Assembly (NCBI GenBank): GCA_034409565.1
Contig: DAOUMS010000002.1
Span: forward strand, 66,223 to 130,222
From: Dehalococcoidales bacterium
GTDB taxonomy: Bacteria; Chloroflexota; Dehalococcoidia; Dehalococcoidales; RBG-16-60-22
DNA: 64,000 bases
Direction: 5' to 3'
The number at the start of each line of letters is the position of its first letter. Within the stretch, counting starts at the first letter, position 1. The notes beneath the pieces were generated by a model, which was not told the DNA's origin, did no database searches, and saw only the letters and a list, made by a program, of their open reading frames with translations. Below are positions 1-64,000 of the stretch, one piece after another. Both the position numbers and the translations under genes were made by a program.

Positions 1-1
1 T

Positions 2-502
2 CAGGAAATCACCAGACAAAAAATCGCCGGTATGCGTATCCGCTGCCACGGCGACTACCACCTGGGTCAGGTGCTCTACACGGGTGATGACTTCGTCATC
101 ATTGACTTTGAAGGCGAACCGGCCCGCTATCTCACCGAGCGACGCATCAAGCGCTCCCCGCTCAGGGATGTGGCGGGCATGATACGCTCTTTCCATTACG
201 CCGCCTACGTTGCGCTGCGCAGCCGGGCAGACACAGTGCTTCGTGAGGAGGACCTCCCGGTACTGGAGGAGTGGTCGAAAGCCTGGTACCTCTGGGTATC
301 GGTGGCGTTTCTCAAGGCTTATCTGGAACTGGTTTCTGATTTACCGGTACTGCCTGCCTCCAAGGAAGGTAGAAAAGTCCTCCTCGATGCGTACCTCATG
401 GAGAAAGCCCTTTATGAGGTAAACTACGAACTGAACAACCGGCCGGACTGGGTTCATCTGCCACTTCAAGGCGTCCTGCAGATACTGGAAGCTGAAGAGT
501 AA
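2..502 (+). CDS. mak: Maltokinase (Mak/Pep2-type), C-terminal fragment; 5-prime end lies outside the window
   Basis: The frame is open from nt 2. HGDYHLGQVL..VIIDFEGEP..RSPLRDVAGMIRSFHYAAY matches the catalytic-loop/DFE region of maltokinases. It heads the alpha-glucan operon. Confidence 0.75.
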   Translation, partial: QEITRQKIAGMRIRCHGDYHLGQVLYTGDDFVIIDFEGEPARYLTERRIKRSPLRDVAGMIRSFHYAAYVALRSRADTVLREEDLPVLEEWSKAWYLWVSVAFLKAYLELVSDLPVLPASKEGRKVLLDAYLMEKALYEVNYELNNRPDWVHLPLQGVLQILEAEE

Positions 503-503
503 G

Positions 504-2636
504 ATGGGTGCGGTGACAGGGCCTCTCCACGAACTTGCCCGCCTCTACGGTGTGCAGACGGCATATTACAACGTTCTTCACCAGCACCGGCCGGCCTCTG
601 CGGACACGCTGTTTGCCATCCTGAAAGCCCTGGGGACGCCTCTGGAAAGGCTGGAGGACGTCCCTTCGGCTCTGCGGGAGCAGCGAAAAGAGCTCTGGCA
701 GCGCTCCCTGGCGCCGGTGGCTGTGGCCTGGAATGGTAACCTCTCTGCGCTCAGTTTGCGGCTTCCTTCCTCCCTGGCTGATACTAAGTTGGTCTGCCAT
801 CTGGCGATGGAGAACGGCGAGCGCCGGGAACAGTCATATCTTGCCGGCGACCTCAAGACGCTGGAAACGAAAGAAGTGGAGGGGACGAGATACGAAGTGA
901 AGGAACTCTATTGGAAAGGCATATTGCCACCCGGCTACCACTGGCTTTCGTTTCAAATCAGGGGAGAAACTGCCGAGACCCTGGTCATCTCCGCCCCCGT
1001 CACGTTTTACTGTCCTCCGGAAGCGGAGGCATCCCTGAGGTGGGGAGTTTTTATACCCCTGTATGCCCTCACCAGCGGAAAGGGGTGGGGCAGCGGCGAC
1101 CTTTCCGACCTCCAGGCACTCGTTTCGTGGGTGGGGGATATGGGGGGAAACATCGTCGGCATGCTGCCGATGCTCGCCTCTTTTCTTGACGACACCTTGG
1201 ACCCGAGTCCGTACACCCCGGCCAGTCGGCTCCTCTGGAACGAGTTTTACCTCGATATTATGAGCGTACCGGAGCTGGAGAGCTGCCCGAAAGCGCAGGC
1301 CCTTCTGGCATCGGCGCCATTTCAGCAGGATATTGAGTCGCTGCGTAACGCGTCTCAGGTGGATTACCAGCGCATTATGCTAAAGAAACGGCAGGTTCTG
1401 GAAGAGTTATGCTGGTGCCTGTTCGCCGTACCCTCAAAACGTCGCGACGCGCTTCTACGTTTCATTAAATCAAACCCGGTCGTTGAGGACTACGCCTGTT
1501 TCCGCGCCGCCAGAGAACGGCATGGGCCTTCATGGCAAGCGTGGCCTCAGCCACTGGCCAGTGGCGTTATCGGGAAAGAAGACTATGACGAGGAAGCAAA
1601 ACGCTATTATCTCTACTCCCAGTGGCTGGTACAGGAACAGGTAGAGCACCTGCGGAAAACAGCGCGAGCCAGCAATGTTATGCTGTACTTGGACCTCCCG
1701 CTCGGCATTCATCCCGAGGGCTATGACGTCTGGTGGGAGCGCGATGCTTTCCTTTCTGGCATATCCGCCGGGGCACCTCCAGATGCCGTTTTCACCAGGG
1801 GACAGGACTGGGGCTTCCCGCCACTGCACCCGGAAAGGATACGGGGACAGGGCTACCGCTACTTCATTGCCTATCTGCGCCATCACCTAGAATCGGCCGG
1901 CGTGCTGCGCATTGACCATGTCATGGGGTTGCACCGCCTCTTCTGCATACCGAAAGGTATGTCTGCCAGCGAGGGCACATATGTGCGTTACCACCCTGAT
2001 GAACTCTACGCTATTTTATCCCTTGAGTCCCACCGCAGCCGGACGGTAATCGTCGGGGAGGACCTGGGCACGGTGCCTCCCTATGTCCGGCCGATGATGA
2101 AAAAGCACGGCGTCCACCGTATGTACGTTATGCACTACGAACTCGCCTCCGCTGGCACAGGGCAAATCCTCAAACCCGTTCCCGCTAAAGCCATTGCCAG
2201 CCTTAATACCCACGATATGTTTCCCTTTGCTGCCGTCTGGGACGGGACGGACATAGCGCAAAGGGCAGCCATTGGCCTTCTGGATAAGGCAGCGGCCAAC
2301 AGGGAGAGAAGGTTCTGGGAGGAAAGGAAAAGAGCGCTGGTCAGATTCTTGAAGGAAAAAGGTTTTCTGGATGAGACCCCGGCCAGCGCTGAAGCCGTGC
2401 TGAAAGCCTGTCTGGCGTTTTTGAGTGCCAGCGACGCCGCCATGGTGCTGGTCAACCTGGAAGACCTCTGGCTTGAGACCAGACCACAGAACATACCGAG
2501 CACCGCTGATGACGTTTATCCCAACTGGCGCCACAAGGCCCGCTACCACCTTGACGAACTTTGCCAGATGCCCCAGGTAGTTGCTACACTACGTATGGTG
2601 GACCGAATCCGAAGGAGAGGGGAAACGCCGCGATGA
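504..2636 (+). CDS. malQ: 4-alpha-glucanotransferase (amylomaltase, GH77), long form with N-terminal extension
   Basis: GH77-like motifs are present: [39 protein letters not shown]. The ATG lies 1 nt after the mak stop. Confidence 0.9.
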
Positions 2637-4594
2637 CACGGAAAAAGGGGCCTAAAACGAGCTTGAAGGGTACCGGAGGCGTGTCCTATGAGGTGCCGCT
2701 TCTTTCTGATGATGACCTCTACCTGTTCAACGAAGGCTCACACTACCGGCTTTATGAGAAGCTGGGCGCGCACCCCGCCTCTGCTGGTGCGGAACAGGGA
2801 ACATACTTTGCCGTATGGGCACCTGATGCCCGGCAGGTCTCCGTCGTGGGCGATTTCAACGGCTGGAACAACAACAGCCACCCTCTTCGACCCCGCGGAC
2901 AGTCCGGCATTTGGGAAGGGTTTATTCCAAATCTGGACCGGGGCCGCCTTTACAAGTACCACATTGTCTCCCGCTACAAGGGATATCAGGTCGACAAGGC
3001 CGACCCGTTTGCCGTTTTCACCGAAATCCCGCCCAAGACGGCGTGCGTTACCTGGGACCTGGAATACTCATGGGGGGACAGGGAATGGATGACAGAGCGG
3101 CGCCGTCGCAATGCGCTTGATGCCCCCATCTCCGTCTACGAGGTGCACCTTGGCTCCTGGCAAAGGGTGCCGGACGAAAAATATCGGTCGCTCTCATACC
3201 GTGAAATGGCACCGCTGCTGGCTGACTACGCCAACAAGATGGGGTTTACCCACGTGGAATTCCTGCCGGTGATGGAGCACCCCTTTTTCGGCTCGTGGGG
3301 TTACCAGACAACCGGTTACTTTGCCCCCTCCGGCCGCTACGGTACCCCCCAGGACTTCATGTACCTGGTTGACCACCTGCACCAGCAGGGCATCGGTGTC
3401 ATTCTGGACTGGGTGCCCTCTCATTTCCCCACCGATGAGCACGGGCTGGGCTTCTTTGACGGCACGCATCTGTATGAGCACGCCGACATGAGGAAGGGCT
3501 TTCACCCCGACTGGAACAGCTACATCTTCAATTACGGGCGCAGCGAGGTGTGCAACTTCCTCATCAGCAACGCCCTTTTCTGGCTGGACAAGTACCACGT
3601 TGACGGACTGCGCGTGGACGCCGTTGCCTCCATGCTCTACTTGGACTACTCGCGTAAAAAGGGGGAGTGGCTCCCGAACAATTACGGGGGGCGGGAGAAC
3701 CTGGAAGCCCTCGATTTTTTGCGTAAGCTCAATCAGGAGATATACCTGAACTTTCCTGACGTGCAGACCGTCGCCGAAGAGTCCACTGCTTGGCCCATGG
3801 TATCGCGGCCGACCTACCTCGGCGGGCTCGGCTTCGGCCTGAAGTGGGATATGGGCTGGATGCACGACACGTTGCAGTACATGAGCCGGAACCCTGTCCA
3901 CCGCAAGTACCATCACAATGACCTCACCTTCCGCATGTTATACGCCTTCAGTGAAAATTTCATTCTGCCCCTCTCCCACGATGAGGTGGTCTACGGCAAG
4001 GGCTCTCTCCTGGGTAAGATGCCCGGAGATGACTGGCAGAAACTGGCCAATTTACGGCTCCTTTTAGGTTATATGTATGCGCAGCCGGCAAAGAAACTGC
4101 TCTTCATGGGCGGTGAGTTCGGGCAGTGGAGCGAATGGCGCCACGACGGCAGCCTGGACTGGTACCTGCTGGACTATGACCGGCACGCCGCCATGCAGAG
4201 GTGGGTGCAGGCGCTAAACCGAGTCTACCGCAGCGAAACGGCGCTGCACGAGCTTGACTGTGAGCCGGCCGGCTTTGAATGGATTGATACGGCTGATGCT
4301 TTGCATAGTACCCTCAGCTTCATACGGCGGGGGAAGTCAGATGATACCCCTGTCCTCGTGGTGTGCAATTTCACGCCGACGATGCATACCCAGTATAAAG
4401 TGGGTGTACCGTGCGGCGGCCAGTGGGTCGAGCTCCTGAACAGCGATGCTGCTGAGTACGGCGGCAGCGGCCGGAGAAACCCGGAGAGCATCAAGGCTGC
4501 CGCTGCGGGCTGCCATGGTCGTCCCTATTCTCTTACCATCACCCTTCCGCCGCTGTCTATCGTTTTCTTCAGACCGAGGAAACGAGGAAAGTGA
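2633..4594 (+). CDS. glgB: 1,4-alpha-glucan branching enzyme (GH13)
   Basis: Motifs [41 protein letters not shown] and LSHDEV are present. I moved the start to ATG 2633 (MTRKKG), which overlaps the malQ stop as ATGA and follows GAAGGAGAGGGG. The track start at 2561 would overlap malQ by 76 nt. Confidence 0.92.
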
Positions 4595-6432
4595 AAGCGC
4601 AGGGTTTACCCGGTGCCACCTACCTCGGCGATGGACGCTGCCAGTTCCTTGTCTGGGCGCCGTCGGCAAAAACGGTTGAAGTCCGCCTCACTGTGCCCGA
4701 GGAGCGTGTGCTTCCCCTTAAAAAAGATAGCAAAGGTTATCATCTTACCATCGCCGAAAATTTGATGCCTGACTCTCTTTACTTCTACCGCCTCGATGGA
4801 AAGATTGAGCGCCCTGACCCGGCCTCGCGCTTCCAGCCGCAGGGCGTCCACGGCCCCTCTCAGGTGGTAGATAGTAAATTCCCTTGGGGGGACGCAGGCT
4901 GGACCGGCCTGCCGCTTGAGGACTATATTATCTACGAGCTGCACACCGGAACGTTCACTGCCGAGGGCACCTTCACCGCCATCATCCCCCACCTCGATAA
5001 GCTCAAAGAGCTGGGAATTACCGCCCTGGAGCTTATGCCGGTGGCGCAGTTCCCGGGGAACCGCAACTGGGGCTATGACGGGGTGTACCCCTTCGCCGTG
5101 CAGGCGTCTTATGGCGGCCCTGAGGGCTTGAAGCAGCTCGTTGACGCCTGCCACCGTCAGGGGCTCGCCGTCATTCTGGACGTGGTCTACAACCACCTCG
5201 GGCCGGAGGGCAACTACCTTGCCGACTTCGGGCCGTACTTCACCGGGCACTACCAGACGCCGTGGGGGCGAGCGCTGAACTTTGACGGGCACGATAGCGA
5301 TGAGGTGCGTCGTTTCTTCATGGAAAACGCGCTTTACTGGATACGGGAGTTCCACATTGATGCCCTGAGACTGGACGCCCTCCACGCCATACTTGATATG
5401 TCTCCCTTCACCTTCATAGAAGAACTGGCGCACTCGGTGCACGCTGAAGCCAGGAGACTGAAGCGCCGTGTATACGTCATCGGGGAGAGCGCTGCCAACG
5501 ACGTCCGCCTTATCCGAGATGTCCCGTCAGGGGGCTACGGACTTGATGCCCAGTGGAATGACGACTTTCACCACGCGGTTCACGTCCTGCTTACCAGCGA
5601 AAAGACCGGCTACTATCAGGACTACGGGGAATTCAGACAGCTGGTCAAAGCTTTTGAACAGGGTTTTGTTTATTCCGGAGAGTATTCCGCCTACCGCCGG
5701 CGCAGACACGGCACATCCTCGGCGGCTATCCCCGCCGGGCGCTTCGTCGTCTTCATGCAGAACCACGACCAGGTGGGTAATCGCGCTCAGGGCGACCGCC
5801 TGAGTGGTATTGTCTCCTTTGAGAAGCTGAAGCTTGCCGCTGCCCTCTACTTGCTCTCGCCCTTCGTCCCCCTTGTTTTCATGGGCGAGGAGTACGGTGA
5901 GACAGCGCCCTTCCCCTACTTCGTCAGCCACTCGGAGCCAGCCCTGATTGAAGCAGTGCGCCGGGGCCGTCGCGAGGAGTTCGCCGTCTTCCGCCGGCAG
6001 GGGGAGATACCCGACCCTCAGGATGAGGCAACTTTTGAAAGTGCCCGCCTTCATCATCATCTGCGTCAGGCAAGCGAGCACCGGACATTACTGGCCTATT
6101 ATCAGGCGCTTATCCGCCTGCGCCAGCAGGTGCCTGCCCTGCGCAACCCGGACAGGAAAACGATGAAAGTCACCAGCGATGAGAAAGCAAAAATTCTTTG
6201 GCTGCATCGCTGGCAGTCGGGAAGTGAAGCGGTTATAATTTATAACTGTGGGGAGGATGAGTCCGTGGTGAACTTGCCAGTGCCGGGGGGGAGGTGGCGG
6301 AAGCTGCTTGATTCAGCAGATGAGGTGTGGGGAGGTGGTGGCAGCACCATCCCCGAGATATTACAATCCCGGGGAGAACTCACCATCCAGTTCGCGCCCG
6401 CGTCCGTGGTGCTGTTTGTCAGGGAGAAATAA
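4591..6432 (+). CDS. treZ: Malto-oligosyltrehalose trehalohydrolase (GH13)
   Basis: Motifs [28 protein letters not shown] and [11 protein letters not shown] are present, with an N-terminal CBM48-like FLVWAP segment. The GTG start overlaps the glgB stop (GTGA). Confidence 0.85.
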
Positions 6433-6433
6433 C

Positions 6434-8860
6434 ATGGAACGATACATCTGCGTACACGGTCACTTTTACCAGCCGCCGCGGGAAAACGCCTGGCTGGAAT
6501 ACGTGGAGCTTCAGGACTCGGCCTATCCATTTCACGACTGGAACGAGCGCATCACCGCTGAGTGCTACGCGCCCAACGGCGTTTCCCGCATCCTCGATGG
6601 CGAGAACTACATTACCAAGATTGTCAACAACTACGCCAGAATCAGCTTCAACTTCGGGCCGACGCTGCTCTCCTGGCTGCAAGAGCACGCGCCGGAGGCC
6701 TATCAGACCATCATTGACGCTGATAAAGAGAGCCAGCAGCACTTCTCCGGACACGGCTCGGCGCTGGCCCAGGCGTACAGTCACCTGATAATGCCGCTGG
6801 CCAACAGGCGGGATAAATATACCCAGGTCCTGTGGGGAATGAGGGACTTCGAGCGGCGCTTCGGCCGGAAACCGGAGGGGATGTGGCTTCCCGAGACGGC
6901 GGTGGACATGGAGACCCTTGATATCATGGCCGAGATGGGGCTGAAGTTCACCATCCTCGCCCCCCACCAGGCCGGGCGGGTGCGCTCTCTGGGCAGCGAA
7001 GCCTGGGCCGATGTGGGCGGTGACAAGGTTGACCCCACCATGGCCTATCTTGTCAACCTGCCCTCAGGTAGGACTTTCAACCTTTTCTTTTATGATGGCC
7101 CCACCTCCCGCAGCGTAGCCTTTGCCGACACCTTAAGCAACGGTGAGAACTTCGCCAATCTCCTGACGGCCGCTTTTTCCGACAAGCGTAGCTGGCCGCA
7201 GCTGGTCAACATCGCCAGCGACGGCGAGACTTATGGGCACCACCACCGCTTCGCCGATATGGCGCTGGCCTACGCCCTCAACTATATAGAAGAGAAAAAT
7301 TTAGCCAGAATCACCAACTACGGGGAATTCCTGGAAAAGCACCCCCCCACCCACGAGGTGGAGATAATGGAGAACACCTCCTGGAGCTGCGCCCACGGCG
7401 TCGAGCGCTGGCGGAGCGACTGCGGGGATAGTTCAGGTAGACATGCAAAGTGGAACCAGGCCTGGCGTGCTCCGCTGCGCGAGGCGATGGACTGGCTGCG
7501 CGATACCATGATACCTCAGTACGAAAATAAGGTCAGGGAGCTGCTCAAAGACCCGTGGGCGGCCAGGGATACCTATATAGACGTCATCCTTGACCGTTCC
7601 CCGGAAAACGTGGCTCAGTTCTTCAGCCAGCAGGCGAGTCGTGAACTGAACGAAGCGGAACGGGTGACGGCCCTCAAGCTGCTTGAGCTCCAGCGCCACG
7701 CCATGCTCATGTATACCAGCTGCGGCTGGTTTTTCGACGACCCTTCCGGCATCGAGACGGTGCAGGTCATCCAGTACGCCGGCCGGGTGGTGCAGCTGGC
7801 CCAGGAGCTCTTCGGCGATGATGCTGAAGAGAAATTCCTGTCCATTCTGGAGAAGGCAAAGAGCAATGTCCGCGAGATGGGCGATGGGCGCCGCATCTAC
7901 GAGATGTTCGTCAGGCCGGCCATAGTTGACCTCATCAAGGTCACCGCCCACTACGCCATAAGCTCGCTTTTTGAAAGCTACGGCGAGCAAACGAAGACAT
8001 TTTGCTACTTTGTCAACACCGAGGACTACCAGACAGCCGAGTGCGGGAAGGCCAGGCTCGCCGCGGGGCGGGCCAGAGTAACCTCCGAGATAACGCAGGA
8101 GCAGGCTACGCTCAGCTTCGGCGTGCTCCATTTCGGCGACCATAACCTCAATGCCGGCGTGCGGCAGTACCAGGGCGAGGAAGCATATCAGACCATGCTC
8201 CAGGAGACGACGCAGACCTGCCATGCTGCCGACTTCCCCGAGGTCATCCGTCTGCTGGACAAGCACTTCGGCAGTTCCACCTATTCGCTGCGCTCTCTTT
8301 TTCGTGACGAGCAACGCAAGGTGCTGGGCTACATTCTGGAGTCAACTATTTCCGAGATTGAAACCGCCTACCGCCAGCTCTACGAAAACCACTTCCCCGC
8401 CATGCGCTTTCTCACCGAGATGGGAGGGCCGGTGCCCAAGGCCTTCCACTCCGCCGCCGAGCTCATCCTGAATATTGACCTGCACCGGGCGCTGAAAAGC
8501 GACACTTTTGAAGTAGAGACCATCAAGAGTCTGGTGGGCACCGCCGATTCTTGGCAAGTGGACCTGGACATGGATGGGCTGGCCTACGATTTCAAGGTCT
8601 CGCTGGAAGGCATGATAGCGGCGTTCACCCAGGCACCGGAGGATACCGCCAAGCTACAGGTTATCGTTGACGCTGTCGCCCTGGCCCATTCCATGCCCTT
8701 TACCGTTGACCTTTGGCAGACGCAGAACCAGTTCTATGGGATGCTCAGCAGCACCCGTCCCGCCTACCAGCAGCGGGCCGACGGCGGAGATGAGGCCGCC
8801 AAAGGGTGGCTGGCCGCCTTCCACAACCTCGGGGAGCAGCTTCAGATAAGGGGCGCGTAG
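6434..8860 (+). CDS. Glycoside hydrolase family 57 protein with long C-terminal extension
   Basis: It carries the HGHFYQPPRENAW, WLPETAVD and SDGETYGHHH motifs typical of GH57. I set the start to ATG 6434 (MERYICVHGH), 1 nt after the treZ stop, because the track start at 6308 overlaps treZ. Confidence 0.8.
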   Translation: MERYICVHGHFYQPPRENAWLEYVELQDSAYPFHDWNERITAECYAPNGVSRILDGENYITKIVNNYARISFNFGPTLLSWLQEHAPEAYQTIIDADKESQQHFSGHGSALAQAYSHLIMPLANRRDKYTQVLWGMRDFERRFGRKPEGMWLPETAVDMETLDIMAEMGLKFTILAPHQAGRVRSLGSEAWADVGGDKVDPTMAYLVNLPSGRTFNLFFYDGPTSRSVAFADTLSNGENFANLLTAAFSDKRSWPQLVNIASDGETYGHHHRFADMALAYALNYIEEKNLARITNYGEFLEKHPPTHEVEIMENTSWSCAHGVERWRSDCGDSSGRHAKWNQAWRAPLREAMDWLRDTMIPQYENKVRELLKDPWAARDTYIDVILDRSPENVAQFFSQQASRELNEAERVTALKLLELQRHAMLMYTSCGWFFDDPSGIETVQVIQYAGRVVQLAQELFGDDAEEKFLSILEKAKSNVREMGDGRRIYEMFVRPAIVDLIKVTAHYAISSLFESYGEQTKTFCYFVNTEDYQTAECGKARLAAGRARVTSEITQEQATLSFGVLHFGDHNLNAGVRQYQGEEAYQTMLQETTQTCHAADFPEVIRLLDKHFGSSTYSLRSLFRDEQRKVLGYILESTISEIETAYRQLYENHFPAMRFLTEMGGPVPKAFHSAAELILNIDLHRALKSDTFEVETIKSLVGTADSWQVDLDMDGLAYDFKVSLEGMIAAFTQAPEDTAKLQVIVDAVALAHSMPFTVDLWQTQNQFYGMLSSTRPAYQQRADGGDEAAKGWLAAFHNLGEQLQIRGA

Positions 8861-11680
8861 ATGACCAGCGTGCACATACCGGCAGCGACCTACCGGCTGC
8901 AGTTGAATCATGCCTTCGGTTTCCAGGATGCCCTGAAACTCGTGCCCTACCTGAAAAGCCTGGGCATCTCAGACCTCTACCTTCCCCCCATCTTAAAGGC
9001 GAGAGCCGGCAGCCGCCACGGGTACGATGTGGTCGACCCGTGCCGTCTCAACCCGGAACTGGGCACAGCCGGGGATTTCGAAAACCTAGTCGAGCAGCTG
9101 AGGCAACAGGGAATGGGACTGCTGTTGGATATTGTCCCCAACCACATGGCCGCCAGCACTGAGAATGCGTGGTGGACGGACTTTCTGGAGAATGGCGCCC
9201 TTTCGCCCTATGCCGGTTTTTTTGATACCACTCCCGGCGAAAAGGTGGTCCTGCCCATACTGGGCAGTCCGTACCCTCAGGCCCTCCGGGACGGGAGCAT
9301 AACACTTTCGCTGGAAGATTACGGATTTGTCATAAGCAGTGGTGGCACCAGGTTACCGCTGGAAATAAAGTCCTGCCGTCTTGTCCTTTCCCATAGCCTG
9401 TGGTTGCTGGAGCAGAAATTCGGTGGTGATAGCTCTGAGGCGAAGTCTTTGCGCAGGATTGTACAGAGTTTACAGGGCCTGCCGTCGTCGGCCGGGTGGC
9501 GCGTGCGCAAAGCCCCTGCTCATTATCGAAAACGCCAGACGCTGAAGAAAGAAATCTTACGGCTTCTCGGGGAATCACCGGCGCTTGAAACCGCCATCAG
9601 GGAGAGCGTGGCTTTCTTCAACAGCGATGAGGGCAAACCTCACCTTGAAGAGTTGCTCGGTGAGCAGGCTTACCGTCTTGCCTTCTGGCGCACCGGTCTC
9701 AAGGAAATCAACTACCGGCGCTTTTTCGATATCAGCGACCTTGTCGGCATGAGGGTGGAAGACCCCACCGTGTTCCGCAAGACGCACGCGCTGGTTATGG
9801 AACTGGTCCGCTCGGGCAGCGTGACCGGGCTGCGGGTTGACCATATCGATGGCCTGGCCCGGCCGGCGCAGTACCTCGCCCGACTCCAGCGTTGGGCAGT
9901 ATCGGCAGCAGCCACGCCATCAAAAAAACCTTCCCTCTACGCGGTTGCGGAAAAAATCCTCTCCGCCGGTGAAGAGCTGCCCGATAGCTGGCAACTTTTC
10001 GGCACCACCGGCTACGATTTTCTGAATCAGGTAAATGCCCTTTTTATCGACCGTAATGGCGTAAGCCAGCTGGATGAAATTTACCGTCGTTTCACCGGCA
10101 TCGAACAGGATTTCAGCCGTATCGTCTATGAGAAAAAGAGACAGGTGATAGAGGACCTGTTTTCGGCGGAGGTGAAAGAGCTGGGAAACCGCCTATATCA
10201 GATGGCGCAAAAAGATGAACCCGAAGCACACCATTCCGATATGGAGTTCACCGAGGCTTTGGCCACCGTGACCGCGTGCCTGCCGGTATACCGGACATAC
10301 ATCAGGGCTGCCCCCGTAGCGCTTAGAGACAGGCGCTATCTGGAGGACGCCTTTAAACAGGCGTGCCGGTATAACTCGGCTTTATCGCCGCGCGTCCTCT
10401 CTTTTCTGGAGAAACGGCTCTTTTTACAGTTCCCGCAAGGCTTCTCCAGGGAGCGCAAAAATACCTGGCTTGAATTTATCCGGCGCTGGCAGCAGCTCAC
10501 CGGCGCCGTAATGGCCAAGGGCTTTGAAGATACCGCCCTTTACTGCTTCAATTGCCTTATCTCGCGCAATGAGGTGGGCGGTAATCCAGCTTCGTCTGGG
10601 CTTTCCCCTGAGGAGTGCCACCGCTGGAACCAGAGACGCCAGAAACACTGGCCGCACACCATGAACGCCACCGCCACCCATGACACCAAGCGTGGCGAGG
10701 ACGCAAGGGCGCGCCTAAATGTCCTCTCGGAGATACCACAGGAATGGGAAACCCGTCTTGCGCGCTGGCAGGAGCAGAACCGGTCGAAGAAAAAGAGGGT
10801 CAAAGGAATCTATGTGCCGGAGCCTAACATGGAGATATTCCTCTACCAGACGCTCCTCGGCGCTTGGCCTTTTTTCCCGGCAGAGCTGCCAGCCTTCAGA
10901 GAACGCCTGAGAGCTTACCTCATCAAAGCTGCCCGCGAGGCCAAAACCTTCACCAGCTGGCTTGAACCTGACCAGTCCTATGAGGAGGCACTGCTTCAAT
11001 TTGCACAGGAAATACTTGCCGACACACCGGGAAATGCTTTCCTGGCCAACTTTCTTAGTTTCCAGGAGAAAATCGCCTTTTTCGGCAGCCTGAACTCGCT
11101 GGGGCAGCTGCTGGTCAAGATTACCGCGCCCGGCATCCCTGATTTCTACCAGGGGACCGAGCTCTGGGACCTGAGCCTGGTAGACCCGGATAACCGCCGG
11201 CCGGTTGATTTCAAAAGGCGGGAGACGTATCTTAACGAGCTGATGCCGGAGGAAGCTCTGAGCACGACACATCTACTGACAGAGCTGCTCAAGTTCTGGA
11301 AGGACGGACGGGTCAAACTCTATCTAGCCCAGAAGGCAATGCGCTTTCGCAGTGAAAGGGCAAACATATTTCAGGATGGGGAATATCTGCCAGTTCCGGT
11401 TTCCCCGGATATGCAAGAGCACATTTACGCTTTTTGCCGACGCTGCGAAAAAGAATGGACGCTTACCTTGGTACCGAGACTCACCACCAAACTGGTGCCG
11501 ACCGGCGAATTTCCTCTGGGGGAGGTGTGGGGCAAAAGCGAGCTTATTCTTCCTCAGAACGCGCCCCGAAACTGGCGCAATGTCCTGACGGGGGAAGAGA
11601 TAGCTGTGCCGGAAGGAAGAGGACTTGCCATTTCTGAGGTACTGCGCACTTTCCCGGTAGCGCTGATGACCAATTTATAA
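8861..11680 (+). CDS. treY: Malto-oligosyltrehalose synthase (GH13)
   Basis: Motifs YRLQL, LGISDLYLPPI, GYDVVD, LLLDIVPNHM, GLRVDHIDGL and ATATHDTKRGEDARARL are present. The ATG directly follows the GH57 stop. Confidence 0.9.
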   Translation: MTSVHIPAATYRLQLNHAFGFQDALKLVPYLKSLGISDLYLPPILKARAGSRHGYDVVDPCRLNPELGTAGDFENLVEQLRQQGMGLLLDIVPNHMAASTENAWWTDFLENGALSPYAGFFDTTPGEKVVLPILGSPYPQALRDGSITLSLEDYGFVISSGGTRLPLEIKSCRLVLSHSLWLLEQKFGGDSSEAKSLRRIVQSLQGLPSSAGWRVRKAPAHYRKRQTLKKEILRLLGESPALETAIRESVAFFNSDEGKPHLEELLGEQAYRLAFWRTGLKEINYRRFFDISDLVGMRVEDPTVFRKTHALVMELVRSGSVTGLRVDHIDGLARPAQYLARLQRWAVSAAATPSKKPSLYAVAEKILSAGEELPDSWQLFGTTGYDFLNQVNALFIDRNGVSQLDEIYRRFTGIEQDFSRIVYEKKRQVIEDLFSAEVKELGNRLYQMAQKDEPEAHHSDMEFTEALATVTACLPVYRTYIRAAPVALRDRRYLEDAFKQACRYNSALSPRVLSFLEKRLFLQFPQGFSRERKNTWLEFIRRWQQLTGAVMAKGFEDTALYCFNCLISRNEVGGNPASSGLSPEECHRWNQRRQKHWPHTMNATATHDTKRGEDARARLNVLSEIPQEWETRLARWQEQNRSKKKRVKGIYVPEPNMEIFLYQTLLGAWPFFPAELPAFRERLRAYLIKAAREAKTFTSWLEPDQSYEEALLQFAQEILADTPGNAFLANFLSFQEKIAFFGSLNSLGQLLVKITAPGIPDFYQGTELWDLSLVDPDNRRPVDFKRRETYLNELMPEEALSTTHLLTELLKFWKDGRVKLYLAQKAMRFRSERANIFQDGEYLPVPVSPDMQEHIYAFCRRCEKEWTLTLVPRLTTKLVPTGEFPLGEVWGKSELILPQNAPRNWRNVLTGEEIAVPEGRGLAISEVLRTFPVALMTNL

Positions 11681-11701
11681 AGGGGCCTTGAGCAAATCAG
11701 G

Positions 11702-13828
11702 TCACGACTCCTGGACGGCCGGGCGGTACAGTTTTTCGATGTAGTCCTTCATCATGCGGCGGGCGCAAAAAGCGGGCACGATGGAACGCATTGCTTCTTT
11801 CATCATGGCCACCCAGCGGCGCGGAACCCCGTGCACATCCCGGTCGTAGTAGAGTGGCACAATCTTCTCTTCAAGCAAGTGGTAGAGCGCCTCAGCATCG
11901 GCTTCATCTTCCTCTTCCGGGGTGGCGGCGATATCCGGTGAGCCAGCGGCCCAACCGTTGCCAGCATTGTATCCCTCACGCCACCAGCCATCGAGAACGC
12001 TCAAATTGAGCACGCCATTCAGGGAGGCCTTCATGCCGCTTGAGCCGCTCGCTTCGCGGAGGCGCCGTGGCACATTCAGCCAGATATCAACTCCCTGTAC
12101 CAGATAGCGTGCTAGGTGGATATCATAGTCCTCGACGAACACTATCCTGCCCTGAAATTCACGGTCAGCGGCTATTTTATAGACCTGCTGCAAGAGGTTC
12201 TTGGAAGCCAAATCAGCCGGATGGGACTTGCCGGCAAAGATAATCTGGACCGGATGCCAGTTATTGGTGACAATCCGCTTTAGTCGCTCAATGTCATGCA
12301 GGATGAGTGCCGGCCGTTTATACTCCGTGAAGCGGCGGGCAAAGGCAATGGTGAGCACTTCCGGGTCAAGCAGCGCCCCCATCATCAGCATATGAGTCCA
12401 GGGAACGTTGTCCTCCAGCCATCGGGTACGCATGCGCTCCCGAATCGCTCCCACGAGCTTGCGCCGGAGCCTCTGGCAGATAGCCCAGAGAGCTTCATCT
12501 GGTATCTCCGACACCTTTTCCCACAAATGGGGGACATCATGTTTCGTCAACCAGTCCTCACCGAGATACTTTGCCAGAAGATGGTCTAATTCCGGAGCAA
12601 CCCAGGAAGGTACGTGAATGCCGTTGGTCACCTGGGATATGGGTACCTGCTCCTCGGCAATATCCGGCCAGAGACCGTGCCACATCTTTCGGGTAACGCT
12701 GCCGTGAAGCTGGCTCACCGCATTGCGCCGGTCAGCCATTTTGAGGGCGAGGACGGTCATGTTGTAATTCTCGGGTTCGGAATTGCTCTCCCAGCCGAGC
12801 TCCAGAAATGCCCTGCGGTCAATGCCCAGCTGCTCCCAGTAGCCCCGGAAATATTTCTCCACCAGCTCTATGGCGAAGATATCGTGTCCCGCCATAACCG
12901 GGGTATGGGTGGTAAATACCGTGGTCTTTCGTATCTCCGGCTGTGCCTCGGCAAAGCTCATACCCCCGGATACTTTTTCTCTAACGCGTTCCAGGGTCAT
13001 GAAGGCGGTATGTCCCTCGTTAGCGTGCCAGAGCGTGGGGTTGATGCCAAGTGCTCGCAGCACGCGCACGCCGCCAATGCCGAGGACGATTTCCTGCTGC
13101 AAGCGCAGCTCCCTGTCGGACACATAGAGCCGTGCTGAGAGTTGCTGGTAAGGCCCGGGGTTCTCCTCAAGCTGTGTATCCAGCAAATAAATATCAGTGC
13201 GGCCTACCTTGACGTGCCAGGCACCGAGCGCCAGGTCAACGTCACCCAGCCTGACCCTGGTCAGAGCGATGTCACCGCTGGGAGAGCGAATCTGATTGAT
13301 GGGCGCTTCGTCAAAATTAAGTTCCTGATATTCCTCTTCCTGCCAGCCGGAGGCGGATATATGCTGGTGGAAATACCCCTGCGGATACATGAAGCCGACG
13401 GCGACCATCGGCAGCCCGATATCGCTGGCTTCCTTGCAGATGTCTCCGGCCAGCACCCCCAAACCTCCAGCGTAAATGGGCAGGGAATTATGGATGGCGT
13501 ATTCCATGGAGAAGTAGGCCACCGGCCCGGAGAACAGGTTGGGGTAGTTAGCATGCAGCCAGGTGTGGTCAACGGGGGACATCATCTCATCGTAGGCGGC
13601 CATCACTGAATCATAGAGGGCGAGAAATGCCGGGTCGGCACCAGCTTGAGCCAGCCGTTCCGGGCTTATCCAGGAGAGCTGTTTCACCGGATTATGCCCG
13701 CTCTCCTTCCAGAGCGGGTAATCCAGGGCGCGGAATAGCTGACGGGCCTGATTGTTCCAGCTCCACCATAGATTGCTGGCCAGTTCACCAAGCCGCCCAA
13801 TACTCTCCGGCACCTGGATAGAATTCAA
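11702..13828 (-). CDS. glgP: Alpha-glucan phosphorylase (GT35)
   Basis: It has an NLWWSWN N-terminus, YAGGLGVLAGD and a PLP-lysine region SGSSGMKASLNG. The TTG start is preceded by AGAGGA. The gene is convergent with treY. Confidence 0.88.
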   Translation of the reverse strand: MNSIQVPESIGRLGELASNLWWSWNNQARQLFRALDYPLWKESGHNPVKQLSWISPERLAQAGADPAFLALYDSVMAAYDEMMSPVDHTWLHANYPNLFSGPVAYFSMEYAIHNSLPIYAGGLGVLAGDICKEASDIGLPMVAVGFMYPQGYFHQHISASGWQEEEYQELNFDEAPINQIRSPSGDIALTRVRLGDVDLALGAWHVKVGRTDIYLLDTQLEENPGPYQQLSARLYVSDRELRLQQEIVLGIGGVRVLRALGINPTLWHANEGHTAFMTLERVREKVSGGMSFAEAQPEIRKTTVFTTHTPVMAGHDIFAIELVEKYFRGYWEQLGIDRRAFLELGWESNSEPENYNMTVLALKMADRRNAVSQLHGSVTRKMWHGLWPDIAEEQVPISQVTNGIHVPSWVAPELDHLLAKYLGEDWLTKHDVPHLWEKVSEIPDEALWAICQRLRRKLVGAIRERMRTRWLEDNVPWTHMLMMGALLDPEVLTIAFARRFTEYKRPALILHDIERLKRIVTNNWHPVQIIFAGKSHPADLASKNLLQQVYKIAADREFQGRIVFVEDYDIHLARYLVQGVDIWLNVPRRLREASGSSGMKASLNGVLNLSVLDGWWREGYNAGNGWAAGSPDIAATPEEEDEADAEALYHLLEEKIVPLYYDRDVHGVPRRWVAMMKEAMRSIVPAFCARRMMKDYIEKLYRPAVQES

Positions 13829-13873
13829 TGAAGGCCGTTCCTCTTATACGATGAAATACCGTTAAGAAATTAT

Positions 13874-13913
13874 ACCTTATTTAAGCGATAAAAAGCTAAA
13901 CTTTAAATAAGGT
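13874..13913. repeat. Perfect 11-bp inverted repeat (accttatttaa / ttaaataaggt) with an 18-nt loop
   Basis: Read directly from the AT-rich spacer between the TIM-barrel gene stop and the glgP start. Confidence 0.6.
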
Positions 13914-13917
13914 AACA

Positions 13918-13953
13918 ATCCGAAAGTCGCTGGTTCAAATCCAGCCGCGGCCA
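13918..13953 (+). pseudogene. tRNA 3-prime-end-like fragment (T-arm plus acceptor strand only)
   Basis: GCTGG-TTCAAAT-CCAGC forms a canonical T stem-loop, followed by CGCGGCC plus A (acceptor 3-prime strand and discriminator). No complementary GGCCGCG 5-prime strand, D-arm or anticodon arm lies upstream. Confidence 0.4.
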
Positions 13954-13972
13954 GCTAGACTTTCACTTCACT

Positions 13973-14812
13973 TTACTTGTCAAAGAGACGCCGCACATAC
14001 GCAAGCGCTTTAGTTGCCACGAACTCCGGGTCACCTTCAGGAGCAAGGGCAATTGAAGCTGAACCAGAGAAGTCTTCTGCCTGTAAAATCCGGGCTATGT
14101 GTGGCCAATCAAGCGCGTCCTTCTCGGGAAGAATCCCCGGCGGCCAGTGGTTAGGGTCGTACAGGTGGATGTGATGTGCCTGCCCCTTGGTGGCTCTGAT
14201 ACCATGTTCGATGGACGGCTCCGCGGCACAAAGCTGGTCGGTATCCATCATCACACTGAAGCTAGGGCTGCCAATACGTTCTACCCATGCCATGACCTCT
14301 TCGTTACTATTCACCAAATTCGTGTATTTAGGCGAAGACCCTTCAAGCATGATGACCGCCCCGGCCTTCTTGGCGTATTCCGCGAGTTCCCGAAAAATCT
14401 CCTCAGTCAATCGCTCCATATCCTCTTTGCTTGCCCCCGGGATTCCTGTACCACGAGCGCCGCCCAGAACGACCCTCGCCTTAAAATAACCGGCAAAGTC
14501 CAACACATTCTTGAAGGCCTTCATCGCCTTCTGGCGGATGCCTGCGTCCTCATGGATAAGTGACATTCCCTGGGGAATCATACGGCCACTGCCAACTACC
14601 GGCATTACGGCTCCGGCACGCTTCAGGGCAGCGTCAAACACCACCGGGTCAGGAGTGCGCTCCGGGTCAGGCATAAACTCGATGCCATCATAACCCCAGT
14701 CGACCGCGCGCTGGGCAATCTCCTCCGGGGTACCGGCGAGCACATTTATTATGAATTTATATTGGAGCATATCTGGGGTCGAGGCCCAGAAGCAGAACTT
14801 CACCTTTGACAT
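13973..14812 (-). CDS. Sugar phosphate isomerase/epimerase (xylose-isomerase-like TIM barrel)
   Basis: At 279 aa it has the family pattern WGYDGIEF..., ...VIMLEG..., HIHLYD. Confidence 0.75.
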   Translation of the reverse strand: MSKVKFCFWASTPDMLQYKFIINVLAGTPEEIAQRAVDWGYDGIEFMPDPERTPDPVVFDAALKRAGAVMPVVGSGRMIPQGMSLIHEDAGIRQKAMKAFKNVLDFAGYFKARVVLGGARGTGIPGASKEDMERLTEEIFRELAEYAKKAGAVIMLEGSSPKYTNLVNSNEEVMAWVERIGSPSFSVMMDTDQLCAAEPSIEHGIRATKGQAHHIHLYDPNHWPPGILPEKDALDWPHIARILQAEDFSGSASIALAPEGDPEFVATKALAYVRRLFDK

Positions 14813-14975
14813 TCAACCTTACTCTCCAGTTAGCAAATCTTTATCAGTCTTTTGAGCTAAGCAATTTTCTTGGCTTATCAGCCTCACCTTCGAGCCGGTG
14901 ATAGCAGTGCTCTTCGGTTGGGAACGCTCCTTCTTTTACCTAGTTGAATAAAAGCAACTGTGCGATATGATATAG

Positions 14976-16079
14976 CTACTTCGTTATTTGGACCTGTGAT
15001 ACCGCCTTCGCAATCAGGTCGCCCATCTCCCTGGTACCCACCTTGGTCTTTCCTTCCTCCATGATGTCGTAGGTGCGGTGGGAATGTACCGTCTTCTCTG
15101 TGGCCTCATCGATGCACCTGGCCTCTTGTTCCAGACCAAAGGCGTACTTGAGCATCATCGCCACGCTCAAAATGGTCGCAATCGGATTGGCCACGTTCTT
15201 TCCGACGTGCTTCGGCGCGCTGCCATGACTTGACTCAAAAAAGCCAAAGGTAGTCCCCTTTACCCCTGAGCCAGCTATCTGGGCCGAGGGTAGCATACCG
15301 AGGGAGCCGGCAAGCACCGAGGCTTCGTCGCTGATAATGTCGCCGAACAGGTTGCTCGTCACCAGAACGTCAAAGTCCCTCGGCCGCTTCAGCAACCACA
15401 TGGTACAGGCATCAGCATAGGCGTGCTCCAGTTGCACGTCAGGATACTCCGGCGCCAGTTCATCAGCAATCTCATGCCACAACCGTGAAGACTGCAGTAC
15501 GTTGGCTTTGTCCACGGAACACAGTTTCTTACGCCTCGACTGCGCCAGTTCAAAGCCCACCCGAACAATCCGTTCAACCTCCTTCTCCGAGTAAAGCATG
15601 CTGTCCACGGCCATGCGCCCCTCTTTGGTGCGCCACCGTTTTTTGGGTTCGCCAAAGTAAGCACCGCCGGTATTCTCACGGAGCACAATTAAGTCAACAT
15701 CCTTCACAATTTCCGGTTTCACCGGTGAGCAATTTACCATTGACGGATATACCCTTACCGGACGCACATTGGCGAAAAGGCCAAATTCCCGGCGTATTAA
15801 CAAAACGGCGGCGTTGGCGTATTCCTTTGCTCCCGGATAGTCCCATTTCGGGCCACCGGCGGCGCCAAAGAGAATGGCATCACTCTGGCGGCAAATCTGC
15901 AAGGTCTCGTCAGGCAGTGAAGTGCCATATTTATCAATGGCCACCCCGCCGATATCAACATAGGTTAGCTCGAACTCATGGCCGAATTTCCCGGCCACTG
16001 CTTTCAGGACTTTGACCCCCTCCTCTACGATTTCGGGGCCAATACCATCGCCCGGACCTACCGCAATTTTCCCTTCCAT
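14976..16079 (-). CDS. Isocitrate/3-isopropylmalate dehydrogenase family enzyme (LeuB/tartrate-DH-like)
   Basis: Motifs GPGDGIGPEIV and NLFGDIISDEASVLAGSLGMLPSA are present. I set the start to ATG 16079 (MEGKIAV, preceded by GGGGTGAG). The longer track ORF runs into the upstream SDR gene. Confidence 0.8.
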   Translation of the reverse strand: MEGKIAVGPGDGIGPEIVEEGVKVLKAVAGKFGHEFELTYVDIGGVAIDKYGTSLPDETLQICRQSDAILFGAAGGPKWDYPGAKEYANAAVLLIRREFGLFANVRPVRVYPSMVNCSPVKPEIVKDVDLIVLRENTGGAYFGEPKKRWRTKEGRMAVDSMLYSEKEVERIVRVGFELAQSRRKKLCSVDKANVLQSSRLWHEIADELAPEYPDVQLEHAYADACTMWLLKRPRDFDVLVTSNLFGDIISDEASVLAGSLGMLPSAQIAGSGVKGTTFGFFESSHGSAPKHVGKNVANPIATILSVAMMLKYAFGLEQEARCIDEATEKTVHSHRTYDIMEEGKTKVGTREMGDLIAKAVSQVQITK

Positions 16080-16128
16080 TGGCTCACCCCCTGTGTATTG
16101 ATTTCCTTGGCTAGCTTTCCAGTTTGCT

Positions 16129-16899
16129 TCAGGCAGTGCACCCACCGTCAACTGGAAAGACAACGCCGGTGACGAAAGAAGCCTCATCAGAGACCAAGAA
16201 CAAAATGGCAGCGGCAATTTCAGCCGGCTCAGACCATCTCCCCAGGGGAACCGCGGCCAGCCTGGTGGTGCGTTTTTGGCGCTCTTCCTCAGGGGTAGCG
16301 GGGTGGCCCAGGAAAGCCAGAGTAAGCCCGGTCTCGGTAGGTCCGGGACAGACGCAGTTTACCCTGATTTTTTCCGGACCCAGCATTTTGGCCAGGCTTT
16401 TGGATAGCAGCACAACCCCTCCCTTGGTGGCGCAGTAAGGAACAAGCGTTGCGAAGCCCATAATCCCCCCGATAGAGGCAATATTTACAATGCTGCCACC
16501 ACCCTGCTTCCTTATCTCGGGGATAGCGTACTGGCAGCCAAGTAAAACGGAGGTAAGGTTGATATCTATCAACCTGTGCCAGTCCTCTTCGGTGGTTCTA
16601 TCCAAGGTATCTCCTGCAATACCCGCATTGTTGACGAGAATATCAAGCTTGCCGTAGGTGCTGACTGCCGTCTGCACCATCTTCTTAAGATCGGTGGCGC
16701 GGGATACATTAACCGGTACAAAAGTTGCCTCACCTCCGGCCTTTTTAATCTGGTCGGCGGTACCCTGTCCTGACTCCCGGTTAATCTCAGCGACCACTAC
16801 CTTGGCGCCTTCTTTGGCAAAAAGGATGGACGCTGCCCTCCCGATTCCAGAACCACCACCGGTAACTATGGCTACTTTGTTCTCCAGTCTTTTCTCCAT
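16129..16899 (-). CDS. Short-chain dehydrogenase/reductase (SDR)
   Basis: TGGGSGIGRA cofactor motif, NNAG, and a catalytic YCATK (YxxxK). Confidence 0.9.
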   Translation of the reverse strand: MEKRLENKVAIVTGGGSGIGRAASILFAKEGAKVVVAEINRESGQGTADQIKKAGGEATFVPVNVSRATDLKKMVQTAVSTYGKLDILVNNAGIAGDTLDRTTEEDWHRLIDINLTSVLLGCQYAIPEIRKQGGGSIVNIASIGGIMGFATLVPYCATKGGVVLLSKSLAKMLGPEKIRVNCVCPGPTETGLTLAFLGHPATPEEERQKRTTRLAAVPLGRWSEPAEIAAAILFLVSDEASFVTGVVFPVDGGCTA

Positions 16900-16951
16900 T
16901 ATGGTGAAACCCCCTTCTTTTTTAAAATTAGGCTATAAAAATGCTTATTGT

Positions 16952-18832
16952 TCAGCCCCATATGTCTGTGATGATGTATTCAAGACCAAGCCTTTTCAAA
17001 GTGTCTGGAAGCGGCTTGCTGGTCTGCCGGTCCCAGCCCATTTGCTCGTAATAGTCACGCCGTACCTGGTCCCAGTCCGATAAAATATCCATTCCTTTGG
17101 TGGGCCCATCGACTGCCGGCGAGCCATATCTGGGTGAGGGTATATCCAGTTCCTCACCAATGCCGTGTCTGATATTGAAAGCTTTTAGCAGGTTAACGGC
17201 CCTTCTGCCCACCTCCATTGATTCTTCAGGAGTAAAGTCCCATCCCGTAGCTGCACTTAGCGCCCTGCACAGATTGTTTACATCGTTCCTGACGTTGAAT
17301 CTGCATACCACCAGTGAGTCCTCAAATTGAGCCGAGCCCTTTATACTGGCGCTAATCCTTGATAAATCGCCGGGCGTGAACACCTGCAGTACCGAATTTT
17401 CGGCGCCGAGGCCCAGTCTGGCCGGTGAGGAAGTGAAGCTGGTTTCTATGGTGCCGGCGCTCGAGACACAGGTGTCAAGGAGTTCAAACCATATCGCCCG
17501 GTGGTCATGGGTACGCACGGTATTCCCTTTTATGGTATGGATAGCGAGATTTGGCGCTTCCCCGCCCACTTGCTGGGCGGCGCGCATTACTCCCTCGGCT
17601 AGCACGTTGCCGAATCCTTCACGGTTGGCAATCTTACCCAGCATCGTTTTTATTGCGGCCGCGTTGCCCCAGGTCATTTCCAGCCCATCGGTATCACGTT
17701 TGGTCAGGATGCCCTTCTCATAGCATTCCAGCACCCAGGCGATAAGGAAGCCAGCCTCGTTGGTCTCCATACCGAGGCGGTCAACTTCCCAGCTGAGCAT
17801 GATTGCCTCCGCTATATCAGTGGGACCGGTGAGAGAACCCCATGAGGCGAGCTGCTCATACTCCGGCTCTTCGCCCACCTGCCCGGCATATAGCCCATCC
17901 TTGGCTTTTAACAGATGACAGTGGCGCTGCTGACAGGCCCAGCAGGAATGTCGTTTATGTTCGTAATGTTTCGCAATATACTCGGCATTATACTGGTCGA
18001 ACTTAGCTTTATCGGCGAAGACGCTGGTGGTGTAATTTCGGACCGGTAAGGCGCCGAGGGGACTGAGCAGGCCAAAGGCATTGAGCGTACCATGGTAATA
18101 CCCTTCACTGCCTGATGGGCTGGACTTGATGCCTTCGATGAGCTCGCGCGCGGCCGTGGAAAGCTTCTCGGCGTCATGCACCTTGACCGCCTTCTTGCCG
18201 CGGGCAACGGCAATGGCTTTTAATTTTTTGGCCCCCATCACCGCGCCCGAGCCGTTGTGTCCGGCAGCGTGTCCTCTGTCCCCAATAATGGCAGCGAACT
18301 TTACCAGATTTTCGCCTGCTGGCCCGATGCCAAACACGCTCATTTCGGACTCTCGCTTGCCGAGTTCCTCTTTGATGATGTCCTCGGTGTCCCACGTACT
18401 TTTACCAAGCAAATGACTGGCATCCCTCAGTTCGGCGGTGCCGTCATGAATATAGAGATAGACCCATCTCTTGGCTGCCCCGTGCACTACGATGTCGTCA
18501 AAACCAGACAACTTGAGAAAGGCGCCTAAAAATCCGTTAGCCTGAGTGGAAGTGGCGCCATTGGTAAGGCTCCCTTTGGTTACCACTGAGAACGAACCAG
18601 AGCCGCCTACTCTGGTGCCGCCCAGCGGACCGGTGGCGATTATCAGGCGATTTTCGGGGTCGGCCCAGCCTGCTTCCGGAGGAACCTCGTCATATAAATA
18701 TTTTGCCCCCAGGCAGGTGCCCCCTAAATATTTCCGCAGGGTGACCTCGTCAAGCTCTTCTTCGCTGGTGGACCCGTCGCTGAGGTCAACCCTCAGAATC
18801 TTGCCCGCATAGCCTAATACATTCGATGACAC
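16952..18832 (-). CDS. Aldehyde:ferredoxin oxidoreductase family (tungstopterin), paralogue 1
   Basis: The GKILRVDLS N-terminus and the 626-aa AOR_N plus AFOR_C architecture fit the family. The cluster cysteines read CWACQQRHC (CxxCxxxxC). Confidence 0.88.
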   Translation of the reverse strand: MSSNVLGYAGKILRVDLSDGSTSEEELDEVTLRKYLGGTCLGAKYLYDEVPPEAGWADPENRLIIATGPLGGTRVGGSGSFSVVTKGSLTNGATSTQANGFLGAFLKLSGFDDIVVHGAAKRWVYLYIHDGTAELRDASHLLGKSTWDTEDIIKEELGKRESEMSVFGIGPAGENLVKFAAIIGDRGHAAGHNGSGAVMGAKKLKAIAVARGKKAVKVHDAEKLSTAARELIEGIKSSPSGSEGYYHGTLNAFGLLSPLGALPVRNYTTSVFADKAKFDQYNAEYIAKHYEHKRHSCWACQQRHCHLLKAKDGLYAGQVGEEPEYEQLASWGSLTGPTDIAEAIMLSWEVDRLGMETNEAGFLIAWVLECYEKGILTKRDTDGLEMTWGNAAAIKTMLGKIANREGFGNVLAEGVMRAAQQVGGEAPNLAIHTIKGNTVRTHDHRAIWFELLDTCVSSAGTIETSFTSSPARLGLGAENSVLQVFTPGDLSRISASIKGSAQFEDSLVVCRFNVRNDVNNLCRALSAATGWDFTPEESMEVGRRAVNLLKAFNIRHGIGEELDIPSPRYGSPAVDGPTKGMDILSDWDQVRRDYYEQMGWDRQTSKPLPDTLKRLGLEYIITDIWG

Positions 18833-18903
18833 AACAGCTCTCCCATTTGCACAAAGTTATGGCCCATGGCACATGCCTGTCTTTCTGGGCAGTATTTTTT
18901 CTG

Positions 18904-19314
18904 CTACTTATCTTTAAGGTATTTTCTGGTCTTATCGTGTAGCTCATCTATCAGTGGCGAGGGCTTCAGGGACGGAATATAAACACAGAACAGTTTTAGT
19001 GTTTCAGTCTCGCTGGTGTTCTGGCAATAGTGCTCCACGCCCTTGGGGGCAAATATGACCGAATCTGTCTCCAGCTTGTACACTTCATCGCCCACCCGGC
19101 CTTCACCACGGCCAATGACGTACATTATTTCATCGCTGGTGTGGGTATGTGTTCCCGTGCTGCTGCCCGGTGGAATGTGAGAAAACAGAAACGATGCTCC
19201 CTGGTAATTACCAATCTCTGGAGACATAATCATCTTCAGGAACCTCTCGTTTGGGGGGCCTGCCTTTACGGAAGGAAAGTCCCATCCATCATAAACGAAT
19301 TTTGCCATTTTCAT
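18904..19314 (-). CDS. Cupin domain protein
   Basis: 136 aa with GTHTHTSDE...G.......P.G..H cupin motifs 1 and 2. Confidence 0.75.
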   Translation of the reverse strand: MKMAKFVYDGWDFPSVKAGPPNERFLKMIMSPEIGNYQGASFLFSHIPPGSSTGTHTHTSDEIMYVIGRGEGRVGDEVYKLETDSVIFAPKGVEHYCQNTSETETLKLFCVYIPSLKPSPLIDELHDKTRKYLKDK

Positions 19315-19420
19315 TCTCCTTTCACTTCAAGCGAATACTGCCTGAGCCTTATACTGACCCGTGTCAGAATACATTACATATCCCTTTCATCCCCCTGTTA
19401 ACTTGATGCCCGTGCTCAGG

Positions 19421-21295
19421 TTAGATGAGACCAATAGTCCAGTCCAGACCTAGCTCGCCCAGTTTTTGAGGGGAGGGTGAGCCATCGGGCCAGCCCATCA
19501 TATCATAATATGTGTCTATGGCTTTCTGGAAAGCAACCGGGTCAAGCACCACGCCCTGCAGGGGTCCTGAAGCCTGGGGCGTGAAGAAGCGCCGTGGCAT
19601 ATTGTCATCTTTGCGGGTAAAGCCTTCTCTGAGATTGAAAACCCGCGCCATGTTGGCTGCCCTTTCCCCCACCCTCATGAAATCAGCGATAGTTATATTC
19701 CAGCCAGTTACCGCCGTAGCCAGCTGGGCAATTCTCTTGAAGCCAGTCAGGCCGTAGGACATGATAAAGTAGCAGCAGACCCCGCAGTTCAGAAAATGGA
19801 CAAGCGTGGAATTATGGATTAATATTTGGACCTTGGCTGGGGAAAGGTCATCAAGGGGCAGGGGCTCAAAGGTGCCCAGATTATTCAGCTCTTGCAACAG
19901 CGGAGTCATGGAGGCATAGATATTATCGTGCATGTTATGGCAGTGGTCAGCACCTGTAGGGGATACGCTGTAGCCAACACCCATCCCCTGTTTCCACCGT
20001 GGCTCATGCATGGGAAATTCCTGACCTTTGATGTGAAAGGCAAACTCTTCCGCCGCCGGACCTATCTTTTTGGCGGTTCGGGCCACGCCCTCGGCGAGTA
20101 AATCCCCCAGACCATCGCGCAGCGCAATCCGCTCCACCATCTGGACCATGGCGGCTTCATTGCCAAAGTGTAAATCAATCCCGCCGCTATCCTTCGAAGT
20201 AAGCAGTCCATTTTCATAGCATTCCATGGCAAAGGCAATGGCCGCCCCGCAGGAGATGCTGTCCAGGCCATAAGCGTTGGCCAGTTCGTTGCCTTTGGCG
20301 ATTGCTATCAGGTCGGTTATACCGCAAAGAGAGCCCAGAGCCGCTATGGTTTCATATTCGGGGCCTCCGTAATTGGGGTCAACCTGGTATGGCTCGTCTG
20401 TTTTGACCTCGCGCTTGCATTGCACCGGGCAGGCGAAACAGCCCCGCCTCTTTACCAGAATGGTATTGGTCATGGTTTCCCCGTTTATCTTGTCCGCCCC
20501 GTCAATAGAGCCCAGCTGAAAATTACGCGTGGGCAGACCGCCGGCGGCATCCAGGGCCGGGACACCTCTGGAGGTGCCAAATTCTCGCAAAGTATCCAGG
20601 TTTATGGGTGTATTATGGCTAATCCAGCGGGCCACGTCACGAAGCGCTTGTTGGTCGGCGACTGATGGGCGCTGATGTCCGCGGCAGGCTATGGCTTTTA
20701 GGTTTTTAGAGCCCATCACCGCGCCCATACCAGTCCTGCCGGCTATGGCGTCCAGATCATTTACCACGCAGGCGAAACGCACCAGGTTTTCTCCAGCTGG
20801 GCCAATCTGGGCCACTTTTATGGCAGAATCTCCAAGCTCTTCACGGATAGCCTTCTGGCATTCTAGGGTTTTCCTGCCCCAGAGGTGCCTGGCATCTCGC
20901 AGAGAAGCCTCACCGTCCCGTATGAAGAGATAGACAGGCTTTTCCGCCTTCCCTTCAATGATGACAGCATCAAAGCCGGCCATTTTCAGCTCAGCACCCC
21001 AGAAGCCTCCCGCCTCAGCTTCACCAAATGCCCCGGTAAGCGGTGACTTGCTGCCTACCGCGTGACGACCGCAACCTGCGACTGGTACGCCGGTTAGAGG
21101 GCCCGCGGCGAAGACGAGTTTATTCTTCGGGCCCAGGGGGTCAGTGCCCTTTGGGACCTCCTTGAGCAGAAAGTACCCCACAAAACCCTCACCACCAAAA
21201 TACTGCCGGTAAAACTCTTCCGGGAATTCCTCCACGGTTATTTTCCCTGAAGAAAGGTCAACTCTTAAAATCTTTCCTGTGTATCCGTTTGGCAC
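19421..21295 (-). CDS. Aldehyde:ferredoxin oxidoreductase family (tungstopterin), paralogue 2
   Basis: GKILRVDLS N-terminus and a canonical CFACPVQC (CxxCxxxC) cluster motif. The GTG start follows GGGGGG. Confidence 0.9.
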   Translation of the reverse strand: MPNGYTGKILRVDLSSGKITVEEFPEEFYRQYFGGEGFVGYFLLKEVPKGTDPLGPKNKLVFAAGPLTGVPVAGCGRHAVGSKSPLTGAFGEAEAGGFWGAELKMAGFDAVIIEGKAEKPVYLFIRDGEASLRDARHLWGRKTLECQKAIREELGDSAIKVAQIGPAGENLVRFACVVNDLDAIAGRTGMGAVMGSKNLKAIACRGHQRPSVADQQALRDVARWISHNTPINLDTLREFGTSRGVPALDAAGGLPTRNFQLGSIDGADKINGETMTNTILVKRRGCFACPVQCKREVKTDEPYQVDPNYGGPEYETIAALGSLCGITDLIAIAKGNELANAYGLDSISCGAAIAFAMECYENGLLTSKDSGGIDLHFGNEAAMVQMVERIALRDGLGDLLAEGVARTAKKIGPAAEEFAFHIKGQEFPMHEPRWKQGMGVGYSVSPTGADHCHNMHDNIYASMTPLLQELNNLGTFEPLPLDDLSPAKVQILIHNSTLVHFLNCGVCCYFIMSYGLTGFKRIAQLATAVTGWNITIADFMRVGERAANMARVFNLREGFTRKDDNMPRRFFTPQASGPLQGVVLDPVAFQKAIDTYYDMMGWPDGSPSPQKLGELGLDWTIGLI

Positions 21296-21448
21296 GTTTA
21301 CCCCCCATAATTAGTCTTATTAAAAACCCCGGGATTTGAACCTTTTTCTATACTAAAGACATCTATGCCATTATCTTCTAAGCAGTCTATAGTAAGTTTG
21401 AGTTGCTACATTATAGTTATTAAATTCCGCCACAGAAATCTGTGGCTT

Positions 21449-22768
21449 CTAACCGTATGCTATGCTAGGCAGCCACAAGATTATCTGGGGAAAGATTATC
21501 ACCAGCGCCAGGCCGATTAGCTGCAGAGCTATGAAAGGAATTACGCCCTTGAATATATGATGCAACTGTACTTCAGAAGGTGCCACTCCCTTAAGATAGA
21601 ATATAGAAGGAGCGAAAGGCGGTGTCAGGAAAGACGTCTGCAGACAAACCGCGAAAACTATGGCAAACCATAATGGGTCAAAACCAAGCTTGGGTATTAT
21701 TGGTGTCAGGATGGGGATAAGGATTAGAAGAATGGCAATCCAATCGACAAAGAAGCCCATAATGAAGATTATAAACAGTACTACGCCCAGAACCCCCATG
21801 GGGCCGAAAGGCAGCCAGTTTAAGAAACGCGTTACCACGTCGCCGCCACCAAGAGCGAGAAAGACGCCGGTAAAGATACTGGCGCCCATGGTTACTATCA
21901 GTATCATGCTCGAAATTTTCACGGTCTCATAGACGGCGCTCTTTAAACCCTGCCAGGTGAACTTCCGGTAAATGACGCTGAGAATCAGCCCGCCAAGCAC
22001 ACCAACCGCAGCCGCTTCTACCGGTGCTGCCAGCCCCATGATAATTGACCCGAGAACGGCGACAATGATTAAGAAAAAGGGAAGCATGCCAGTTATCACC
22101 GAGCTAATCACCTGCCATTTAGGCATAGTTCTTTCCTCAGGTGGCAGGCTTGGGCCCGCCTGGGGCTGAAGAAAACATCTGATAGCTATGTAGGAAATAT
22201 ATAAGCCCGAAAGCAACAGGCCGGGGAATATGCTGGCGGTAAAAAGTCTGGCCACGGACAGGCTGGCCAGAGGCCCATATAGAATCAGCATCACGCTCGG
22301 CGGGATTAGGATACCCAGAGTTCCGCCAGCTAATATAGACCCTGTGGCTAGAGGCAGGTCATACCCACGCTTCATCATAACGGGTAAGGCCAGCAGACCC
22401 ATAACTGAAACCGGGGCACCAACTATCCCTGTGCCAGCGGCAAACAAGGTACATAGAAAAACAGTGGCTAAAGCCACTGAACCCCTTACTGGCCCCAGCG
22501 CAACTTGAAGGATCTGGAAAGCCTTGTCGGCAATTCCAGCCCGTTCCATGAGGCACCCCATAAACACAAACAAGGGAACCGCAGGCAGGGCTTCGTTGGC
22601 CATTACCCAGAAGCTGCGGGACACCATCTGGTTCATAACCACTGAGCCCCAGCCGATAAGGCCAAATATCAGGCCAATTCCGGCGAGGACGAAAGCGACA
22701 TGGAAACCGGAAAAAATGCCCACCATGACCGCGGCAAACATCAATATGGCAAGAGTTTCAGATTCCAT
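21449..22768 (-). CDS. dctM: TRAP transporter large permease subunit
   Basis: A 439-aa polytopic protein with a DctM-like pattern. It starts 1 nt after the small-subunit stop. Confidence 0.88.
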   Translation of the reverse strand: MESETLAILMFAAVMVGIFSGFHVAFVLAGIGLIFGLIGWGSVVMNQMVSRSFWVMANEALPAVPLFVFMGCLMERAGIADKAFQILQVALGPVRGSVALATVFLCTLFAAGTGIVGAPVSVMGLLALPVMMKRGYDLPLATGSILAGGTLGILIPPSVMLILYGPLASLSVARLFTASIFPGLLLSGLYISYIAIRCFLQPQAGPSLPPEERTMPKWQVISSVITGMLPFFLIIVAVLGSIIMGLAAPVEAAAVGVLGGLILSVIYRKFTWQGLKSAVYETVKISSMILIVTMGASIFTGVFLALGGGDVVTRFLNWLPFGPMGVLGVVLFIIFIMGFFVDWIAILLILIPILTPIIPKLGFDPLWFAIVFAVCLQTSFLTPPFAPSIFYLKGVAPSEVQLHHIFKGVIPFIALQLIGLALVIIFPQIILWLPSIAYG

Positions 22769-22769
22769 G

Positions 22770-23291
22770 TTATGCTCCCCTCAGCGCAACGCGCAGGTTG
22801 CGAATAAATACAGCGATTCCCTGGAGCAGCAACAGGAAAATACCTATCGGGAATACTGTCTTAAAGGGATAAATGATTGGTAGCCAGGCGGTGGTAAAGG
22901 CCTTCTCCTTCATTTGCCAAGAAAAGGCGGCAAATTTTGTCCCAAATACAAGCAAAGCCGCCATGACGGGAAAAAAGAGCAGCAGGTAACCGCAGATATC
23001 AACTATTGCCTTGTTACGCGGCGATAAACGCTGATAAAAAACGTCTATCCTTATGTGACCACCCAGGGAAAGCAGGTAAGCGGCTCCCATCATAAAGTGG
23101 ACGCCATAAAGCATATAGGTCATATCGTAAGCCCATATGGTGGGAGCGTTGAAAATATACCGTGCGGTTACTTCATAAAGTAACCCCCCGACCAGGGGGA
23201 TTATAAGCCAGGCAAAAACCTTCCCACTTATTTCACTGATTTTATCGATGGTACTTAGAAAGGTATTCAAGCATTTGCTCCTTACCAGCAA
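22770..23291 (-). CDS. dctQ: TRAP transporter small permease subunit
   Basis: 173 aa with 4 predicted TM helices, immediately upstream of dctM. Confidence 0.82.
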   Translation of the reverse strand: MLVRSKCLNTFLSTIDKISEISGKVFAWLIIPLVGGLLYEVTARYIFNAPTIWAYDMTYMLYGVHFMMGAAYLLSLGGHIRIDVFYQRLSPRNKAIVDICGYLLLFFPVMAALLVFGTKFAAFSWQMKEKAFTTAWLPIIYPFKTVFPIGIFLLLLQGIAVFIRNLRVALRGA

Positions 23292-23340
23292 TATATTACG
23301 ACTTTTGCCAACAATTGCAAAGTATTGTGCCGGGCCCGGC

Positions 23341-23379
23341 GATAAGCTAGCAAGGGTTAGATACCGTTACTAGCTTATC
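23341..23379 (-). promoter_or_regulatory. Intercistronic stem-loop between dctP and dctQ (10-bp stem gataagctag/ctagcttatc)
   Basis: Perfect 10-bp inverted repeat read from the sequence. The neighbouring palindrome gccgggcccggc lies at 23329-23340. Confidence 0.45.
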
Positions 23380-23399
23380 ACCTACCGGCTCATGTCTGC

Positions 23400-24578
23400 T
23401 TATTTCTCCCAGTACCAGTCAGCGGCGAAAGAATAGTCTTTGAAGAACTTCCGCCTAAATGGGACCTGTTGCTCAGCCCATTTTCTCTGTGATTCTAGTA
23501 CCTTGGCGAACATAGGATTTTCGTCAGATAACTTTTGGGATACTGTTTCCCAGGCTTCCATTTGTTTGACCAAGATATCGTCTGGAACGTCAACCACCTC
23601 AACACCGTACTTTGTTTCAAGCTCTTCAAGGGCTGGAATACACATACGGTATTCTTCCACGGTATTTTTGAGGAGCATCTCGTTGCAGACCGATTCGACC
23701 AGCAACTGGAGACTTGTTGGCAGTGATGCCCAGGATTGGGTATTAAATACCAGGAAATTGTACCCGCAGGGCTGGTGTAAGCTCGGAGCGTGGTAGTACT
23801 TGAGAACATCCCCGAGGCCGAGGTTCAGGTCACTGTGCGGGTCACTGTATTCCGTGGCATCAATGACGCCCTTCTCCAGGGACGGAAGTATCTCACCTCC
23901 GGGCACGTTCACTACCGTTGCCCCTGCTTCCTCGTAGAGCAAGGCCGCTAACCCGGCGACTCGCATTTTGTAGCCAGCCAGGTCATCCCAGGAATGCAAT
24001 GGTTCAGGGAACCAGCCGAGTGGCTCGGGGAACTCACCCTTAATAGCAAAGGCTTTGAGATTGTTATAACCAGCCGCTTTAAAGGTCTCATCGAGCAACT
24101 CGTAGCCGCCGCCAAAGAACATCCAGCTCATATTGTCCATGTTATCCATGCCATAGGTGCCAGCTACTGCGCCAGAAAACAGGCCAAAGGCGGAATTCTT
24201 ACCCACTCCGTAGCCGGCGTTCCAGCACGCCACTTCCATCACACCTTGTTCAGCCGCATCAACTACTTCATAAGCCGGGACTATGGTTCCCGGAGCCAGA
24301 TGCTGGATTTGCAGCTGTCCTTCAGAAACTTCCTTGATTCGCTCAATCGCTCTGTCGTGCGACAGATAGTCCCAGGTGCCAGGCGCAAACGCATTTTGAC
24401 CCTTCCATTTGAATACTTCAGCGGGTTGCGCTGGAGCTGGGGCTGGGGCTGGAGCTGGTGCTGGAGCTGGTGCTGGCGCCGGGGTAGGCTCTGGAGCTGG
24501 TGCTGCGCAGCCAGTGGCCACCATGACGATAACTAATACCAGCCCTGCGATTAAAGCAAATAACTGCTTTTTATGCAT
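23400..24578 (-). CDS. dctP: TRAP transporter substrate-binding protein, lipoprotein form with (Ala-Pro)n tether
   Basis: It has a signal peptide plus lipobox VATGC, then APAPEPTPAPAPAPAPAPAPAPAPAQP, then a DctP-type solute-receptor domain. Confidence 0.85.
   Translation of the reverse strand: MHKKQLFALIAGLVLVIVMVATGCAAPAPEPTPAPAPAPAPAPAPAPAPAQPAEVFKWKGQNAFAPGTWDYLSHDRAIERIKEVSEGQLQIQHLAPGTIVPAYEVVDAAEQGVMEVACWNAGYGVGKNSAFGLFSGAVAGTYGMDNMDNMSWMFFGGGYELLDETFKAAGYNNLKAFAIKGEFPEPLGWFPEPLHSWDDLAGYKMRVAGLAALLYEEAGATVVNVPGGEILPSLEKGVIDATEYSDPHSDLNLGLGDVLKYYHAPSLHQPCGYNFLVFNTQSWASLPTSLQLLVESVCNEMLLKNTVEEYRMCIPALEELETKYGVEVVDVPDDILVKQMEAWETVSQKLSDENPMFAKVLESQRKWAEQQVPFRRKFFKDYSFAADWYWEK
24429..24506. 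repeat. Imperfect hexanucleotide repeat (GCTGGN)n encoding the (Pro-Ala)n linker of dctP
   Basis: The direct read is gctggagctggggctggggctggagctggtgctggagctggtgct. Confidence 0.9.
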
Positions 24579-24724
24579 TTTTCCCTCCTCATAAATAATA
24601 ACCTAAGCTGCATGAAAAATATTACTGTTGAAAGGGATCACCCCCTTTATCAATTATTCAAGATATTGCTTGCGTGTCTTTAAGGGCAAAGAAGACACGC
24701 CTGGTAAAAAGTCCTTTTGCCTCT

Positions 24725-25525
24725 TCATTTGAAGCTCTTGCCTCTATCAAAAAACCTGAATTCCGGCCCTAGGTCATGGCAACAGCTTAATCCGCCGTCT
24801 ACCACAAGGCACTGGCCGGTAATGTAATCCGACTCGTAGGAGCTGAGGAAGAGGATAGCCGGCACCACACTTTCCGGTGTACCGTACCCGAGAGGTATTT
24901 TGCTATCGATTATTTTGCCTACTGACGTGGCCCGCATTTTGGCACTTATCGGCGTGGCCATAAATCCGGGGGCAACCGCATTGACACAGATATGGTAGGG
25001 GGCAAAATCCATCGCCCATATCCTCGTCATTCCGAGCACGCCGGCTTTAGCGGCGGTATAGGCGGTTGAAGACAATCCGGTCAGCCCGGCAATAGAAGCA
25101 ACATTGACGACCTTGCCGCATTTCCTCTCTATCATGTGAGGTATCACTGCTTTGGTAACCAGGAATGTCCCTTTAAGGTCTACGCCTACCTCTTTGTCCC
25201 AAATGTCTTCAGTAGTGTCCAGTAACCCTTGACGAACAATGATGCCGGCATTATTAACCAGGACGTCTATTTTGTGGTAAGCATTAAGCGTTTCTTCAGT
25301 CAGGTTCTCGGCTTCATCAGCTTTTGAGATGTCCGTTTTAACCGCGAGGGCTCTGCCACCCACCTCTGCAATCTCGGTCACCGTCTCTTTGGCACCATTG
25401 AAATCAATGTCAGAGCTTACAACCGCCGCACCTTCCCTCGCAAAGGCACGACAGCACGTCCGACCCAGTCCAGAACCCCCTCCGGTGACAATTACCACTT
25501 TGTCCGTGAACCTGGTGCCTTTCAA
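24725..25525 (-). CDS. Short-chain dehydrogenase/reductase (SDR)
   Basis: TGGGSGLGR, NNAG, and a catalytic YTAAK. Confidence 0.9.
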   Translation of the reverse strand: MKGTRFTDKVVIVTGGGSGLGRTCCRAFAREGAAVVSSDIDFNGAKETVTEIAEVGGRALAVKTDISKADEAENLTEETLNAYHKIDVLVNNAGIIVRQGLLDTTEDIWDKEVGVDLKGTFLVTKAVIPHMIERKCGKVVNVASIAGLTGLSSTAYTAAKAGVLGMTRIWAMDFAPYHICVNAVAPGFMATPISAKMRATSVGKIIDSKIPLGYGTPESVVPAILFLSSYESDYITGQCLVVDGGLSCCHDLGPEFRFFDRGKSFK

Positions 25526-25603
25526 AGGGCTTTATCCTCCTGGTTTCCGCACCACCCCTGTTTTACTTCAATGCGGTATTGAATATTTTTTTAAGGTAGA
25601 TGG

Positions 25604-26527
25604 CTATTGAGTGGTCCCATACCCCGGTGACGAAGGCTCGGTAGCCCCAGATGCTTGGGAAGCTGAGTCCAGAACGTTCTGCTGCCACCAGGTACGGAGT
25701 TCTTCTACATCATGAACAGGGTTACTCTCATCTTGGTAACCCAGCCGGTAGCTAATCAGGCTCGCTCCGAGTTTGACCAGTGCCGACCATTGTGCGCGAA
25801 TAGTATCGCTAATTCTGTAAATTGGCCCTGATATGCTTGTGGCGGCGGTAACCTTGCCACTGGCATCTCGTATTACAGACCCGATGCCCTCAACACCTAT
25901 CCAGCTACCCTCATGGTCAATGGAAACCCCGGTCTTCTTTATCTCTTTAAGCTCTTTTTTAAGTTCTGTCTTGGTCTTAATTGTTTTCTCAGTAGTGGGA
26001 ATCAGGTTTTCATCAGGATATATTCTATCCAGTGTTTCCTCATCCAGTTCACTCAATATTGCTTTACCCATCGCCGAACCATAGGCGGGAATTATCGCAC
26101 CGACATGACGGGGCTCACGTACAGCGTGTTTCGCTTCCTCTTTCAGGATAAATATTACGTTTCCTTTATCGAAGATACCCAGATTAACTGCTTCGCCTGT
26201 TAGTTCGTTCAGTATTTTGGTGACCGGACTGGCCGCTTTAATAATATCTGTCGTGCTCAAATACAGGCTTCCCAGTGCATAGAGTATGGGACCAATCGTA
26301 TACTTTTCTGTTTTTTCGTCTCTCTGCAACAGGCCGTCATCCATCAAGGTCATCATTATTCGGTAGGCTGTGGTCCGGTGTATGCCAAGCTTCCGGGCTA
26401 TTTCAGCAACACTGAACTCCACTTGTTCTGGAGAGAAGCATTTCAGTAATAACGCAGCCCGGTGTAGCGATTTAATGCGATTAATACGTTCCATCTTGAA
26501 AACCTGATTTGTTATTATGTTGCGCAT
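25604..26527 (-). CDS. IclR-family transcriptional regulator (start may be ATG 26494)
   Basis: N-terminal wHTH (SLHRAALLLKCF..VAEIARKLGIHRTTAYRIMMTL) plus an IclR effector domain. The alternative start MERINR at 26494 gives a typical N-terminus. Confidence 0.85.
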   Translation of the reverse strand: MRNIITNQVFKMERINRIKSLHRAALLLKCFSPEQVEFSVAEIARKLGIHRTTAYRIMMTLMDDGLLQRDEKTEKYTIGPILYALGSLYLSTTDIIKAASPVTKILNELTGEAVNLGIFDKGNVIFILKEEAKHAVREPRHVGAIIPAYGSAMGKAILSELDEETLDRIYPDENLIPTTEKTIKTKTELKKELKEIKKTGVSIDHEGSWIGVEGIGSVIRDASGKVTAATSISGPIYRISDTIRAQWSALVKLGASLISYRLGYQDESNPVHDVEELRTWWQQNVLDSASQASGATEPSSPGYGTTQ

Positions 26528-26537
26528 TGCGCAACAT
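26517..26537. promoter_or_regulatory. Perfect 10-1-10 palindrome atgttgcgca-t-tgcgcaacat; candidate IclR operator
   Basis: Read directly. It is centred on the upstream candidate start codon of the IclR gene. Confidence 0.4.
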
Positions 26538-26613
26538 ATGTTTCAGTTTTTGTATCGTAAAAATTTTACATAGCAAATGTTAATTTGTCAATACTTTAGG
26601 GAAACTTTTTTAG

Positions 26614-26717
26614 GGCATTTTTGCCGGGCCAGCATTATTTCTGGCATCCGGTGCCTCTAATGGTATAACAGGAATGGCCCTGGATGTTACCGGCGGTATA
26701 TTTGCCGGCTGGGCCAA
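26614..26717 (+). pseudogene. Remnant of an SDR C-terminus (no N-terminal part present)
   Basis: The plus-frame translation GIFAGPALFLASGASNGITGMALDVTGGIFAG matches the SDR C-terminal pattern (LFLAS..S..ITG..L.VDGG). It is preceded by a stop codon and runs into the antisense strand of the transketolase gene. Confidence 0.45.
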
Positions 26718-27590
26718 TCAAGGCGCAGCTTTACTCTTTCTAAGCTCGGCCAAAGTTCTCTTCAGTTCCGCGATAGCTTTATCTCTTTGCTCTCTGGTTA
26801 CAGGACTGGCATGCCATTCCATTACATCTTCCATATAGGATACGCCCTTGCCTTTAACTGTCTTGCAGACAAGCACGCAGGGCTTGCGTTCCCGCATTTT
26901 GTTTCGTCTGGTTTCAAATGCAGCCATGAGCGATGGTATATCATGTCCATCCGCGGCTAATACCTCCCACCCGAAGGCACGCCACTTATCAAGAAGGGGT
27001 TCGATATTCATAACCTCGTTGACATTGCCATCCACCTGAAGGTTATTGTAGTCGACTATCGCCGTTAGATTATTGACACGATGATGGCTGGTTGCCATAG
27101 CGGCTTCCCATGTCAGGCCCTCTTGCAGTTCGCCATCTGACAAGAGAGCGTAGACCTGGAAATCTCTGCCGGTCTGCCTGGCCCCCAGAGCCATCCCGAG
27201 ACCAATGGATAGTCCGTGGCCAAGGGAACCCGTCGTCATATCAATCCCGGGTGTCTTCCGAAAATCAGGGTGACCTTGAAGCAAGCTATTTATGTGGCGT
27301 AATGTCTTGAGCACGCCGCGGTCAAAGTAGCCTTTATGGGCAAGAGCCGCATAAATAATGGGACAGGCATGTCCTTTTGAGAGAACCAATCTGTCTCTAT
27401 CTTCCCAGGCAGGGCGCCGGGGGTCTATATTCATCACCTGCCAGTAGAGAGTGGTTACAATTTCGGCAGCCGACAATGAGCCGCCGGGGTGTCCACTACC
27501 GGCATGGTAAATCATATCTATAACGTCACAGCGCAATTCGTAAGCCTTTATTTGTAAGAAATCGATTATGCTATCTTTCCGGCCAGGCAC
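26718..27590 (-). CDS. Transketolase, N-terminal (ThDP-binding) subunit
   Basis: GSGHPGGSLS, LSKGHA and the GDGELQEG-like SDGELQEG motif. Confidence 0.9.
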   Translation of the reverse strand: MPGRKDSIIDFLQIKAYELRCDVIDMIYHAGSGHPGGSLSAAEIVTTLYWQVMNIDPRRPAWEDRDRLVLSKGHACPIIYAALAHKGYFDRGVLKTLRHINSLLQGHPDFRKTPGIDMTTGSLGHGLSIGLGMALGARQTGRDFQVYALLSDGELQEGLTWEAAMATSHHRVNNLTAIVDYNNLQVDGNVNEVMNIEPLLDKWRAFGWEVLAADGHDIPSLMAAFETRRNKMRERKPCVLVCKTVKGKGVSYMEDVMEWHASPVTREQRDKAIAELKRTLAELRKSKAAP

Positions 27591-27624
27591 TGATTTTTCC
27601 CCTTTCTCTAGGTTGCATAATATG

Positions 27625-28590
27625 CTAATGCTTCTTTATGCTAACAACATCGCGAACTGCTCGTATGATGTCATCCCGTCCGAGTCCATATTTATCTCTT
27701 AATTCGTAATTTTTACCTGATTCAGTATATACGTCTTTAATGCCCAAACCGCGAAATCGCACCTTTATTTCGGCTTCAACCAGACACTGGCAGACCGCTG
27801 ATGCCAGACCGCCAATAATATTATGGTCTTCTATCGTGACCACGGCTCCAGTTTTGTTCGCTGATTTAACCAGCAATTCTTTATCCAGAGGCTTAAGAGT
27901 CGGCATATCCAGTACTTCAACTCCGATTCCATCCAGAGCCAGACTTTCGGCAGCCTCCAATACCCTGCTCAGTGCAATCCCGTAGGAGATAATGGTAACG
28001 TCTTCTCCTTCTTTCACCGTGTAGCCATGGCCTATATTAAACTCAGTGTTTTCATCATATATAACAGGTGTAGCTTCATATTCAATCCTGATGTAAACCG
28101 GTCCTTCGTGTTTTACAGCTGCCTGTGCTATTTTTCGGGCTAAAACTGCGTCTGATGGCACCATTACGACCAGATTGGGGAAGCTCCGTACAATAGCTAT
28201 ATCTTCCAGAGATTGATGAGTTACTCCGTCCTTGCCATCGCTCAAACCGGCGTAACCACCGATTACTTTGACGTTGAGATTCGGATAACAGATGAAGGTC
28301 CTGAATTGTTCACACGCCCGCATCGAGGCAAATACGGCAAAAGTCATGGCAAATGGAATCATACCGGTCGATGCCAAACCAGCGGCCACGCCAAGTAAAT
28401 TCTGTTCAGCGATGCCCATATCATAAAATCTCTTGGGGAATACATCGCGAAATCGCCGCGAACGGGTAGTCCGGGAAACATCAGCATCAAGTACCACGAG
28501 TCCGGCATTTTGTTTGGCGATTTCAATAAGTTCGTCAACAAATGCTTCGCGTGGGTCAATCATTTTTGCATCTCGCATCATGCTATCCAT
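27625..28590 (-). CDS. Transketolase, C-terminal (pyrimidine-binding) subunit
   Basis: FYDMGIAEQN and the DGVTHQ-type motif DGKDGVTHQSLEDIA. Confidence 0.9.
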   Translation of the reverse strand: MDSMMRDAKMIDPREAFVDELIEIAKQNAGLVVLDADVSRTTRSRRFRDVFPKRFYDMGIAEQNLLGVAAGLASTGMIPFAMTFAVFASMRACEQFRTFICYPNLNVKVIGGYAGLSDGKDGVTHQSLEDIAIVRSFPNLVVMVPSDAVLARKIAQAAVKHEGPVYIRIEYEATPVIYDENTEFNIGHGYTVKEGEDVTIISYGIALSRVLEAAESLALDGIGVEVLDMPTLKPLDKELLVKSANKTGAVVTIEDHNIIGGLASAVCQCLVEAEIKVRFRGLGIKDVYTESGKNYELRDKYGLGRDDIIRAVRDVVSIKKH

Positions 28591-28806
28591 TCCTTAATAT
28601 TTTCAGGTCTGTAAATTTTTATATGACGGCTAATCTTTCCGTTTTATTTAAATATTCCGGGGTTATATACTTCAAGCGGATATTCCATTCTACCATAAAC
28701 CGAAAAGTGATAGAATAGGGGTATGTGCAAGTTGTTCAAGCCTTATTTTGATTTTTGGGTCCTTTGTATTAAATGGGCTTATTGGCGTTGGGAGGGCAGA
28801 GAACCT

Positions 28807-29496
28807 ATGATTACATCTGTCCTATCTTTTCTCGTCTCTATTGGTGGGGTAATTGGGGCATTTCTTACAAAGGAATGGTGGATATTCCTTGTACCATTAG
28901 GTATGTTTATACTATTTATCGCACCTTATAAACTTTGGAAAGCACAGCATGATGAATTAACAAAAATGAAAGAGAAACGGCTTGTAGTTTCTCTTTCAGA
29001 TAATTATAGGCCAAGAGATGGTTCAGATTGGCTTCGCTTGCGTGTGGATAATCCGAGTGGGGTAAGTATTAAGGGGTGCTATGGGAAGCTATCTTATTAC
29101 ACAATGCTTGTTAGCGTGGAGGGCATTTCTAAGAAAGCAACAGATATATCTACTGGAGCATCGTTAAATGATGGTTTACCACCTGCAAGGCATCCCTTCC
29201 CATGGGCATCAACAACTACTCCACCAATATTGAAGCCAATAGGGAGTAAAGACCACGAATTTCTTTATATAGCTGTTGTACCGAAACAGGGTACTAATTT
29301 CTTTACGCCAACAGAATCAGGGCTAGGATACCCCAAAACTAATATTTTTGCTGAATATGAAGCGCAAATAGACATTGGGTCTGAAAGTGAGGAATTTTCT
29401 CCAACAAGGGTAGTCTTTAGATTTGCGATGACACAGCATAGTATAGAAGCTAAGGAATTAGAGATTGTTAATGAACAAAGTGAAATCAAGACTTAA
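28807..29496 (+). CDS. Hypothetical membrane-anchored protein (2 TM plus soluble domain)
   Basis: ATG 28807 is preceded by GGGAGGG, and the track start at 28723 is less likely. The region is AT-rich and I recognise no family. Confidence 0.5.
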   Translation: MITSVLSFLVSIGGVIGAFLTKEWWIFLVPLGMFILFIAPYKLWKAQHDELTKMKEKRLVVSLSDNYRPRDGSDWLRLRVDNPSGVSIKGCYGKLSYYTMLVSVEGISKKATDISTGASLNDGLPPARHPFPWASTTTPPILKPIGSKDHEFLYIAVVPKQGTNFFTPTESGLGYPKTNIFAEYEAQIDIGSESEEFSPTRVVFRFAMTQHSIEAKELEIVNEQSEIKT

Positions 29497-29659
29497 AGAA
29501 CTAGCATTAACATTATTCGTGCTTCTCCTGTTGAGTGTGGTACTCCTTGCGGTTGTCGGGTTCACAACTTTGTTTGGGGAATACTGGAAGTGGGCGCTCG
29601 GTGGGCTCGTAACCCTAACATTTGCGTGTATAGCTTTATATCTGGTATATAGAAGGTAA
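29471..29659 (+). CDS. Small hypothetical 2-TM protein (62 aa)
   Basis: The ORF overlaps the previous gene's end. It has two hydrophobic helices and only a weak AAGGA upstream. Confidence 0.35.
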   Translation: MNKVKSRLKELALTLFVLLLLSVVLLAVVGFTTLFGEYWKWALGGLVTLTFACIALYLVYRR

Positions 29660-29661
29660 AG

Positions 29662-30567
29662 TCAATGTGTCAGAGAATCATAGGTAAGGTTATCGGAACT
29701 AATGAGTTTCAGGAGGGTATCACGAAATAGGTATGGGTTATCACGATTATTAAATCGCCACTCTAACTCATCTAAATAAGCATCAAGATGTTTAACAGAG
29801 ACTTTATGATAAGAACCGATAACAGACCGCTTAAAGAGACTCCAGACATTCTCAACGGTGTTGGTGTGGACATCGCCGTTGACCCATTCCTCTTCACTGT
29901 GGTTGACCGTCTCATGCCTAGTATCATGGTCGGCAATACCCTTGTAAGCAGGCCAGTCGTCAGTATAGATAGCTTCCGTATCCGGTGCGGTGTTATTCTT
30001 GATAAACTCGTGGAGTGTCTTTCTATCTCTACTACTCACCACTTTGAGACGCAGAGAACCGCCACGCTCAACAGCGCCAACAACAGCCACCTTATTGCCC
30101 TTATAGCCATGCCCTACGTCTCTGCGCTTGCCACCTATCCATGTCTCATCAACCTCTACAATGCCATTAAGAGGCTCTGGATTGATTTCTGTCATGGCAT
30201 TTCTTATTCTGTGGCAAAGATACCAAGCCGTCTTATAGGATACGCCGAGAGTGCGTTTCATCTGATTAGCGGATACACCTTTCTTGGCCTCAACCATCAA
30301 ATAGACCGCCATGAACCACTTGGCAAGTGGCAGGTGAGAGTCGTGGAATATAGTGCCAGCAGTAACGGAGAATTGATAACCGCATGAACCACAATCGTAT
30401 TGGTCACGAGTATATGAGTTGCGAATGTCCTTGCTCTCACAGCGAGGGCAGGAGATACCATCAGGCCAGCGTAGGTCAGCCAAAGCCTGACGGCATGAGT
30501 CGTCGCTATGGTATCTTTCTACCAGCTTCATCAAGTTCATTTCCTGCTTACCATTCTTCTTGTTCAT
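29662..30567 (-). CDS. IS1595-family (ISXO2-like) transposase; element ends not resolved
   Basis: N-terminal zinc-finger CPRC..CGSCGY followed by a DDE region (VEVDETWIGGK, YTDDWPAYKGI). The 301-aa length looks intact. I could not identify terminal inverted repeats. Confidence 0.85.
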   Translation of the reverse strand: MNKKNGKQEMNLMKLVERYHSDDSCRQALADLRWPDGISCPRCESKDIRNSYTRDQYDCGSCGYQFSVTAGTIFHDSHLPLAKWFMAVYLMVEAKKGVSANQMKRTLGVSYKTAWYLCHRIRNAMTEINPEPLNGIVEVDETWIGGKRRDVGHGYKGNKVAVVGAVERGGSLRLKVVSSRDRKTLHEFIKNNTAPDTEAIYTDDWPAYKGIADHDTRHETVNHSEEEWVNGDVHTNTVENVWSLFKRSVIGSYHKVSVKHLDAYLDELEWRFNNRDNPYLFRDTLLKLISSDNLTYDSLTH

Positions 30568-30579
30568 TGGAGGCCTCCT

Positions 30580-30699
30580 ATGCCTAAAAAGAAAAAGACT
30601 GCCAGAGATATGACAACTGAGGAACTAGCGAAGAAAGTTTTCCCCAAAAAAGTAAGGGATAAACTAAAGAAAGTAGCCCATGAAAAAGACTCAAAATAG
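30580..30699 (+). CDS. Possible 39-aa Lys-rich peptide divergent from the transposase
   Basis: ATG 30580 lies 6 nt after GGAGG of the palindrome GGAGGCCTCC. The product is MPKKKKTARDMTTEELAKKVFPKKVRDKLKKVAHEKDSK. Confidence 0.25.
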   Translation: MPKKKKTARDMTTEELAKKVFPKKVRDKLKKVAHEKDSK

Positions 30700-30814
30700 C
30701 TATAATTCAGCTTCATATTGGGATTATAGCACAGAATTTAATCCGTGTCAAGTATATAATCCCGAAATATTCATTATAGTGTGTAGCTCGAAAAATGCAA
30801 AGTGAATTACCACG

Positions 30815-30943
30815 TAAGCAGTTTGTTAAGCAAAGGCCGAGTATACTGAGTAGCTGAAAGGAGAGCCATAAAAAATGAGGAAAATTAGCCTCAAAAATGG
30901 TGAGCCGCGGAGGACTCGAACCTCCAACCGGCTGATTAAGAGT
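30815..30943 (-). repeat. Direct repeat copy 1 (att-like): tRNA-Lys 3-prime half plus 83 bp of 3-prime flank
   Basis: Identical to 41504-41633 apart from one 1-nt indel (caaag-gccgag versus caaagtgccgag). Confidence 0.9.
30898..30943 (-). pseudogene. Truncated tRNA-Lys(CTT): anticodon loop to CCA only
   Basis: The reverse complement reads ACTCTTAATCAGCCGGTTGGAGGTTCGAGTCCTCCGCGGCTCACCA. The 5-prime half is absent. Confidence 0.88.
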
Positions 30944-31059
30944 TGATTTTCCCAAACAAGTACGACAGATTATTGCGCCATGCAGGATAAAAGGTAGAAC
31001 TAAAACCTTCTCTAAGACCTTTGCGTTAGTATATTAAAGTTCGAGTCCCCTTAGCTGGT

Positions 31060-33060
31060 TCATTTATCAATATCAGCTATAACAGGCAGGTGGTCGGAGG
31101 CATTGCTTGTAGGTACAAGAACACTGCTCACTCCCAAGTCAGAGGTTATCCAGATATAATCAATGCGCCTTTCAGGATTATCTGATGTAGAGGTATATGC
31201 TGGAGTAACTCCTGCTGCAACTGCGGCATCTGAAAATCCACCCTGCCGCAGCATTTCCATCTCAGGGTCATCCGGATCTGCATTCAAATCTCCCAGTAGT
31301 ACTGTATGGGCAGTGTTGTCCCAGAAGTCAAGGATAGTTTCAGCCTGAAGTTGACGAATATCGGTATCTTCTTCAATGTGGTGGAGGTGGGTAGCGATAA
31401 TGTGCAGTTTCGTTCCGTTGCCCACATTTACTGTTGCCGCGATGAAGCTTCGTAATAAAGGCTGATCGCGTGGTGGCAGTTCGTGATAAGTATATTCCGT
31501 AACAGGATATCGGCTCATGATAGCATTACCCCAGAGTGGTCCTGTCGCTGGCCCAAAAACGTAGGGCATGTGCAGTCGCTGGGAAAGCCACGTCAGCATA
31601 TCTAGTCGGCCATTAATGACCCAACCCCTTGACACTTCCTGCAGGGCTACGATGTCGGCTTCGCTTTTCTCAATCACTTGAGCTATGGCCTCCATACCAA
31701 GGTAGCCATCTGTGTTAAAACCGTTGTGTAGGTTGTAAGTCATAATTCGTACTGGTAATACTTCACCTGTGCCTGCCGCAGGTGTCCGCCAGGTAATTAA
31801 AGCTAACAGGGGAAATATCAACAGAATTAGCGTTGCCAATGAAAATGCCCACGCCCTATGACTTACAGGCATCTTTCGTTGTGGAGCGATTGATGTTCCT
31901 AAGGCACAGAACACTATGATACCGGCTGCAACAGGTTCCAAGATGGTATTGGAGTAAGGAAGGCTGATATCATAGACAGCGTAATATCCAAAAACAAGCA
32001 CGAGGAAAAGAATCATACCGATGCCATTAGGTACCAAGATGCTGGTCTTTGCCGCTTTTTCCGAATCCCCGGCAACACCGATTATGATAACAGCTATGAG
32101 TATTGATAATAGTATCTGTCCCACCAATAAGAGTGTCGCTGTTAACACAGCTGCTTGATAGTAAGGCAAAATCAAGACGATAATTAAACCTATGCCAGAG
32201 ACTGAAGCCCACGGCCATATGGAACGCCTTATTTGGCTAAAGAAAAATACGACAGCCCCCAGACCCGCCAAGTGTGCGAAAACTGTCCATCCATAAGCCG
32301 CGGGCAGTATCCAGCCGGTTGAGGTTGCCAGTTTGGCGATGTTCTGGAAGATTTCTAACTCTAAGAACAGGAAAGGGCCGATGGCCAGCCAGGTAAAAGA
32401 CCTCAACTTGGAGATATTGCCGGCAGTACTGGCCGATGCCGCTGCGTTGGCCCTACCTTCAAGAATACCACCGAGCCCTATCCATTGAACTAATACCAGA
32501 AGTAATGTTATGAATATGGGTAGCCAACCCGTCTGCCAGATTATATCATAAGTACCGAAAACACCGTACAGCGTGGTGTCTAATGTTAACCCCAGCAGTA
32601 AACCAATAGCGAAATGAGGTACGTCATTTACTCTATGGCGTCGTGCCGTCTCAAGATAAGTTGATAGGAAAATGGCGAACAACGATGTTCCCAGCATCGC
32701 CAAAATCAAATTAAATAATGGCTCACCCCACCAAATTTGCAGTAAAAACCGAAATAGCCCAAGGCCACCTGCCGTAACCACAATAATAAGATAACCGCTC
32801 ATCAGCCGGAGGAGAGGGATCGCTATGAAAGCAGTGAGAAAGACAACCAGCCCCACCGCTCCAAGTTCTTCTGCACCCCAGCCCATCCGATTCCCGAGTA
32901 CCCAGTTCAGACCGGGCAACAACACCCTGAATGTCTGCATACCGAAAAGGACTGTCAGAGCTACCACGGCCACATTGGTGAATGCGAAATGTGCTGATAG
33001 CCATCTTGTTACCGAGAGTATTAAGCCTTTTCCAGTCGTACAATCAGACCCGTGGCGCAT
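31060..33060 (-). CDS. Polytopic membrane protein with C-terminal endonuclease/exonuclease/phosphatase (EEP) domain
   Basis: About 420 aa with at least 10 hydrophobic helices, followed by the EEP motifs MTYNLHNG, DIVALQEV, LLGDLNADP, RIDYIW and SDHLPVIADI. Confidence 0.8.
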   Translation of the reverse strand: MRHGSDCTTGKGLILSVTRWLSAHFAFTNVAVVALTVLFGMQTFRVLLPGLNWVLGNRMGWGAEELGAVGLVVFLTAFIAIPLLRLMSGYLIIVVTAGGLGLFRFLLQIWWGEPLFNLILAMLGTSLFAIFLSTYLETARRHRVNDVPHFAIGLLLGLTLDTTLYGVFGTYDIIWQTGWLPIFITLLLVLVQWIGLGGILEGRANAAASASTAGNISKLRSFTWLAIGPFLFLELEIFQNIAKLATSTGWILPAAYGWTVFAHLAGLGAVVFFFSQIRRSIWPWASVSGIGLIIVLILPYYQAAVLTATLLLVGQILLSILIAVIIIGVAGDSEKAAKTSILVPNGIGMILFLVLVFGYYAVYDISLPYSNTILEPVAAGIIVFCALGTSIAPQRKMPVSHRAWAFSLATLILLIFPLLALITWRTPAAGTGEVLPVRIMTYNLHNGFNTDGYLGMEAIAQVIEKSEADIVALQEVSRGWVINGRLDMLTWLSQRLHMPYVFGPATGPLWGNAIMSRYPVTEYTYHELPPRDQPLLRSFIAATVNVGNGTKLHIIATHLHHIEEDTDIRQLQAETILDFWDNTAHTVLLGDLNADPDDPEMEMLRQGGFSDAAVAAGVTPAYTSTSDNPERRIDYIWITSDLGVSSVLVPTSNASDHLPVIADIDK

Positions 33061-33121
33061 TTCTCTTCACCACACCTATTCTCGTTGTTCATTTAAGACG
33101 TATTGCGTAAAAAGTAAGTGA

Positions 33122-33149
33122 ATTATAATCATTTTAGTGCAAATGTCAA
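33122..33149 (-). promoter_or_regulatory. Near-consensus sigma70-type promoter TTGACA-N16-TATAAT for the EEP gene
   Basis: On the minus strand the -35 is at 33149-33144 and the -10 at 33127-33122, about 60 nt upstream of start codon 33060. Confidence 0.45.
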
Positions 33150-33170
33150 TACTGGGGCTTCGCAAACAAT

Positions 33171-34097
33171 TCAAATGACCAGGTTTAACGTGGCCGGGAG
33201 CACTTGAAAATGGACAGGTGCCTCTCCCAGAAGCTCACCGTCAGCTTGTAGAGATGTCTGTTGTACGGCTTGAATATATACGTCTCTTACTTTCTTCAAC
33301 GTGACTTTGGGATGCGTCAAATGTGTACCTCTGTAGATTCGGGGTAAAGACCGAAAGAGGTCAGGTTTGCTCAACTCGTCTATTATCAGGACATCAAGAA
33401 AACCGTCTGTAGGATCAGCGTGGGGAGCAACCAGCATACTGCCTCCCCCATACTTCCCGTTGCTTACCAGAATCGTACAGACCTTCCTGTCCTCTGTTTT
33501 GCCGTCAACTCTTAGAGATACCTGCCTGCTATGATACAAAAGGAAGGTGGTGAGTAATCCAGCAAGGTAAGACGGCTTACCGCCCAAGGCTTTGAATCTT
33601 CGTGTGGTAGCCTTAACTACTTCAGCATCAAATCCTAAGCCGGCAAAGTTGACAAAGAGCCGCTTTATCTTTTGTTCGTTACTTGCATACTCCGCCACAC
33701 CAACATCTACTACCAGCTTTCGCGGATTCATAAGACGCTGGCAAGCTTCCTTAAAATGACAAGGTAAGCCAAGGCTGCGAATGTAATCCGAACCTGTTCC
33801 GGTGCTTATGATGCCCAGCATTACATCTTTAATGCCGCCAGACTTATATAGACCGTTCACGATTTCATTTATTGTCCCATCACCGCCTACCGACACCACC
33901 AACTCGTACCCCTTCTCAACCGCTGATCTAGCCAGCTCAGTGGCATGTCCAGGTGATTCTGTTAACTCGTGTTCAAATGACAGGCCAATTTTATTTAGCC
34001 AGTTGCTAATCTGCGGCCATTTCTTTGCCGCCCTACCCGCACCAGCCGCTGGGTTAACGATCACTCTTGCATGTGACAAACGTTTTAATCTCTCCAT
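33171..34097 (-). CDS. Diacylglycerol-kinase-family lipid kinase (YegS/DgkB-like)
   Basis: ARVIVNPAAGAG, the canonical GGDGTINEIVNGL, and GTGSDYIRSLGLP. Confidence 0.85.
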   Translation of the reverse strand: MERLKRLSHARVIVNPAAGAGRAAKKWPQISNWLNKIGLSFEHELTESPGHATELARSAVEKGYELVVSVGGDGTINEIVNGLYKSGGIKDVMLGIISTGTGSDYIRSLGLPCHFKEACQRLMNPRKLVVDVGVAEYASNEQKIKRLFVNFAGLGFDAEVVKATTRRFKALGGKPSYLAGLLTTFLLYHSRQVSLRVDGKTEDRKVCTILVSNGKYGGGSMLVAPHADPTDGFLDVLIIDELSKPDLFRSLPRIYRGTHLTHPKVTLKKVRDVYIQAVQQTSLQADGELLGEAPVHFQVLPATLNLVI

Positions 34098-34531
34098 GGC
34101 AGGCTCTCCGTGTCTATCTGGCGACCAATCTCCCTTGCTCTAGCTTTATGTCGGTTAATTAGGATTACATGCCAGTCACTGTAACAATAGATACCCTGAA
34201 AAATTAAACCGCCGAGCAATCCATAGGTTATAGTAGACGTTAAAATGTATATCCCGGTTATTGCGCTGAGACCTATCAGACATAAAGAGCACAGCCAATG
34301 GTGCAGATGAAGCCCCCACTTTCTAAAGGGAATAACGAGTGACCTTACTTTACCTGGTTCTCCTGCTGATTTACCTGCCGCATACTTAGATGTCAGAAAA
34401 CCTGTAAGCCAGCATAAGAAAAAGATATAGCCAAGCATAATAGTAGCAACTATCGTTAAAAGGATGGCGACCAGCTTTTTTATATGCAACCAGTGTCGTA
34501 TATGGCCAACGATATTGCGTGTTTTATTCAT
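34085..34531 (-). CDS. Hypothetical membrane protein (about 148 aa, 3-4 TM)
   Basis: I set the start to ATG 34531 (MNKTRN), 7 nt after the glpD-like stop. Its 3-prime end overlaps the lipid-kinase start by 13 nt. Confidence 0.5.
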   Translation of the reverse strand: MNKTRNIVGHIRHWLHIKKLVAILLTIVATIMLGYIFFLCWLTGFLTSKYAAGKSAGEPGKVRSLVIPFRKWGLHLHHWLCSLCLIGLSAITGIYILTSTITYGLLGGLIFQGIYCYSDWHVILINRHKARAREIGRQIDTESLPWRD

Positions 34532-34538
34532 AATGAAC

Positions 34539-36203
34539 TCACCGAATACATATAACTTGCTCCGGTAATGTGTGGGAGCACTCGAGATACTCCTGATAAT
34601 GCCGATACTGCTCTGCAAACTCCTCCTCACTCATACCCAGCTCGTAGCGTATCATCCGTGCTCCGTACCGGAGGCGCTCCAATCGTGTTTCATTGTTCCA
34701 GTGCAGAAAGCCAGCACGCCGCTCAACTAAGTCTTCCAATGTACAAGCCATTTCATTGCGGCAAACATATCGGATTTCAGCGCGGATCAAATCGGCTCTT
34801 GAGTCTATGTGCTCACTGATGAAGGTTTTCTTTGCTTCAGCACAAATGGTATTGGCGTCAACACCGTAGCGCTGATAAAGGGGTTGGAAATATCTGGCTA
34901 GCTGTGGGCATCGCTGTACCCAGTAGGCAAGCCCCTCGACAACCTCCTCGTTGGCGCCCCCAATGGGGAGCTTGTGTGTCAGGCACGGTGACCACACGCC
35001 CGCGTGATTCATAGTTTTGGTAACGCAGTCGAGAATCCTGATTGCTATAAGCCTCGCCGTGGTTAGCTTACCACCAACCACAGTAATCAGGCCCGATGGC
35101 GCCACTTCAATAACATCTTCACGGCTCACCAATGACGGATCGGGGTTTTGGCCGTTTGTCGAAAGAAGCGGCCTGAAGCCACTGTAGGCAAATCGAACTT
35201 TATCGCCATCCAGTTGTGCGTTTGGCATAAATTGCCGCAGAGACTCCAGCAAATACCCCACATCCTGTTGGCCTGGCGCTGGGGTGCTTGGCTCTGCGTC
35301 TTCCCAATCGTCCGTGGTGCCGTAGAGAAAACAGCCTTCCCGCTTGATTAGGAAAAGCGGTCGTCTATCAACCGGAGACAGGAAAATTATGCTAACCGCA
35401 AGCGGTACATCCCCTTCGGCGAGAACCAGGTGTGTTCCCTTGGACAGTCTCACCAGATTGGTCACGCCGGGTCGGTCTAAATTCCTGACCCTGTCCGCCC
35501 AGACTCCGGTAGCATTGACTACTGCCCTGGCTCGGGCTTCATACGAGGCGCCACTTACCCGGTCGTGGTAAGTCACCCCAACAATTTTGTTGTTCTCTTT
35601 CAAGAGCGCAGTGACCGGTGCGTGATTGATGGCCAATCCGCCGTTCCGCACACCATCCTTCACAGTTTCCAAGGTCCATCGGTTGTCGTTCACAATTGCA
35701 TCGTAATAGAGGCATCCGCCGCTCAGGTCCTCTACGGGAAGACTTGGCGCCATTCCCAGTGTTTCTTGGCGACTGAGAAATCGGTGAAAGCGGTGATTTT
35801 TGAAGCCGGACATCACTTCGTAGAGCAGCATGCCCAAGCGTACTTTAGCGCGAGATTCGCCTTGGCCGCGATACAGAGGTAATAGAAAAGGCCATGGCTG
35901 AACAAGGCGCCTGTTCAACCGAATGTGAAGGTTGCGCTCGTGGCAGGACTCCCAGGCCAGCCGAAAGCCCCGGTTCTTTAAGTACCTGAGTCCTCCGTGG
36001 AAGAGCTTGGAACTGCGGCCACTCGTGCCCGCAGCAAAATCATTTGCTTCAATAAGTGCCACGCGCATCCCTCGGAGAGCCGCATCACGAAAGATTGACG
36101 CCCCAATAATTCCGCCGCCAATAATCAGGAGATCAAGCTGCTCACCAGACAGCCTCTGGAACAGTTGTGGACGAGACCATTTATTGAATAGTTCCAGTCC
36201 CAT
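34539..36203 (-). CDS. glpD: FAD-dependent glycerol-3-phosphate dehydrogenase/oxidase-like
   Basis: DLLIIGGGIIGASI FAD fingerprint, AAGTSGRSSKLFHGGLRYL, and a long C-terminal domain. The start overlaps the upstream stop (TAATG). Confidence 0.8.
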   Translation of the reverse strand: MGLELFNKWSRPQLFQRLSGEQLDLLIIGGGIIGASIFRDAALRGMRVALIEANDFAAGTSGRSSKLFHGGLRYLKNRGFRLAWESCHERNLHIRLNRRLVQPWPFLLPLYRGQGESRAKVRLGMLLYEVMSGFKNHRFHRFLSRQETLGMAPSLPVEDLSGGCLYYDAIVNDNRWTLETVKDGVRNGGLAINHAPVTALLKENNKIVGVTYHDRVSGASYEARARAVVNATGVWADRVRNLDRPGVTNLVRLSKGTHLVLAEGDVPLAVSIIFLSPVDRRPLFLIKREGCFLYGTTDDWEDAEPSTPAPGQQDVGYLLESLRQFMPNAQLDGDKVRFAYSGFRPLLSTNGQNPDPSLVSREDVIEVAPSGLITVVGGKLTTARLIAIRILDCVTKTMNHAGVWSPCLTHKLPIGGANEEVVEGLAYWVQRCPQLARYFQPLYQRYGVDANTICAEAKKTFISEHIDSRADLIRAEIRYVCRNEMACTLEDLVERRAGFLHWNNETRLERLRYGARMIRYELGMSEEEFAEQYRHYQEYLECSHTLPEQVICIR

Positions 36204-37993
36204 TAGCCCTTTACTCCGGCAAAAAATGCGCTGGTGTTTACAACAACATTGCTAATACCTTCCCGCTTCCTTGGTGAGAATATCATCACGTGGTTGATTT
36301 CATCGCGACCGGACTCGACCTGGGCACCGGTTCCATCAAATCCGCAGTAGTCCATTGTCACCCTGTATAAAGCGGGAGTGTAGTAACTTGCCTTGTAGCC
36401 GACGTATCGACCGGACAGCGCATAGAACTCTGGTGCAAAACAGTCTGAGACGAGGACACCGTCACCACGAATGTTTTGGTAAACCCATTTCAAGTGACCT
36501 ACTACCTCGGGTTTAGGCAACCAACCGGACAAGCCCACAAATAGAACCAGATCGTACGGGGCAGCCTCTGCAAACTTCGCGCGCATCCCATCGTCTGTAA
36601 TGTCGCCCCGCAGGAACTGAAAACGGATACCGAGATGCTCGGCTCGTGCAATCAGTTCGTTTTCCAGGTAGCTGTGCGGGTCCAGGTCAGCGGCGACCAG
36701 TCGAACGCACCTCATAGCCTTTGGCATACGATTAGCAATAGCGTTCAGTGGCTGAAACAAATCATAGGCAAACCCACTCGGGGCGGTAAAAATACTGACA
36801 TCCCGGCCTTCTTGCAGCCGTTCCTCCAGCTCAGCCTCAATTCTTCCAGTCAGGATGTGCAATCGGTCGTACACCGCCCGGTGTAGTGGATATTCGAGGA
36901 ATATGCGATCCAGAAAGTTGCAGCGCTGCTCGCCTTGGTCGTAAATCGCCCGCATGACCCCGGCAGAGTACCCCTCCTTCAGGAGAAGGCGTCCAAGCCC
37001 TGAGAACATAAAGGTCGGCTCCCGCCATGCACCTCGGAACCAGTTTGGCATCAGATAGCGTACCAAGTAGCGATGATTAAGCAGCTTGCGCCATACGACG
37101 CTCCGGGTCAACTCCGCGGTGGGCGTTCCCAGTGGGACCCTCTCTGCCATCTCCTGACGTTGGTGGGCCAATATGTGAGGCTTGAGTAGTTCAAGTACTG
37201 CCTGCAAGGTTTCTCCCGGTGTCATGTTATCCACAGCCAAGCAGTGCGCTACCTCCGGCGAACGATACAGCCTAAAAGCGTCAAGAGTCTTCAGGTACTT
37301 GTGCCTCGCCTGAGCCAAGTCGTCCTCATTTTCATGTCGGTCAATCTTTTGACTCCGTGAAGTGATGCGGGTCATGGCAAGGGCTGGTGATAGGTCGAGA
37401 AAGATTACAACGTCCGGTAGCCATCCGGCATGAAGACCAAAGCGTTTTGCTAAGCGTAAGAGCATTCGCGCCTTTCTGATATGGGGCAGCTTGGCTTGAA
37501 TCCTTTTGGTAATAGACTCCCCGTTAAGGAGATATTCAAAGACTGCCTTTAGTTCAGTAGGATCGGGTTCTTGCACGCCAACATTAGCTTTTTCACTGGC
37601 AGGGTGTGTATAGTTTGCTGCTCGTCCCGCAGCAGACAGGAGGATATTGCCGTCGCTGATGACCACATCAGCACCGTATCGTCGACTCAATCTGTAAGCG
37701 GCGTCGTCCTGAAAGACCATCTGGGCCAGCTTGAAGAACGGGTAAAGACGGCGGTTATCTACAACACGCTTGGCCTGACACTTGAACCACTTAGACAGAT
37801 GGCAGGTGGTCGGCAGGCCATTCGGATGAAACCCGGGTGCCAGATGGTCCTCATCAGCTTCAACAATCCGGAAGACTTCACTAGCCGAACCTGCCCGCAA
37901 GTTCAGCTCAGCGGCAAGGATATTGGGCAAGGCTGCGGTGATTGTGCTCTTGCCACTCCCATCGATTCCTAACACGCAAATATGTAAGGTCAT
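36203..37993 (-). CDS. Fusion protein: N-terminal P-loop (thymidylate/NMP-kinase-like) domain plus C-terminal class-I SAM-methyltransferase-like domain
   Basis: Walker A VLGIDGSGKST lies at the N-terminus. The C-terminus shows VAADLD, GDITDD, YDLVLFVGLSGWL and GDGVLV. I set the start to ATG 37993 (MTLHICV), which overlaps the upstream stop as ATGA. Confidence 0.55.
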   Translation of the reverse strand: MTLHICVLGIDGSGKSTITAALPNILAAELNLRAGSASEVFRIVEADEDHLAPGFHPNGLPTTCHLSKWFKCQAKRVVDNRRLYPFFKLAQMVFQDDAAYRLSRRYGADVVISDGNILLSAAGRAANYTHPASEKANVGVQEPDPTELKAVFEYLLNGESITKRIQAKLPHIRKARMLLRLAKRFGLHAGWLPDVVIFLDLSPALAMTRITSRSQKIDRHENEDDLAQARHKYLKTLDAFRLYRSPEVAHCLAVDNMTPGETLQAVLELLKPHILAHQRQEMAERVPLGTPTAELTRSVVWRKLLNHRYLVRYLMPNWFRGAWREPTFMFSGLGRLLLKEGYSAGVMRAIYDQGEQRCNFLDRIFLEYPLHRAVYDRLHILTGRIEAELEERLQEGRDVSIFTAPSGFAYDLFQPLNAIANRMPKAMRCVRLVAADLDPHSYLENELIARAEHLGIRFQFLRGDITDDGMRAKFAEAAPYDLVLFVGLSGWLPKPEVVGHLKWVYQNIRGDGVLVSDCFAPEFYALSGRYVGYKASYYTPALYRVTMDYCGFDGTGAQVESGRDEINHVMIFSPRKREGISNVVVNTSAFFAGVKG

Positions 37994-39105
37994 GGCTTGC
38001 CCCCTTTCCCCTGTGGCCACCGGTAGTCCTGGCCGGGCACAAAGGCCAGTGTCCCCGCGACTTGAATTAGCACTCTGCTGTGGAAAACCAGTGGGTCCTC
38101 ATCAAGGAAGAATTCCACACCGTCCCGATCCGCCAAACGAACCTCCAGGCAATTAGAATCCATAATCCGCATTTGTAATGCGTTTTTCGCAAGGCGGTGA
38201 CGAGAAAACAGCAGAAAGAGTGGCGCCCATCTTTGCGGATATGAAATAAAGTTCAGTGACAGTGCCGCATCTTCCACGCGAACTCCCGGTTGAAAGGGCA
38301 GCGGCTTTAATGGAAAGTTCATGACCACACCGGCGAGCAGAGGCATAGATTGGACATGTTCTCCCATACGCATTTCCACGACCTCAACAGCATTCGGCCA
38401 CAAAGTACACCGCGCGAGCCGGATGAGGAGTGAGAAGCCATACTCTATATTGTTGAGCCTCTCAATGCCAATAAGCCGTGCCGTCAGCCTGCGCAGTACC
38501 GGCAGCCGATGATGCCAGCGCTCTAGGTCTCCAGGAGAGCGACCGAACTGCCCGAACCCGACCATAGTTGCGGCATAATGGATATCTGTATTATCCACCT
38601 CACAGCACATAACACAGCAGCGGGCAGTACGATCCTCATGCAAATTAGCAATGATTCCCTTCAGTGCAACCTCCGGAACGTATGGCACACCGAATTGCTT
38701 AGCTACAGGATTTCCTGAACCCATCCGTAGCGCCGCAATACGAACGCGCTCTCGCCCGGGCAAATGGTCTGGCTCACTTCCAACACAGATACCCTCAATG
38801 ACTGCCCGCAGTGTCCCGCTACCACCGCCAGCAATGACTAATGCCGGCGCATCAGATGTTGCCAGAAATGCCTTCGTCTGTTCCCTCGCCTGTGAGTGGT
38901 CGTCCACGACCTCAACTCTGATTTCCACCTTATGGCCAAGGGCTTCATCCAGCACCGAACGGAGACGGTCTACAGTTGCATTCCCGTGACCTGTAGACGA
39001 TGAACGATTGACGACCAATAGAACACGCTCTACTACTTTTATTGAATCTGCCATCATTTCACTATTGTTGAGGTCTGTAAAGCTCTGTTGCGTATACATA
39101 CTCAT
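37990..39105 (-). CDS. Divergent DAGK-catalytic-fold (ATP-NAD kinase-like) protein
   Basis: RVLLVVNRSSSTGHG, ALVIAGGGSGTLRAVIEGI (GGGSGT in place of GGDGT) and RMGSGNPVAKQFGVP (in place of GTGNDFAR). Confidence 0.55.
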   Translation of the reverse strand: MSMYTQQSFTDLNNSEMMADSIKVVERVLLVVNRSSSTGHGNATVDRLRSVLDEALGHKVEIRVEVVDDHSQAREQTKAFLATSDAPALVIAGGGSGTLRAVIEGICVGSEPDHLPGRERVRIAALRMGSGNPVAKQFGVPYVPEVALKGIIANLHEDRTARCCVMCCEVDNTDIHYAATMVGFGQFGRSPGDLERWHHRLPVLRRLTARLIGIERLNNIEYGFSLLIRLARCTLWPNAVEVVEMRMGEHVQSMPLLAGVVMNFPLKPLPFQPGVRVEDAALSLNFISYPQRWAPLFLLFSRHRLAKNALQMRIMDSNCLEVRLADRDGVEFFLDEDPLVFHSRVLIQVAGTLAFVPGQDYRWPQGKGGKP

Positions 39106-39156
39106 AATATAGGCCAGGAGATGCCGATTGAGTATCGGTATGTGTCTGATTTTTAC

Positions 39157-39196
39157 GTAGGACTTTGACTCAGCTTTTTGACAGCATTTGTCCTAC
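39157..39196. promoter_or_regulatory. Inverted repeat GTAGGAC-N26-GTCCTAC enclosing two TTTGAC direct repeats; candidate response-regulator operator
   Basis: Read directly from the 236-bp spacer between the LuxR-type regulator stop and the kinase operon start. Confidence 0.3.
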
Positions 39197-39341
39197 AAAG
39201 AAAGTGACGGATTCAAGTGGTAGGCTTGTTAGACTCAATCAGAGAACGGCAGGAGGAAATGCGGAATAGCGACTACTCAGGTTCAATACAAGAGGTCAAG
39301 ATAAATAGTTGGTAGCCGATGTGGTTTTATTCTATAGCTTT

Positions 39342-39974
39342 TTAGTGAATCAGTTGATTTTTTATAGCATAATAGGTCAGTTCGGCATTATTCTTCATTT
39401 TCATCTTTTCCAAAATACGTGACCTATAGGTGCTGATAGTTTTTTCGCTAAGAGAAAGCTCGTGCGCAATCTCCATTACTGTTTTCCCGGAGGCAATCAT
39501 GCGCATCACGTGATATTCACGGTCGGAGAGTGTCTCATGTGGTGCTTGCTCACGACCAACCTCCAGCTCAAAGGCCAGTTTTTCGGCAAGAGAAGAACTG
39601 ATATATTTACCACCCCTCGATACCTTTTGTATAGCTACTACCAATTCATCCGGTGCGCTTTCCTTGGTCAAATATCCTGAGGCACCAGCTCTTAAGGCCC
39701 GCAAGGCATACTGCTCCTCCGGGTGAATACTCAACATCAAAACGGGAAGATCCGGTTTTTCAATTCTGAGTTGTTTTAAAACATCCATCCCATCTCTGCC
39801 GGGCATGGTGATGTCAAGGACAACCACATCGTAATCATTCTCCTTTATCATGTTGAGCAATTCCTGCCCGTTGCTCGCTTCGCCAGCTACAGCCATATCC
39901 GAGGTTTCGGTGACTATCTGCTTCAGCCCTTGGCGAACAATTGCGTGGTCATCAGCAATTAGTATTTTAAGCAT
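39342..39974 (-). CDS. NarL/LuxR-family response regulator
   Basis: REC domain (ILIADDH, DVVVLDITMPGRDG) plus a LuxR HTH (LSDREYHVMRMIASGKTVMEIAHELSLSEKTISTYR). Confidence 0.92.
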   Translation of the reverse strand: MLKILIADDHAIVRQGLKQIVTETSDMAVAGEASNGQELLNMIKENDYDVVVLDITMPGRDGMDVLKQLRIEKPDLPVLMLSIHPEEQYALRALRAGASGYLTKESAPDELVVAIQKVSRGGKYISSSLAEKLAFELEVGREQAPHETLSDREYHVMRMIASGKTVMEIAHELSLSEKTISTYRSRILEKMKMKNNAELTYYAIKNQLIH

Positions 39975-41178
39975 CCTCCTCCTCCTTATTCGCTAGCGGA
40001 ATAATTACCACTGCCGTGGTCCCTTTACTTGGGATACCGCTGGTTTTAAACTCGCCTTGCCAAGAGCGGACGCGTTCTCTTATTCCGAGTAGGCCAAATG
40101 ATCTTGGATTAGAGATTTGTTCATTGGTGATTCCTCTGCCGTTATCCTTGAGTGTTAACACTATCTTGTCAGCTTCTTCTATCAGGCTTGCCTTGACCTT
40201 GGTGGCATCGGCATGGCGCGCAACATTCGTCAGCAGCTCCTGAAAAATTCGGAAAAGTACTGTAGAACGGTCGCTATCTAAGACGATATCGTCAGGTTTT
40301 ATGCTTATCTCGATGCGTATTCCGGTCAATTTTTGAAATTCACCGACTTGCCATTCCATAGCAGCTACTAGGCCAAAATCGTCTAATAGGCTTGGCCTCA
40401 ATTCTGCTGAAATGCTCTTTACTTTTTGGATGGTCATGTCAACGAGTTTAGACATTGACCTTGTCTTCTCCAACGATGATTCCTGGTCTGGAGGAAATTC
40501 TTTTGCCAGCCGGGACAGGTCAATTTTCAGAGCTGTTAGCAACTGCCCCAGCTCGTCGTGAATATCACGGGCCAGGTTAGTTCTTTCTTCTTCCCTTACC
40601 GATTGTAGATGGTCTGAAAGGCTGCGCAACTGTTGACGAGAAGCCCTTAATTGCTCCTCGGTATGTTTACGTTCGGTAATGTCTCTCACTAATACAAGGT
40701 CGGCAGGTCTTCCTTCATATGAGATTATGCTTGCATTAATCTCAACATTAATGGCACTACCATCTTTTCGTTTGAGTACTGTCTCGTAGATTGGCTCAAC
40801 ATTTTCACCTGACAAGCGCTGATTGTAACGGTCAATCACTATATGACGTTCTGCAGGATGAAGGTAATCAGTAAACGGAGTGCCAGTACTTTCTTGAACA
40901 GTGTAGCCACCCATTTCCGCCAGACGCGGGTTGAGGTATTTCATTATGCCGTCTTGAATAATGACGATGCCATCATTAGCCCGTTCTACCAGATTGCGGT
41001 ATTTTTCTTCACTCTCATGTAACGCTCTCTCAGCCTTTCTGTGCTCTATGAGTTCTAGCTTCAAATGTTTTTTTACCTGTCTGTGCTCGACCTTTATTTT
41101 TAAAAGGTTGGCGATACGGAGACGTAGCTTTTCTAGCTCCTGGGTAAGTTGCCCTTTTGTTCTATTAATGCGACTCAT
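39967..41178 (-). CDS. Cytoplasmic PAS sensor histidine kinase (HisKA_3 type)
   Basis: N-terminal coiled coil, PAS domain, H-box DIHDELGQLLTAL and HATPase_c domain. I see no TM segment. It overlaps the regulator start by 8 nt. Confidence 0.9.
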   Translation of the reverse strand: MSRINRTKGQLTQELEKLRLRIANLLKIKVEHRQVKKHLKLELIEHRKAERALHESEEKYRNLVERANDGIVIIQDGIMKYLNPRLAEMGGYTVQESTGTPFTDYLHPAERHIVIDRYNQRLSGENVEPIYETVLKRKDGSAINVEINASIISYEGRPADLVLVRDITERKHTEEQLRASRQQLRSLSDHLQSVREEERTNLARDIHDELGQLLTALKIDLSRLAKEFPPDQESSLEKTRSMSKLVDMTIQKVKSISAELRPSLLDDFGLVAAMEWQVGEFQKLTGIRIEISIKPDDIVLDSDRSTVLFRIFQELLTNVARHADATKVKASLIEEADKIVLTLKDNGRGITNEQISNPRSFGLLGIRERVRSWQGEFKTSGIPSKGTTAVVIIPLANKEEEDA

Positions 41179-41503
41179 TGGTAATCGCCTCGGGAAAGGT
41201 GCTTCATACTTGATTATTATAAATTATAGCATGCTCCTCTAGCCTTTGGTCAGAATGATACGTTATATACTGGAAGACACTTAAGTAGTGCAACCGCAGT
41301 CAATAAGATAATCGTGTTAGCTTCCTCTGATTTTACAAAATTGGGAAATTGTTAATGAGCTATTACCCGTTGAGAACGATTACCCAGTTCATTTACTAGA
41401 CCGTGCAGGTCTCGAACTGTAACTACTAAAATTAAAGATACATATTTTGCGGATGTTGAATTTACTTGATTATAGAGTTATCCTGTTTAGCAAATAAAAA
41501 AGT

Positions 41504-41633
41504 TAAGCAGTTTGTTAAGCAAAGTGCCGAGTATACTGAGTAGCTGAAAGGAGAGCCATAAAAAATGAGGAAAATTAGCCTCAAAAATGGTGAGCCGCGG
41601 AGGACTCGAACCTCCAACCGGCTGATTAAGAGT
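41504..41633 (-). repeat. Direct repeat copy 2 (att-like), part of the intact tRNA-Lys plus its 3-prime flank
   Basis: See copy 1 at 30815-30943. Confidence 0.9.
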
Positions 41634-41663
41634 CAGCTGCTCTGCCAGTTGAGCTAGCGGCCC
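41588..41663 (-). tRNA. tRNA-Lys (anticodon CTT), CCA encoded
   Basis: The reverse complement folds as GGGCCGC-TA-GCTC-AACTGGCA-GAGC-A-GCTGA-CTCTTAA-TCAGC-CGGTT-GGAGG-TTCGAGT-CCTCC-GCGGCTC-A-CCA. Confidence 0.93.
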
Positions 41664-41750
41664 ATGCGTCCATCAGACAAGCTTTATTTTAACATTCTGT
41701 TAGCTTCAGAGGCAAGCAAACCCCTGAGGCCGTTAAGGGTGATAGCTATG

Positions 41751-42080
41751 TTACTTCTCCCAGGTCTTAATCTCCTCGTACTGCACGCGCCACTTTATCT
41801 CCCACCCGCCTTTTGCCCAGGTCTCGTTCATCTCCGCTCTCGCCTCAGCCAGTTCCTTGCTTCCTGAATATGCCTGGTATTCGGCCGGGCTGCCAAATTC
41901 ATAGACGCAGATATAGGTCGGGAACTCGTCAGTTTTATTCAACATCTTGTACCTGGTTACCTTCTTCATCCCTTTGTACCTGAAAAGCAGCGGGATGTGT
42001 ACTTCGTTGTACCATTTGTTGAATTTTTCTTCGACCTCCGGCGTGCTTTCGGTGGCGACAATGTTGATTACTTTGGCCAT
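41751..42080 (-). CDS. Small alpha/beta hypothetical protein (EthD/Dabb-like, weak call)
   Basis: ATG 42080 (MAKVINIV) lies 8 nt after AAGGAGG. The product is 109 aa with no strong family motif. Confidence 0.45.
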   Translation of the reverse strand: MAKVINIVATESTPEVEEKFNKWYNEVHIPLLFRYKGMKKVTRYKMLNKTDEFPTYICVYEFGSPAEYQAYSGSKELAEARAEMNETWAKGGWEIKWRVQYEEIKTWEK

Positions 42081-42107
42081 GATGAAGTCCTCCTTCAATG
42101 TTTTTGC

Positions 42108-42608
42108 TTAAACGACATTAACGCCAGAAAATAGTTTGTTGGCAATAAGACCGGCAATCGGTGGGAAGAAGAAGACGCAGGCCAGCCGAATCAGGGCGAA
42201 TTTCCAGCCCAGTAGGCCTACTTCCATGGGCATTCGACTGACAGCTAATAGTGACCACGCGGTGATAAGTGCCACCATCGTGCCGATACTTGCCCCGGTG
42301 CGCAGCAGGCCGGCAACGATGGGCATACTGACATAGGGCCCACCGGGCATAAAGCCGCCGATGGCGGAACCGATGAGCAGGCCACGGAAGCCGGATTCAG
42401 CACCAACCCAGTTTGATATTATTTCCTGCGGGATTAGAATTTGAATCATGCCCCCGACGATAAAGGCAAAGATGAGCAGGGGAATAATCTGCAGCAGCAG
42501 GTTTCCCGCTGATTTTAAACCGACGATGTGTTCTCCACCCCCGCGCTGATAACCGATATAGAGAAGGACTACGGCAATCACCCCCATAATGAGCGTTGGG
42601 ATAAGCAT
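42108..42608 (-). CDS. Permease-family membrane protein (DUF318/ArsP-like half-size)
   Basis: ATG 42608 (MLIPTLIMGV) lies 9 nt after AAGGAGG. GGFMPGGPYVSMPIVAGLL is a typical motif. The track start at 42722 lacks an SD. Confidence 0.65.
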   Translation of the reverse strand: MLIPTLIMGVIAVVLLYIGYQRGGGEHIVGLKSAGNLLLQIIPLLIFAFIVGGMIQILIPQEIISNWVGAESGFRGLLIGSAIGGFMPGGPYVSMPIVAGLLRTGASIGTMVALITAWSLLAVSRMPMEVGLLGWKFALIRLACVFFFPPIAGLIANKLFSGVNVV

Positions 42609-42733
42609 TGTCGGGAGCCTCCTTCTTTGTCTAATTACGTTGCGGCGTTCATTCACCATAAATGCTCCAGATGGCATGAAATGGTAACTAACAGTATAGC
42701 TAGGAAATGGATGATTTGGCAAACGGCGGGTAG

Positions 42734-42976
42734 CTAGCCCGTATCCTGTCTTCCAGGGAACTGCCGGTTGAACTTGTCCTGAAGGGCCTTGATTTCCTGC
42801 TGCTTTTGAAACTCCTCTTCGCTGAGGGGTTCGCAGGAGGTGAGTCTGTCTTTATTGAGGGTGATAGTGAAGAGTGCGCGGCATTTCCAGCACTTGTACG
42901 GGCCCTCATAGTGTGACTCAACCAGCGAGATGCTGCCCTCGGTCTGGCAGGCAGGGCATTTGATTTTGACTATCAT
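42734..42976 (-). CDS. Small zinc-ribbon protein (80 aa)
   Basis: CPAC..(18)..CWKC ribbon followed by a charged helical tail. It lies 32 nt downstream of the methyltransferase. Confidence 0.6.
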   Translation of the reverse strand: MIVKIKCPACQTEGSISLVESHYEGPYKCWKCRALFTITLNKDRLTSCEPLSEEEFQKQQEIKALQDKFNRQFPGRQDTG

Positions 42977-43008
42977 GGTTAATATCTTACAACTTTTTGG
43001 CTGATTGG

Positions 43009-43659
43009 TTAAAGCTTTTTCAGCAGTAGGCAGATATTTCGGGAAAAATATTTTATCGGAAATCGGTAGCTGCCTTCGGGAAAGGACTTGATTGCGGCAA
43101 AGCCGGTCTCTTTGGCCAGCTTTTCCAGTTCAAAATAGGTGAACAGGTAGTAATAGCGGTAAAGGGTCTTCTCTCTGGTACGCCACGGCACGGCAATCTC
43201 CCTGCCTTTAAACCAGAATTTAGGCTGCCAGCGGTTCCAGACGGTGATGAAGGCTTCACCACCGGGTTTCAGCACGCGTTTGAGCTCCCGCAGCGCTGCC
43301 AGCTTGCCTGTTTTACCCCTGATATGGTGATAGGTGGCCACTGCAATGGCAAAGTCAAACGTGTTATCCCGGTAGGGCAGGGAACGGACGTCGGCAAGAG
43401 CGAGGTTTACCTTGAAGTCGTACTTTTGCGCGTATTTCTGGGCAAAACCGAGCATCTCCGTGGATAAGTCCACGCCGTACAGTTCAAATTTTGATTTGAA
43501 GGGCAGGAAGTCAGGACCGTGGGCACAGCCGAGATTGAGCAGCCGGCCTTCGCCCCAACGCGTCGCCAGGGCCTCCAGTTCCCGCCTGAAGATTGACCGG
43601 TGCCGGAAGTTATACCAGCTCGGCGCAATCTGGTCAAATACGTCCTTGATTGTTGCCAT
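43009..43659 (-). CDS. Class-I SAM methyltransferase with Trm9/ALKBH8-like motif pattern
   Basis: FDQIAPSWYNFRH, LNLGCAHG, FDFAIAVATYHH, GGEAFITVWN, AVPW and the C-terminal YRYYYLFTYFELEKL. This pattern is recalled from the Trm9 family and was not searched. Confidence 0.65.
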   Translation of the reverse strand: MATIKDVFDQIAPSWYNFRHRSIFRRELEALATRWGEGRLLNLGCAHGPDFLPFKSKFELYGVDLSTEMLGFAQKYAQKYDFKVNLALADVRSLPYRDNTFDFAIAVATYHHIRGKTGKLAALRELKRVLKPGGEAFITVWNRWQPKFWFKGREIAVPWRTREKTLYRYYYLFTYFELEKLAKETGFAAIKSFPEGSYRFPIKYFSRNICLLLKKL

Positions 43660-43708
43660 CAGTGCAATCTGATAAACTGAAATTGTACTCTATTATAGCA
43701 GGGCAGGG

Positions 43709-45100
43709 ATGAAAAAACTCGCTAGGACAATATCCGGGGTGACGCCGGTGGCGGCGATGACCCGGCCCATAAAGTGCCCGGGACAGTGCTTCTACTGCCC
43801 GACTTTTGCTAACACCCCGCGCAGCTATACGCCGGCATCGCCGGCCGTCTTCCGCGCCCGGCAGTACGATTACGACCCCCGCCAGCAGGTGGCGGTGAGG
43901 TTGAGGGTGCTGGGGGAGATGGGCCACCCCACCGACAAGGTGGAGCTGATTATCATGGGTGGGACCTTTCTGGCACAGCCGCTGGACTATCAGTACGAGT
44001 TCATCAAAGGCTGCTATGATGCCCTGAATGAGCGTGAGTCGGCCACGCTGGCAGAGGCGAAGCGCTGGAATGAGACGGCCAGTCACCGCTGTACCGGACT
44101 GTGTATCGAGACCAGGCCCGACTGGTGCCGACAGGAGGACATCGAGCGCATGCTCGAGTTCGGTACCACACGGGTGGAGCTTGGTGTACAGACTCTGGAT
44201 GACGATATTTACCGTCTGGTGCGGCGGGGGCACAGCGTGGCGGACGTGATTTGCGCCACCTCGCGGCTCAAGGAGCACGGCTTCAAGGTGTACTATCACT
44301 GGATGCCCGGACTGCCCGGCTCAAGCCCGGAGCAAGACCTGGCGCTGTCCAGAAAGCTGTTCGATGATGCCAGCTTCCGTCCGGACGGGCTGAAGCTGTA
44401 CCCGACCATGGTCATTGAGGGGACCGAGCTGGAAAAGTGGCGTCAGGCAGGGAAATACCAACCCTATGATTTCGATGTCATGGTTGACCTGCTCGCGGCG
44501 ATAAAGGCGCTCGTGCCCAAATACGTCCGGATTTCGCGGGTGCTGCGCGATATACCGCCGCAGTTCATTACTGGCGGCCCCAGGGACTCTCTGCGCGGCC
44601 TGCTCAGAGAGCGGCTACAGGCGCGGGGACTGGAATGCAAGTGCATCCGCTGCCGTGAATACGGGCACCGGGCGAGGGATGGCTGGGAGATAGAGGGACC
44701 TCACTTGGAACGGCTGGACTACCAGGCATCCGGTGGCCGGGAAATATTCCTTGCCTGCGAAGATGAGATGGAAACGCTTTTCGGCCTGCTGCGACTGCGG
44801 CTCCAGGATAAGCCGGTGCCGGTTCTGGGACAGGAGCCGGAAGGGACTCTGGCCATAATCAGGGAGTTGCACACTTTCGGCCCCGAGGTTCCGCTGGCCG
44901 AGCAAAGGCTGGACGCTGCGCAGCATAAAGGCATCGGCCGGACGCTTCTCCATGAGGCGGAGCGCATCGCGGCCGATGAGTTTCAGGCAAAGCAGGTTCT
45001 GGTGTTGAGCGGGGTCGGTGCCCGCGAGTACTACCGCACCGAGTCGGGCTATCGTAATCAGGGCGAGTATATGGTCAAGGAACTAACGCCGGCGCATTAG
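43709..45100 (+). CDS. elp3: Bacterial Elp3 homologue (radical-SAM plus GNAT; tRNA U34 cm5 modification)
   Basis: Radical-SAM CPGQCFYC (CxxxCxxC), a central TIM-like region, and a C-terminal acetyl-CoA motif QHKGIGRTLL. At 463 aa it is similar in size to the Dehalococcoides Elp3. Confidence 0.88.
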   Translation: MKKLARTISGVTPVAAMTRPIKCPGQCFYCPTFANTPRSYTPASPAVFRARQYDYDPRQQVAVRLRVLGEMGHPTDKVELIIMGGTFLAQPLDYQYEFIKGCYDALNERESATLAEAKRWNETASHRCTGLCIETRPDWCRQEDIERMLEFGTTRVELGVQTLDDDIYRLVRRGHSVADVICATSRLKEHGFKVYYHWMPGLPGSSPEQDLALSRKLFDDASFRPDGLKLYPTMVIEGTELEKWRQAGKYQPYDFDVMVDLLAAIKALVPKYVRISRVLRDIPPQFITGGPRDSLRGLLRERLQARGLECKCIRCREYGHRARDGWEIEGPHLERLDYQASGGREIFLACEDEMETLFGLLRLRLQDKPVPVLGQEPEGTLAIIRELHTFGPEVPLAEQRLDAAQHKGIGRTLLHEAERIAADEFQAKQVLVLSGVGAREYYRTESGYRNQGEYMVKELTPAH

Positions 45101-45477
45101 GGGCGTCTTCTTTTTCTCTCCAGTTGTCTCAGTCTGGCATCGCCGATGCCGAAATGGTGGGCGATTTCATGCTTTACCACCCGCTGTACTTCGCGCCGAA
45201 TTTCGGCATCGCTGCGGCAGACGGCCTCAATAGGCTCCTGGAAGATGGTGATTTTGTCCGGCGGCACCATGCCGTAGGAGCGGCTTCGCCTGGTCAGAGG
45301 CACGCCCTCATATAACCCCAGCAGCATCTGGCCGCGTTTCAGTCTGGCGTCAGCCAGCTGGTGGGACGTCGGCTCGTCCTGCACCACGACGTCGATATTA
45401 TCCATGCGCTCTTGGAACTCGTTAGGCAGGTCGGCCACGGCCCTGGCTACCAGCCATTCGAACCTCTCTCTGTCCAT
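45097..45477 (-). CDS. Zincin-like metallopeptidase family protein (DUF1025-type)
   Basis: HEIAHHFG zinc motif and LLGLYEGVPLTRR. Confidence 0.8.
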   Translation of the reverse strand: MDRERFEWLVARAVADLPNEFQERMDNIDVVVQDEPTSHQLADARLKRGQMLLGLYEGVPLTRRSRSYGMVPPDKITIFQEPIEAVCRSDAEIRREVQRVVKHEIAHHFGIGDARLRQLERKRRRP

Positions 45478-45480
45478 GGT

Positions 45481-45897
45481 TTATCCTCTCCGGTGTTCCT
45501 TTTTCCAGAGCCACCAGACAAACCAGATAAGTATACCGTAAGCATTGAGCGCGGCGAAGAGGTAAAGCAGGGCGATGACCAGGCTCCAGGGTAGCTCGGA
45601 CTGTGGTGATGGCAGAAAGCGCGTGAAATGAATAATGCCGCCGATCAAGGCACCGGTGGCCATCACTGCGAGGCTGACCCAGACCGGGAGATTGGTAAGC
45701 ATTTTCCGGTTTGGTTTAAGGACCAGATAAAGAATAAGGGCGTACAGACCGAGAACTGCCAGAATGACCAGAGCCGACATGACCAGGCCGCTGGTGGAAA
45801 AGTTAACCGCCAGTTCCCAGCCGATGCGGATAATAATGGCCGCGAAAACAGCTGTTATGGTTACCAGAGACCATATCCTGAGCGATAGATGTTTCAT
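45481..45897 (-). CDS. Hypothetical 4-TM membrane protein
   Basis: Four hydrophobic helices. Its stop lies 3 nt before the metallopeptidase start. Confidence 0.5.
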   Translation of the reverse strand: MKHLSLRIWSLVTITAVFAAIIIRIGWELAVNFSTSGLVMSALVILAVLGLYALILYLVLKPNRKMLTNLPVWVSLAVMATGALIGGIIHFTRFLPSPQSELPWSLVIALLYLFAALNAYGILIWFVWWLWKKEHRRG

Positions 45898-45938
45898 TTT
45901 TGCCGGTACACAGCATTTGCCGGATGGGAATCACTCAA

Positions 45939-46280
45939 TTACCACTTCCCCATTTCTTCCAGCACCTTGATTACTCTCCAGAACCAACCGACCGCCGGAG
46001 TTCCGCCCATGGCTATGCCAACCGCCACTGCTTCCAGGACTTCTTCCTTGGTTGCCCCGGCTTCCACGGCCCTTCTGGTCTGGGCAATAATGCAGCCGGT
46101 GCAGCCAGCGCGAAGCGCGATGCCCAGGGCGATAAGCCTTTTCATCTTGGTCGGGAGTGCCCCATCTCCATATACCTGATTGATGAATTCGGCGTGGGGC
46201 TTCATTACATTGGGCAGTGCTTCATTGAATTTATCGCGATACCTCACGATGGTATCATAGAATTCCATCTGGTTCTCCAT
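45939..46280 (-). CDS. Carboxymuconolactone decarboxylase (AhpD-like) family protein
   Basis: KRLIALGIALRAGCTGCI with a CxxC motif. Confidence 0.8.
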   Translation of the reverse strand: MENQMEFYDTIVRYRDKFNEALPNVMKPHAEFINQVYGDGALPTKMKRLIALGIALRAGCTGCIIAQTRRAVEAGATKEEVLEAVAVGIAMGGTPAVGWFWRVIKVLEEMGKW

Positions 46281-46318
46281 GAATGTTGCCTCCTTTATTA
46301 TTATTTTACTTTATATGC

Positions 46319-47482
46319 TTATTTCCGCCCGGTGGCCTCACTCCAATCGTCATGGGTCGCCCAGAAGGCCCCCAGGTCGCTATATTTATAGGGCCTTTTG
46401 CTGAGCGCTGACTCGTCAATGTCTATCCCTAGGCCGGGCTTGGTCGGCAACTCGATGTAATTGTTTTCGGTTATTACCGGGAACGGCTCTCTGAGCACCT
46501 CTTCGTAGAAGGGGATGTCAATGGAGAAGAATTCGTGGATGAGAAAATTCGGGATGGCTGCTTCCAGTTGTATGCTGGCGGCGGTGAGCACCGGGCCGCT
46601 GGCATCGTGGGGGTTGACGCCTATGTAGTAGGCATAGGCCATGTCGGCGATTTTTTTTGTTTCCAGTATGCCGCCCGTGTGGGCGATGTCCGGGTTTATA
46701 ATTGACGCTGCCCGCTTCTCAAACAGGTCGCGGAAACCCCAGCGGCTGTAGATGCGCTCGCCGGCAACGACGGGTATATTGATGGCGTGGGCCACCCGCG
46801 CCAAGTCATCCATGCTGGCGTCGGTGGGTATGGGTTCCTCCCACCAGTAGGGGCGGTAAAGTTCCACGGCCTTTGCCAGCCGGATAGAGTTGTCCGGGCT
46901 CAACCGGCCGTGAACGTCTATTAGCAGCTCAACCTCATCGCCAACTGCCTCCCTGACCAGCTTTATCGCCTCCACTGTGCGGTTGAACTCCGTGGTATCG
47001 ATGAAGGTATCCATCCCCTGCATCGGGTCGAATTTCAATGCCCGGGCGCCCTTGTCCGCCATGTCTTTGGCCAGCCTGGCATAGTCATCGTATGATTTGG
47101 CCCCGAACCACCACCCGTTATGGTACATCTTGAGGCGGGGACGGCAGGCGCCACCGAGCAGGGTATAGACGGGCACGTTGAGGCTTTTGCCGAGGATGTC
47201 CCACATGGCTATCTCCAGCCCGCTGATGGCGCTGTACAGCACGAATGCCGGTTTCCAGTAGCTGTTCCGCATCAGGGTGCTGACGTGGAGCTCTATCTGG
47301 CGCGGGTCTTTGCCAATGAGGTAGTTCTCGCCGATGGTGTGAACATGGGCCTGCGTGGCCAGTTCGGCTGACTGGGTGGTGGCCTCGCCCCAGCCCTCGA
47401 TGCCCTCGTCCGTCTCCACCTTGACCAGCAGCCAGTTGAAGTGCCCGTGATAAAGATACGTTTTAACGCCGGTTACCTTCAT
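46319..47482 (-). CDS. Enolase-superfamily dehydratase (mandelate racemase/galactonate dehydratase-like)
   Basis: MKVTGVKTY..VETDEGIEGWGEA capping domain, and a barrel with DVHGR, WWEEP and AGER metal-ligand positions. Confidence 0.85.
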   Translation of the reverse strand: MKVTGVKTYLYHGHFNWLLVKVETDEGIEGWGEATTQSAELATQAHVHTIGENYLIGKDPRQIELHVSTLMRNSYWKPAFVLYSAISGLEIAMWDILGKSLNVPVYTLLGGACRPRLKMYHNGWWFGAKSYDDYARLAKDMADKGARALKFDPMQGMDTFIDTTEFNRTVEAIKLVREAVGDEVELLIDVHGRLSPDNSIRLAKAVELYRPYWWEEPIPTDASMDDLARVAHAINIPVVAGERIYSRWGFRDLFEKRAASIINPDIAHTGGILETKKIADMAYAYYIGVNPHDASGPVLTAASIQLEAAIPNFLIHEFFSIDIPFYEEVLREPFPVITENNYIELPTKPGLGIDIDESALSKRPYKYSDLGAFWATHDDWSEATGRK

Positions 47483-47524
47483 TGCCTTTCCTTTCTGTAA
47501 TTGATAAGGGGGTAAAACTTATTT

Positions 47525-48385
47525 CTATGCTCCCTCGAGCAGAGCGCGTAGTTTTACCGCGTTGCTTTCACTGAGGGTGCCTTTGGCGATGCCGATAGGG
47601 ATGGTCTTGAGTCCCAGTTCTTTATAGAGGGGCAGGATATCCGGGGCGTATTTCTCCAGCGCTTCGAGGTGCCGCTGTATCGTCTTGACGTCCCCGCGGG
47701 CAATCGGTCCGGTTAGGCAGCCGGGGAAGCCAACATTGGTAATATTGTTCACCGAGCCCTGCAAAAGCGGGATGTACGCCCTGGTCGCCTCCTCGGTTGA
47801 CTTGCCGAAGTTCTGCCAGAGGTCAGTGGCTATTTTCACCAGCGTGTAGAAGTAGTTGCAGGCGATACAGGCAGCGGCGTGGTAGAGGGCTTTATCCTCG
47901 GAAGTGAGGTAAACCCAGTCGCCATCAAGGGCTTTGGCGATTTCGGTAAGCGTCTTTTTCAGGGGCTCATCGGCCTCAATGGCGAAGGTAGAGCCGGGCA
48001 GATTGGTGATGGCCTGTTCCCTGCCGGCAAAGGTCTGGCAGGGATGAATGGAGCCCACCGTGGCCCCCTGTTCCCTGGCGTGGTCTAGCGAGTGTACCGT
48101 GCTGGCGCCGCTGCAGTGGACGGCTGATTGTCCGGCGCGCCACCTGAGTTCGTCGGCAACCCTGGAGATGATGTCATCCGGCGTGGTGATAAAGACCATG
48201 TCGGCGCTGTCCGCCAGTTCCTGAGCCTGGTCGTAAATCCGGCATCCGGGTACATCACTGGCGAATCGCTGCGCTGCCTCCCGGATAATATCAAAGATAC
48301 CGATGATTTGATATCCGCGCTGCGACAGGTTTACCGCGAAGGCGGTACCCACTGGTCCTGCACCAATAAAACCGAGCTTTGGCAC
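47525..48385 (-). CDS. Rossmann-fold NAD(P)-binding protein (F420_oxidored/DUF2520-like)
   Basis: LGFIGAGPVGTA dinucleotide motif. The specific function is unclear. Confidence 0.55.
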   Translation of the reverse strand: MPKLGFIGAGPVGTAFAVNLSQRGYQIIGIFDIIREAAQRFASDVPGCRIYDQAQELADSADMVFITTPDDIISRVADELRWRAGQSAVHCSGASTVHSLDHAREQGATVGSIHPCQTFAGREQAITNLPGSTFAIEADEPLKKTLTEIAKALDGDWVYLTSEDKALYHAAACIACNYFYTLVKIATDLWQNFGKSTEEATRAYIPLLQGSVNNITNVGFPGCLTGPIARGDVKTIQRHLEALEKYAPDILPLYKELGLKTIPIGIAKGTLSESNAVKLRALLEGA

Positions 48386-48511
48386 GTCTGTTGCCTCCTC
48401 TCTGCCTATTCCCCCAGCACCTGTCCCCTTCGGCCAATATTATTTGACAGCGGAGAAATTTGTCAAGGCAAAGACAGCCCCGGCATTGCTGAACACCGTT
48501 TTAATCATATT

Positions 48512-48540
48512 TTGACAGGCCTGAAGGGGTCTGTTACAAT
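48512..48540 (+). promoter_or_regulatory. Candidate promoter TTGACA-N17-TACAAT for the aldolase operon
   Basis: Read directly. AGGAGG and TTG start 48588 follow. A second TTGACA (minus strand, 48466-48461) with TAATAT 18 nt downstream could serve the divergent gene. Confidence 0.4.
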
Positions 48541-48587
48541 GTGGCAGATTTTGACTGGGTAGACAGATTAGGTAGGAGGTAAAGGCA

Positions 48588-49349
48588 TTGAAGAATCCCG
48601 TAAAGGCGAAACTAAAGAAGGGTGAGGCTGTAATCGGAACCTTCATCATGATGGGACATCCTGATATGGCGGAGTGGCTTTCCCGGGTGGGGTTTGAATG
48701 GCTGCTGCTCGACCAAGAGCACACATCGACAAGTTACGAAACGCTGCAGCGCATGATGCAGGCAATGAACGGCAGCAACTGCGTGCCCATTGTACGACCA
48801 CAGTGGAATGACCCGGTGGTAATCAAGCGAATACTGGACATCGGTGCTTACGGAGTCATGGTTCCCTGGGTTAGCTCTAAAGAGGAGGCAGAGAATGCGG
48901 TGAGGTACTGCAAATACCCGCCGGAAGGTAACCGGGGTTGGGGTCCAAGGCGTGCCGGCATGTTCGACCCCGACTACTTTAGAACCGCCAATGATAACGT
49001 CATCGTCACCATTCAGATAGAAACGAAAAGGGCGCTCGATAACCTGGATGAGATTCTCTCCGTACCTGGCATCGATGCCTGCTATATCGGCCCATGGGAC
49101 CTCTCGATTAGCCTTGGCTTTGGCGTGCCTCCGCCTTGGCATGAGCCTCGATATCTGGAAGCGTACGACAGGGTTCTGGAAACTGCCCGCAAGCATGGCA
49201 AGCCGGCCGGCATGTTCTGTACTCCGGAGAATATTGAGTGGGCTCTGGAAAAAGGATTTTTATACAACACCGTCGGCATTGATGACGCCTTCGTCATCGA
49301 AGGTGCCAAAATGGCCCTGGAAAAAGCACGTAATGCCGCAAAGAAATAG
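48588..49349 (+). CDS. HpcH/HpaI-family 2-keto-3-deoxy-acid aldolase
   Basis: FEWLLLDQEH, VRP, QIET and IGPWDLS motifs. The TTG start follows AGGAGG. Confidence 0.85.
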   Translation: MKNPVKAKLKKGEAVIGTFIMMGHPDMAEWLSRVGFEWLLLDQEHTSTSYETLQRMMQAMNGSNCVPIVRPQWNDPVVIKRILDIGAYGVMVPWVSSKEEAENAVRYCKYPPEGNRGWGPRRAGMFDPDYFRTANDNVIVTIQIETKRALDNLDEILSVPGIDACYIGPWDLSISLGFGVPPPWHEPRYLEAYDRVLETARKHGKPAGMFCTPENIEWALEKGFLYNTVGIDDAFVIEGAKMALEKARNAAKK

Positions 49350-49361
49350 GCGGAGAAACAA

Positions 49362-50510
49362 ATGAAGATAACCGGTGTCAAGACCTACGTGCTGGCAGGA
49401 ATGCTGGAAAAACAGGCGTTCGGCTGGTCGCAGTGGGTGACTGACCGGCGCCAGACGGCCATCTGTGTGGTTTCCACCGATGAGGGGATTGACGGCGTCG
49501 GTGAAGCGTTTTTCGTCGGTGGCCCGTCGACTATCACCGCCACGATGATACAGGATGGCTACGCGCCCCTGCTTGCCGGGGCGGACCCTTTCCAGAGTGG
49601 CGTCATATGGGATTTCCTCTATAACCGGACCAGAGACCAGGGACAGAAAGGCCTGCCCATCTCCGCCCTCAGCGCTATCGATATCGCTCTCTGGGATATC
49701 AAAGGCAAGGCGCTGGGTGTGCCTGTGTATAAACTACTGGGCGGGGCCTATCGCCGCAAAGCGCACGTCTATGCTACCGGTCTCTATGAGCCGCAGCATG
49801 TGCCCAGCATAAAAGAGGCGCTGGTGGCAGAGGCCCTTGGCTACAAGAAGGACGGCTTCTCGGCGATGAAGCTCAAGATAGGCTACGGCATTGAAACCGA
49901 CATGGAATACGTGCGGGCGGTGAGAGAAGCCATTGGCGATGAAATGATACTGATGGTGGACGCCAACCATGCCTATAATGCCGCCGAGGCCATCCGGCTG
50001 GCCCGCAGGATGGAAGCCTATAATATCTACTGGCTGGAGGAACCGGTGCCGCCGGAAGATATTGATGGCTACGTTGAAGTGAAGCAAAAGTCCAGCACCC
50101 TCATCACCGGCGGCGAGTGCGAATATACCCGGTTCGGCTTCCGGGAACTGATTACCCGGCGGGCGGTGGACATACTGCAGCCCGACCTCTGTGCTGCTGG
50201 GGGCTTTACCGAGATGATGCGGATACTGGCGCTGGCCAGCGCCTGGAACGTGCCGGTTATACCCCACGTCTGGGGGACAAATGTGGGGCTGGCGGCAGCC
50301 CTGCAGCTGTTCGCTGTCCTGCCCAACTTCCCCGAGCGTCGCTTCCCTGCGGAGCCGCTTTTTGAGTATGACCGCTCCCCGCATCCCTTCCGCGATAAGG
50401 TAACGAGGGAGCAGTTTGTTATGAAGGAAGGTTATCTTGATATTCCAGAGCGTCCCGGGCTCGGGGTAACGCTGGACCTGGATTACGTTCGGGGACATGC
50501 CACCAGTTAG
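49362..50510 (+). CDS. Enolase-superfamily enzyme (mandelate racemase/muconate lactonizing family)
   Basis: MKITGVKTY..DEGIDGVGEA, with MVDANHAY, WLEEP and GGE metal-ligand positions. Confidence 0.85.
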   Translation: MKITGVKTYVLAGMLEKQAFGWSQWVTDRRQTAICVVSTDEGIDGVGEAFFVGGPSTITATMIQDGYAPLLAGADPFQSGVIWDFLYNRTRDQGQKGLPISALSAIDIALWDIKGKALGVPVYKLLGGAYRRKAHVYATGLYEPQHVPSIKEALVAEALGYKKDGFSAMKLKIGYGIETDMEYVRAVREAIGDEMILMVDANHAYNAAEAIRLARRMEAYNIYWLEEPVPPEDIDGYVEVKQKSSTLITGGECEYTRFGFRELITRRAVDILQPDLCAAGGFTEMMRILALASAWNVPVIPHVWGTNVGLAAALQLFAVLPNFPERRFPAEPLFEYDRSPHPFRDKVTREQFVMKEGYLDIPERPGLGVTLDLDYVRGHATS

Positions 50511-50736
50511 TGCCATTTCAAAAAGGTATGGCATTTGAACATGTATTCATACCATAAGTTTTCCGTGTCTGATGACAAGATTTAAAAAAATTTTCGCGAT
50601 TTCAGATTTAAGTAGTGCAAAACAGAATAATTTATGGTATATTATGGTTTGCTGGCTGAAAAATAAAAGCTGTGCTGGTGCCCAAACTGTCAGCTCGGTT
50701 TGAAACCAGGGAACCTGAGACAAAGGAGGGCTTCAG

Positions 50737-51351
50737 ATGGTCAGGGAAGCTGGTATCCAGTTAATATGCCGTCAGTGCGGTAATGAATTCATCTTGACCA
50801 AGGCTGAGCAGGAGTTCTACGAGTTAAAAGGTTTCAATCTGCCCTCCCGTTGCAAGGAATGCCGCTCCAGTAAACAGGCCAGGGTGCAACCCCCCGTCTG
50901 CTCTCAGTGTGGCACGGAACTGGACAAAGGCAAGTCCATTTACTGTGCCAGTTGTCTGCAGACCGCGCACTTTGAGCTGGAGAAAGAGAACAAGCAGGTC
51001 AAGATGGCCATCAGCGCTGCACGGAGCAAGCTGGAAGCGAGCGAATCAAGGAAAGCGGAGCTTGCCGAGTTGCTCCGGCAGAAAGAGCAGGAGCTGGATG
51101 AGCTGGAACAGAAGGTCGAAAGCCTGACCGAGGACCTGGATAAAGCGCAGCAGTTTTACGCCGCTTCAGGCTGGCTGCAGCCCGTACTGAACGACATTGG
51201 AAAACGACTTGAAGAACTGGAGCACGCCCAGCTCGATATAACACAGAAAGTCCTCCGGACTATTCGCGCTATGCAGGAGCGTTATGATAATCTCGGGGTT
51301 GTGGACGTAATCAAGCGCAACCTGAGGCAGAGTATCAAGGAAGAGGCCTGA
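50737..51351 (+). CDS. Zinc-ribbon plus coiled-coil hypothetical protein
   Basis: N-terminal CRQCGNEF..AEQEFY..CKEC and CSQC..CASC, then about 120 aa of heptad-like E/K/L/Q-rich sequence. Confidence 0.55.
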   Translation: MVREAGIQLICRQCGNEFILTKAEQEFYELKGFNLPSRCKECRSSKQARVQPPVCSQCGTELDKGKSIYCASCLQTAHFELEKENKQVKMAISAARSKLEASESRKAELAELLRQKEQELDELEQKVESLTEDLDKAQQFYAASGWLQPVLNDIGKRLEELEHAQLDITQKVLRTIRAMQERYDNLGVVDVIKRNLRQSIKEEA

Positions 51352-51394
51352 ACCGGGTATCGTTGAATCCTTCAGGGCGGTATTTGTACATGCA

Positions 51395-51431
51395 GGCAGG
51401 GTGACTGGAAAACAGGCCCTGCCTTTTGTTT
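51395..51431 (+). terminator. Intrinsic terminator (GGCAGGG...CCCTGCC plus TTTTGTTT)
   Basis: A 7-bp GC-rich stem followed by a T-run, 44 nt after the stop at 51351. Confidence 0.6.
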
Positions 51432-51502
51432 AACATGGGATAAAAAATGTAAACGCGCCAGGCTGGCCTGATTAAGAGAACAGCTTGATAGGGGGGTGTG
51501 CT

Positions 51503-52294
51503 ATGGCTTTAAAAGAAAGCCAGCTTGACACGCTGGCGCAGGAACTTCAGGAAGTGGAGAAAACCCGTCGTCCCAGTACCAACCTTACCGACCGTTACCC
51601 GGAGATAACCATCGCCGAGGCCTACTCCATACAATTGCGCATCATTCGAGCCAGGATCAATCAGGGGCAGGTGGTGGTGGGCAAGAAGGTAGGGCTGTGC
51701 AGCCGGGCGATGCAGGAGCTGCTCGGCGTTCATGAACCAGATTACGGCCATATCCTCAATACCATGGTGGTCTCCGAAGGTGAGCCGATATCAATGGGTC
51801 GTCTGGTGCAGCCGAAAATGGAAGGTGAAATCTGTTTCCTTATGGGGCAGGACCTTAAAGGCCCCGGTGTGAACGTGGCCCGCGTGCTGGAGGCTACTGC
51901 CGGAGTTATACCGGCGCTTGAAATCATCGATTCCCGTTTTAAAGACTGGAAAATAAAAATTCAGGACACCGTTGCCGACAACGGGGGCAGCGCGCTGGTG
52001 GTTCTCGGCGGTCAGTTGACGCCAGTGGCTGGTATTGACTTGAGGCTGGTGGGGATGGTGCTGGAGAAAAACGGTGAGATTATTGCCAGTGGGGCGGGGG
52101 CGGCGGTGCTGGGAAATCCGGTACAGGCGGTGGCTTGGCTGGCGAACAAGCTCGGCGAACATGGCATCGGCCTGCATGCCGGGGAGTTCATCATGTCCGG
52201 CTCGGTAACGGCGGCGGTGCCCATCGCGGCGGGCGACTGTTTCCATGTCGCCTTTGACCGGCTGGGCTCGGTGACGGCAAGGTTTATCGAGTGA
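51503..52294 (+). CDS. 2-keto-4-pentenoate / 2-oxohepta-3-ene-1,7-dioate hydratase family
   Basis: MhpD/HpcG-like pattern: AYSIQ.., GKKVGL, EPDYGHIL, EGEICF, ALEIIDSR. I set the start to ATG 51503. Confidence 0.8.
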   Translation: MALKESQLDTLAQELQEVEKTRRPSTNLTDRYPEITIAEAYSIQLRIIRARINQGQVVVGKKVGLCSRAMQELLGVHEPDYGHILNTMVVSEGEPISMGRLVQPKMEGEICFLMGQDLKGPGVNVARVLEATAGVIPALEIIDSRFKDWKIKIQDTVADNGGSALVVLGGQLTPVAGIDLRLVGMVLEKNGEIIASGAGAAVLGNPVQAVAWLANKLGEHGIGLHAGEFIMSGSVTAAVPIAAGDCFHVAFDRLGSVTARFIE

Positions 52295-52390
52295 TATAAT
52301 CGGTCCAAGGCCACGGCTCAAATTAATAAGTGGCCCACTAGCTGGAGCACATCGCCCAAGCTACTATACTCTCTAATGACCCCACCGGGT

Positions 52391-53446
52391 TCAGAACTTC
52401 AATAGAGGGGCTAAATTTTCCCCGCTATACATGGAATCAAAAGCTCGCTGAACGTCCTCTATCGGGATAATCTCAGAAATAAGCGGTTTGACATCGACCT
52501 GTTTATTGGCTATCAGGCGCATGGAGGCATAGATTAACCCGCTGGGCCCGCCGAATCCGCCGGCGATGGCGGTAAACCTTAATTGCTTTTTCCACCAGGT
52601 CATCGGGTCAATCTCAGTTGGCAGAGCGTATCCGGCCAGGCCGATGATGCCAGCGCGTCTGACCATGTCCGCAGCCTGGTTTAAGACATCGCCGCTCCGT
52701 ACGCAAATAATGACCACGTCCGGGCCTGCCTCCGTGAGCTTTACCACCTCGGCGACAACGTCAACTTGTCCGGGATTTAAAGCCGCATCGGCGCCTATTT
52801 CCAGGGCCTTATCCAGACGGGACTGGACCAAGTCAATGACGATAACCGGGAAGGCGCCAGCCGCTTTGGCGCACAGCATCGTGCCCAGGCCGATTTTACC
52901 CGCCCCGATAACGGCTACTGACTCCCCTGGCTTCAGGCCGGTGGTCCTGACGGCGCTGACGCCGGTGCGGAGAGGTTCCACCAGGGCTGCTTCCTCATCG
53001 GACACATTATCGGGTATTCTCTGCACCGAGTGTGGTTCCCTGACGAAATACTCGGCCATTGACCCGAGCCGGCTGGCGTATTCTCTGACTACTTTGGGCA
53101 GGGTGCGTGGTGATACGTCCTTACCTTGGCACAGATGGTGTAACTGGCGGCGGCAATAGTAGCACTCACCGCAGGGCAGCAGGTAGTCACCGGTGGTAAC
53201 CCGGTCGCCGACTGACCACCCGTCAACCCCTTCACCTACCTCGGCTACCTCGGCGGCGAACTCATGACCAAGTATAGCTCCTGCCTTGAGGGGGTTGCCT
53301 GACATCTGATTATCCACATATTCAAGGTCAGTGCCGCAGATGGAGCAGTATCTGGTCTTCAGCAAGAGCGTTCCCGGTTTTACCGTTGGCGTTGGCACCT
53401 CCTCACAGACGATGTGTCTTTTACCTTTGACCACGGCCGCTTTCAT
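52391..53446 (-). CDS. Zn-dependent medium-chain alcohol/polyol dehydrogenase
   Basis: CSICGTDL, GHEFAAEV, structural-zinc CGECYYCR and GAGKIGLG. I set the start to ATG 53446 (MKAAVVKG). Confidence 0.85.
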   Translation of the reverse strand: MKAAVVKGKRHIVCEEVPTPTVKPGTLLLKTRYCSICGTDLEYVDNQMSGNPLKAGAILGHEFAAEVAEVGEGVDGWSVGDRVTTGDYLLPCGECYYCRRQLHHLCQGKDVSPRTLPKVVREYASRLGSMAEYFVREPHSVQRIPDNVSDEEAALVEPLRTGVSAVRTTGLKPGESVAVIGAGKIGLGTMLCAKAAGAFPVIVIDLVQSRLDKALEIGADAALNPGQVDVVAEVVKLTEAGPDVVIICVRSGDVLNQAADMVRRAGIIGLAGYALPTEIDPMTWWKKQLRFTAIAGGFGGPSGLIYASMRLIANKQVDVKPLISEIIPIEDVQRAFDSMYSGENLAPLLKF

Positions 53447-53626
53447 CAGTGTTACTCCTTTTAAATCCCTGGTTGATATTCTCCGCATAACAAGCCGTGC
53501 CGCTCCATACAGCAACAGCCTGTGGGACTCACTAGGCATTGTAATTATGAGGTTATGAGCATGTCAAATCTGTTTGGCCGGGTATCTGCTCTGGTAATCA
53601 AAGAGGTCTGGCAAGCCCCGGCTGCT

Positions 53627-53662
53627 GAAATAATAAGAAAGGCACAGCGCTCACACTGTGCC
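53627..53662 (-). terminator. Intrinsic terminator after the DUF3303-like gene
   Basis: The minus strand reads GGCACAG-tgtgagcg-CTGTGCC followed by TTTCTTATTATTT. Confidence 0.5.
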
Positions 53663-53743
53663 CTCCCATCGGGTACATTGGTTTACAGAAATTGTCACTT
53701 GTCTAAGTTCTACATCCTGTATGTGGTGTAAATGATGCCCCCG

Positions 53744-54013
53744 TTACTTAGCGGAGAGAAGTTTCAATAATTCTTCTGTTGGCATTACCGGGATAACCTC
53801 AATCTTACCGAGGTCAGCCCATGCCGCCGCGGCTCCTGCCATAGAGCGAGGGTCCTCTACCTCTACCAGTCTAAAAACCCGGCCTCCGGTTAGTGCACTC
53901 CACTCGCCAATAATTTTCGATCCTGGGGGTACCATCGCTCCTTTTTCTGCTCTCCGCTTAATCACTGCCTCTCTGTTCGCGGGCTCATACGTATAAGTAC
54001 TCATGAATAACAT
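53744..54013 (-). CDS. DUF3303-like small protein
   Basis: 89 aa. The pattern MLFM..Y..........R..EKG...P.G.K.IG.W......R.F.L.E..D......A..W.DL.K.EV.PV resembles DUF3303. Confidence 0.55.
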   Translation of the reverse strand: MLFMSTYTYEPANREAVIKRRAEKGAMVPPGSKIIGEWSALTGGRVFRLVEVEDPRSMAGAAAAWADLGKIEVIPVMPTEELLKLLSAK

Positions 54014-54237
54014 TTGCGTATAGCCTCCTTTGTCATTAAATTAGTCTGGTAACTACCGAGTATAAAGACCACCACCTGGATTGTCAATACCCCCCCATTT
54101 TTTCCCAGAATGGCGTATAATTATATTAGATATTTACCTCTGCCAATTCCCTTCTGACTGTGGAACAGGCTTATCTATCGTATTGGCAGAAATGAACCAG
54201 GCACCGCCCTTGGCAGCGGTCAAAATGGAGGTGGGAG

Positions 54238-55194
54238 ATGAAAGGCAAAAAGGCCAAAGGAAAGCAACTTATCAAAATTGAGGAAATCGCCCCGGAGAGC
54301 ATGAACCTGGAAGAATCGCAACTGGCGGAGCAGTTATACAGCAGTGCCGGATTGGATCCTGTGGTTGACGCCGGACTGAAGGACTATGATAGCCGGCTGG
54401 AAATGGAAAATAAGCTGATCAGCAAGGTGCTCGGTCCGCGGGGCAGTGATATAAAGGGCTACGGGGAGGCGGTGGCCAAGAGAGTGGCCTTTGCGGTATA
54501 TACCTTATTGAATAAGCAGTATGGTGGCAAAGTGGGCGACCTGAGGTCATACCTGATGGCACTGGAAGAAGAACGGGACCGGGCAAACACGAAGTATGAT
54601 GAACTTCTGGGAAGGGTGGTCGGGATACTGGGCGACGAGTATAAAGAGTTAAGAACTGATTCCCAAGTATTTATGGAAAAGTTAACCACGGTATTGGGGG
54701 AAGACCTCAAGGAGTCAAAGATTGATAACGAAGCACTGGCGGCGAGGTTGGCCGATATAGACGGTCTGAGGTCGCAAATAAAGACCCTGATTGAGGAGAA
54801 GGCACAGCAAAAGGAAAGTTACGAATCGCAAATGACAGCGCTGAGAAGTGAGCATGACGAAGAGATAGCAAACTTAAAAACACAAATAGCGGAACTGGAT
54901 TCAAGAATAGAAAACCTGGAATCGGAAAAAACAACCTTAACCGCTGACCTGGCCAATTTGAAAGAGGCGGTAACAAAGCTGTCCGGGGAAATCCCTTATG
55001 CAGAGATTAAGGAAAAGATAGGGCAGGAGTTATATCAGTTTCTTCTCCACGATTCCAAAGTGCCGGACATGGTGATAGATGGCGTCGGGAAATTCATTGA
55101 CTTCAAAAAGTACCTGGGCATGGCGGCGGAGAAGGGAGCCGGGGAAGCAAGCAGGATAGCTGAAAAAACCCTGGGCGAAGTGCTACCAAAGTAA
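54238..55194 (+). CDS. Coiled-coil hypothetical protein (318 aa)
   Basis: GGAGGTGGGAG precedes the ATG. It has a long E/K/L-rich heptad region and I recognise no family. Confidence 0.5.
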   Translation: MKGKKAKGKQLIKIEEIAPESMNLEESQLAEQLYSSAGLDPVVDAGLKDYDSRLEMENKLISKVLGPRGSDIKGYGEAVAKRVAFAVYTLLNKQYGGKVGDLRSYLMALEEERDRANTKYDELLGRVVGILGDEYKELRTDSQVFMEKLTTVLGEDLKESKIDNEALAARLADIDGLRSQIKTLIEEKAQQKESYESQMTALRSEHDEEIANLKTQIAELDSRIENLESEKTTLTADLANLKEAVTKLSGEIPYAEIKEKIGQELYQFLLHDSKVPDMVIDGVGKFIDFKKYLGMAAEKGAGEASRIAEKTLGEVLPK

Positions 55195-55205
55195 GACTGA
55201 AGTAA

Positions 55206-55236
55206 CCTGGCGAGCCTAGATTTGTGACGTGGGGCT
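55206..55236 (+). repeat. 31-bp direct repeat, copy A (cctggcgagcctagatttgtgacgtggggct)
   Basis: Matches 56078-56108 at 29 of 31 positions. Confidence 0.85.
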
Positions 55237-55291
55237 CATAGGATATACCTATGCTAAGCATGGTAGAGTAAACCACTGCATAACTACCATT

Positions 55292-55927
55292 TTAGCCACT
55301 AAGCGCGAAAGGTGGATAACTGTCAGTGGTCAACAGGAAAGCATATGCGGCTACTCTCAGCGACCATCTATACACGCCGACAACAAAATCAAACAGGCCT
55401 CTTGGATACCGACCAGTAAACAATATAGCGAACCATGCAATCACTACACACACTATTGCAGCAATCCAGAGGAACCATAGAATAATGCAGTGTGGTATAG
55501 CTAATAACCATTTCACTAATGGCAGCCAACGATTCAGTTCGTTTTTCGCGTCAGGGTATGGAATCTCAATGTGCACTACCTGGTCTTCGTCAGTCGATGG
55601 ATATTCATCCGTGAGCAAATCAATATAAGCTGCAACACGAGCGCCGAACTTTGTCAGCGCCACATTCCAGTCAAACCACCATTTGGGATATTTCTGCCTG
55701 AATAGGAGCATTAACACTATTGGCAGAAAAACGAGTCCCGCTGCAGCATATCGGTAGACCCACTCACCTGTCCCTTCCCATCCGAATTCAGCACTGGTTA
55801 ATAAGCCAATAACAATGACGATTGGAATAGCTGTGAAAATCCTGAAAAAAGTTGTTAGTCTGTTTAGATTTCTATCAGGGTAGTCGATGGACAAGCGAAC
55901 TGGATACGCAGTTGAAGTTCTGGCCAT
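55292..55927 (-). CDS. DUF4389-like membrane protein
   Basis: RLSIDYPDR..NRLTTFFRIFTAIP and WFAILFTGRYPRGLFDF..YRWSLRVAAY..LLTD.YPPF. Confidence 0.7.
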   Translation of the reverse strand: MARTSTAYPVRLSIDYPDRNLNRLTTFFRIFTAIPIVIVIGLLTSAEFGWEGTGEWVYRYAAAGLVFLPIVLMLLFRQKYPKWWFDWNVALTKFGARVAAYIDLLTDEYPSTDEDQVVHIEIPYPDAKNELNRWLPLVKWLLAIPHCIILWFLWIAAIVCVVIAWFAILFTGRYPRGLFDFVVGVYRWSLRVAAYAFLLTTDSYPPFALSG

Positions 55928-56077
55928 AATACTCCCTCCTACTTATTACTACTTTGTTTAGATATTATAGCACTGGCTGTCAAGCATTATAACAGGCTCC
56001 ATTTCTCAACGTGGCGCTCCGCCCTATTGGGAAAGCTGCAAGAGGTAAGTTGTGAGGCGTATGGTACTCTTTTCAGT

Positions 56078-56108
56078 CCTGGCGAGCCTGGATTTGTGAC
56101 GTGGCGCT
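56078..56108 (+). repeat. 31-bp direct repeat, copy B (cctggcgagcctggatttgtgacgtggcgct)
   Basis: See copy A. Confidence 0.85.
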
Positions 56109-56117
56109 TGCGGGGCA

Positions 56118-56146
56118 TTGACAGAGTTACTATCTCAAAGTAGTAT
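56118..56146 (+). promoter_or_regulatory. Candidate promoter TTGACA-N17-TAGTAT
   Basis: Read directly. It lies 50 nt upstream of the small ORF at 56196. Confidence 0.35.
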
Positions 56147-56195
56147 CAATCCAAGCAACGTAATTAATCTGCGGGTTTAGAGGAGGGTAGTTAAG

Positions 56196-56372
56196 ATGTC
56201 TGACGGGTGTTCAAATATCAAGAAATATATGTTTGCGGTTGCTATTGGTGCAGTTGGGGGTGGAATTCTGGCAACGTTAGCTACGCGAGCTATTCCTAAG
56301 ATGATTCCAAGAATGATGCAGAACATGATGTCTCATATGGGTGGAGAAGGTTGCAGCCCAGCTGAGATGTGA
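56196..56372 (+). CDS. Unlisted 58-aa membrane peptide with Met-rich tail
   Basis: AGGAGGG lies 8 nt before the ATG. The product is MSDGCSNIKKYMFAVAIGAVGGGILATLATRAIPKMIPRMMQNMMSHMGGEGCSPAEM. It falls below the 60-aa track cutoff. Confidence 0.45.
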   Translation: MSDGCSNIKKYMFAVAIGAVGGGILATLATRAIPKMIPRMMQNMMSHMGGEGCSPAEM

Positions 56373-56503
56373 CAGAAAATGATGGGGTCTTTGGAGAAGG
56401 CCGAGAGTGAAGCTGAGTAAACAAACTAAAAGTGATTTTAAGGGAGAATCATCAGACTATTGATAGTTTGGCAGAACGAGTTCTCATGCAAAAAAGGAAG
56501 TTC

Positions 56504-56578
56504 TGGCTCCCCGAGCTGGACTCGAACCAACAACCTAGCGGTTAACAGCCGCCCGCTCTACCATTGAGCTATCGGGGA
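56504..56578 (-). tRNA. tRNA-Asn (anticodon GTT), CCA encoded
   Basis: The reverse complement folds as TCCCCGA-TA-GCTC-AATGGTA-GAGC-G-GGCGG-CTGTTAA-CCGCT-AGGTT-GTTGG-TTCGAGT-CCAGC-TCGGGGA-G-CCA. Confidence 0.93.
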
Positions 56579-56599
56579 GTGCCGTGTCAGACCAAGTTT

Positions 56600-56628
56600 A
56601 TTATCGTAATTCTGGCGGCTAAAGTCAA
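56600..56628 (-). promoter_or_regulatory. Candidate tRNA-Asn promoter TTGACT-N17-GATAAT
   Basis: On the minus strand the -35 is at 56628-56623 and the -10 at 56605-56600, about 20 nt upstream of the tRNA 5-prime end. Confidence 0.4.
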
Positions 56629-56630
56629 GA

Positions 56631-57419
56631 TTACTCCTGGTTGCCGAACGACCATATGGCCAGCAAAATCATTGTCGCCCCGAACGCGGCCAGAATGGCG
56701 ATTTCGTTCCAGAGCGTCAGCGTGTACCCGAACAGGCTGATTCCGTAAGTCGCGTCCGGGGTCGCACCGAGCACCACCTGGCGGATGGGGGCAATGCCGT
56801 AGGTGGCCGGGTTGACCTTCACCAGCACGTTCATCCACTGCGGCAGGTTCTGCAACGGGAAGAACGCCCCGGAAAGAAATACCATGGGGAACATCAGCAT
56901 CTGCATCGTGGCCTGAAATGCCTCCATGGAGCGGATGCGGGTGGCCAGCAGGACGCCGAATGAACCCAGGGAGGCGGCCAGCAGGAACATGAGCGGCAGG
57001 AGCGCCAGCACCGTTCCGATGGAGAGGGAAACACCGATAAGCGGGGCAAAGGCGAGTATCAGTATTCCCTGAAGCAGGGCAATGGTGGCTGCTCCCAGAG
57101 CCTTGCCGGTGGCCACGGCGGCGCGGCTGATGGGTGCCACCAGCACTTCCTTGAGGAAGCCGAACTCGCGGTCCCAGACCACGGAAACCCCGGACATGAA
57201 CGAGCTCATCAGCACCGTCATGCCGATGATGCCGGGGTACATAAACTGGGTGAAGTCAAAGCCCGCGCCGAGGACGCCCATTCTGGCGCTGAGCCCGCTG
57301 CCGAAGACGAAGAGGAACAGGAGCGGAAAAGTAAATGACCCCAGCAGACGCATCCGGTCGTGCCAGAAGCGCAACAGGTCACGGTACCAGATGGTATAGA
57401 TACCACGCAGTTGATTCAT
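56631..57419 (-). CDS. ABC-2-type transporter permease
   Basis: 262 aa with 6 TM helices, adjacent to a DrrA-like ATPase. Confidence 0.85.
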   Translation of the reverse strand: MNQLRGIYTIWYRDLLRFWHDRMRLLGSFTFPLLFLFVFGSGLSARMGVLGAGFDFTQFMYPGIIGMTVLMSSFMSGVSVVWDREFGFLKEVLVAPISRAAVATGKALGAATIALLQGILILAFAPLIGVSLSIGTVLALLPLMFLLAASLGSFGVLLATRIRSMEAFQATMQMLMFPMVFLSGAFFPLQNLPQWMNVLVKVNPATYGIAPIRQVVLGATPDATYGISLFGYTLTLWNEIAILAAFGATMILLAIWSFGNQE

Positions 57420-57428
57420 GTTATCCTC

Positions 57429-58412
57429 CTAGCGCCGCGAGTGGCGGCCGTGCTGGCGAACCATTGCCTTGAAGGTATCGCTGACGTCTTCCTCGCGTAT
57501 CTCCCTTCCGGTGAGCTTGAGAAAGACGTCATCCAGGCTGGGGCGGCGCATGCTTACACTGACTATAAGGGTGCTGAATTCGCGCAGCAAAACGGGGAGA
57601 AACTCTTCCCCGTTGGCAACCTCAAAACAGAGCCCATCACCGTCATGCCTGGCCTCAATCTGATAGCGGCGCCTGATTTCCTCCGCCGCCCGGTCATTAT
57701 CGCCGGTCCTCAGCGATACGATGTCCTTGCCTACCATCCTTTTCAGTTTCGCTGGCGTGTCCATGGCAATGAGTTTGCCATAGTCAATAACGGCAATGCG
57801 GTCGGCTTTATTGGCCTCGTCCATGTAGTGCGTGGTGAGGAAGATGGTCGTCCCTTCCTCCCGACGCAGCTCAAGGATATACTCCCACATGCGATTTCTG
57901 GTCTGCGGGTCGAGCCCGAGCGTTGGCTCATCGAGGAAGAGGACCTTGGGATGGTGCAGCAGTCCTCTTGCCAGCTCCAGTCGCCGTTTCATTCCCCCGG
58001 AATAGGTACGCACCTGGTTGTGGCGCTTGTCCCAGAGTTCCATCATCTTGAGCAACTGTTCGATACGCGCCTTGCGGACTGAGGCAGGGACGCCGTAAAC
58101 GAGCGCGTGAAAGCGCAGGTTCTGCAGACCATTGAGCCTTTCATCGAGGCTGGGGTCCTGAAAAACAAGGCCTATCTGCTGACGCACCTGGCTCTGCTGT
58201 TGCACCACGTCCAGGCCGGCAATGCTGGCCCGACCGGAGGTCGGCCTGGTCAGCGTGCAGAGGATATTGATGGTGGTGGTCTTCCCCGCCCCGTTCGGGC
58301 CCAGAAAGCCGAATATCTCCCCCGGCTTAACGCTGAAGCTGATGTTGTTCACCGCCACCAGGTCGCCAAACTTTTTTATCAAATTCTCAACTTCAATTAT
58401 ATTTTCCGTCAT
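57429..58412 (-). CDS. ABC transporter ATP-binding protein (DrrA-like)
   Basis: Walker A GPNGAGKTT, signature YSGGMKRRL, and Walker B LFLDEPT. Confidence 0.92.
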   Translation of the reverse strand: MTENIIEVENLIKKFGDLVAVNNISFSVKPGEIFGFLGPNGAGKTTTINILCTLTRPTSGRASIAGLDVVQQQSQVRQQIGLVFQDPSLDERLNGLQNLRFHALVYGVPASVRKARIEQLLKMMELWDKRHNQVRTYSGGMKRRLELARGLLHHPKVLFLDEPTLGLDPQTRNRMWEYILELRREEGTTIFLTTHYMDEANKADRIAVIDYGKLIAMDTPAKLKRMVGKDIVSLRTGDNDRAAEEIRRRYQIEARHDGDGLCFEVANGEEFLPVLLREFSTLIVSVSMRRPSLDDVFLKLTGREIREEDVSDTFKAMVRQHGRHSRR

Positions 58413-58591
58413 GTCTCACCGTATATTATAAATATGGTAATTTGGCCGTCATCCATATGGCCTGGGCCACGTATCCCTTTTAAGGATGGGCCTGTTACTA
58501 TTCTAGCACTTCGAGCCTGTCATTGTTTAGCGGCCGTGAAATGCGGTAATATGAAATATAAGAGGCTTTCCTGAAGGAGATTACCTGATAA

Positions 58592-59173
58592 ATGAGGGTG
58601 AGATACGGTTATCCAGGTGATGGTCTTAATGCCATCCTGATACTGGTCATTATCAATTTCGTGGTTTTCTTCGCTACCCTTATCCGGTCTGAGCTCATTT
58701 ACTTCCTCGGCTTTCAGCCAGCGGCGTTCTTTTCCCGACCCTGGACGGTGGTGACCGCCATGTTTGTCCACGGCGGGTTCTGGCATATCTTCGCCAACAT
58801 GCTGACTCTCTATTTCTTTGGCAGCTACTTCTCCAGGCTGGTTGGCCGCGGCCGATTTCTCCTGGTCTACTTTGCCGGGGGCATAGTGGGCAATCTCCTG
58901 TTCTGGGCGCTGGCCTATCCGCTAGCGGTGGCCGTCGGCGCCTCCGGCGCCGTGTTTGCCGTTGCCGGCGGGCTGGTGGTGATGCGGCCAAAGCTGCCGG
59001 TGATTATCTTCCCCATCCCCATCCCGGTCCCGCTCTGGGTGGCTATCATCGGGGGCTTCCTGCTGCTCTCCTTTATGCCGTCGGTCGCCTGGCAGGCCCA
59101 CCTGGGAGGGCTTATTGTAGGCCTGATTGCCGGCTTTATTTCCCGCCGGAGGGAAAGGTACCTCGTCTTTTGA
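58592..59173 (+). CDS. Rhomboid-family intramembrane serine protease
   Basis: FVHGGFWHIFANM and the catalytic GASGAVFAV, with a downstream H in AHLGGL. Confidence 0.85.
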   Translation: MRVRYGYPGDGLNAILILVIINFVVFFATLIRSELIYFLGFQPAAFFSRPWTVVTAMFVHGGFWHIFANMLTLYFFGSYFSRLVGRGRFLLVYFAGGIVGNLLFWALAYPLAVAVGASGAVFAVAGGLVVMRPKLPVIIFPIPIPVPLWVAIIGGFLLLSFMPSVAWQAHLGGLIVGLIAGFISRRRERYLVF

Positions 59174-59191
59174 TGCGCTGGCGTGGTCAGC

Positions 59192-59221
59192 TTGACTTTA
59201 ACCGGTGCTGTTCCTTATAAT
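59192..59221 (+). promoter_or_regulatory. Candidate promoter TTGACT-N18-TATAAT for the tRNA-Thr/Tyr transcript
   Basis: Read directly. It lies 36 nt upstream of the first tRNA. Confidence 0.5.
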
Positions 59222-59256
59222 AACTAGCTGGTTAGCTTGTTGTTGACCAGGCTATC

Positions 59257-59330
59257 GCCTGAGTAGCTCAGTTGGTCAGAGCAGCTGTCTTGTAAACAGC
59301 AGGTCGTGGGTTCGAATCCCCCCTCAGGCT
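59257..59330 (+). tRNA. tRNA-Thr (anticodon TGT)
   Basis: Folds as GCCTGAG-TA-GCTC-AGTTGGTCA-GAGC-A-GCTGT-CTTGTAA-ACAGC-AGGTC-GTGGG-TTCGAAT-CCCCC-CTCAGGC-T. There is one U-C mismatch in the T stem and CCA is not encoded. Confidence 0.88.
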
Positions 59331-59347
59331 CCGGGGTTTGAGATTGT

Positions 59348-59434
59348 GGAGGGGTGCCGGAGTGGTTAATCGGAGCAGTCTGTAAAACTGCCGCCCTAAG
59401 GGCTACACAGGTTCGAATCCTGTCCCCTCCACCA
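59348..59434 (+). tRNA. tRNA-Tyr (anticodon GTA), long variable arm, CCA encoded
   Basis: GGAGGGG acceptor, anticodon loop CTGTAAA, variable arm CGCCCTAAGGGCTAC, T-arm ACAGG-TTCGAAT-CCTGT. Confidence 0.92.
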
Positions 59435-59491
59435 GAACATATTGTTTCTGGAAGGTAATATTCCGCGTTCCGGGTAAGAACGGGGCGGTGG

Positions 59492-59520
59492 TTGACTTTT
59501 CATAAACATTACCTTAAAAT
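59492..59520 (+). promoter_or_regulatory. Candidate promoter TTGACT-N17-TAAAAT for tRNA-Thr(GGT)-tuf
   Basis: Read directly. It lies 16 nt upstream of the tRNA. Confidence 0.45.
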
Positions 59521-59535
59521 TAGCTTTGTAATTAT

Positions 59536-59608
59536 GCCCACATAGCTCAGTCGGTAGAGCACGTTCTTGGTAAGAACGGGGTCACCAGTTCGAATCTGGT
59601 TGTGGGCT
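59536..59608 (+). tRNA. tRNA-Thr (anticodon GGT)
   Basis: Folds as GCCCACA-TA-GCTC-AGTCGGTA-GAGC-A-CGTTC-TTGGTAA-GAACG-GGGTC-ACCAG-TTCGAAT-CTGGT-TGTGGGC-T. Confidence 0.92.
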
Positions 59609-59629
59609 TGGTAGAAAACGGAGGTTGAA

Positions 59630-60835
59630 ATGGCAAAACAGAAATTCGAAAGGACCAAGCCACATATAAACGTAGGGACCATCGGTCACGTTGACCACGG
59701 AAAAACGACGCTGACGTCAGCGATTACGCTGACGCTGTCCAAGGCGGTAGGCACCACCAGCTTCCGCGCCTTTGAGTCAATCGATAATGCTCCAGAAGAA
59801 AAGGCACGCGGTTTGACCATTGCCATCGCCCACATTGAGTATGAGACGCAAAAACGGCACTACGCCCACATCGACTGCCCGGGCCATGCTGACTACATCA
59901 AGAACATGATTACTGGTGCTGCCCAGATGGACGGTGCCATTCTGGTGGTCAGCGCTCCCGACGGGCCGATGCCACAGACCAGAGAGCATGTTCTCCTGGC
60001 GCGCCAGGTGATGGTGCCGCGCATCGTGGTCGCTTTAAATAAAGTGGATGCCATGGAAGACGAGGAGCTTTTGGAGCTGGTGGAGATGGAGGTGAGAGAG
60101 CTGCTCAGCAACTACGAGTTCCCGGGCGATGAGATACCGGTGGTGCGGGTGAGTGCCCTTAAAGCGCTGGAGTGTGGCTGCGGCAAGCGCGAATGCCAGT
60201 GGTGCGGCCCGATACTGAAATTGATGGATGCCGTTGATGATTATATCCCGCTGCCGGTCCGGCCCAAGGACAAGCCATTCCTGATGGCGGTAGAAGATGT
60301 CTTCAGCATCAAGGGTCGTGGCACGGTGCCCACCGGCAGGGTGGAGCGTGGCGTGATTAAAGCTGGGGACGAGGTTGAAATTGTGGGTTTGCACCACGAG
60401 CCGAAAAAAGTGGTGGCTACCAGCCTGGAGATGTTCCACAAGACGCTGGACTATGCTGAGCCCGGTGATGCGGTGGGCATCCTGCTGCGCGGCGTGGAGC
60501 GTGAAGATATCGAGCGCGGCCAAGTGCTGGCGGCGCCTGGCTCGATTAAACCACATACCTATGCTGAAGCCAATGTCTACGTCCTGACCAAGGAGGAGGG
60601 CGGCCGGCATACGCCGTTCTTCAATGGCTATAAACCGCAGTTCTACATCCAGACCACCGATGTTACCGGCTCTATCGAGCTTCCGGAAGGGGTGGAGATG
60701 GTGATGCCTGGCGACAATATTACCATGAAGTTAAAGCTCATCTACCCGGTGGCGATGGAGCAGGGTCTGCGTTTTGCTATCCGTGAAGGAGGCAGGACGG
60801 TAGGGTCCGGTACCATCAGCAAAATTATAGAGTAG
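59630..60835 (+). CDS. tuf: Elongation factor Tu
   Basis: [21 protein letters not shown] and SAL motifs across a full-length 401 aa. Confidence 0.98.
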
Positions 60836-60839
60836 GTTT

Positions 60840-61007
60840 ATGGCTAAAAAAAGCGAAGCCAGAGGCATAATACATCTCGCCTGCACTGAATGCAGGGAGA
60901 GAACATATACCACGACGAAGAATCGCAAGAATGATTCTCAGAGACTGGAATTGAATAAATACTGCCCTCGTTGTCGTACGGTGCGACTTCATCGAGAGGT
61001 TAAGTAG
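60840..61007 (+). CDS. rpmG: 50S ribosomal protein L33 (Cys4 zinc-binding form); below the ORF-track cutoff
   Basis: Translation is [55 protein letters not shown]. It sits in the canonical position between tuf and secE. Confidence 0.9.
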
Positions 61008-61030
61008 TACGACAGGTTGGAGAGGTAGGG

Positions 61031-61252
61031 ATGCCTGCGGCGGTACATCATTCAGCGACGACCAAGCGTTCACGGTTAAGGTTCATCGGCGAGATTATCA
61101 CCGAGTTAAAGAAGGTGGTCTGGCTCTCCCGACGGGAGGTCCTTTATTTATCAACTCTGGTGCTGGTGATATCGGTCGCCGCCGGCCTGGTACTGGGAGC
61201 AATTGATTACGGTTTTGCCGCCCTCGTGGAAGATGTTTTTGTGGGCCACTAA
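61031..61252 (+). CDS. secE: Preprotein translocase subunit SecE
   Basis: 73 aa with one C-terminal TM helix. ELKKVVW and its position before nusG support the call. Confidence 0.85.
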   Translation: MPAAVHHSATTKRSRLRFIGEIITELKKVVWLSRREVLYLSTLVLVISVAAGLVLGAIDYGFAALVEDVFVGH

Positions 61253-61325
61253 AAGCTTATTTACGCCAATGACCGCAGACAAGTTCGCATCATGCCTGAG
61301 CCAAATATGAACGTTGAGGTAATCC

Positions 61326-61859
61326 GTGGCGGATAACGGAACAAACTGGTACGTCATCCACACCTACTCGGGGTATGAGGAAAGGGTGAAGAAAAACCTC
61401 GAGCAGCGGCGCAATTCCATGGATGCGGCTGATGAAATACTGAAGGTCGTCATCCCCACCGAGGATGAAATTGAGGTGAAAAATGGCCAGCGACGTACCG
61501 TGACCAAGAAAATCCTGCCCGGATACGTCCTGGTACAGATGAAAATGACCGACCAGAGCTGGGGCGTGGTGCGGAATACGCCCGGTGTTACCGGCTTTGT
61601 GGGAAGCGGGGGCAAGCCAACGCCACTCCAGGAGAATGAAGTCGGCCAGATTTTAAAGCAGATGGAAGCCGAGGCGCCCAAGGTGAAGGTCGGCTTCCGC
61701 CGCGGGCAGAGCGTCCGGGTCACCGATGGCCCGTTTATCGATTTTGTGGGCGTGGTGGATGAAATCAATACCGAGAAAGGCAAAATCAAGGTGCTGCTGT
61801 CCCTTTTCGGTCAGGAAACACCGGTGGAACTCGACTTTTTGCAGGTGGAAAAGCTTTAG
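61326..61859 (+). CDS. nusG: Transcription termination/antitermination factor NusG
   Basis: WYVIHTYSGYE NGN domain and a C-terminal KOW (GQSVRVTDGPF). The GTG start follows GAGGT. Confidence 0.95.
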   Translation: MADNGTNWYVIHTYSGYEERVKKNLEQRRNSMDAADEILKVVIPTEDEIEVKNGQRRTVTKKILPGYVLVQMKMTDQSWGVVRNTPGVTGFVGSGGKPTPLQENEVGQILKQMEAEAPKVKVGFRRGQSVRVTDGPFIDFVGVVDEINTEKGKIKVLLSLFGQETPVELDFLQVEKL

Positions 61860-61877
61860 CTAGCTTGAGGAGATAAG

Positions 61878-62312
61878 ATGGCGAAGAAGGTAAGGGCGAT
61901 AATAAAACTGCAGATTCCGGCCGGCCAGGCAAATCCGGCACCGCCGGTGGGTCCGGCACTGGGCCAGCACGGTATCAATATCATGCAGTTCTGCAAGGAA
62001 TATAACGACCGCACCTCCTCACAGGCCGGCTCTATTGTCCCGGTGGAGATTACCGTCTTTGAGGACCGGTCATTCACCTTTATTACCAAGACACCGCCGG
62101 CCACCGACCTGCTGAAAAAAGCACTCGGTGTGGAGAAGGGGAGCGGCAGTCCCGCTCATGAAGAAGCCGGTACTCTTTCCCGTGACAAACTGCGTGAAAT
62201 CGCTCAGGTGAAAGCCAAAGACCTGAGCGCCAACAGCATAAAAGAGGCGGAAAAAATCATTGCTGGTACCGCCCGGAGTATGGGAATCAAGGTAGAACAG
62301 GAAAATGACTAA
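61878..62312 (+). CDS. rplK: 50S ribosomal protein L11
   Basis: [28 protein letters not shown]. Confidence 0.97.
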
Positions 62313-63018
62313 ACACGGTAAGAAATACAACGAGGCAACCCAGGTAATCGACAGGACAAAAACATATGCGCCAGAGGAGGCAATCGAGCTGGCGAAAAAG
62401 ACGGCGCACGCCAGCTTTGACGAGACCGTGGAGCTGCACCTGCGCATGGGCGTTGACCCGCGCAATGCCACACAGCAGGTTCGCGGGGTGGCGCTGCTCC
62501 CTTACGGTCTGGGCAAGAAAGTAAGGGTTCTTGTCTTTGCTCAGGGAGAGGCGGTTAGAACCGCCGAGTCCGCCGGCGCCGACCACGTTGGCGGTGATGA
62601 ACTGGTCAAGAAGATTGAGGCTGGCTGGCTGGAGTTTGATACCGCCATTGCCACGCCGGAAATGATGGGCAAAGTGGGCAAGCTGGGCAAGATTCTGGGA
62701 CGCAGGGGACTGATGCCCAACCCCAAGGCGGGAACCGTCGTCCCCGCCGAGGACCTCACCCGCGTTATCGAGGATTCCAGGAAAGGCCGCGTTGAATTCA
62801 AGCTGGACCGCACCGCCATCATTCACGTGCCGCTGGGCAAGGTCAGCTTTGATAATGAGCAGTTGCTGGGCAATCTGACGGCCCTTGTCGAGGCCTTGAT
62901 GAAGGCCAAACCCAGTGGTGCCAAGGGGCAATACGTCAGGACCGCCGTGCTGACAACAACCATGGGGCCGGGAATACACCTTGACCTGAGGCCAACCCTG
63001 GCGCTCACCAGCAGTTAA
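62305..63018 (+). CDS. rplA: 50S ribosomal protein L1
   Basis: [16 protein letters not shown] and [11 protein letters not shown]. It overlaps the rplK end by 8 nt. Confidence 0.97.
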
Positions 63019-63225
63019 TGCCGGTTTACTTTTTCGGTTTAACCGGGTAGAATAGAAGAGACAACAGAATAGTCTGTCCTGAGACAGCGGGTGCCGGAAA
63101 CGGCTTAATTAATGTGCCTGCCGAGGATGTTAGAGAAACCAGATAAGCTGGATTTTAATGTCCCTGTGTGGCGAGCACAGGGATTTTTTCATGGCCAGAC
63201 TGGGGAGTTCAGGAGGTGATAAGTA
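63019..63225 (+). promoter_or_regulatory. rplJ (L10) leader region
   Basis: A 207-nt untranslated spacer in the position of the L10/L12 autoregulatory leader. It contains the hairpin listed next. Confidence 0.5.
63162..63189 (+). terminator. Attenuator-type hairpin CCCTGTG-tggcgag-CACAGGG followed by ATTTTTT in the L10 leader
   Basis: Read directly. It lies 37 nt before the rplJ start. Confidence 0.5.
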
Positions 63226-63750
63226 ATGCCGCGAGAAGAAAAAGTACAGGTTGTTGAGGAACTGAGCCAGTTGCTTTCAGAATGCAGCATCGGTATCCTG
63301 ACCGACTATCGGGGGCTGACCACTGCGGAGATGACTGACCTGCGGCGCAGCCTCAGGGGTTCGGAGATAAAGTACCGCGTGGTGAAAAACACGCTGGCCC
63401 GGTTTGCCGCAGAAAAAGCAGGCAAAAGCGACCTGGTTGGCCTTTTTGAAGGCCCGGTGGCGATTGCCTTTGGCTATGGCGACATTGTACTGCCGGCCAA
63501 GATTCTGGCCGATTATATAAAAACGCAGAAATCGATACTTACCATTAAAGGCGGCTTTACCGGTGACAGGCTCTTTACCCCGGCTGATATCGAAAACCTG
63601 GCCTCGCTGCCGTCCACCGAGGTTTTGCTGGCTAAAATTATGGCCGGGATACAGAGTCCGATTTACCGTCTGGTGAACTGCCTTTCCAACCCCATGAGAG
63701 GACTTGTGGGGGTACTGCAAGCAAGAGCGAAACAACTTGAGGGAGGATAA
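63226..63750 (+). CDS. rplJ: 50S ribosomal protein L10
   Basis: GILTDYRGLTTAEMTDLRRSLR and YRVVKNTL. Confidence 0.95.
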   Translation: MPREEKVQVVEELSQLLSECSIGILTDYRGLTTAEMTDLRRSLRGSEIKYRVVKNTLARFAAEKAGKSDLVGLFEGPVAIAFGYGDIVLPAKILADYIKTQKSILTIKGGFTGDRLFTPADIENLASLPSTEVLLAKIMAGIQSPIYRLVNCLSNPMRGLVGVLQARAKQLEGG

Positions 63751-63751
63751 T

Positions 63752-64000
63752 ATGGCGAAAGAGAAAGAAACGGAAGCGACACCGGAAACCACCGAAGCTG
63801 AAGCGGAAGTAAAAGAGACACCCGCCGCGGAAAAGGAAGCGGCAGGCGCTCCGGAGGCGGCTGTGGAGGCAGCTGAGGCACCGGCAGCAGAAAAAGCGGA
63901 GGCAGCGGCTGAGGTAAAGGAAGCGCCGCCCGCCGCAAAAGCGGAGGAAAAGCCCAAGGCGGCAAAGGAGAAGGCGGCGGAAGTGCCCGCACCGCCAGCC
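63752..64000 (+). CDS. Partial ORF at the rplL position with an Ala/Glu/Lys/Pro-rich low-complexity N-terminus (runs off the window)
   Basis: ATG 63752 lies 4 nt after GGGAGGA. Translation is MAKEKETEATPETTEAEAEVKETPAAEKEAAGAPEAAVEAAEAPAAEKAEAAAEVKEAPPAAKAEEKPKAAKEKAAEVPAPPA. No L7/L12 N-terminal domain is visible in the 83 residues available. Confidence 0.4.
   Translation, partial: MAKEKETEATPETTEAEAEVKETPAAEKEAAGAPEAAVEAAEAPAAEKAEAAAEVKEAPPAAKAEEKPKAAKEKAAEVPAPPA

Follow-up and report, generated by a model that had tools for sequence, protein, structure and literature searches.

Cis-mobilizable elements (CIMEs) retain attL and attR after the loss of their integration genes (PMC5704250); known examples are those of the ICESt1/ICESt3 family of Streptococcus thermophilus, described along with tandem accretion by Pavlovic 2004 and Bellanger 2011 (summarised in PMC5704250). 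Within Dehalococcoides, 15 integrase-less islands at ssrA have no integration module and have been proposed to be CIMEs (PMC3146451). Among Islander islands, the anticodon loop is the commonest crossover sublocation, accounting for 2083 of 3919 (PMC4383910; Williams 2002, cited there).

Based on a computational analysis of a 64-kb stretch of DNA (the window) from an uncultured Dehalococcoidia bacterium, we conclude, with a probability of roughly 0.6, that positions 30944-41503, a 10.6-kb segment, are a non-autonomous, CIME-like integrative island at tRNA-Lys(CTT). As in CIMEs of the ICESt1/ICESt3 family, attL and attR would derive from the 3' end of the target gene and integration and transfer genes are absent, and the island may be likened to them also in that they are thought to be mobile only with an integrase from a related element. 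Unlike in that family, the target is the anticodon loop of tRNA-Lys(CTT) in a member of the Chloroflexota, the repeat is 130 nt long and includes a non-tRNA cassette, the window shows no helper, tandem partner or ICE remnant, and mobilisation is putative. The island comes from the same bacterial class as the ssrA islands of Dehalococcoides mccartyi, sharing with them direct repeats of a small-RNA-gene 3' end and a place in a hypervariable hotspot; however, those islands combine an ssrA target with a 20-bp repeat and reductive dehalogenase cargo, whereas the window combines tRNA-Lys and 130 nt with signalling and lipid-metabolism genes, and its organism belongs to an uncultured sediment lineage rather than to Dehalococcoides. 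In common with Islander-type tRNA islands that have an anticodon-centred attP, a regenerated tRNA gene and a co-oriented, displaced 3' fragment stand at the ends, with the crossover assigned to the anticodon loop, but Islander demands a tyrosine integrase inside the island, which here has none, and identity runs 84 nt past the tRNA.

The repeat pair and the tRNA-Lys(CTT) gene

The intact tRNA-Lys(CTT) gene, with its CCA encoded, lies on the minus strand at 41588-41663, where an earlier, sequence-only reading had placed it (ARAGORN; 65.3 bits with the Rfam tRNA model), and its 5' half and leader are orthologous to those of L081, L085, L082 and L014. The tRNA-proximal, attL-like copy of the repeat (41504-41633, minus strand) comprises tRNA nt 31-76, from the final base on the 5' side of the anticodon stem to CCA, and 84 nt of 3' flank. 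Both copies carry a terminator-like hairpin in this 84-nt block (TGAGGCTAATTTTCCTCA followed by T6; 41566-41583 in the right copy), and the right-copy block terminates in TTTGCTTAACAAACTGCTTA. The distal, attR-like copy (30815-30943, minus strand) holds the displaced tRNA-Lys fragment (nt 31-76) and the same block in the same orientation, with no tRNA 5' half upstream of it, as had been claimed. Alignment also bore out the near-identity attributed to the 129/130 direct repeat (MAFFT, repeat finder): the sole difference is a 1-nt deletion in the left copy, there are 0 substitutions in 130 nt, and exact identity extends over at most 108 nt (30836-30943 = 41526-41633).

The sequence-only reading had itself named a generic dispersed repeat as the contrary case. 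That the 130-nt unit has nothing to do with integration, being such a repeat or a product of chance, is now scarcely credible: a 35-nt piece has an expected count of 0.00 in shuffles, only 2 copies occur in the 64 kb, even at 3 mismatches or with the alternative tRNA allele, and in 86 loci the block core is found only directly 3' of tRNA-Lys or a tRNA-Lys fragment. The unit is also absent from 2.9 million viral contigs, and neither an Rfam family nor a conserved RNA fold was found for it. The one point in keeping with a dispersed unit is that a short piece of the block end, together with a segment designated F (41397-41503, minus strand), also adjoins a tRNA-Met-like fragment in L043.

An assembly ambiguity, whereby an empty tRNA-Lys site and a free 10.69-kb circle (or the arrangement of another strain) were threaded through the 130-nt repeat, is somewhat less far-fetched but still very improbable. 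A two-in, two-out repeat permits exactly such an alternative path, and the three SRR14802573 contigs that are 100% identical to the window, with ends at 41638, 41523 and 30996, do not cross the repeat; these independent Logan contigs stop before or inside it and are neutral on the path through it. However, the 1-nt indel leaves a longest exact repeat short enough for large k-mers and reads of 150 nt, the two copies came out of assembly as distinct sequences, and the junction between a 106-bp arm and tRNA nt 31 cannot arise as a k-mer chimera. Were the ambiguity true, the element would still be real and would be actively excising.

The repeat geometry supports the reading of the two copies as attL and attR, from a crossover in the tRNA-Lys anticodon loop. 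As proposed earlier, they have the footprint of integration at a tRNA 3' end: identity begins at tRNA nt 31, exactly where the displaced tRNA-Lys fragments of two other Dehalococcoidia genomes (L007 and L031) begin, each of these being preceded by a non-tRNA arm with a final A. No similarity was found between these arms and that of the window. In the L031 genome, the intact tRNA-Lys (L016) has an integrase immediately after it, and a CI/LexA-like repressor adjoins the displaced fragment. The tRNA-Lys 5' half is identical everywhere and the 3' half occurs as two alleles (T-stem GGAGG/CCTCC or ACAGG/CCTGT); the distributions of these alleles and of the 84-nt block conflict with the tree of the flanking DNA, a pattern that would be expected from en-bloc replacement by integrating elements.

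The block is 86-97% identical to DNA 3' of tRNA-Lys in L034, L014, L021 and L007, against ~80% for flanking genes, and its homology ends at TGCTTAAC in four independent comparisons. The 84-nt flank is more than native sequence, being absent from the closest syntenic relatives; it is a patchily distributed cassette with a sharp boundary, and probably the arm of a family of elements. A 34-bp deletion and a C-to-G change, common to both window copies and seen in no relative, are lineage-specific, derived traits that would also suit an integrase-free origin, that is, RecA-dependent insertion of a conspecific circle or linear fragment, with tRNA tail and block on it, within 130 nt of homology, or segmental duplication followed by deletion. 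The direct repeats left by Campbell insertion match the shared homology exactly in length, which would explain the 130 nt. Such an origin is nonetheless unlikely, since the edge of the repeat in the tRNA, at nt 31, coincides with that of two unrelated integrase-type junctions, and neither homology-driven nor illegitimate recombination would be expected to produce this coincidence if an integrase had not first cut the incoming DNA at that point. Duplication and deletion are further opposed by the 42 bp beyond the left copy, which are unrelated to segment F, and by the intact 8-bp target duplication of a neighbouring IS1595 element, which hence made no adjacent deletion.

Cargo genes, their contexts and the left-hand neighbour

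Eight ORFs lie between the repeat copies, all on the minus strand, and none is a recombinase according to Pfam and NCBIfam, in agreement with the sequence-only reading. They form a conserved cargo module (31050-41279, minus strand) that is collinear with L036-L046 at 82-91% nucleotide identity. At its head, as on other contigs where close homologues (80-93% amino acid identity) lead the same cluster, is a sensor histidine kinase with PAS and HisKA_3 domains (39967-41178; Pfam), followed by a NarL/LuxR-type response regulator (39342-39974; PF00072 and PF00196), a 371-aa protein with a diacylglycerol-kinase catalytic domain (37990-39105; PF00781, 1.1e-11), and a 605-aa protein (36203-38020) with only a short dTMP kinase-like stretch (PF02223, 6e-10, residues 185-246) and no PDB relative. 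Next come an FAD-dependent enzyme resembling glycerol-3-phosphate dehydrogenase/oxidase (34539-36203; PF01266 and PF16901), which NCBIfam glycerol-3-phosphate families match, all below cut-offs, a 181-aa ORF without a family match that is kept in L041 (34085-34630), and a YegS/BmrU-family lipid kinase (33171-34097; PF00781 and PF19279, with TIGR00147 above cut-off). The last gene encodes a 666-aa protein (31060-33060) with a C-terminal endonuclease/exonuclease/phosphatase domain (PF03372, 6.5e-28, residues 440-657), ~430 N-terminal residues without a family match and no PDB relative by sequence. By these assignments, the cargo comprises a two-component system, lipid kinases, a glycerol-3-phosphate dehydrogenase-like enzyme and a phosphoesterase.

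The conserved edges of the cargo, at 31050 and about 41279-41341, are not the repeat edges; all homologues stop at 31050, and homology extends to 41341 in the closest contig, L039. Elsewhere, the cargo is found in at least five different upstream and at least five different downstream contexts, three of which hold partial tRNAs (L044, L038 and L043). In L044, the 666-aa gene is followed by about 140 bp and a tRNA-fMet 3' fragment, the geometry seen in the window, and L038 and L043 have in common a 29-nt tRNA-Met-like 3' fragment, with a PF00589 integrase also present in L043. The cargo is mobile, and appears to be a module travelling between tRNA-linked sites in this group.

The bracketed DNA had been described as AT-rich, and the island does have 48.6% GC against 54.3% in both flanks; however, the signal is weak, and the GC trough, at about 24.5-34 kb, does not have its edges at the repeats. 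Next to the left repeat, and outside the island, is an IS1595-family insertion sequence overlooked earlier (28658-30764, minus strand). It has inverted repeats, a transposase (29662-30567, minus strand; PF12762 and PF12760, with NF033547 at 224 bits), plus-strand passenger ORFs (28723-29496 and 29465-29659) and an 8-bp target duplication (AAATATTC; 28650-28657 and 30765-30772), and is a separate, simple insertion. The 42 bp between the duplication and the left repeat (30773-30814), with a promoter-like site on the minus strand (30801-30773), constitute together with 28591-28657 the pre-IS intergenic region upstream of split transketolase genes.

Island-free relatives, spacers and the missing integrase

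Right-flank synteny runs for 3-10 kb in L081 (92%), L085 (86%), L082 (83-85%) and L014 (80%) and ends at the tRNA, its endpoint being 41590 in three of these relatives and 41397 in L014, and the cargo is present in none of the four. The search for an empty site thus yielded syntenic relatives without the island, but not the exact empty site (tRNA, 130-bp unit, 42 bp, transketolase); nor was a near-identical island donor found, the closest cargo homologue having 91% nucleotide identity. The tRNA-Lys(CTT) site is a hypervariable hotspot. Tyrosine integrases lie 3' of this gene in five relatives, with a PF00589 integrase at 0 to about 110 nt in L016, L024, L022 and L005, the abutting position that the sequence-only reading had regarded as normal, and at 3.5 kb in L034. 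Queries with the integrases of seven relatives gave no tblastn match in the 64-kb window, including 30561-31100 and 41151-41600, and no helper integrase was found there.

Non-coding DNA does occupy the 325 bp at 41179-41503, as previously described. As a decayed int gene it was rejected, because tblastn detected no integrase remnant in it and the 107 bp inside the right repeat match DNA downstream of tRNA-Lys in the island-free relative L014. These 107 bp are segment F, which is homologous, in L014 and partly in L021, to DNA that lies just past the block on the downstream side of tRNA-Lys, as well as to DNA adjoining the tRNA-Met fragment and integrase in L043, and which ends in an orphan T-loop-to-3'-end remnant (GTTCGAGACCTGCACGG; 41401-41417). 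A window-specific junction spacer (41342-41396, or from 41280 when compared with L036, L037 or L041) connects it to the cargo promoter region. At the opposite end, the window-specific 106-bp spacer between the displaced tRNA fragment and the cargo (30944-31049), a candidate P arm, has no match in the 86 loci and contains an orphan T-loop-like fragment (GTTCGAGTCC; 31039-31048, plus strand). A T-loop motif scan found 7 against 0.8 expected.

It is possible, though doubtful, that the island was formerly autonomous, i.e., a prophage, ICE or IME with its own integrase, and became an immobile, fixed fossil when the int module was later deleted. This is the standard proposed origin of CIMEs (PMC5704250). 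Relatives do not all have the integrase in one place (it is 3.5 kb from the tRNA in L034 and flanks the fragment on its arm side in L043), so an int gene since lost could have stood away from the tRNA. The conserved 60-70 bp that end the cargo beyond the 666-aa gene are not present here, where homology breaks off at 31050; this shows rearrangement at the distal end. On the other hand, no integrase remnant was detected by tblastn in either end region or the whole window, the tRNA-proximal 107 bp are conserved DNA (also in L014 and L043) and not debris, and the absence of substitutions between the copies, though the left one is free of tRNA constraint, points to a recent event or gene conversion.

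A possible route of insertion

On the preferred reading, that of a CIME-like island, a circle of ~10.69 kb, consisting of tRNA nt 31-76, the block, segment F, the cargo and the 106-bp arm, would have recombined with the chromosomal tRNA-Lys gene, with a tyrosine integrase making the crossover in the anticodon loop. The 3' part of the tRNA that is now intact (right copy) would have come from the incoming DNA, and the 3' part that it replaced would have ended up on the distal side (left copy). The integrase may have been provided in trans, by the family that lies directly 3' of tRNA-Lys in related genomes. That the repeat spans 130 nt rather than about 46 nt could be accounted for if incoming and resident DNA both carried a cassette of tRNA tail, CCA, terminator and 84-nt block, which always ends at the same breakpoint and is probably the conserved arm of an element family using the tRNA-Lys site. 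The two copies might stem from an element re-inserting in the same lineage or from two related elements inserting one after the other, and gene conversion may then have evened them out.

Segment F, inside the right repeat, is also present downstream of tRNA-Lys in the island-free L014, so that the tRNA-proximal end would most simply be regarded as 'native' DNA, an outcome not predicted by a simple attP x attB exchange. Specialised transduction (lambda gal/bio; 'gene capture' by accretion) takes up DNA beside the att site. A capture of that kind might explain how a native-looking tRNA-Lys flank (block and F, as in L014) came to travel with the cargo, although, unlike in specialised transduction, no phage genes, donor genome or secondary att site were found for the island. 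Repeats of a tRNA tail around a block of genes are the usual scar of a mobile island, and islands of the helper-dependent or stranded kind are already known; here, such an island would reside in an uncultured sediment bacterium.

The repeat at tRNA-Lys(CTT) and the genes that it brackets

Among the five tRNA genes that ARAGORN detects in the window, the intact tRNA-Lys(CTT) lies at 41588-41663 on the minus strand, where it shares its 3′ half with a direct repeat whose two copies (30815-30943 and 41504-41633) align with 129/130 identity, the sole difference being a 1-nt indel that leaves 108 nt as their longest exact common stretch. With a gene length of 76 nt, positions in the gene coincide with standard tRNA numbering, and the repeat runs from nt 31 (the final base of the anticodon stem's 5′ strand) to the CCA and through 84 nt of 3′ flank. 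The identity thus begins beside the 7-nt anticodon loop, with the whole loop inside the repeat, and a terminator-like hairpin opens the flank in both copies. The left copy contains nt 31-76 of the tRNA (30898-30943, minus strand) and lacks the 5′ half; this displaced fragment is co-oriented with the intact gene, and the two bracket an island at 30944-41503. The sequence-only reading had described both a near-perfect repeat containing the 3′ half of this tRNA and a left copy reduced to that part in the same orientation, and the tRNA prediction and the alignment confirm it on both points. Within the window, pieces of the repeat occur at these two sites only (chance expectation, 0.00), and no third or older tRNA-Lys fragment of the kind left by a tandem array was found, with the alternative allele and three mismatches allowed. 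That the unit is a generic dispersed repeat or a chance similarity is scarcely credible, given its two copies in the window and the absence of the block and attachment-site pattern from viral contigs. The window has only one further direct repeat (40 nt, at 18209 and 20687), which derives from two aldehyde:ferredoxin oxidoreductase paralogues encoded at 16952-18832 and 19421-21295 on the minus strand, with a cupin gene between them.

The island is occupied from 31060 to 41178 by eight minus-strand ORFs. Based on Pfam and NCBIfam, they encode a PAS/HisKA_3 histidine kinase, a NarL/LuxR-type response regulator, a 371-aa protein with a diacylglycerol-kinase catalytic domain, a 605-aa protein with a short dTMP kinase-like stretch, an FAD-dependent enzyme resembling glycerol-3-phosphate dehydrogenase/oxidase, a 181-aa product to which no function is assigned, a YegS/BmrU-family lipid kinase, and a 666-aa protein with a C-terminal endonuclease/exonuclease/phosphatase domain. 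By sequence, neither the 605-aa nor the 666-aa protein has a relative in the PDB. The claim that no integrase or recombinase lies between the repeats is borne out, as Pfam and NCBIfam reveal neither a tyrosine integrase (PF00589) nor any other recombinase among the eight ORFs; additionally, Pfam reveals no phage structural or regulatory proteins, the island contains no remnants of an ICE, IME or prophage, and no integration or transfer functions are detected in it by Pfam, NCBIfam, PADLOC and tblastn. A prophage origin was rejected, based on this lack of phage genes and on the absence of the tRNA-tail pattern and the block from IMG/VR viral contigs. An anti-phage defence island was likewise rejected, since PADLOC recognizes no system and its matches, being weak and limited to partial domains, indicate no defence proteins.

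Across the ORFs between 11.7 and 55 kb, the only recombinase is the transposase (29662-30567) of an IS1595-family insertion sequence of 2107 bp (28658-30764), which has the termini CGGGGTTATATACTT and AAGTATATAATCCCG, is flanked by an intact 8-bp target duplication (AAATATTC, at 28650-28657 and 30765-30772) and breaks up the upstream region of a split transketolase operon. The intact duplication marks this element as a simple insertion that is separate from the island. A composite transposon or an IS-mediated deletion was rejected for the same reason, and because the element is present in a single copy that lies outside the repeats, 42 bp from the left one. A promoter-like site (30801-30773, minus strand) lies immediately upstream of the element, which separates this site from the split transketolase genes. 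The element carries two plus-strand passenger ORFs of 257 and 64 aa, neither of which has a Pfam, NCBIfam or PADLOC match.

The tRNA-Lys locus in related genomes

An exact search with the 46-nt tRNA tail, done on one genome per species and with a pattern that included the CCA and so missed alleles in which it is not encoded, returned 33 loci, all within the Chloroflexota and mainly within the Dehalococcoidia. Two of these, L007 (contig DAOULR010000004.1) and L031 (from CAZNSC01), are displaced fragments without a 5′ half that begin at nt 31, as the left copy does, and in both a non-tRNA arm precedes the fragment. A CI/LexA-like repressor adjoins the L031 fragment, and the same genome has an intact tRNA-Lys (L016) followed at once by a tyrosine integrase. 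A PF00589 integrase also lies approximately 100-110 nt 3′ of tRNA-Lys(CTT) in three loci (L024, L022 and L005) and 3.5 kb off in L034 (CAYVOV010000003.1). Hence, in relatives an int gene normally abuts this tRNA, as had been expected, at the position taken in the window by the 325-bp non-coding stretch, and it is in relatives only that candidate helper integrases were identified. Together, the displaced fragments with the same crossover point and the integrases 3′ of the tRNA establish tRNA-Lys(CTT) as a real integration site. A RecA-dependent Campbell insertion, or a duplication followed by a deletion, could also generate a long repeat; however, the nt-31 edge is common to other loci and the DNA beyond the left copy is unrelated, which makes this route improbable.

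Syntenic contigs, found through the neighbouring DUF4286 protein or, in the case of L014, through a genome scan, all keep the gene order of the right flank (radical SAM, methyltransferase, ArsP permease, DUF4286, tRNA-Lys). Homology to the window stops at 41590, in the 3′ end of the tRNA, in L081 (92 % nucleotide identity), L085 (86 %) and L082/L084 (83-85 %, with synteny out to window position 51347), and at 41397 in L014 (80 %). L014, L081, L082 and L085 have the tRNA and none of the island genes, and the DNA downstream differs in each; the genes that follow in L014 (cimA-like, alcohol dehydrogenase and UroD-like) have no counterparts in the window. The tRNA-Lys locus is therefore a hypervariable hotspot. 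The proposal that close relatives would have an empty tRNA-Lys site was upheld in part, as these four syntenic relatives lack the cargo, but neither an exact empty site (tRNA, repeat unit and transketolase) nor a near-identical donor was found in genome contigs, metagenome contigs or protein-context look-ups. An L082 segment (18691-19143) matches window 32-481 with 68 % nucleotide identity, over the C-terminal part of a TreS/maltokinase-like gene that lies approximately 8 kb downstream of tRNA-Lys in L082; the counterpart, the first ORF of the window, is 41 kb off and in the opposite relative orientation, and the match could reflect a paralogue or be a sign of a large rearrangement.

An assembly path that masks an empty site and a circle might also account for the arrangement. 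Three Logan contigs from SRR14802573 (L001, L002 and L086), 100 % identical to the window apart from a single mismatch in one, end near or inside the repeat, at 41638, 41523 and 30996, and none spans it. Nevertheless, the indel cuts the exact repeat to 108 nt, and we consider such an artefact highly improbable. The break at 30996 falls 52 nt before the repeat, which does not account for it; strain variation at the distal junction of the island may be the cause.

Composition gave mixed support to the description of the bracketed DNA as AT-rich, for the GC content is indeed lower in the island (48.6 %) than on each side (54.3 %), but the trough, at approximately 24.5-34 kb, does not have the repeats as its limits. 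To the left, low GC (~45-49 %) reaches across ~21449-28590, a region that is non-syntenic with relatives and may stem from an earlier acquisition at this hotspot. It encodes a TRAP transporter (DctPQM), a short-chain dehydrogenase, an IclR regulator and the split transketolase, whose N-terminal part is encoded downstream of its pyrimidine-binding/C-terminal part.

The 84-nt block and the DNA beside the repeats

The flank portion of the repeat forms a block of 84-125 nt that is carried twice by the window (41504-41587 and 30815-30897), by L014 (3339-3460), L034 (5290-5408) and L021, and by L007, there after the displaced fragment. Across carriers it is 86-97 % identical, versus approximately 80 % for neighbouring genes, and in four independent comparisons its homology ends at a common TGCTTAAC motif. 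The block holds two or three TGCTTAAC repeats and, antisense to the tRNA, a TATACT box, an AAAGGAG motif and an ATG reading back into the tRNA; neither the 84-nt block nor segment F (41397-41503) corresponds to an Rfam family or a conserved RNA fold. Both window copies have a 34-bp deletion between TTTGCTTAACAAA repeats and a C-to-G change found in no relative, which makes them sister sequences, either derived from one lineage or homogenized by gene conversion.

The nearest syntenic relatives (L081, L085 and L082) lack both the block and an encoded CCA. In a distance matrix of the common flank, the window groups with L081 and then L085, while L082 and L014 are nearest to each other. The 5′ half of tRNA-Lys is identical across these five; the 3′ half occurs as two alleles that differ in the T-stem by a compensatory change (GGAGG/CCTCC or ACAGG/CCTGT) and in the encoded CCA, and the block and the 3′-half alleles are distributed against the flank grouping. 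Integrating elements replace all DNA 3′ of the anticodon loop en bloc. Directly after the block, L034 has mobile-element-like genes and an integrase. The 84-nt flank is thus not simply native flank. From its conservation, its sharp end at TGCTTAAC, its patchy distribution, the invariant 5′ half and the mobile genes that follow it in L034, we infer that the tRNA tail, CCA, terminator and block constitute a cassette of an element family (a P′ arm) rather than an ancestral flank.

The edges of the repeat also differ from those of the cargo. Island-free L014 has a homologue of segment F, which adjoins the right repeat on its inner side; in L014 this DNA comes after the block, downstream of tRNA-Lys. 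Further homologues occur in L021 (partly) and L043 (Ga0209536_100108044), whereas 30944-31049 and ~41342-41396 are unique to the window when compared with the loci of relatives. A search of the 325-bp non-coding spacer for integrase remnants had been proposed. The spacer is not a decayed int gene, because part of it is segment F, with these homologues, and because tblastn with seven integrases detects no integrase remnant in the spacer, in the distal spacer or elsewhere in the window. That an autonomous element lost int in situ and is now fixed is rather unlikely.

The reading that we favour, at a probability of roughly 0.6, is that an integrase acting in trans inserted a circle at the anticodon loop of tRNA-Lys, the island being non-autonomous and CIME-like. 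The circle, of approximately 10.69 kb, would have comprised the tRNA tail, the block, F, the cargo and the 106-bp arm (30944-31049), with the crossover made in the anticodon loop by a tyrosine integrase supplied from elsewhere. Insertion would have regenerated the tRNA and displaced an earlier tail, and the repeat would be 130 nt instead of ~46 nt long because that displaced tail carried the same cassette. The predicted attB is ...GCAGCTG|ACTCTTAATC...CTGCTTA|CGTGGTAATTCAC, and the predicted attP is ...GGGAAAATCA|ACTCTTAATC...CTGCTTA|ACTTTTTTATTTGC; the putative attL would consist of the tRNA 5′ half, the repeat and F, and the putative attR of the 106-bp arm, the repeat and 42 bp.

Known systems offer precedents. 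CIMEs are elements that keep attL and attR and have lost their integration genes (PMC5704250), 15 integrase-less islands have been reported at ssrA in Dehalococcoides (PMC3146451), and the Islander approach sets out the logic of a regenerated target with a displaced fragment as well as the frequency of anticodon-centred sites (PMC4383910). The present island resembles those of the Islander type in its intact gene, co-oriented displaced fragment, anticodon-loop crossover and absence from relatives; however, an internal tyrosine integrase is required there and the island has none. Judged from its sequence, its mode of action appears to be that of a CIME or of an integrase-less tRNA island, as it keeps a putative attL and attR and lacks integration and transfer genes.

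The cargo at other sites and its biological meaning

The contigs L036-L046, reached through close homologues of the histidine kinase (39967-41178) and the 666-aa protein, are collinear with the window from 41279 (41341 in one) to 31050, at 82-91 % nucleotide identity. The homology always ends at 31050, ~10 nt past the 666-aa stop codon, and, on the upstream side, ~100-160 nt from the kinase, and the surroundings comprise at least five different upstream and at least five different downstream contexts, three of which have tRNA fragments. Compared with the window, the flanks of the cargo on these contigs show no synteny, the only matches being to paralogous short-chain dehydrogenases. In L044 (Ga0180438_10012389), a co-oriented 3′ fragment of tRNA-fMet lies ~140 bp past the 666-aa gene, an arrangement that matches the left end in the window. 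L038 has a 29-nt tRNA-Met-like 3′ fragment ~230 bp upstream of the kinase; in L043, where the cargo is inverted and adjoins an integrase, the same 29-nt fragment lies on the far side of the F copy, next to that PF00589 integrase. Thus, the cargo cluster recurs beside tRNA-type attachment sites and, in one case, beside an integrase.

Several smaller features accompany these junctions. L043 2155-3287 runs from the cargo through an inverted F copy, the block end and a partial tRNA-Met-like 3′ half to the tyrosine integrase; in L038, the 29-nt fragment (1916-1940) adjoins a 504-aa ORF without a Pfam match; and the central T-stem pair of the fragment is an A-C mismatch. In the window, a T-loop motif scan gave seven matches versus 0.8 expected, five of them in real tRNAs or the displaced fragment. 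Two orphan T-loop-like tRNA 3′-end fragments, at 31039-31048 (plus strand, GTTCGAGTCC...) and 41401-41417 (minus strand, GTTCGAGACCTGCACGG), sit just inside the segment ends in inverted orientation, each aimed into the cargo, and the right-hand one also occurs in L014, L031 and L043. These two may be remnants of earlier T-loop-type integrations or, as the inversion of the cargo relative to F in L043 suggests, inversion sites.

The island is mildly unusual in its long repeat with a portable non-tRNA cassette, its native-looking tRNA-proximal F and the presence of its cargo operon at several tRNA-linked sites. A broader and speculative view, which we think unlikely as a whole, is that a portable attachment cassette (tail, CCA, terminator and TGCTTAAC-repeat block) defines trans-mobilized, integrase-less islands of marine-sediment Dehalococcoidia that capture operons (here a two-component/lipid-kinase cluster), switch tRNA targets (Lys, fMet and Met) by tail swap and are still excising in the sampled population. 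If so, a circle and an empty site would coexist with the assembled arrangement, concealed by the two-in, two-out repeat of the assembly. For annotation, the differing limits of repeat, cargo and 'native flank' call for caution, and island finders that depend on an integrase would miss this island.

Beyond the well-known ssrA islands of Dehalococcoides, these data point to site-specific island traffic at a tRNA-Lys(CTT) hotspot in uncultured marine-sediment Dehalococcoidia, and they provide a concrete case of an island with intact putative att sites, no integrase, and candidate helper integrases from relatives. The eight-gene module, with its two-component system, lipid kinases, glycerol-3-phosphate dehydrogenase-like enzyme and phosphoesterase, moves between tRNA-linked sites and is, for that reason, a candidate adaptive trait.
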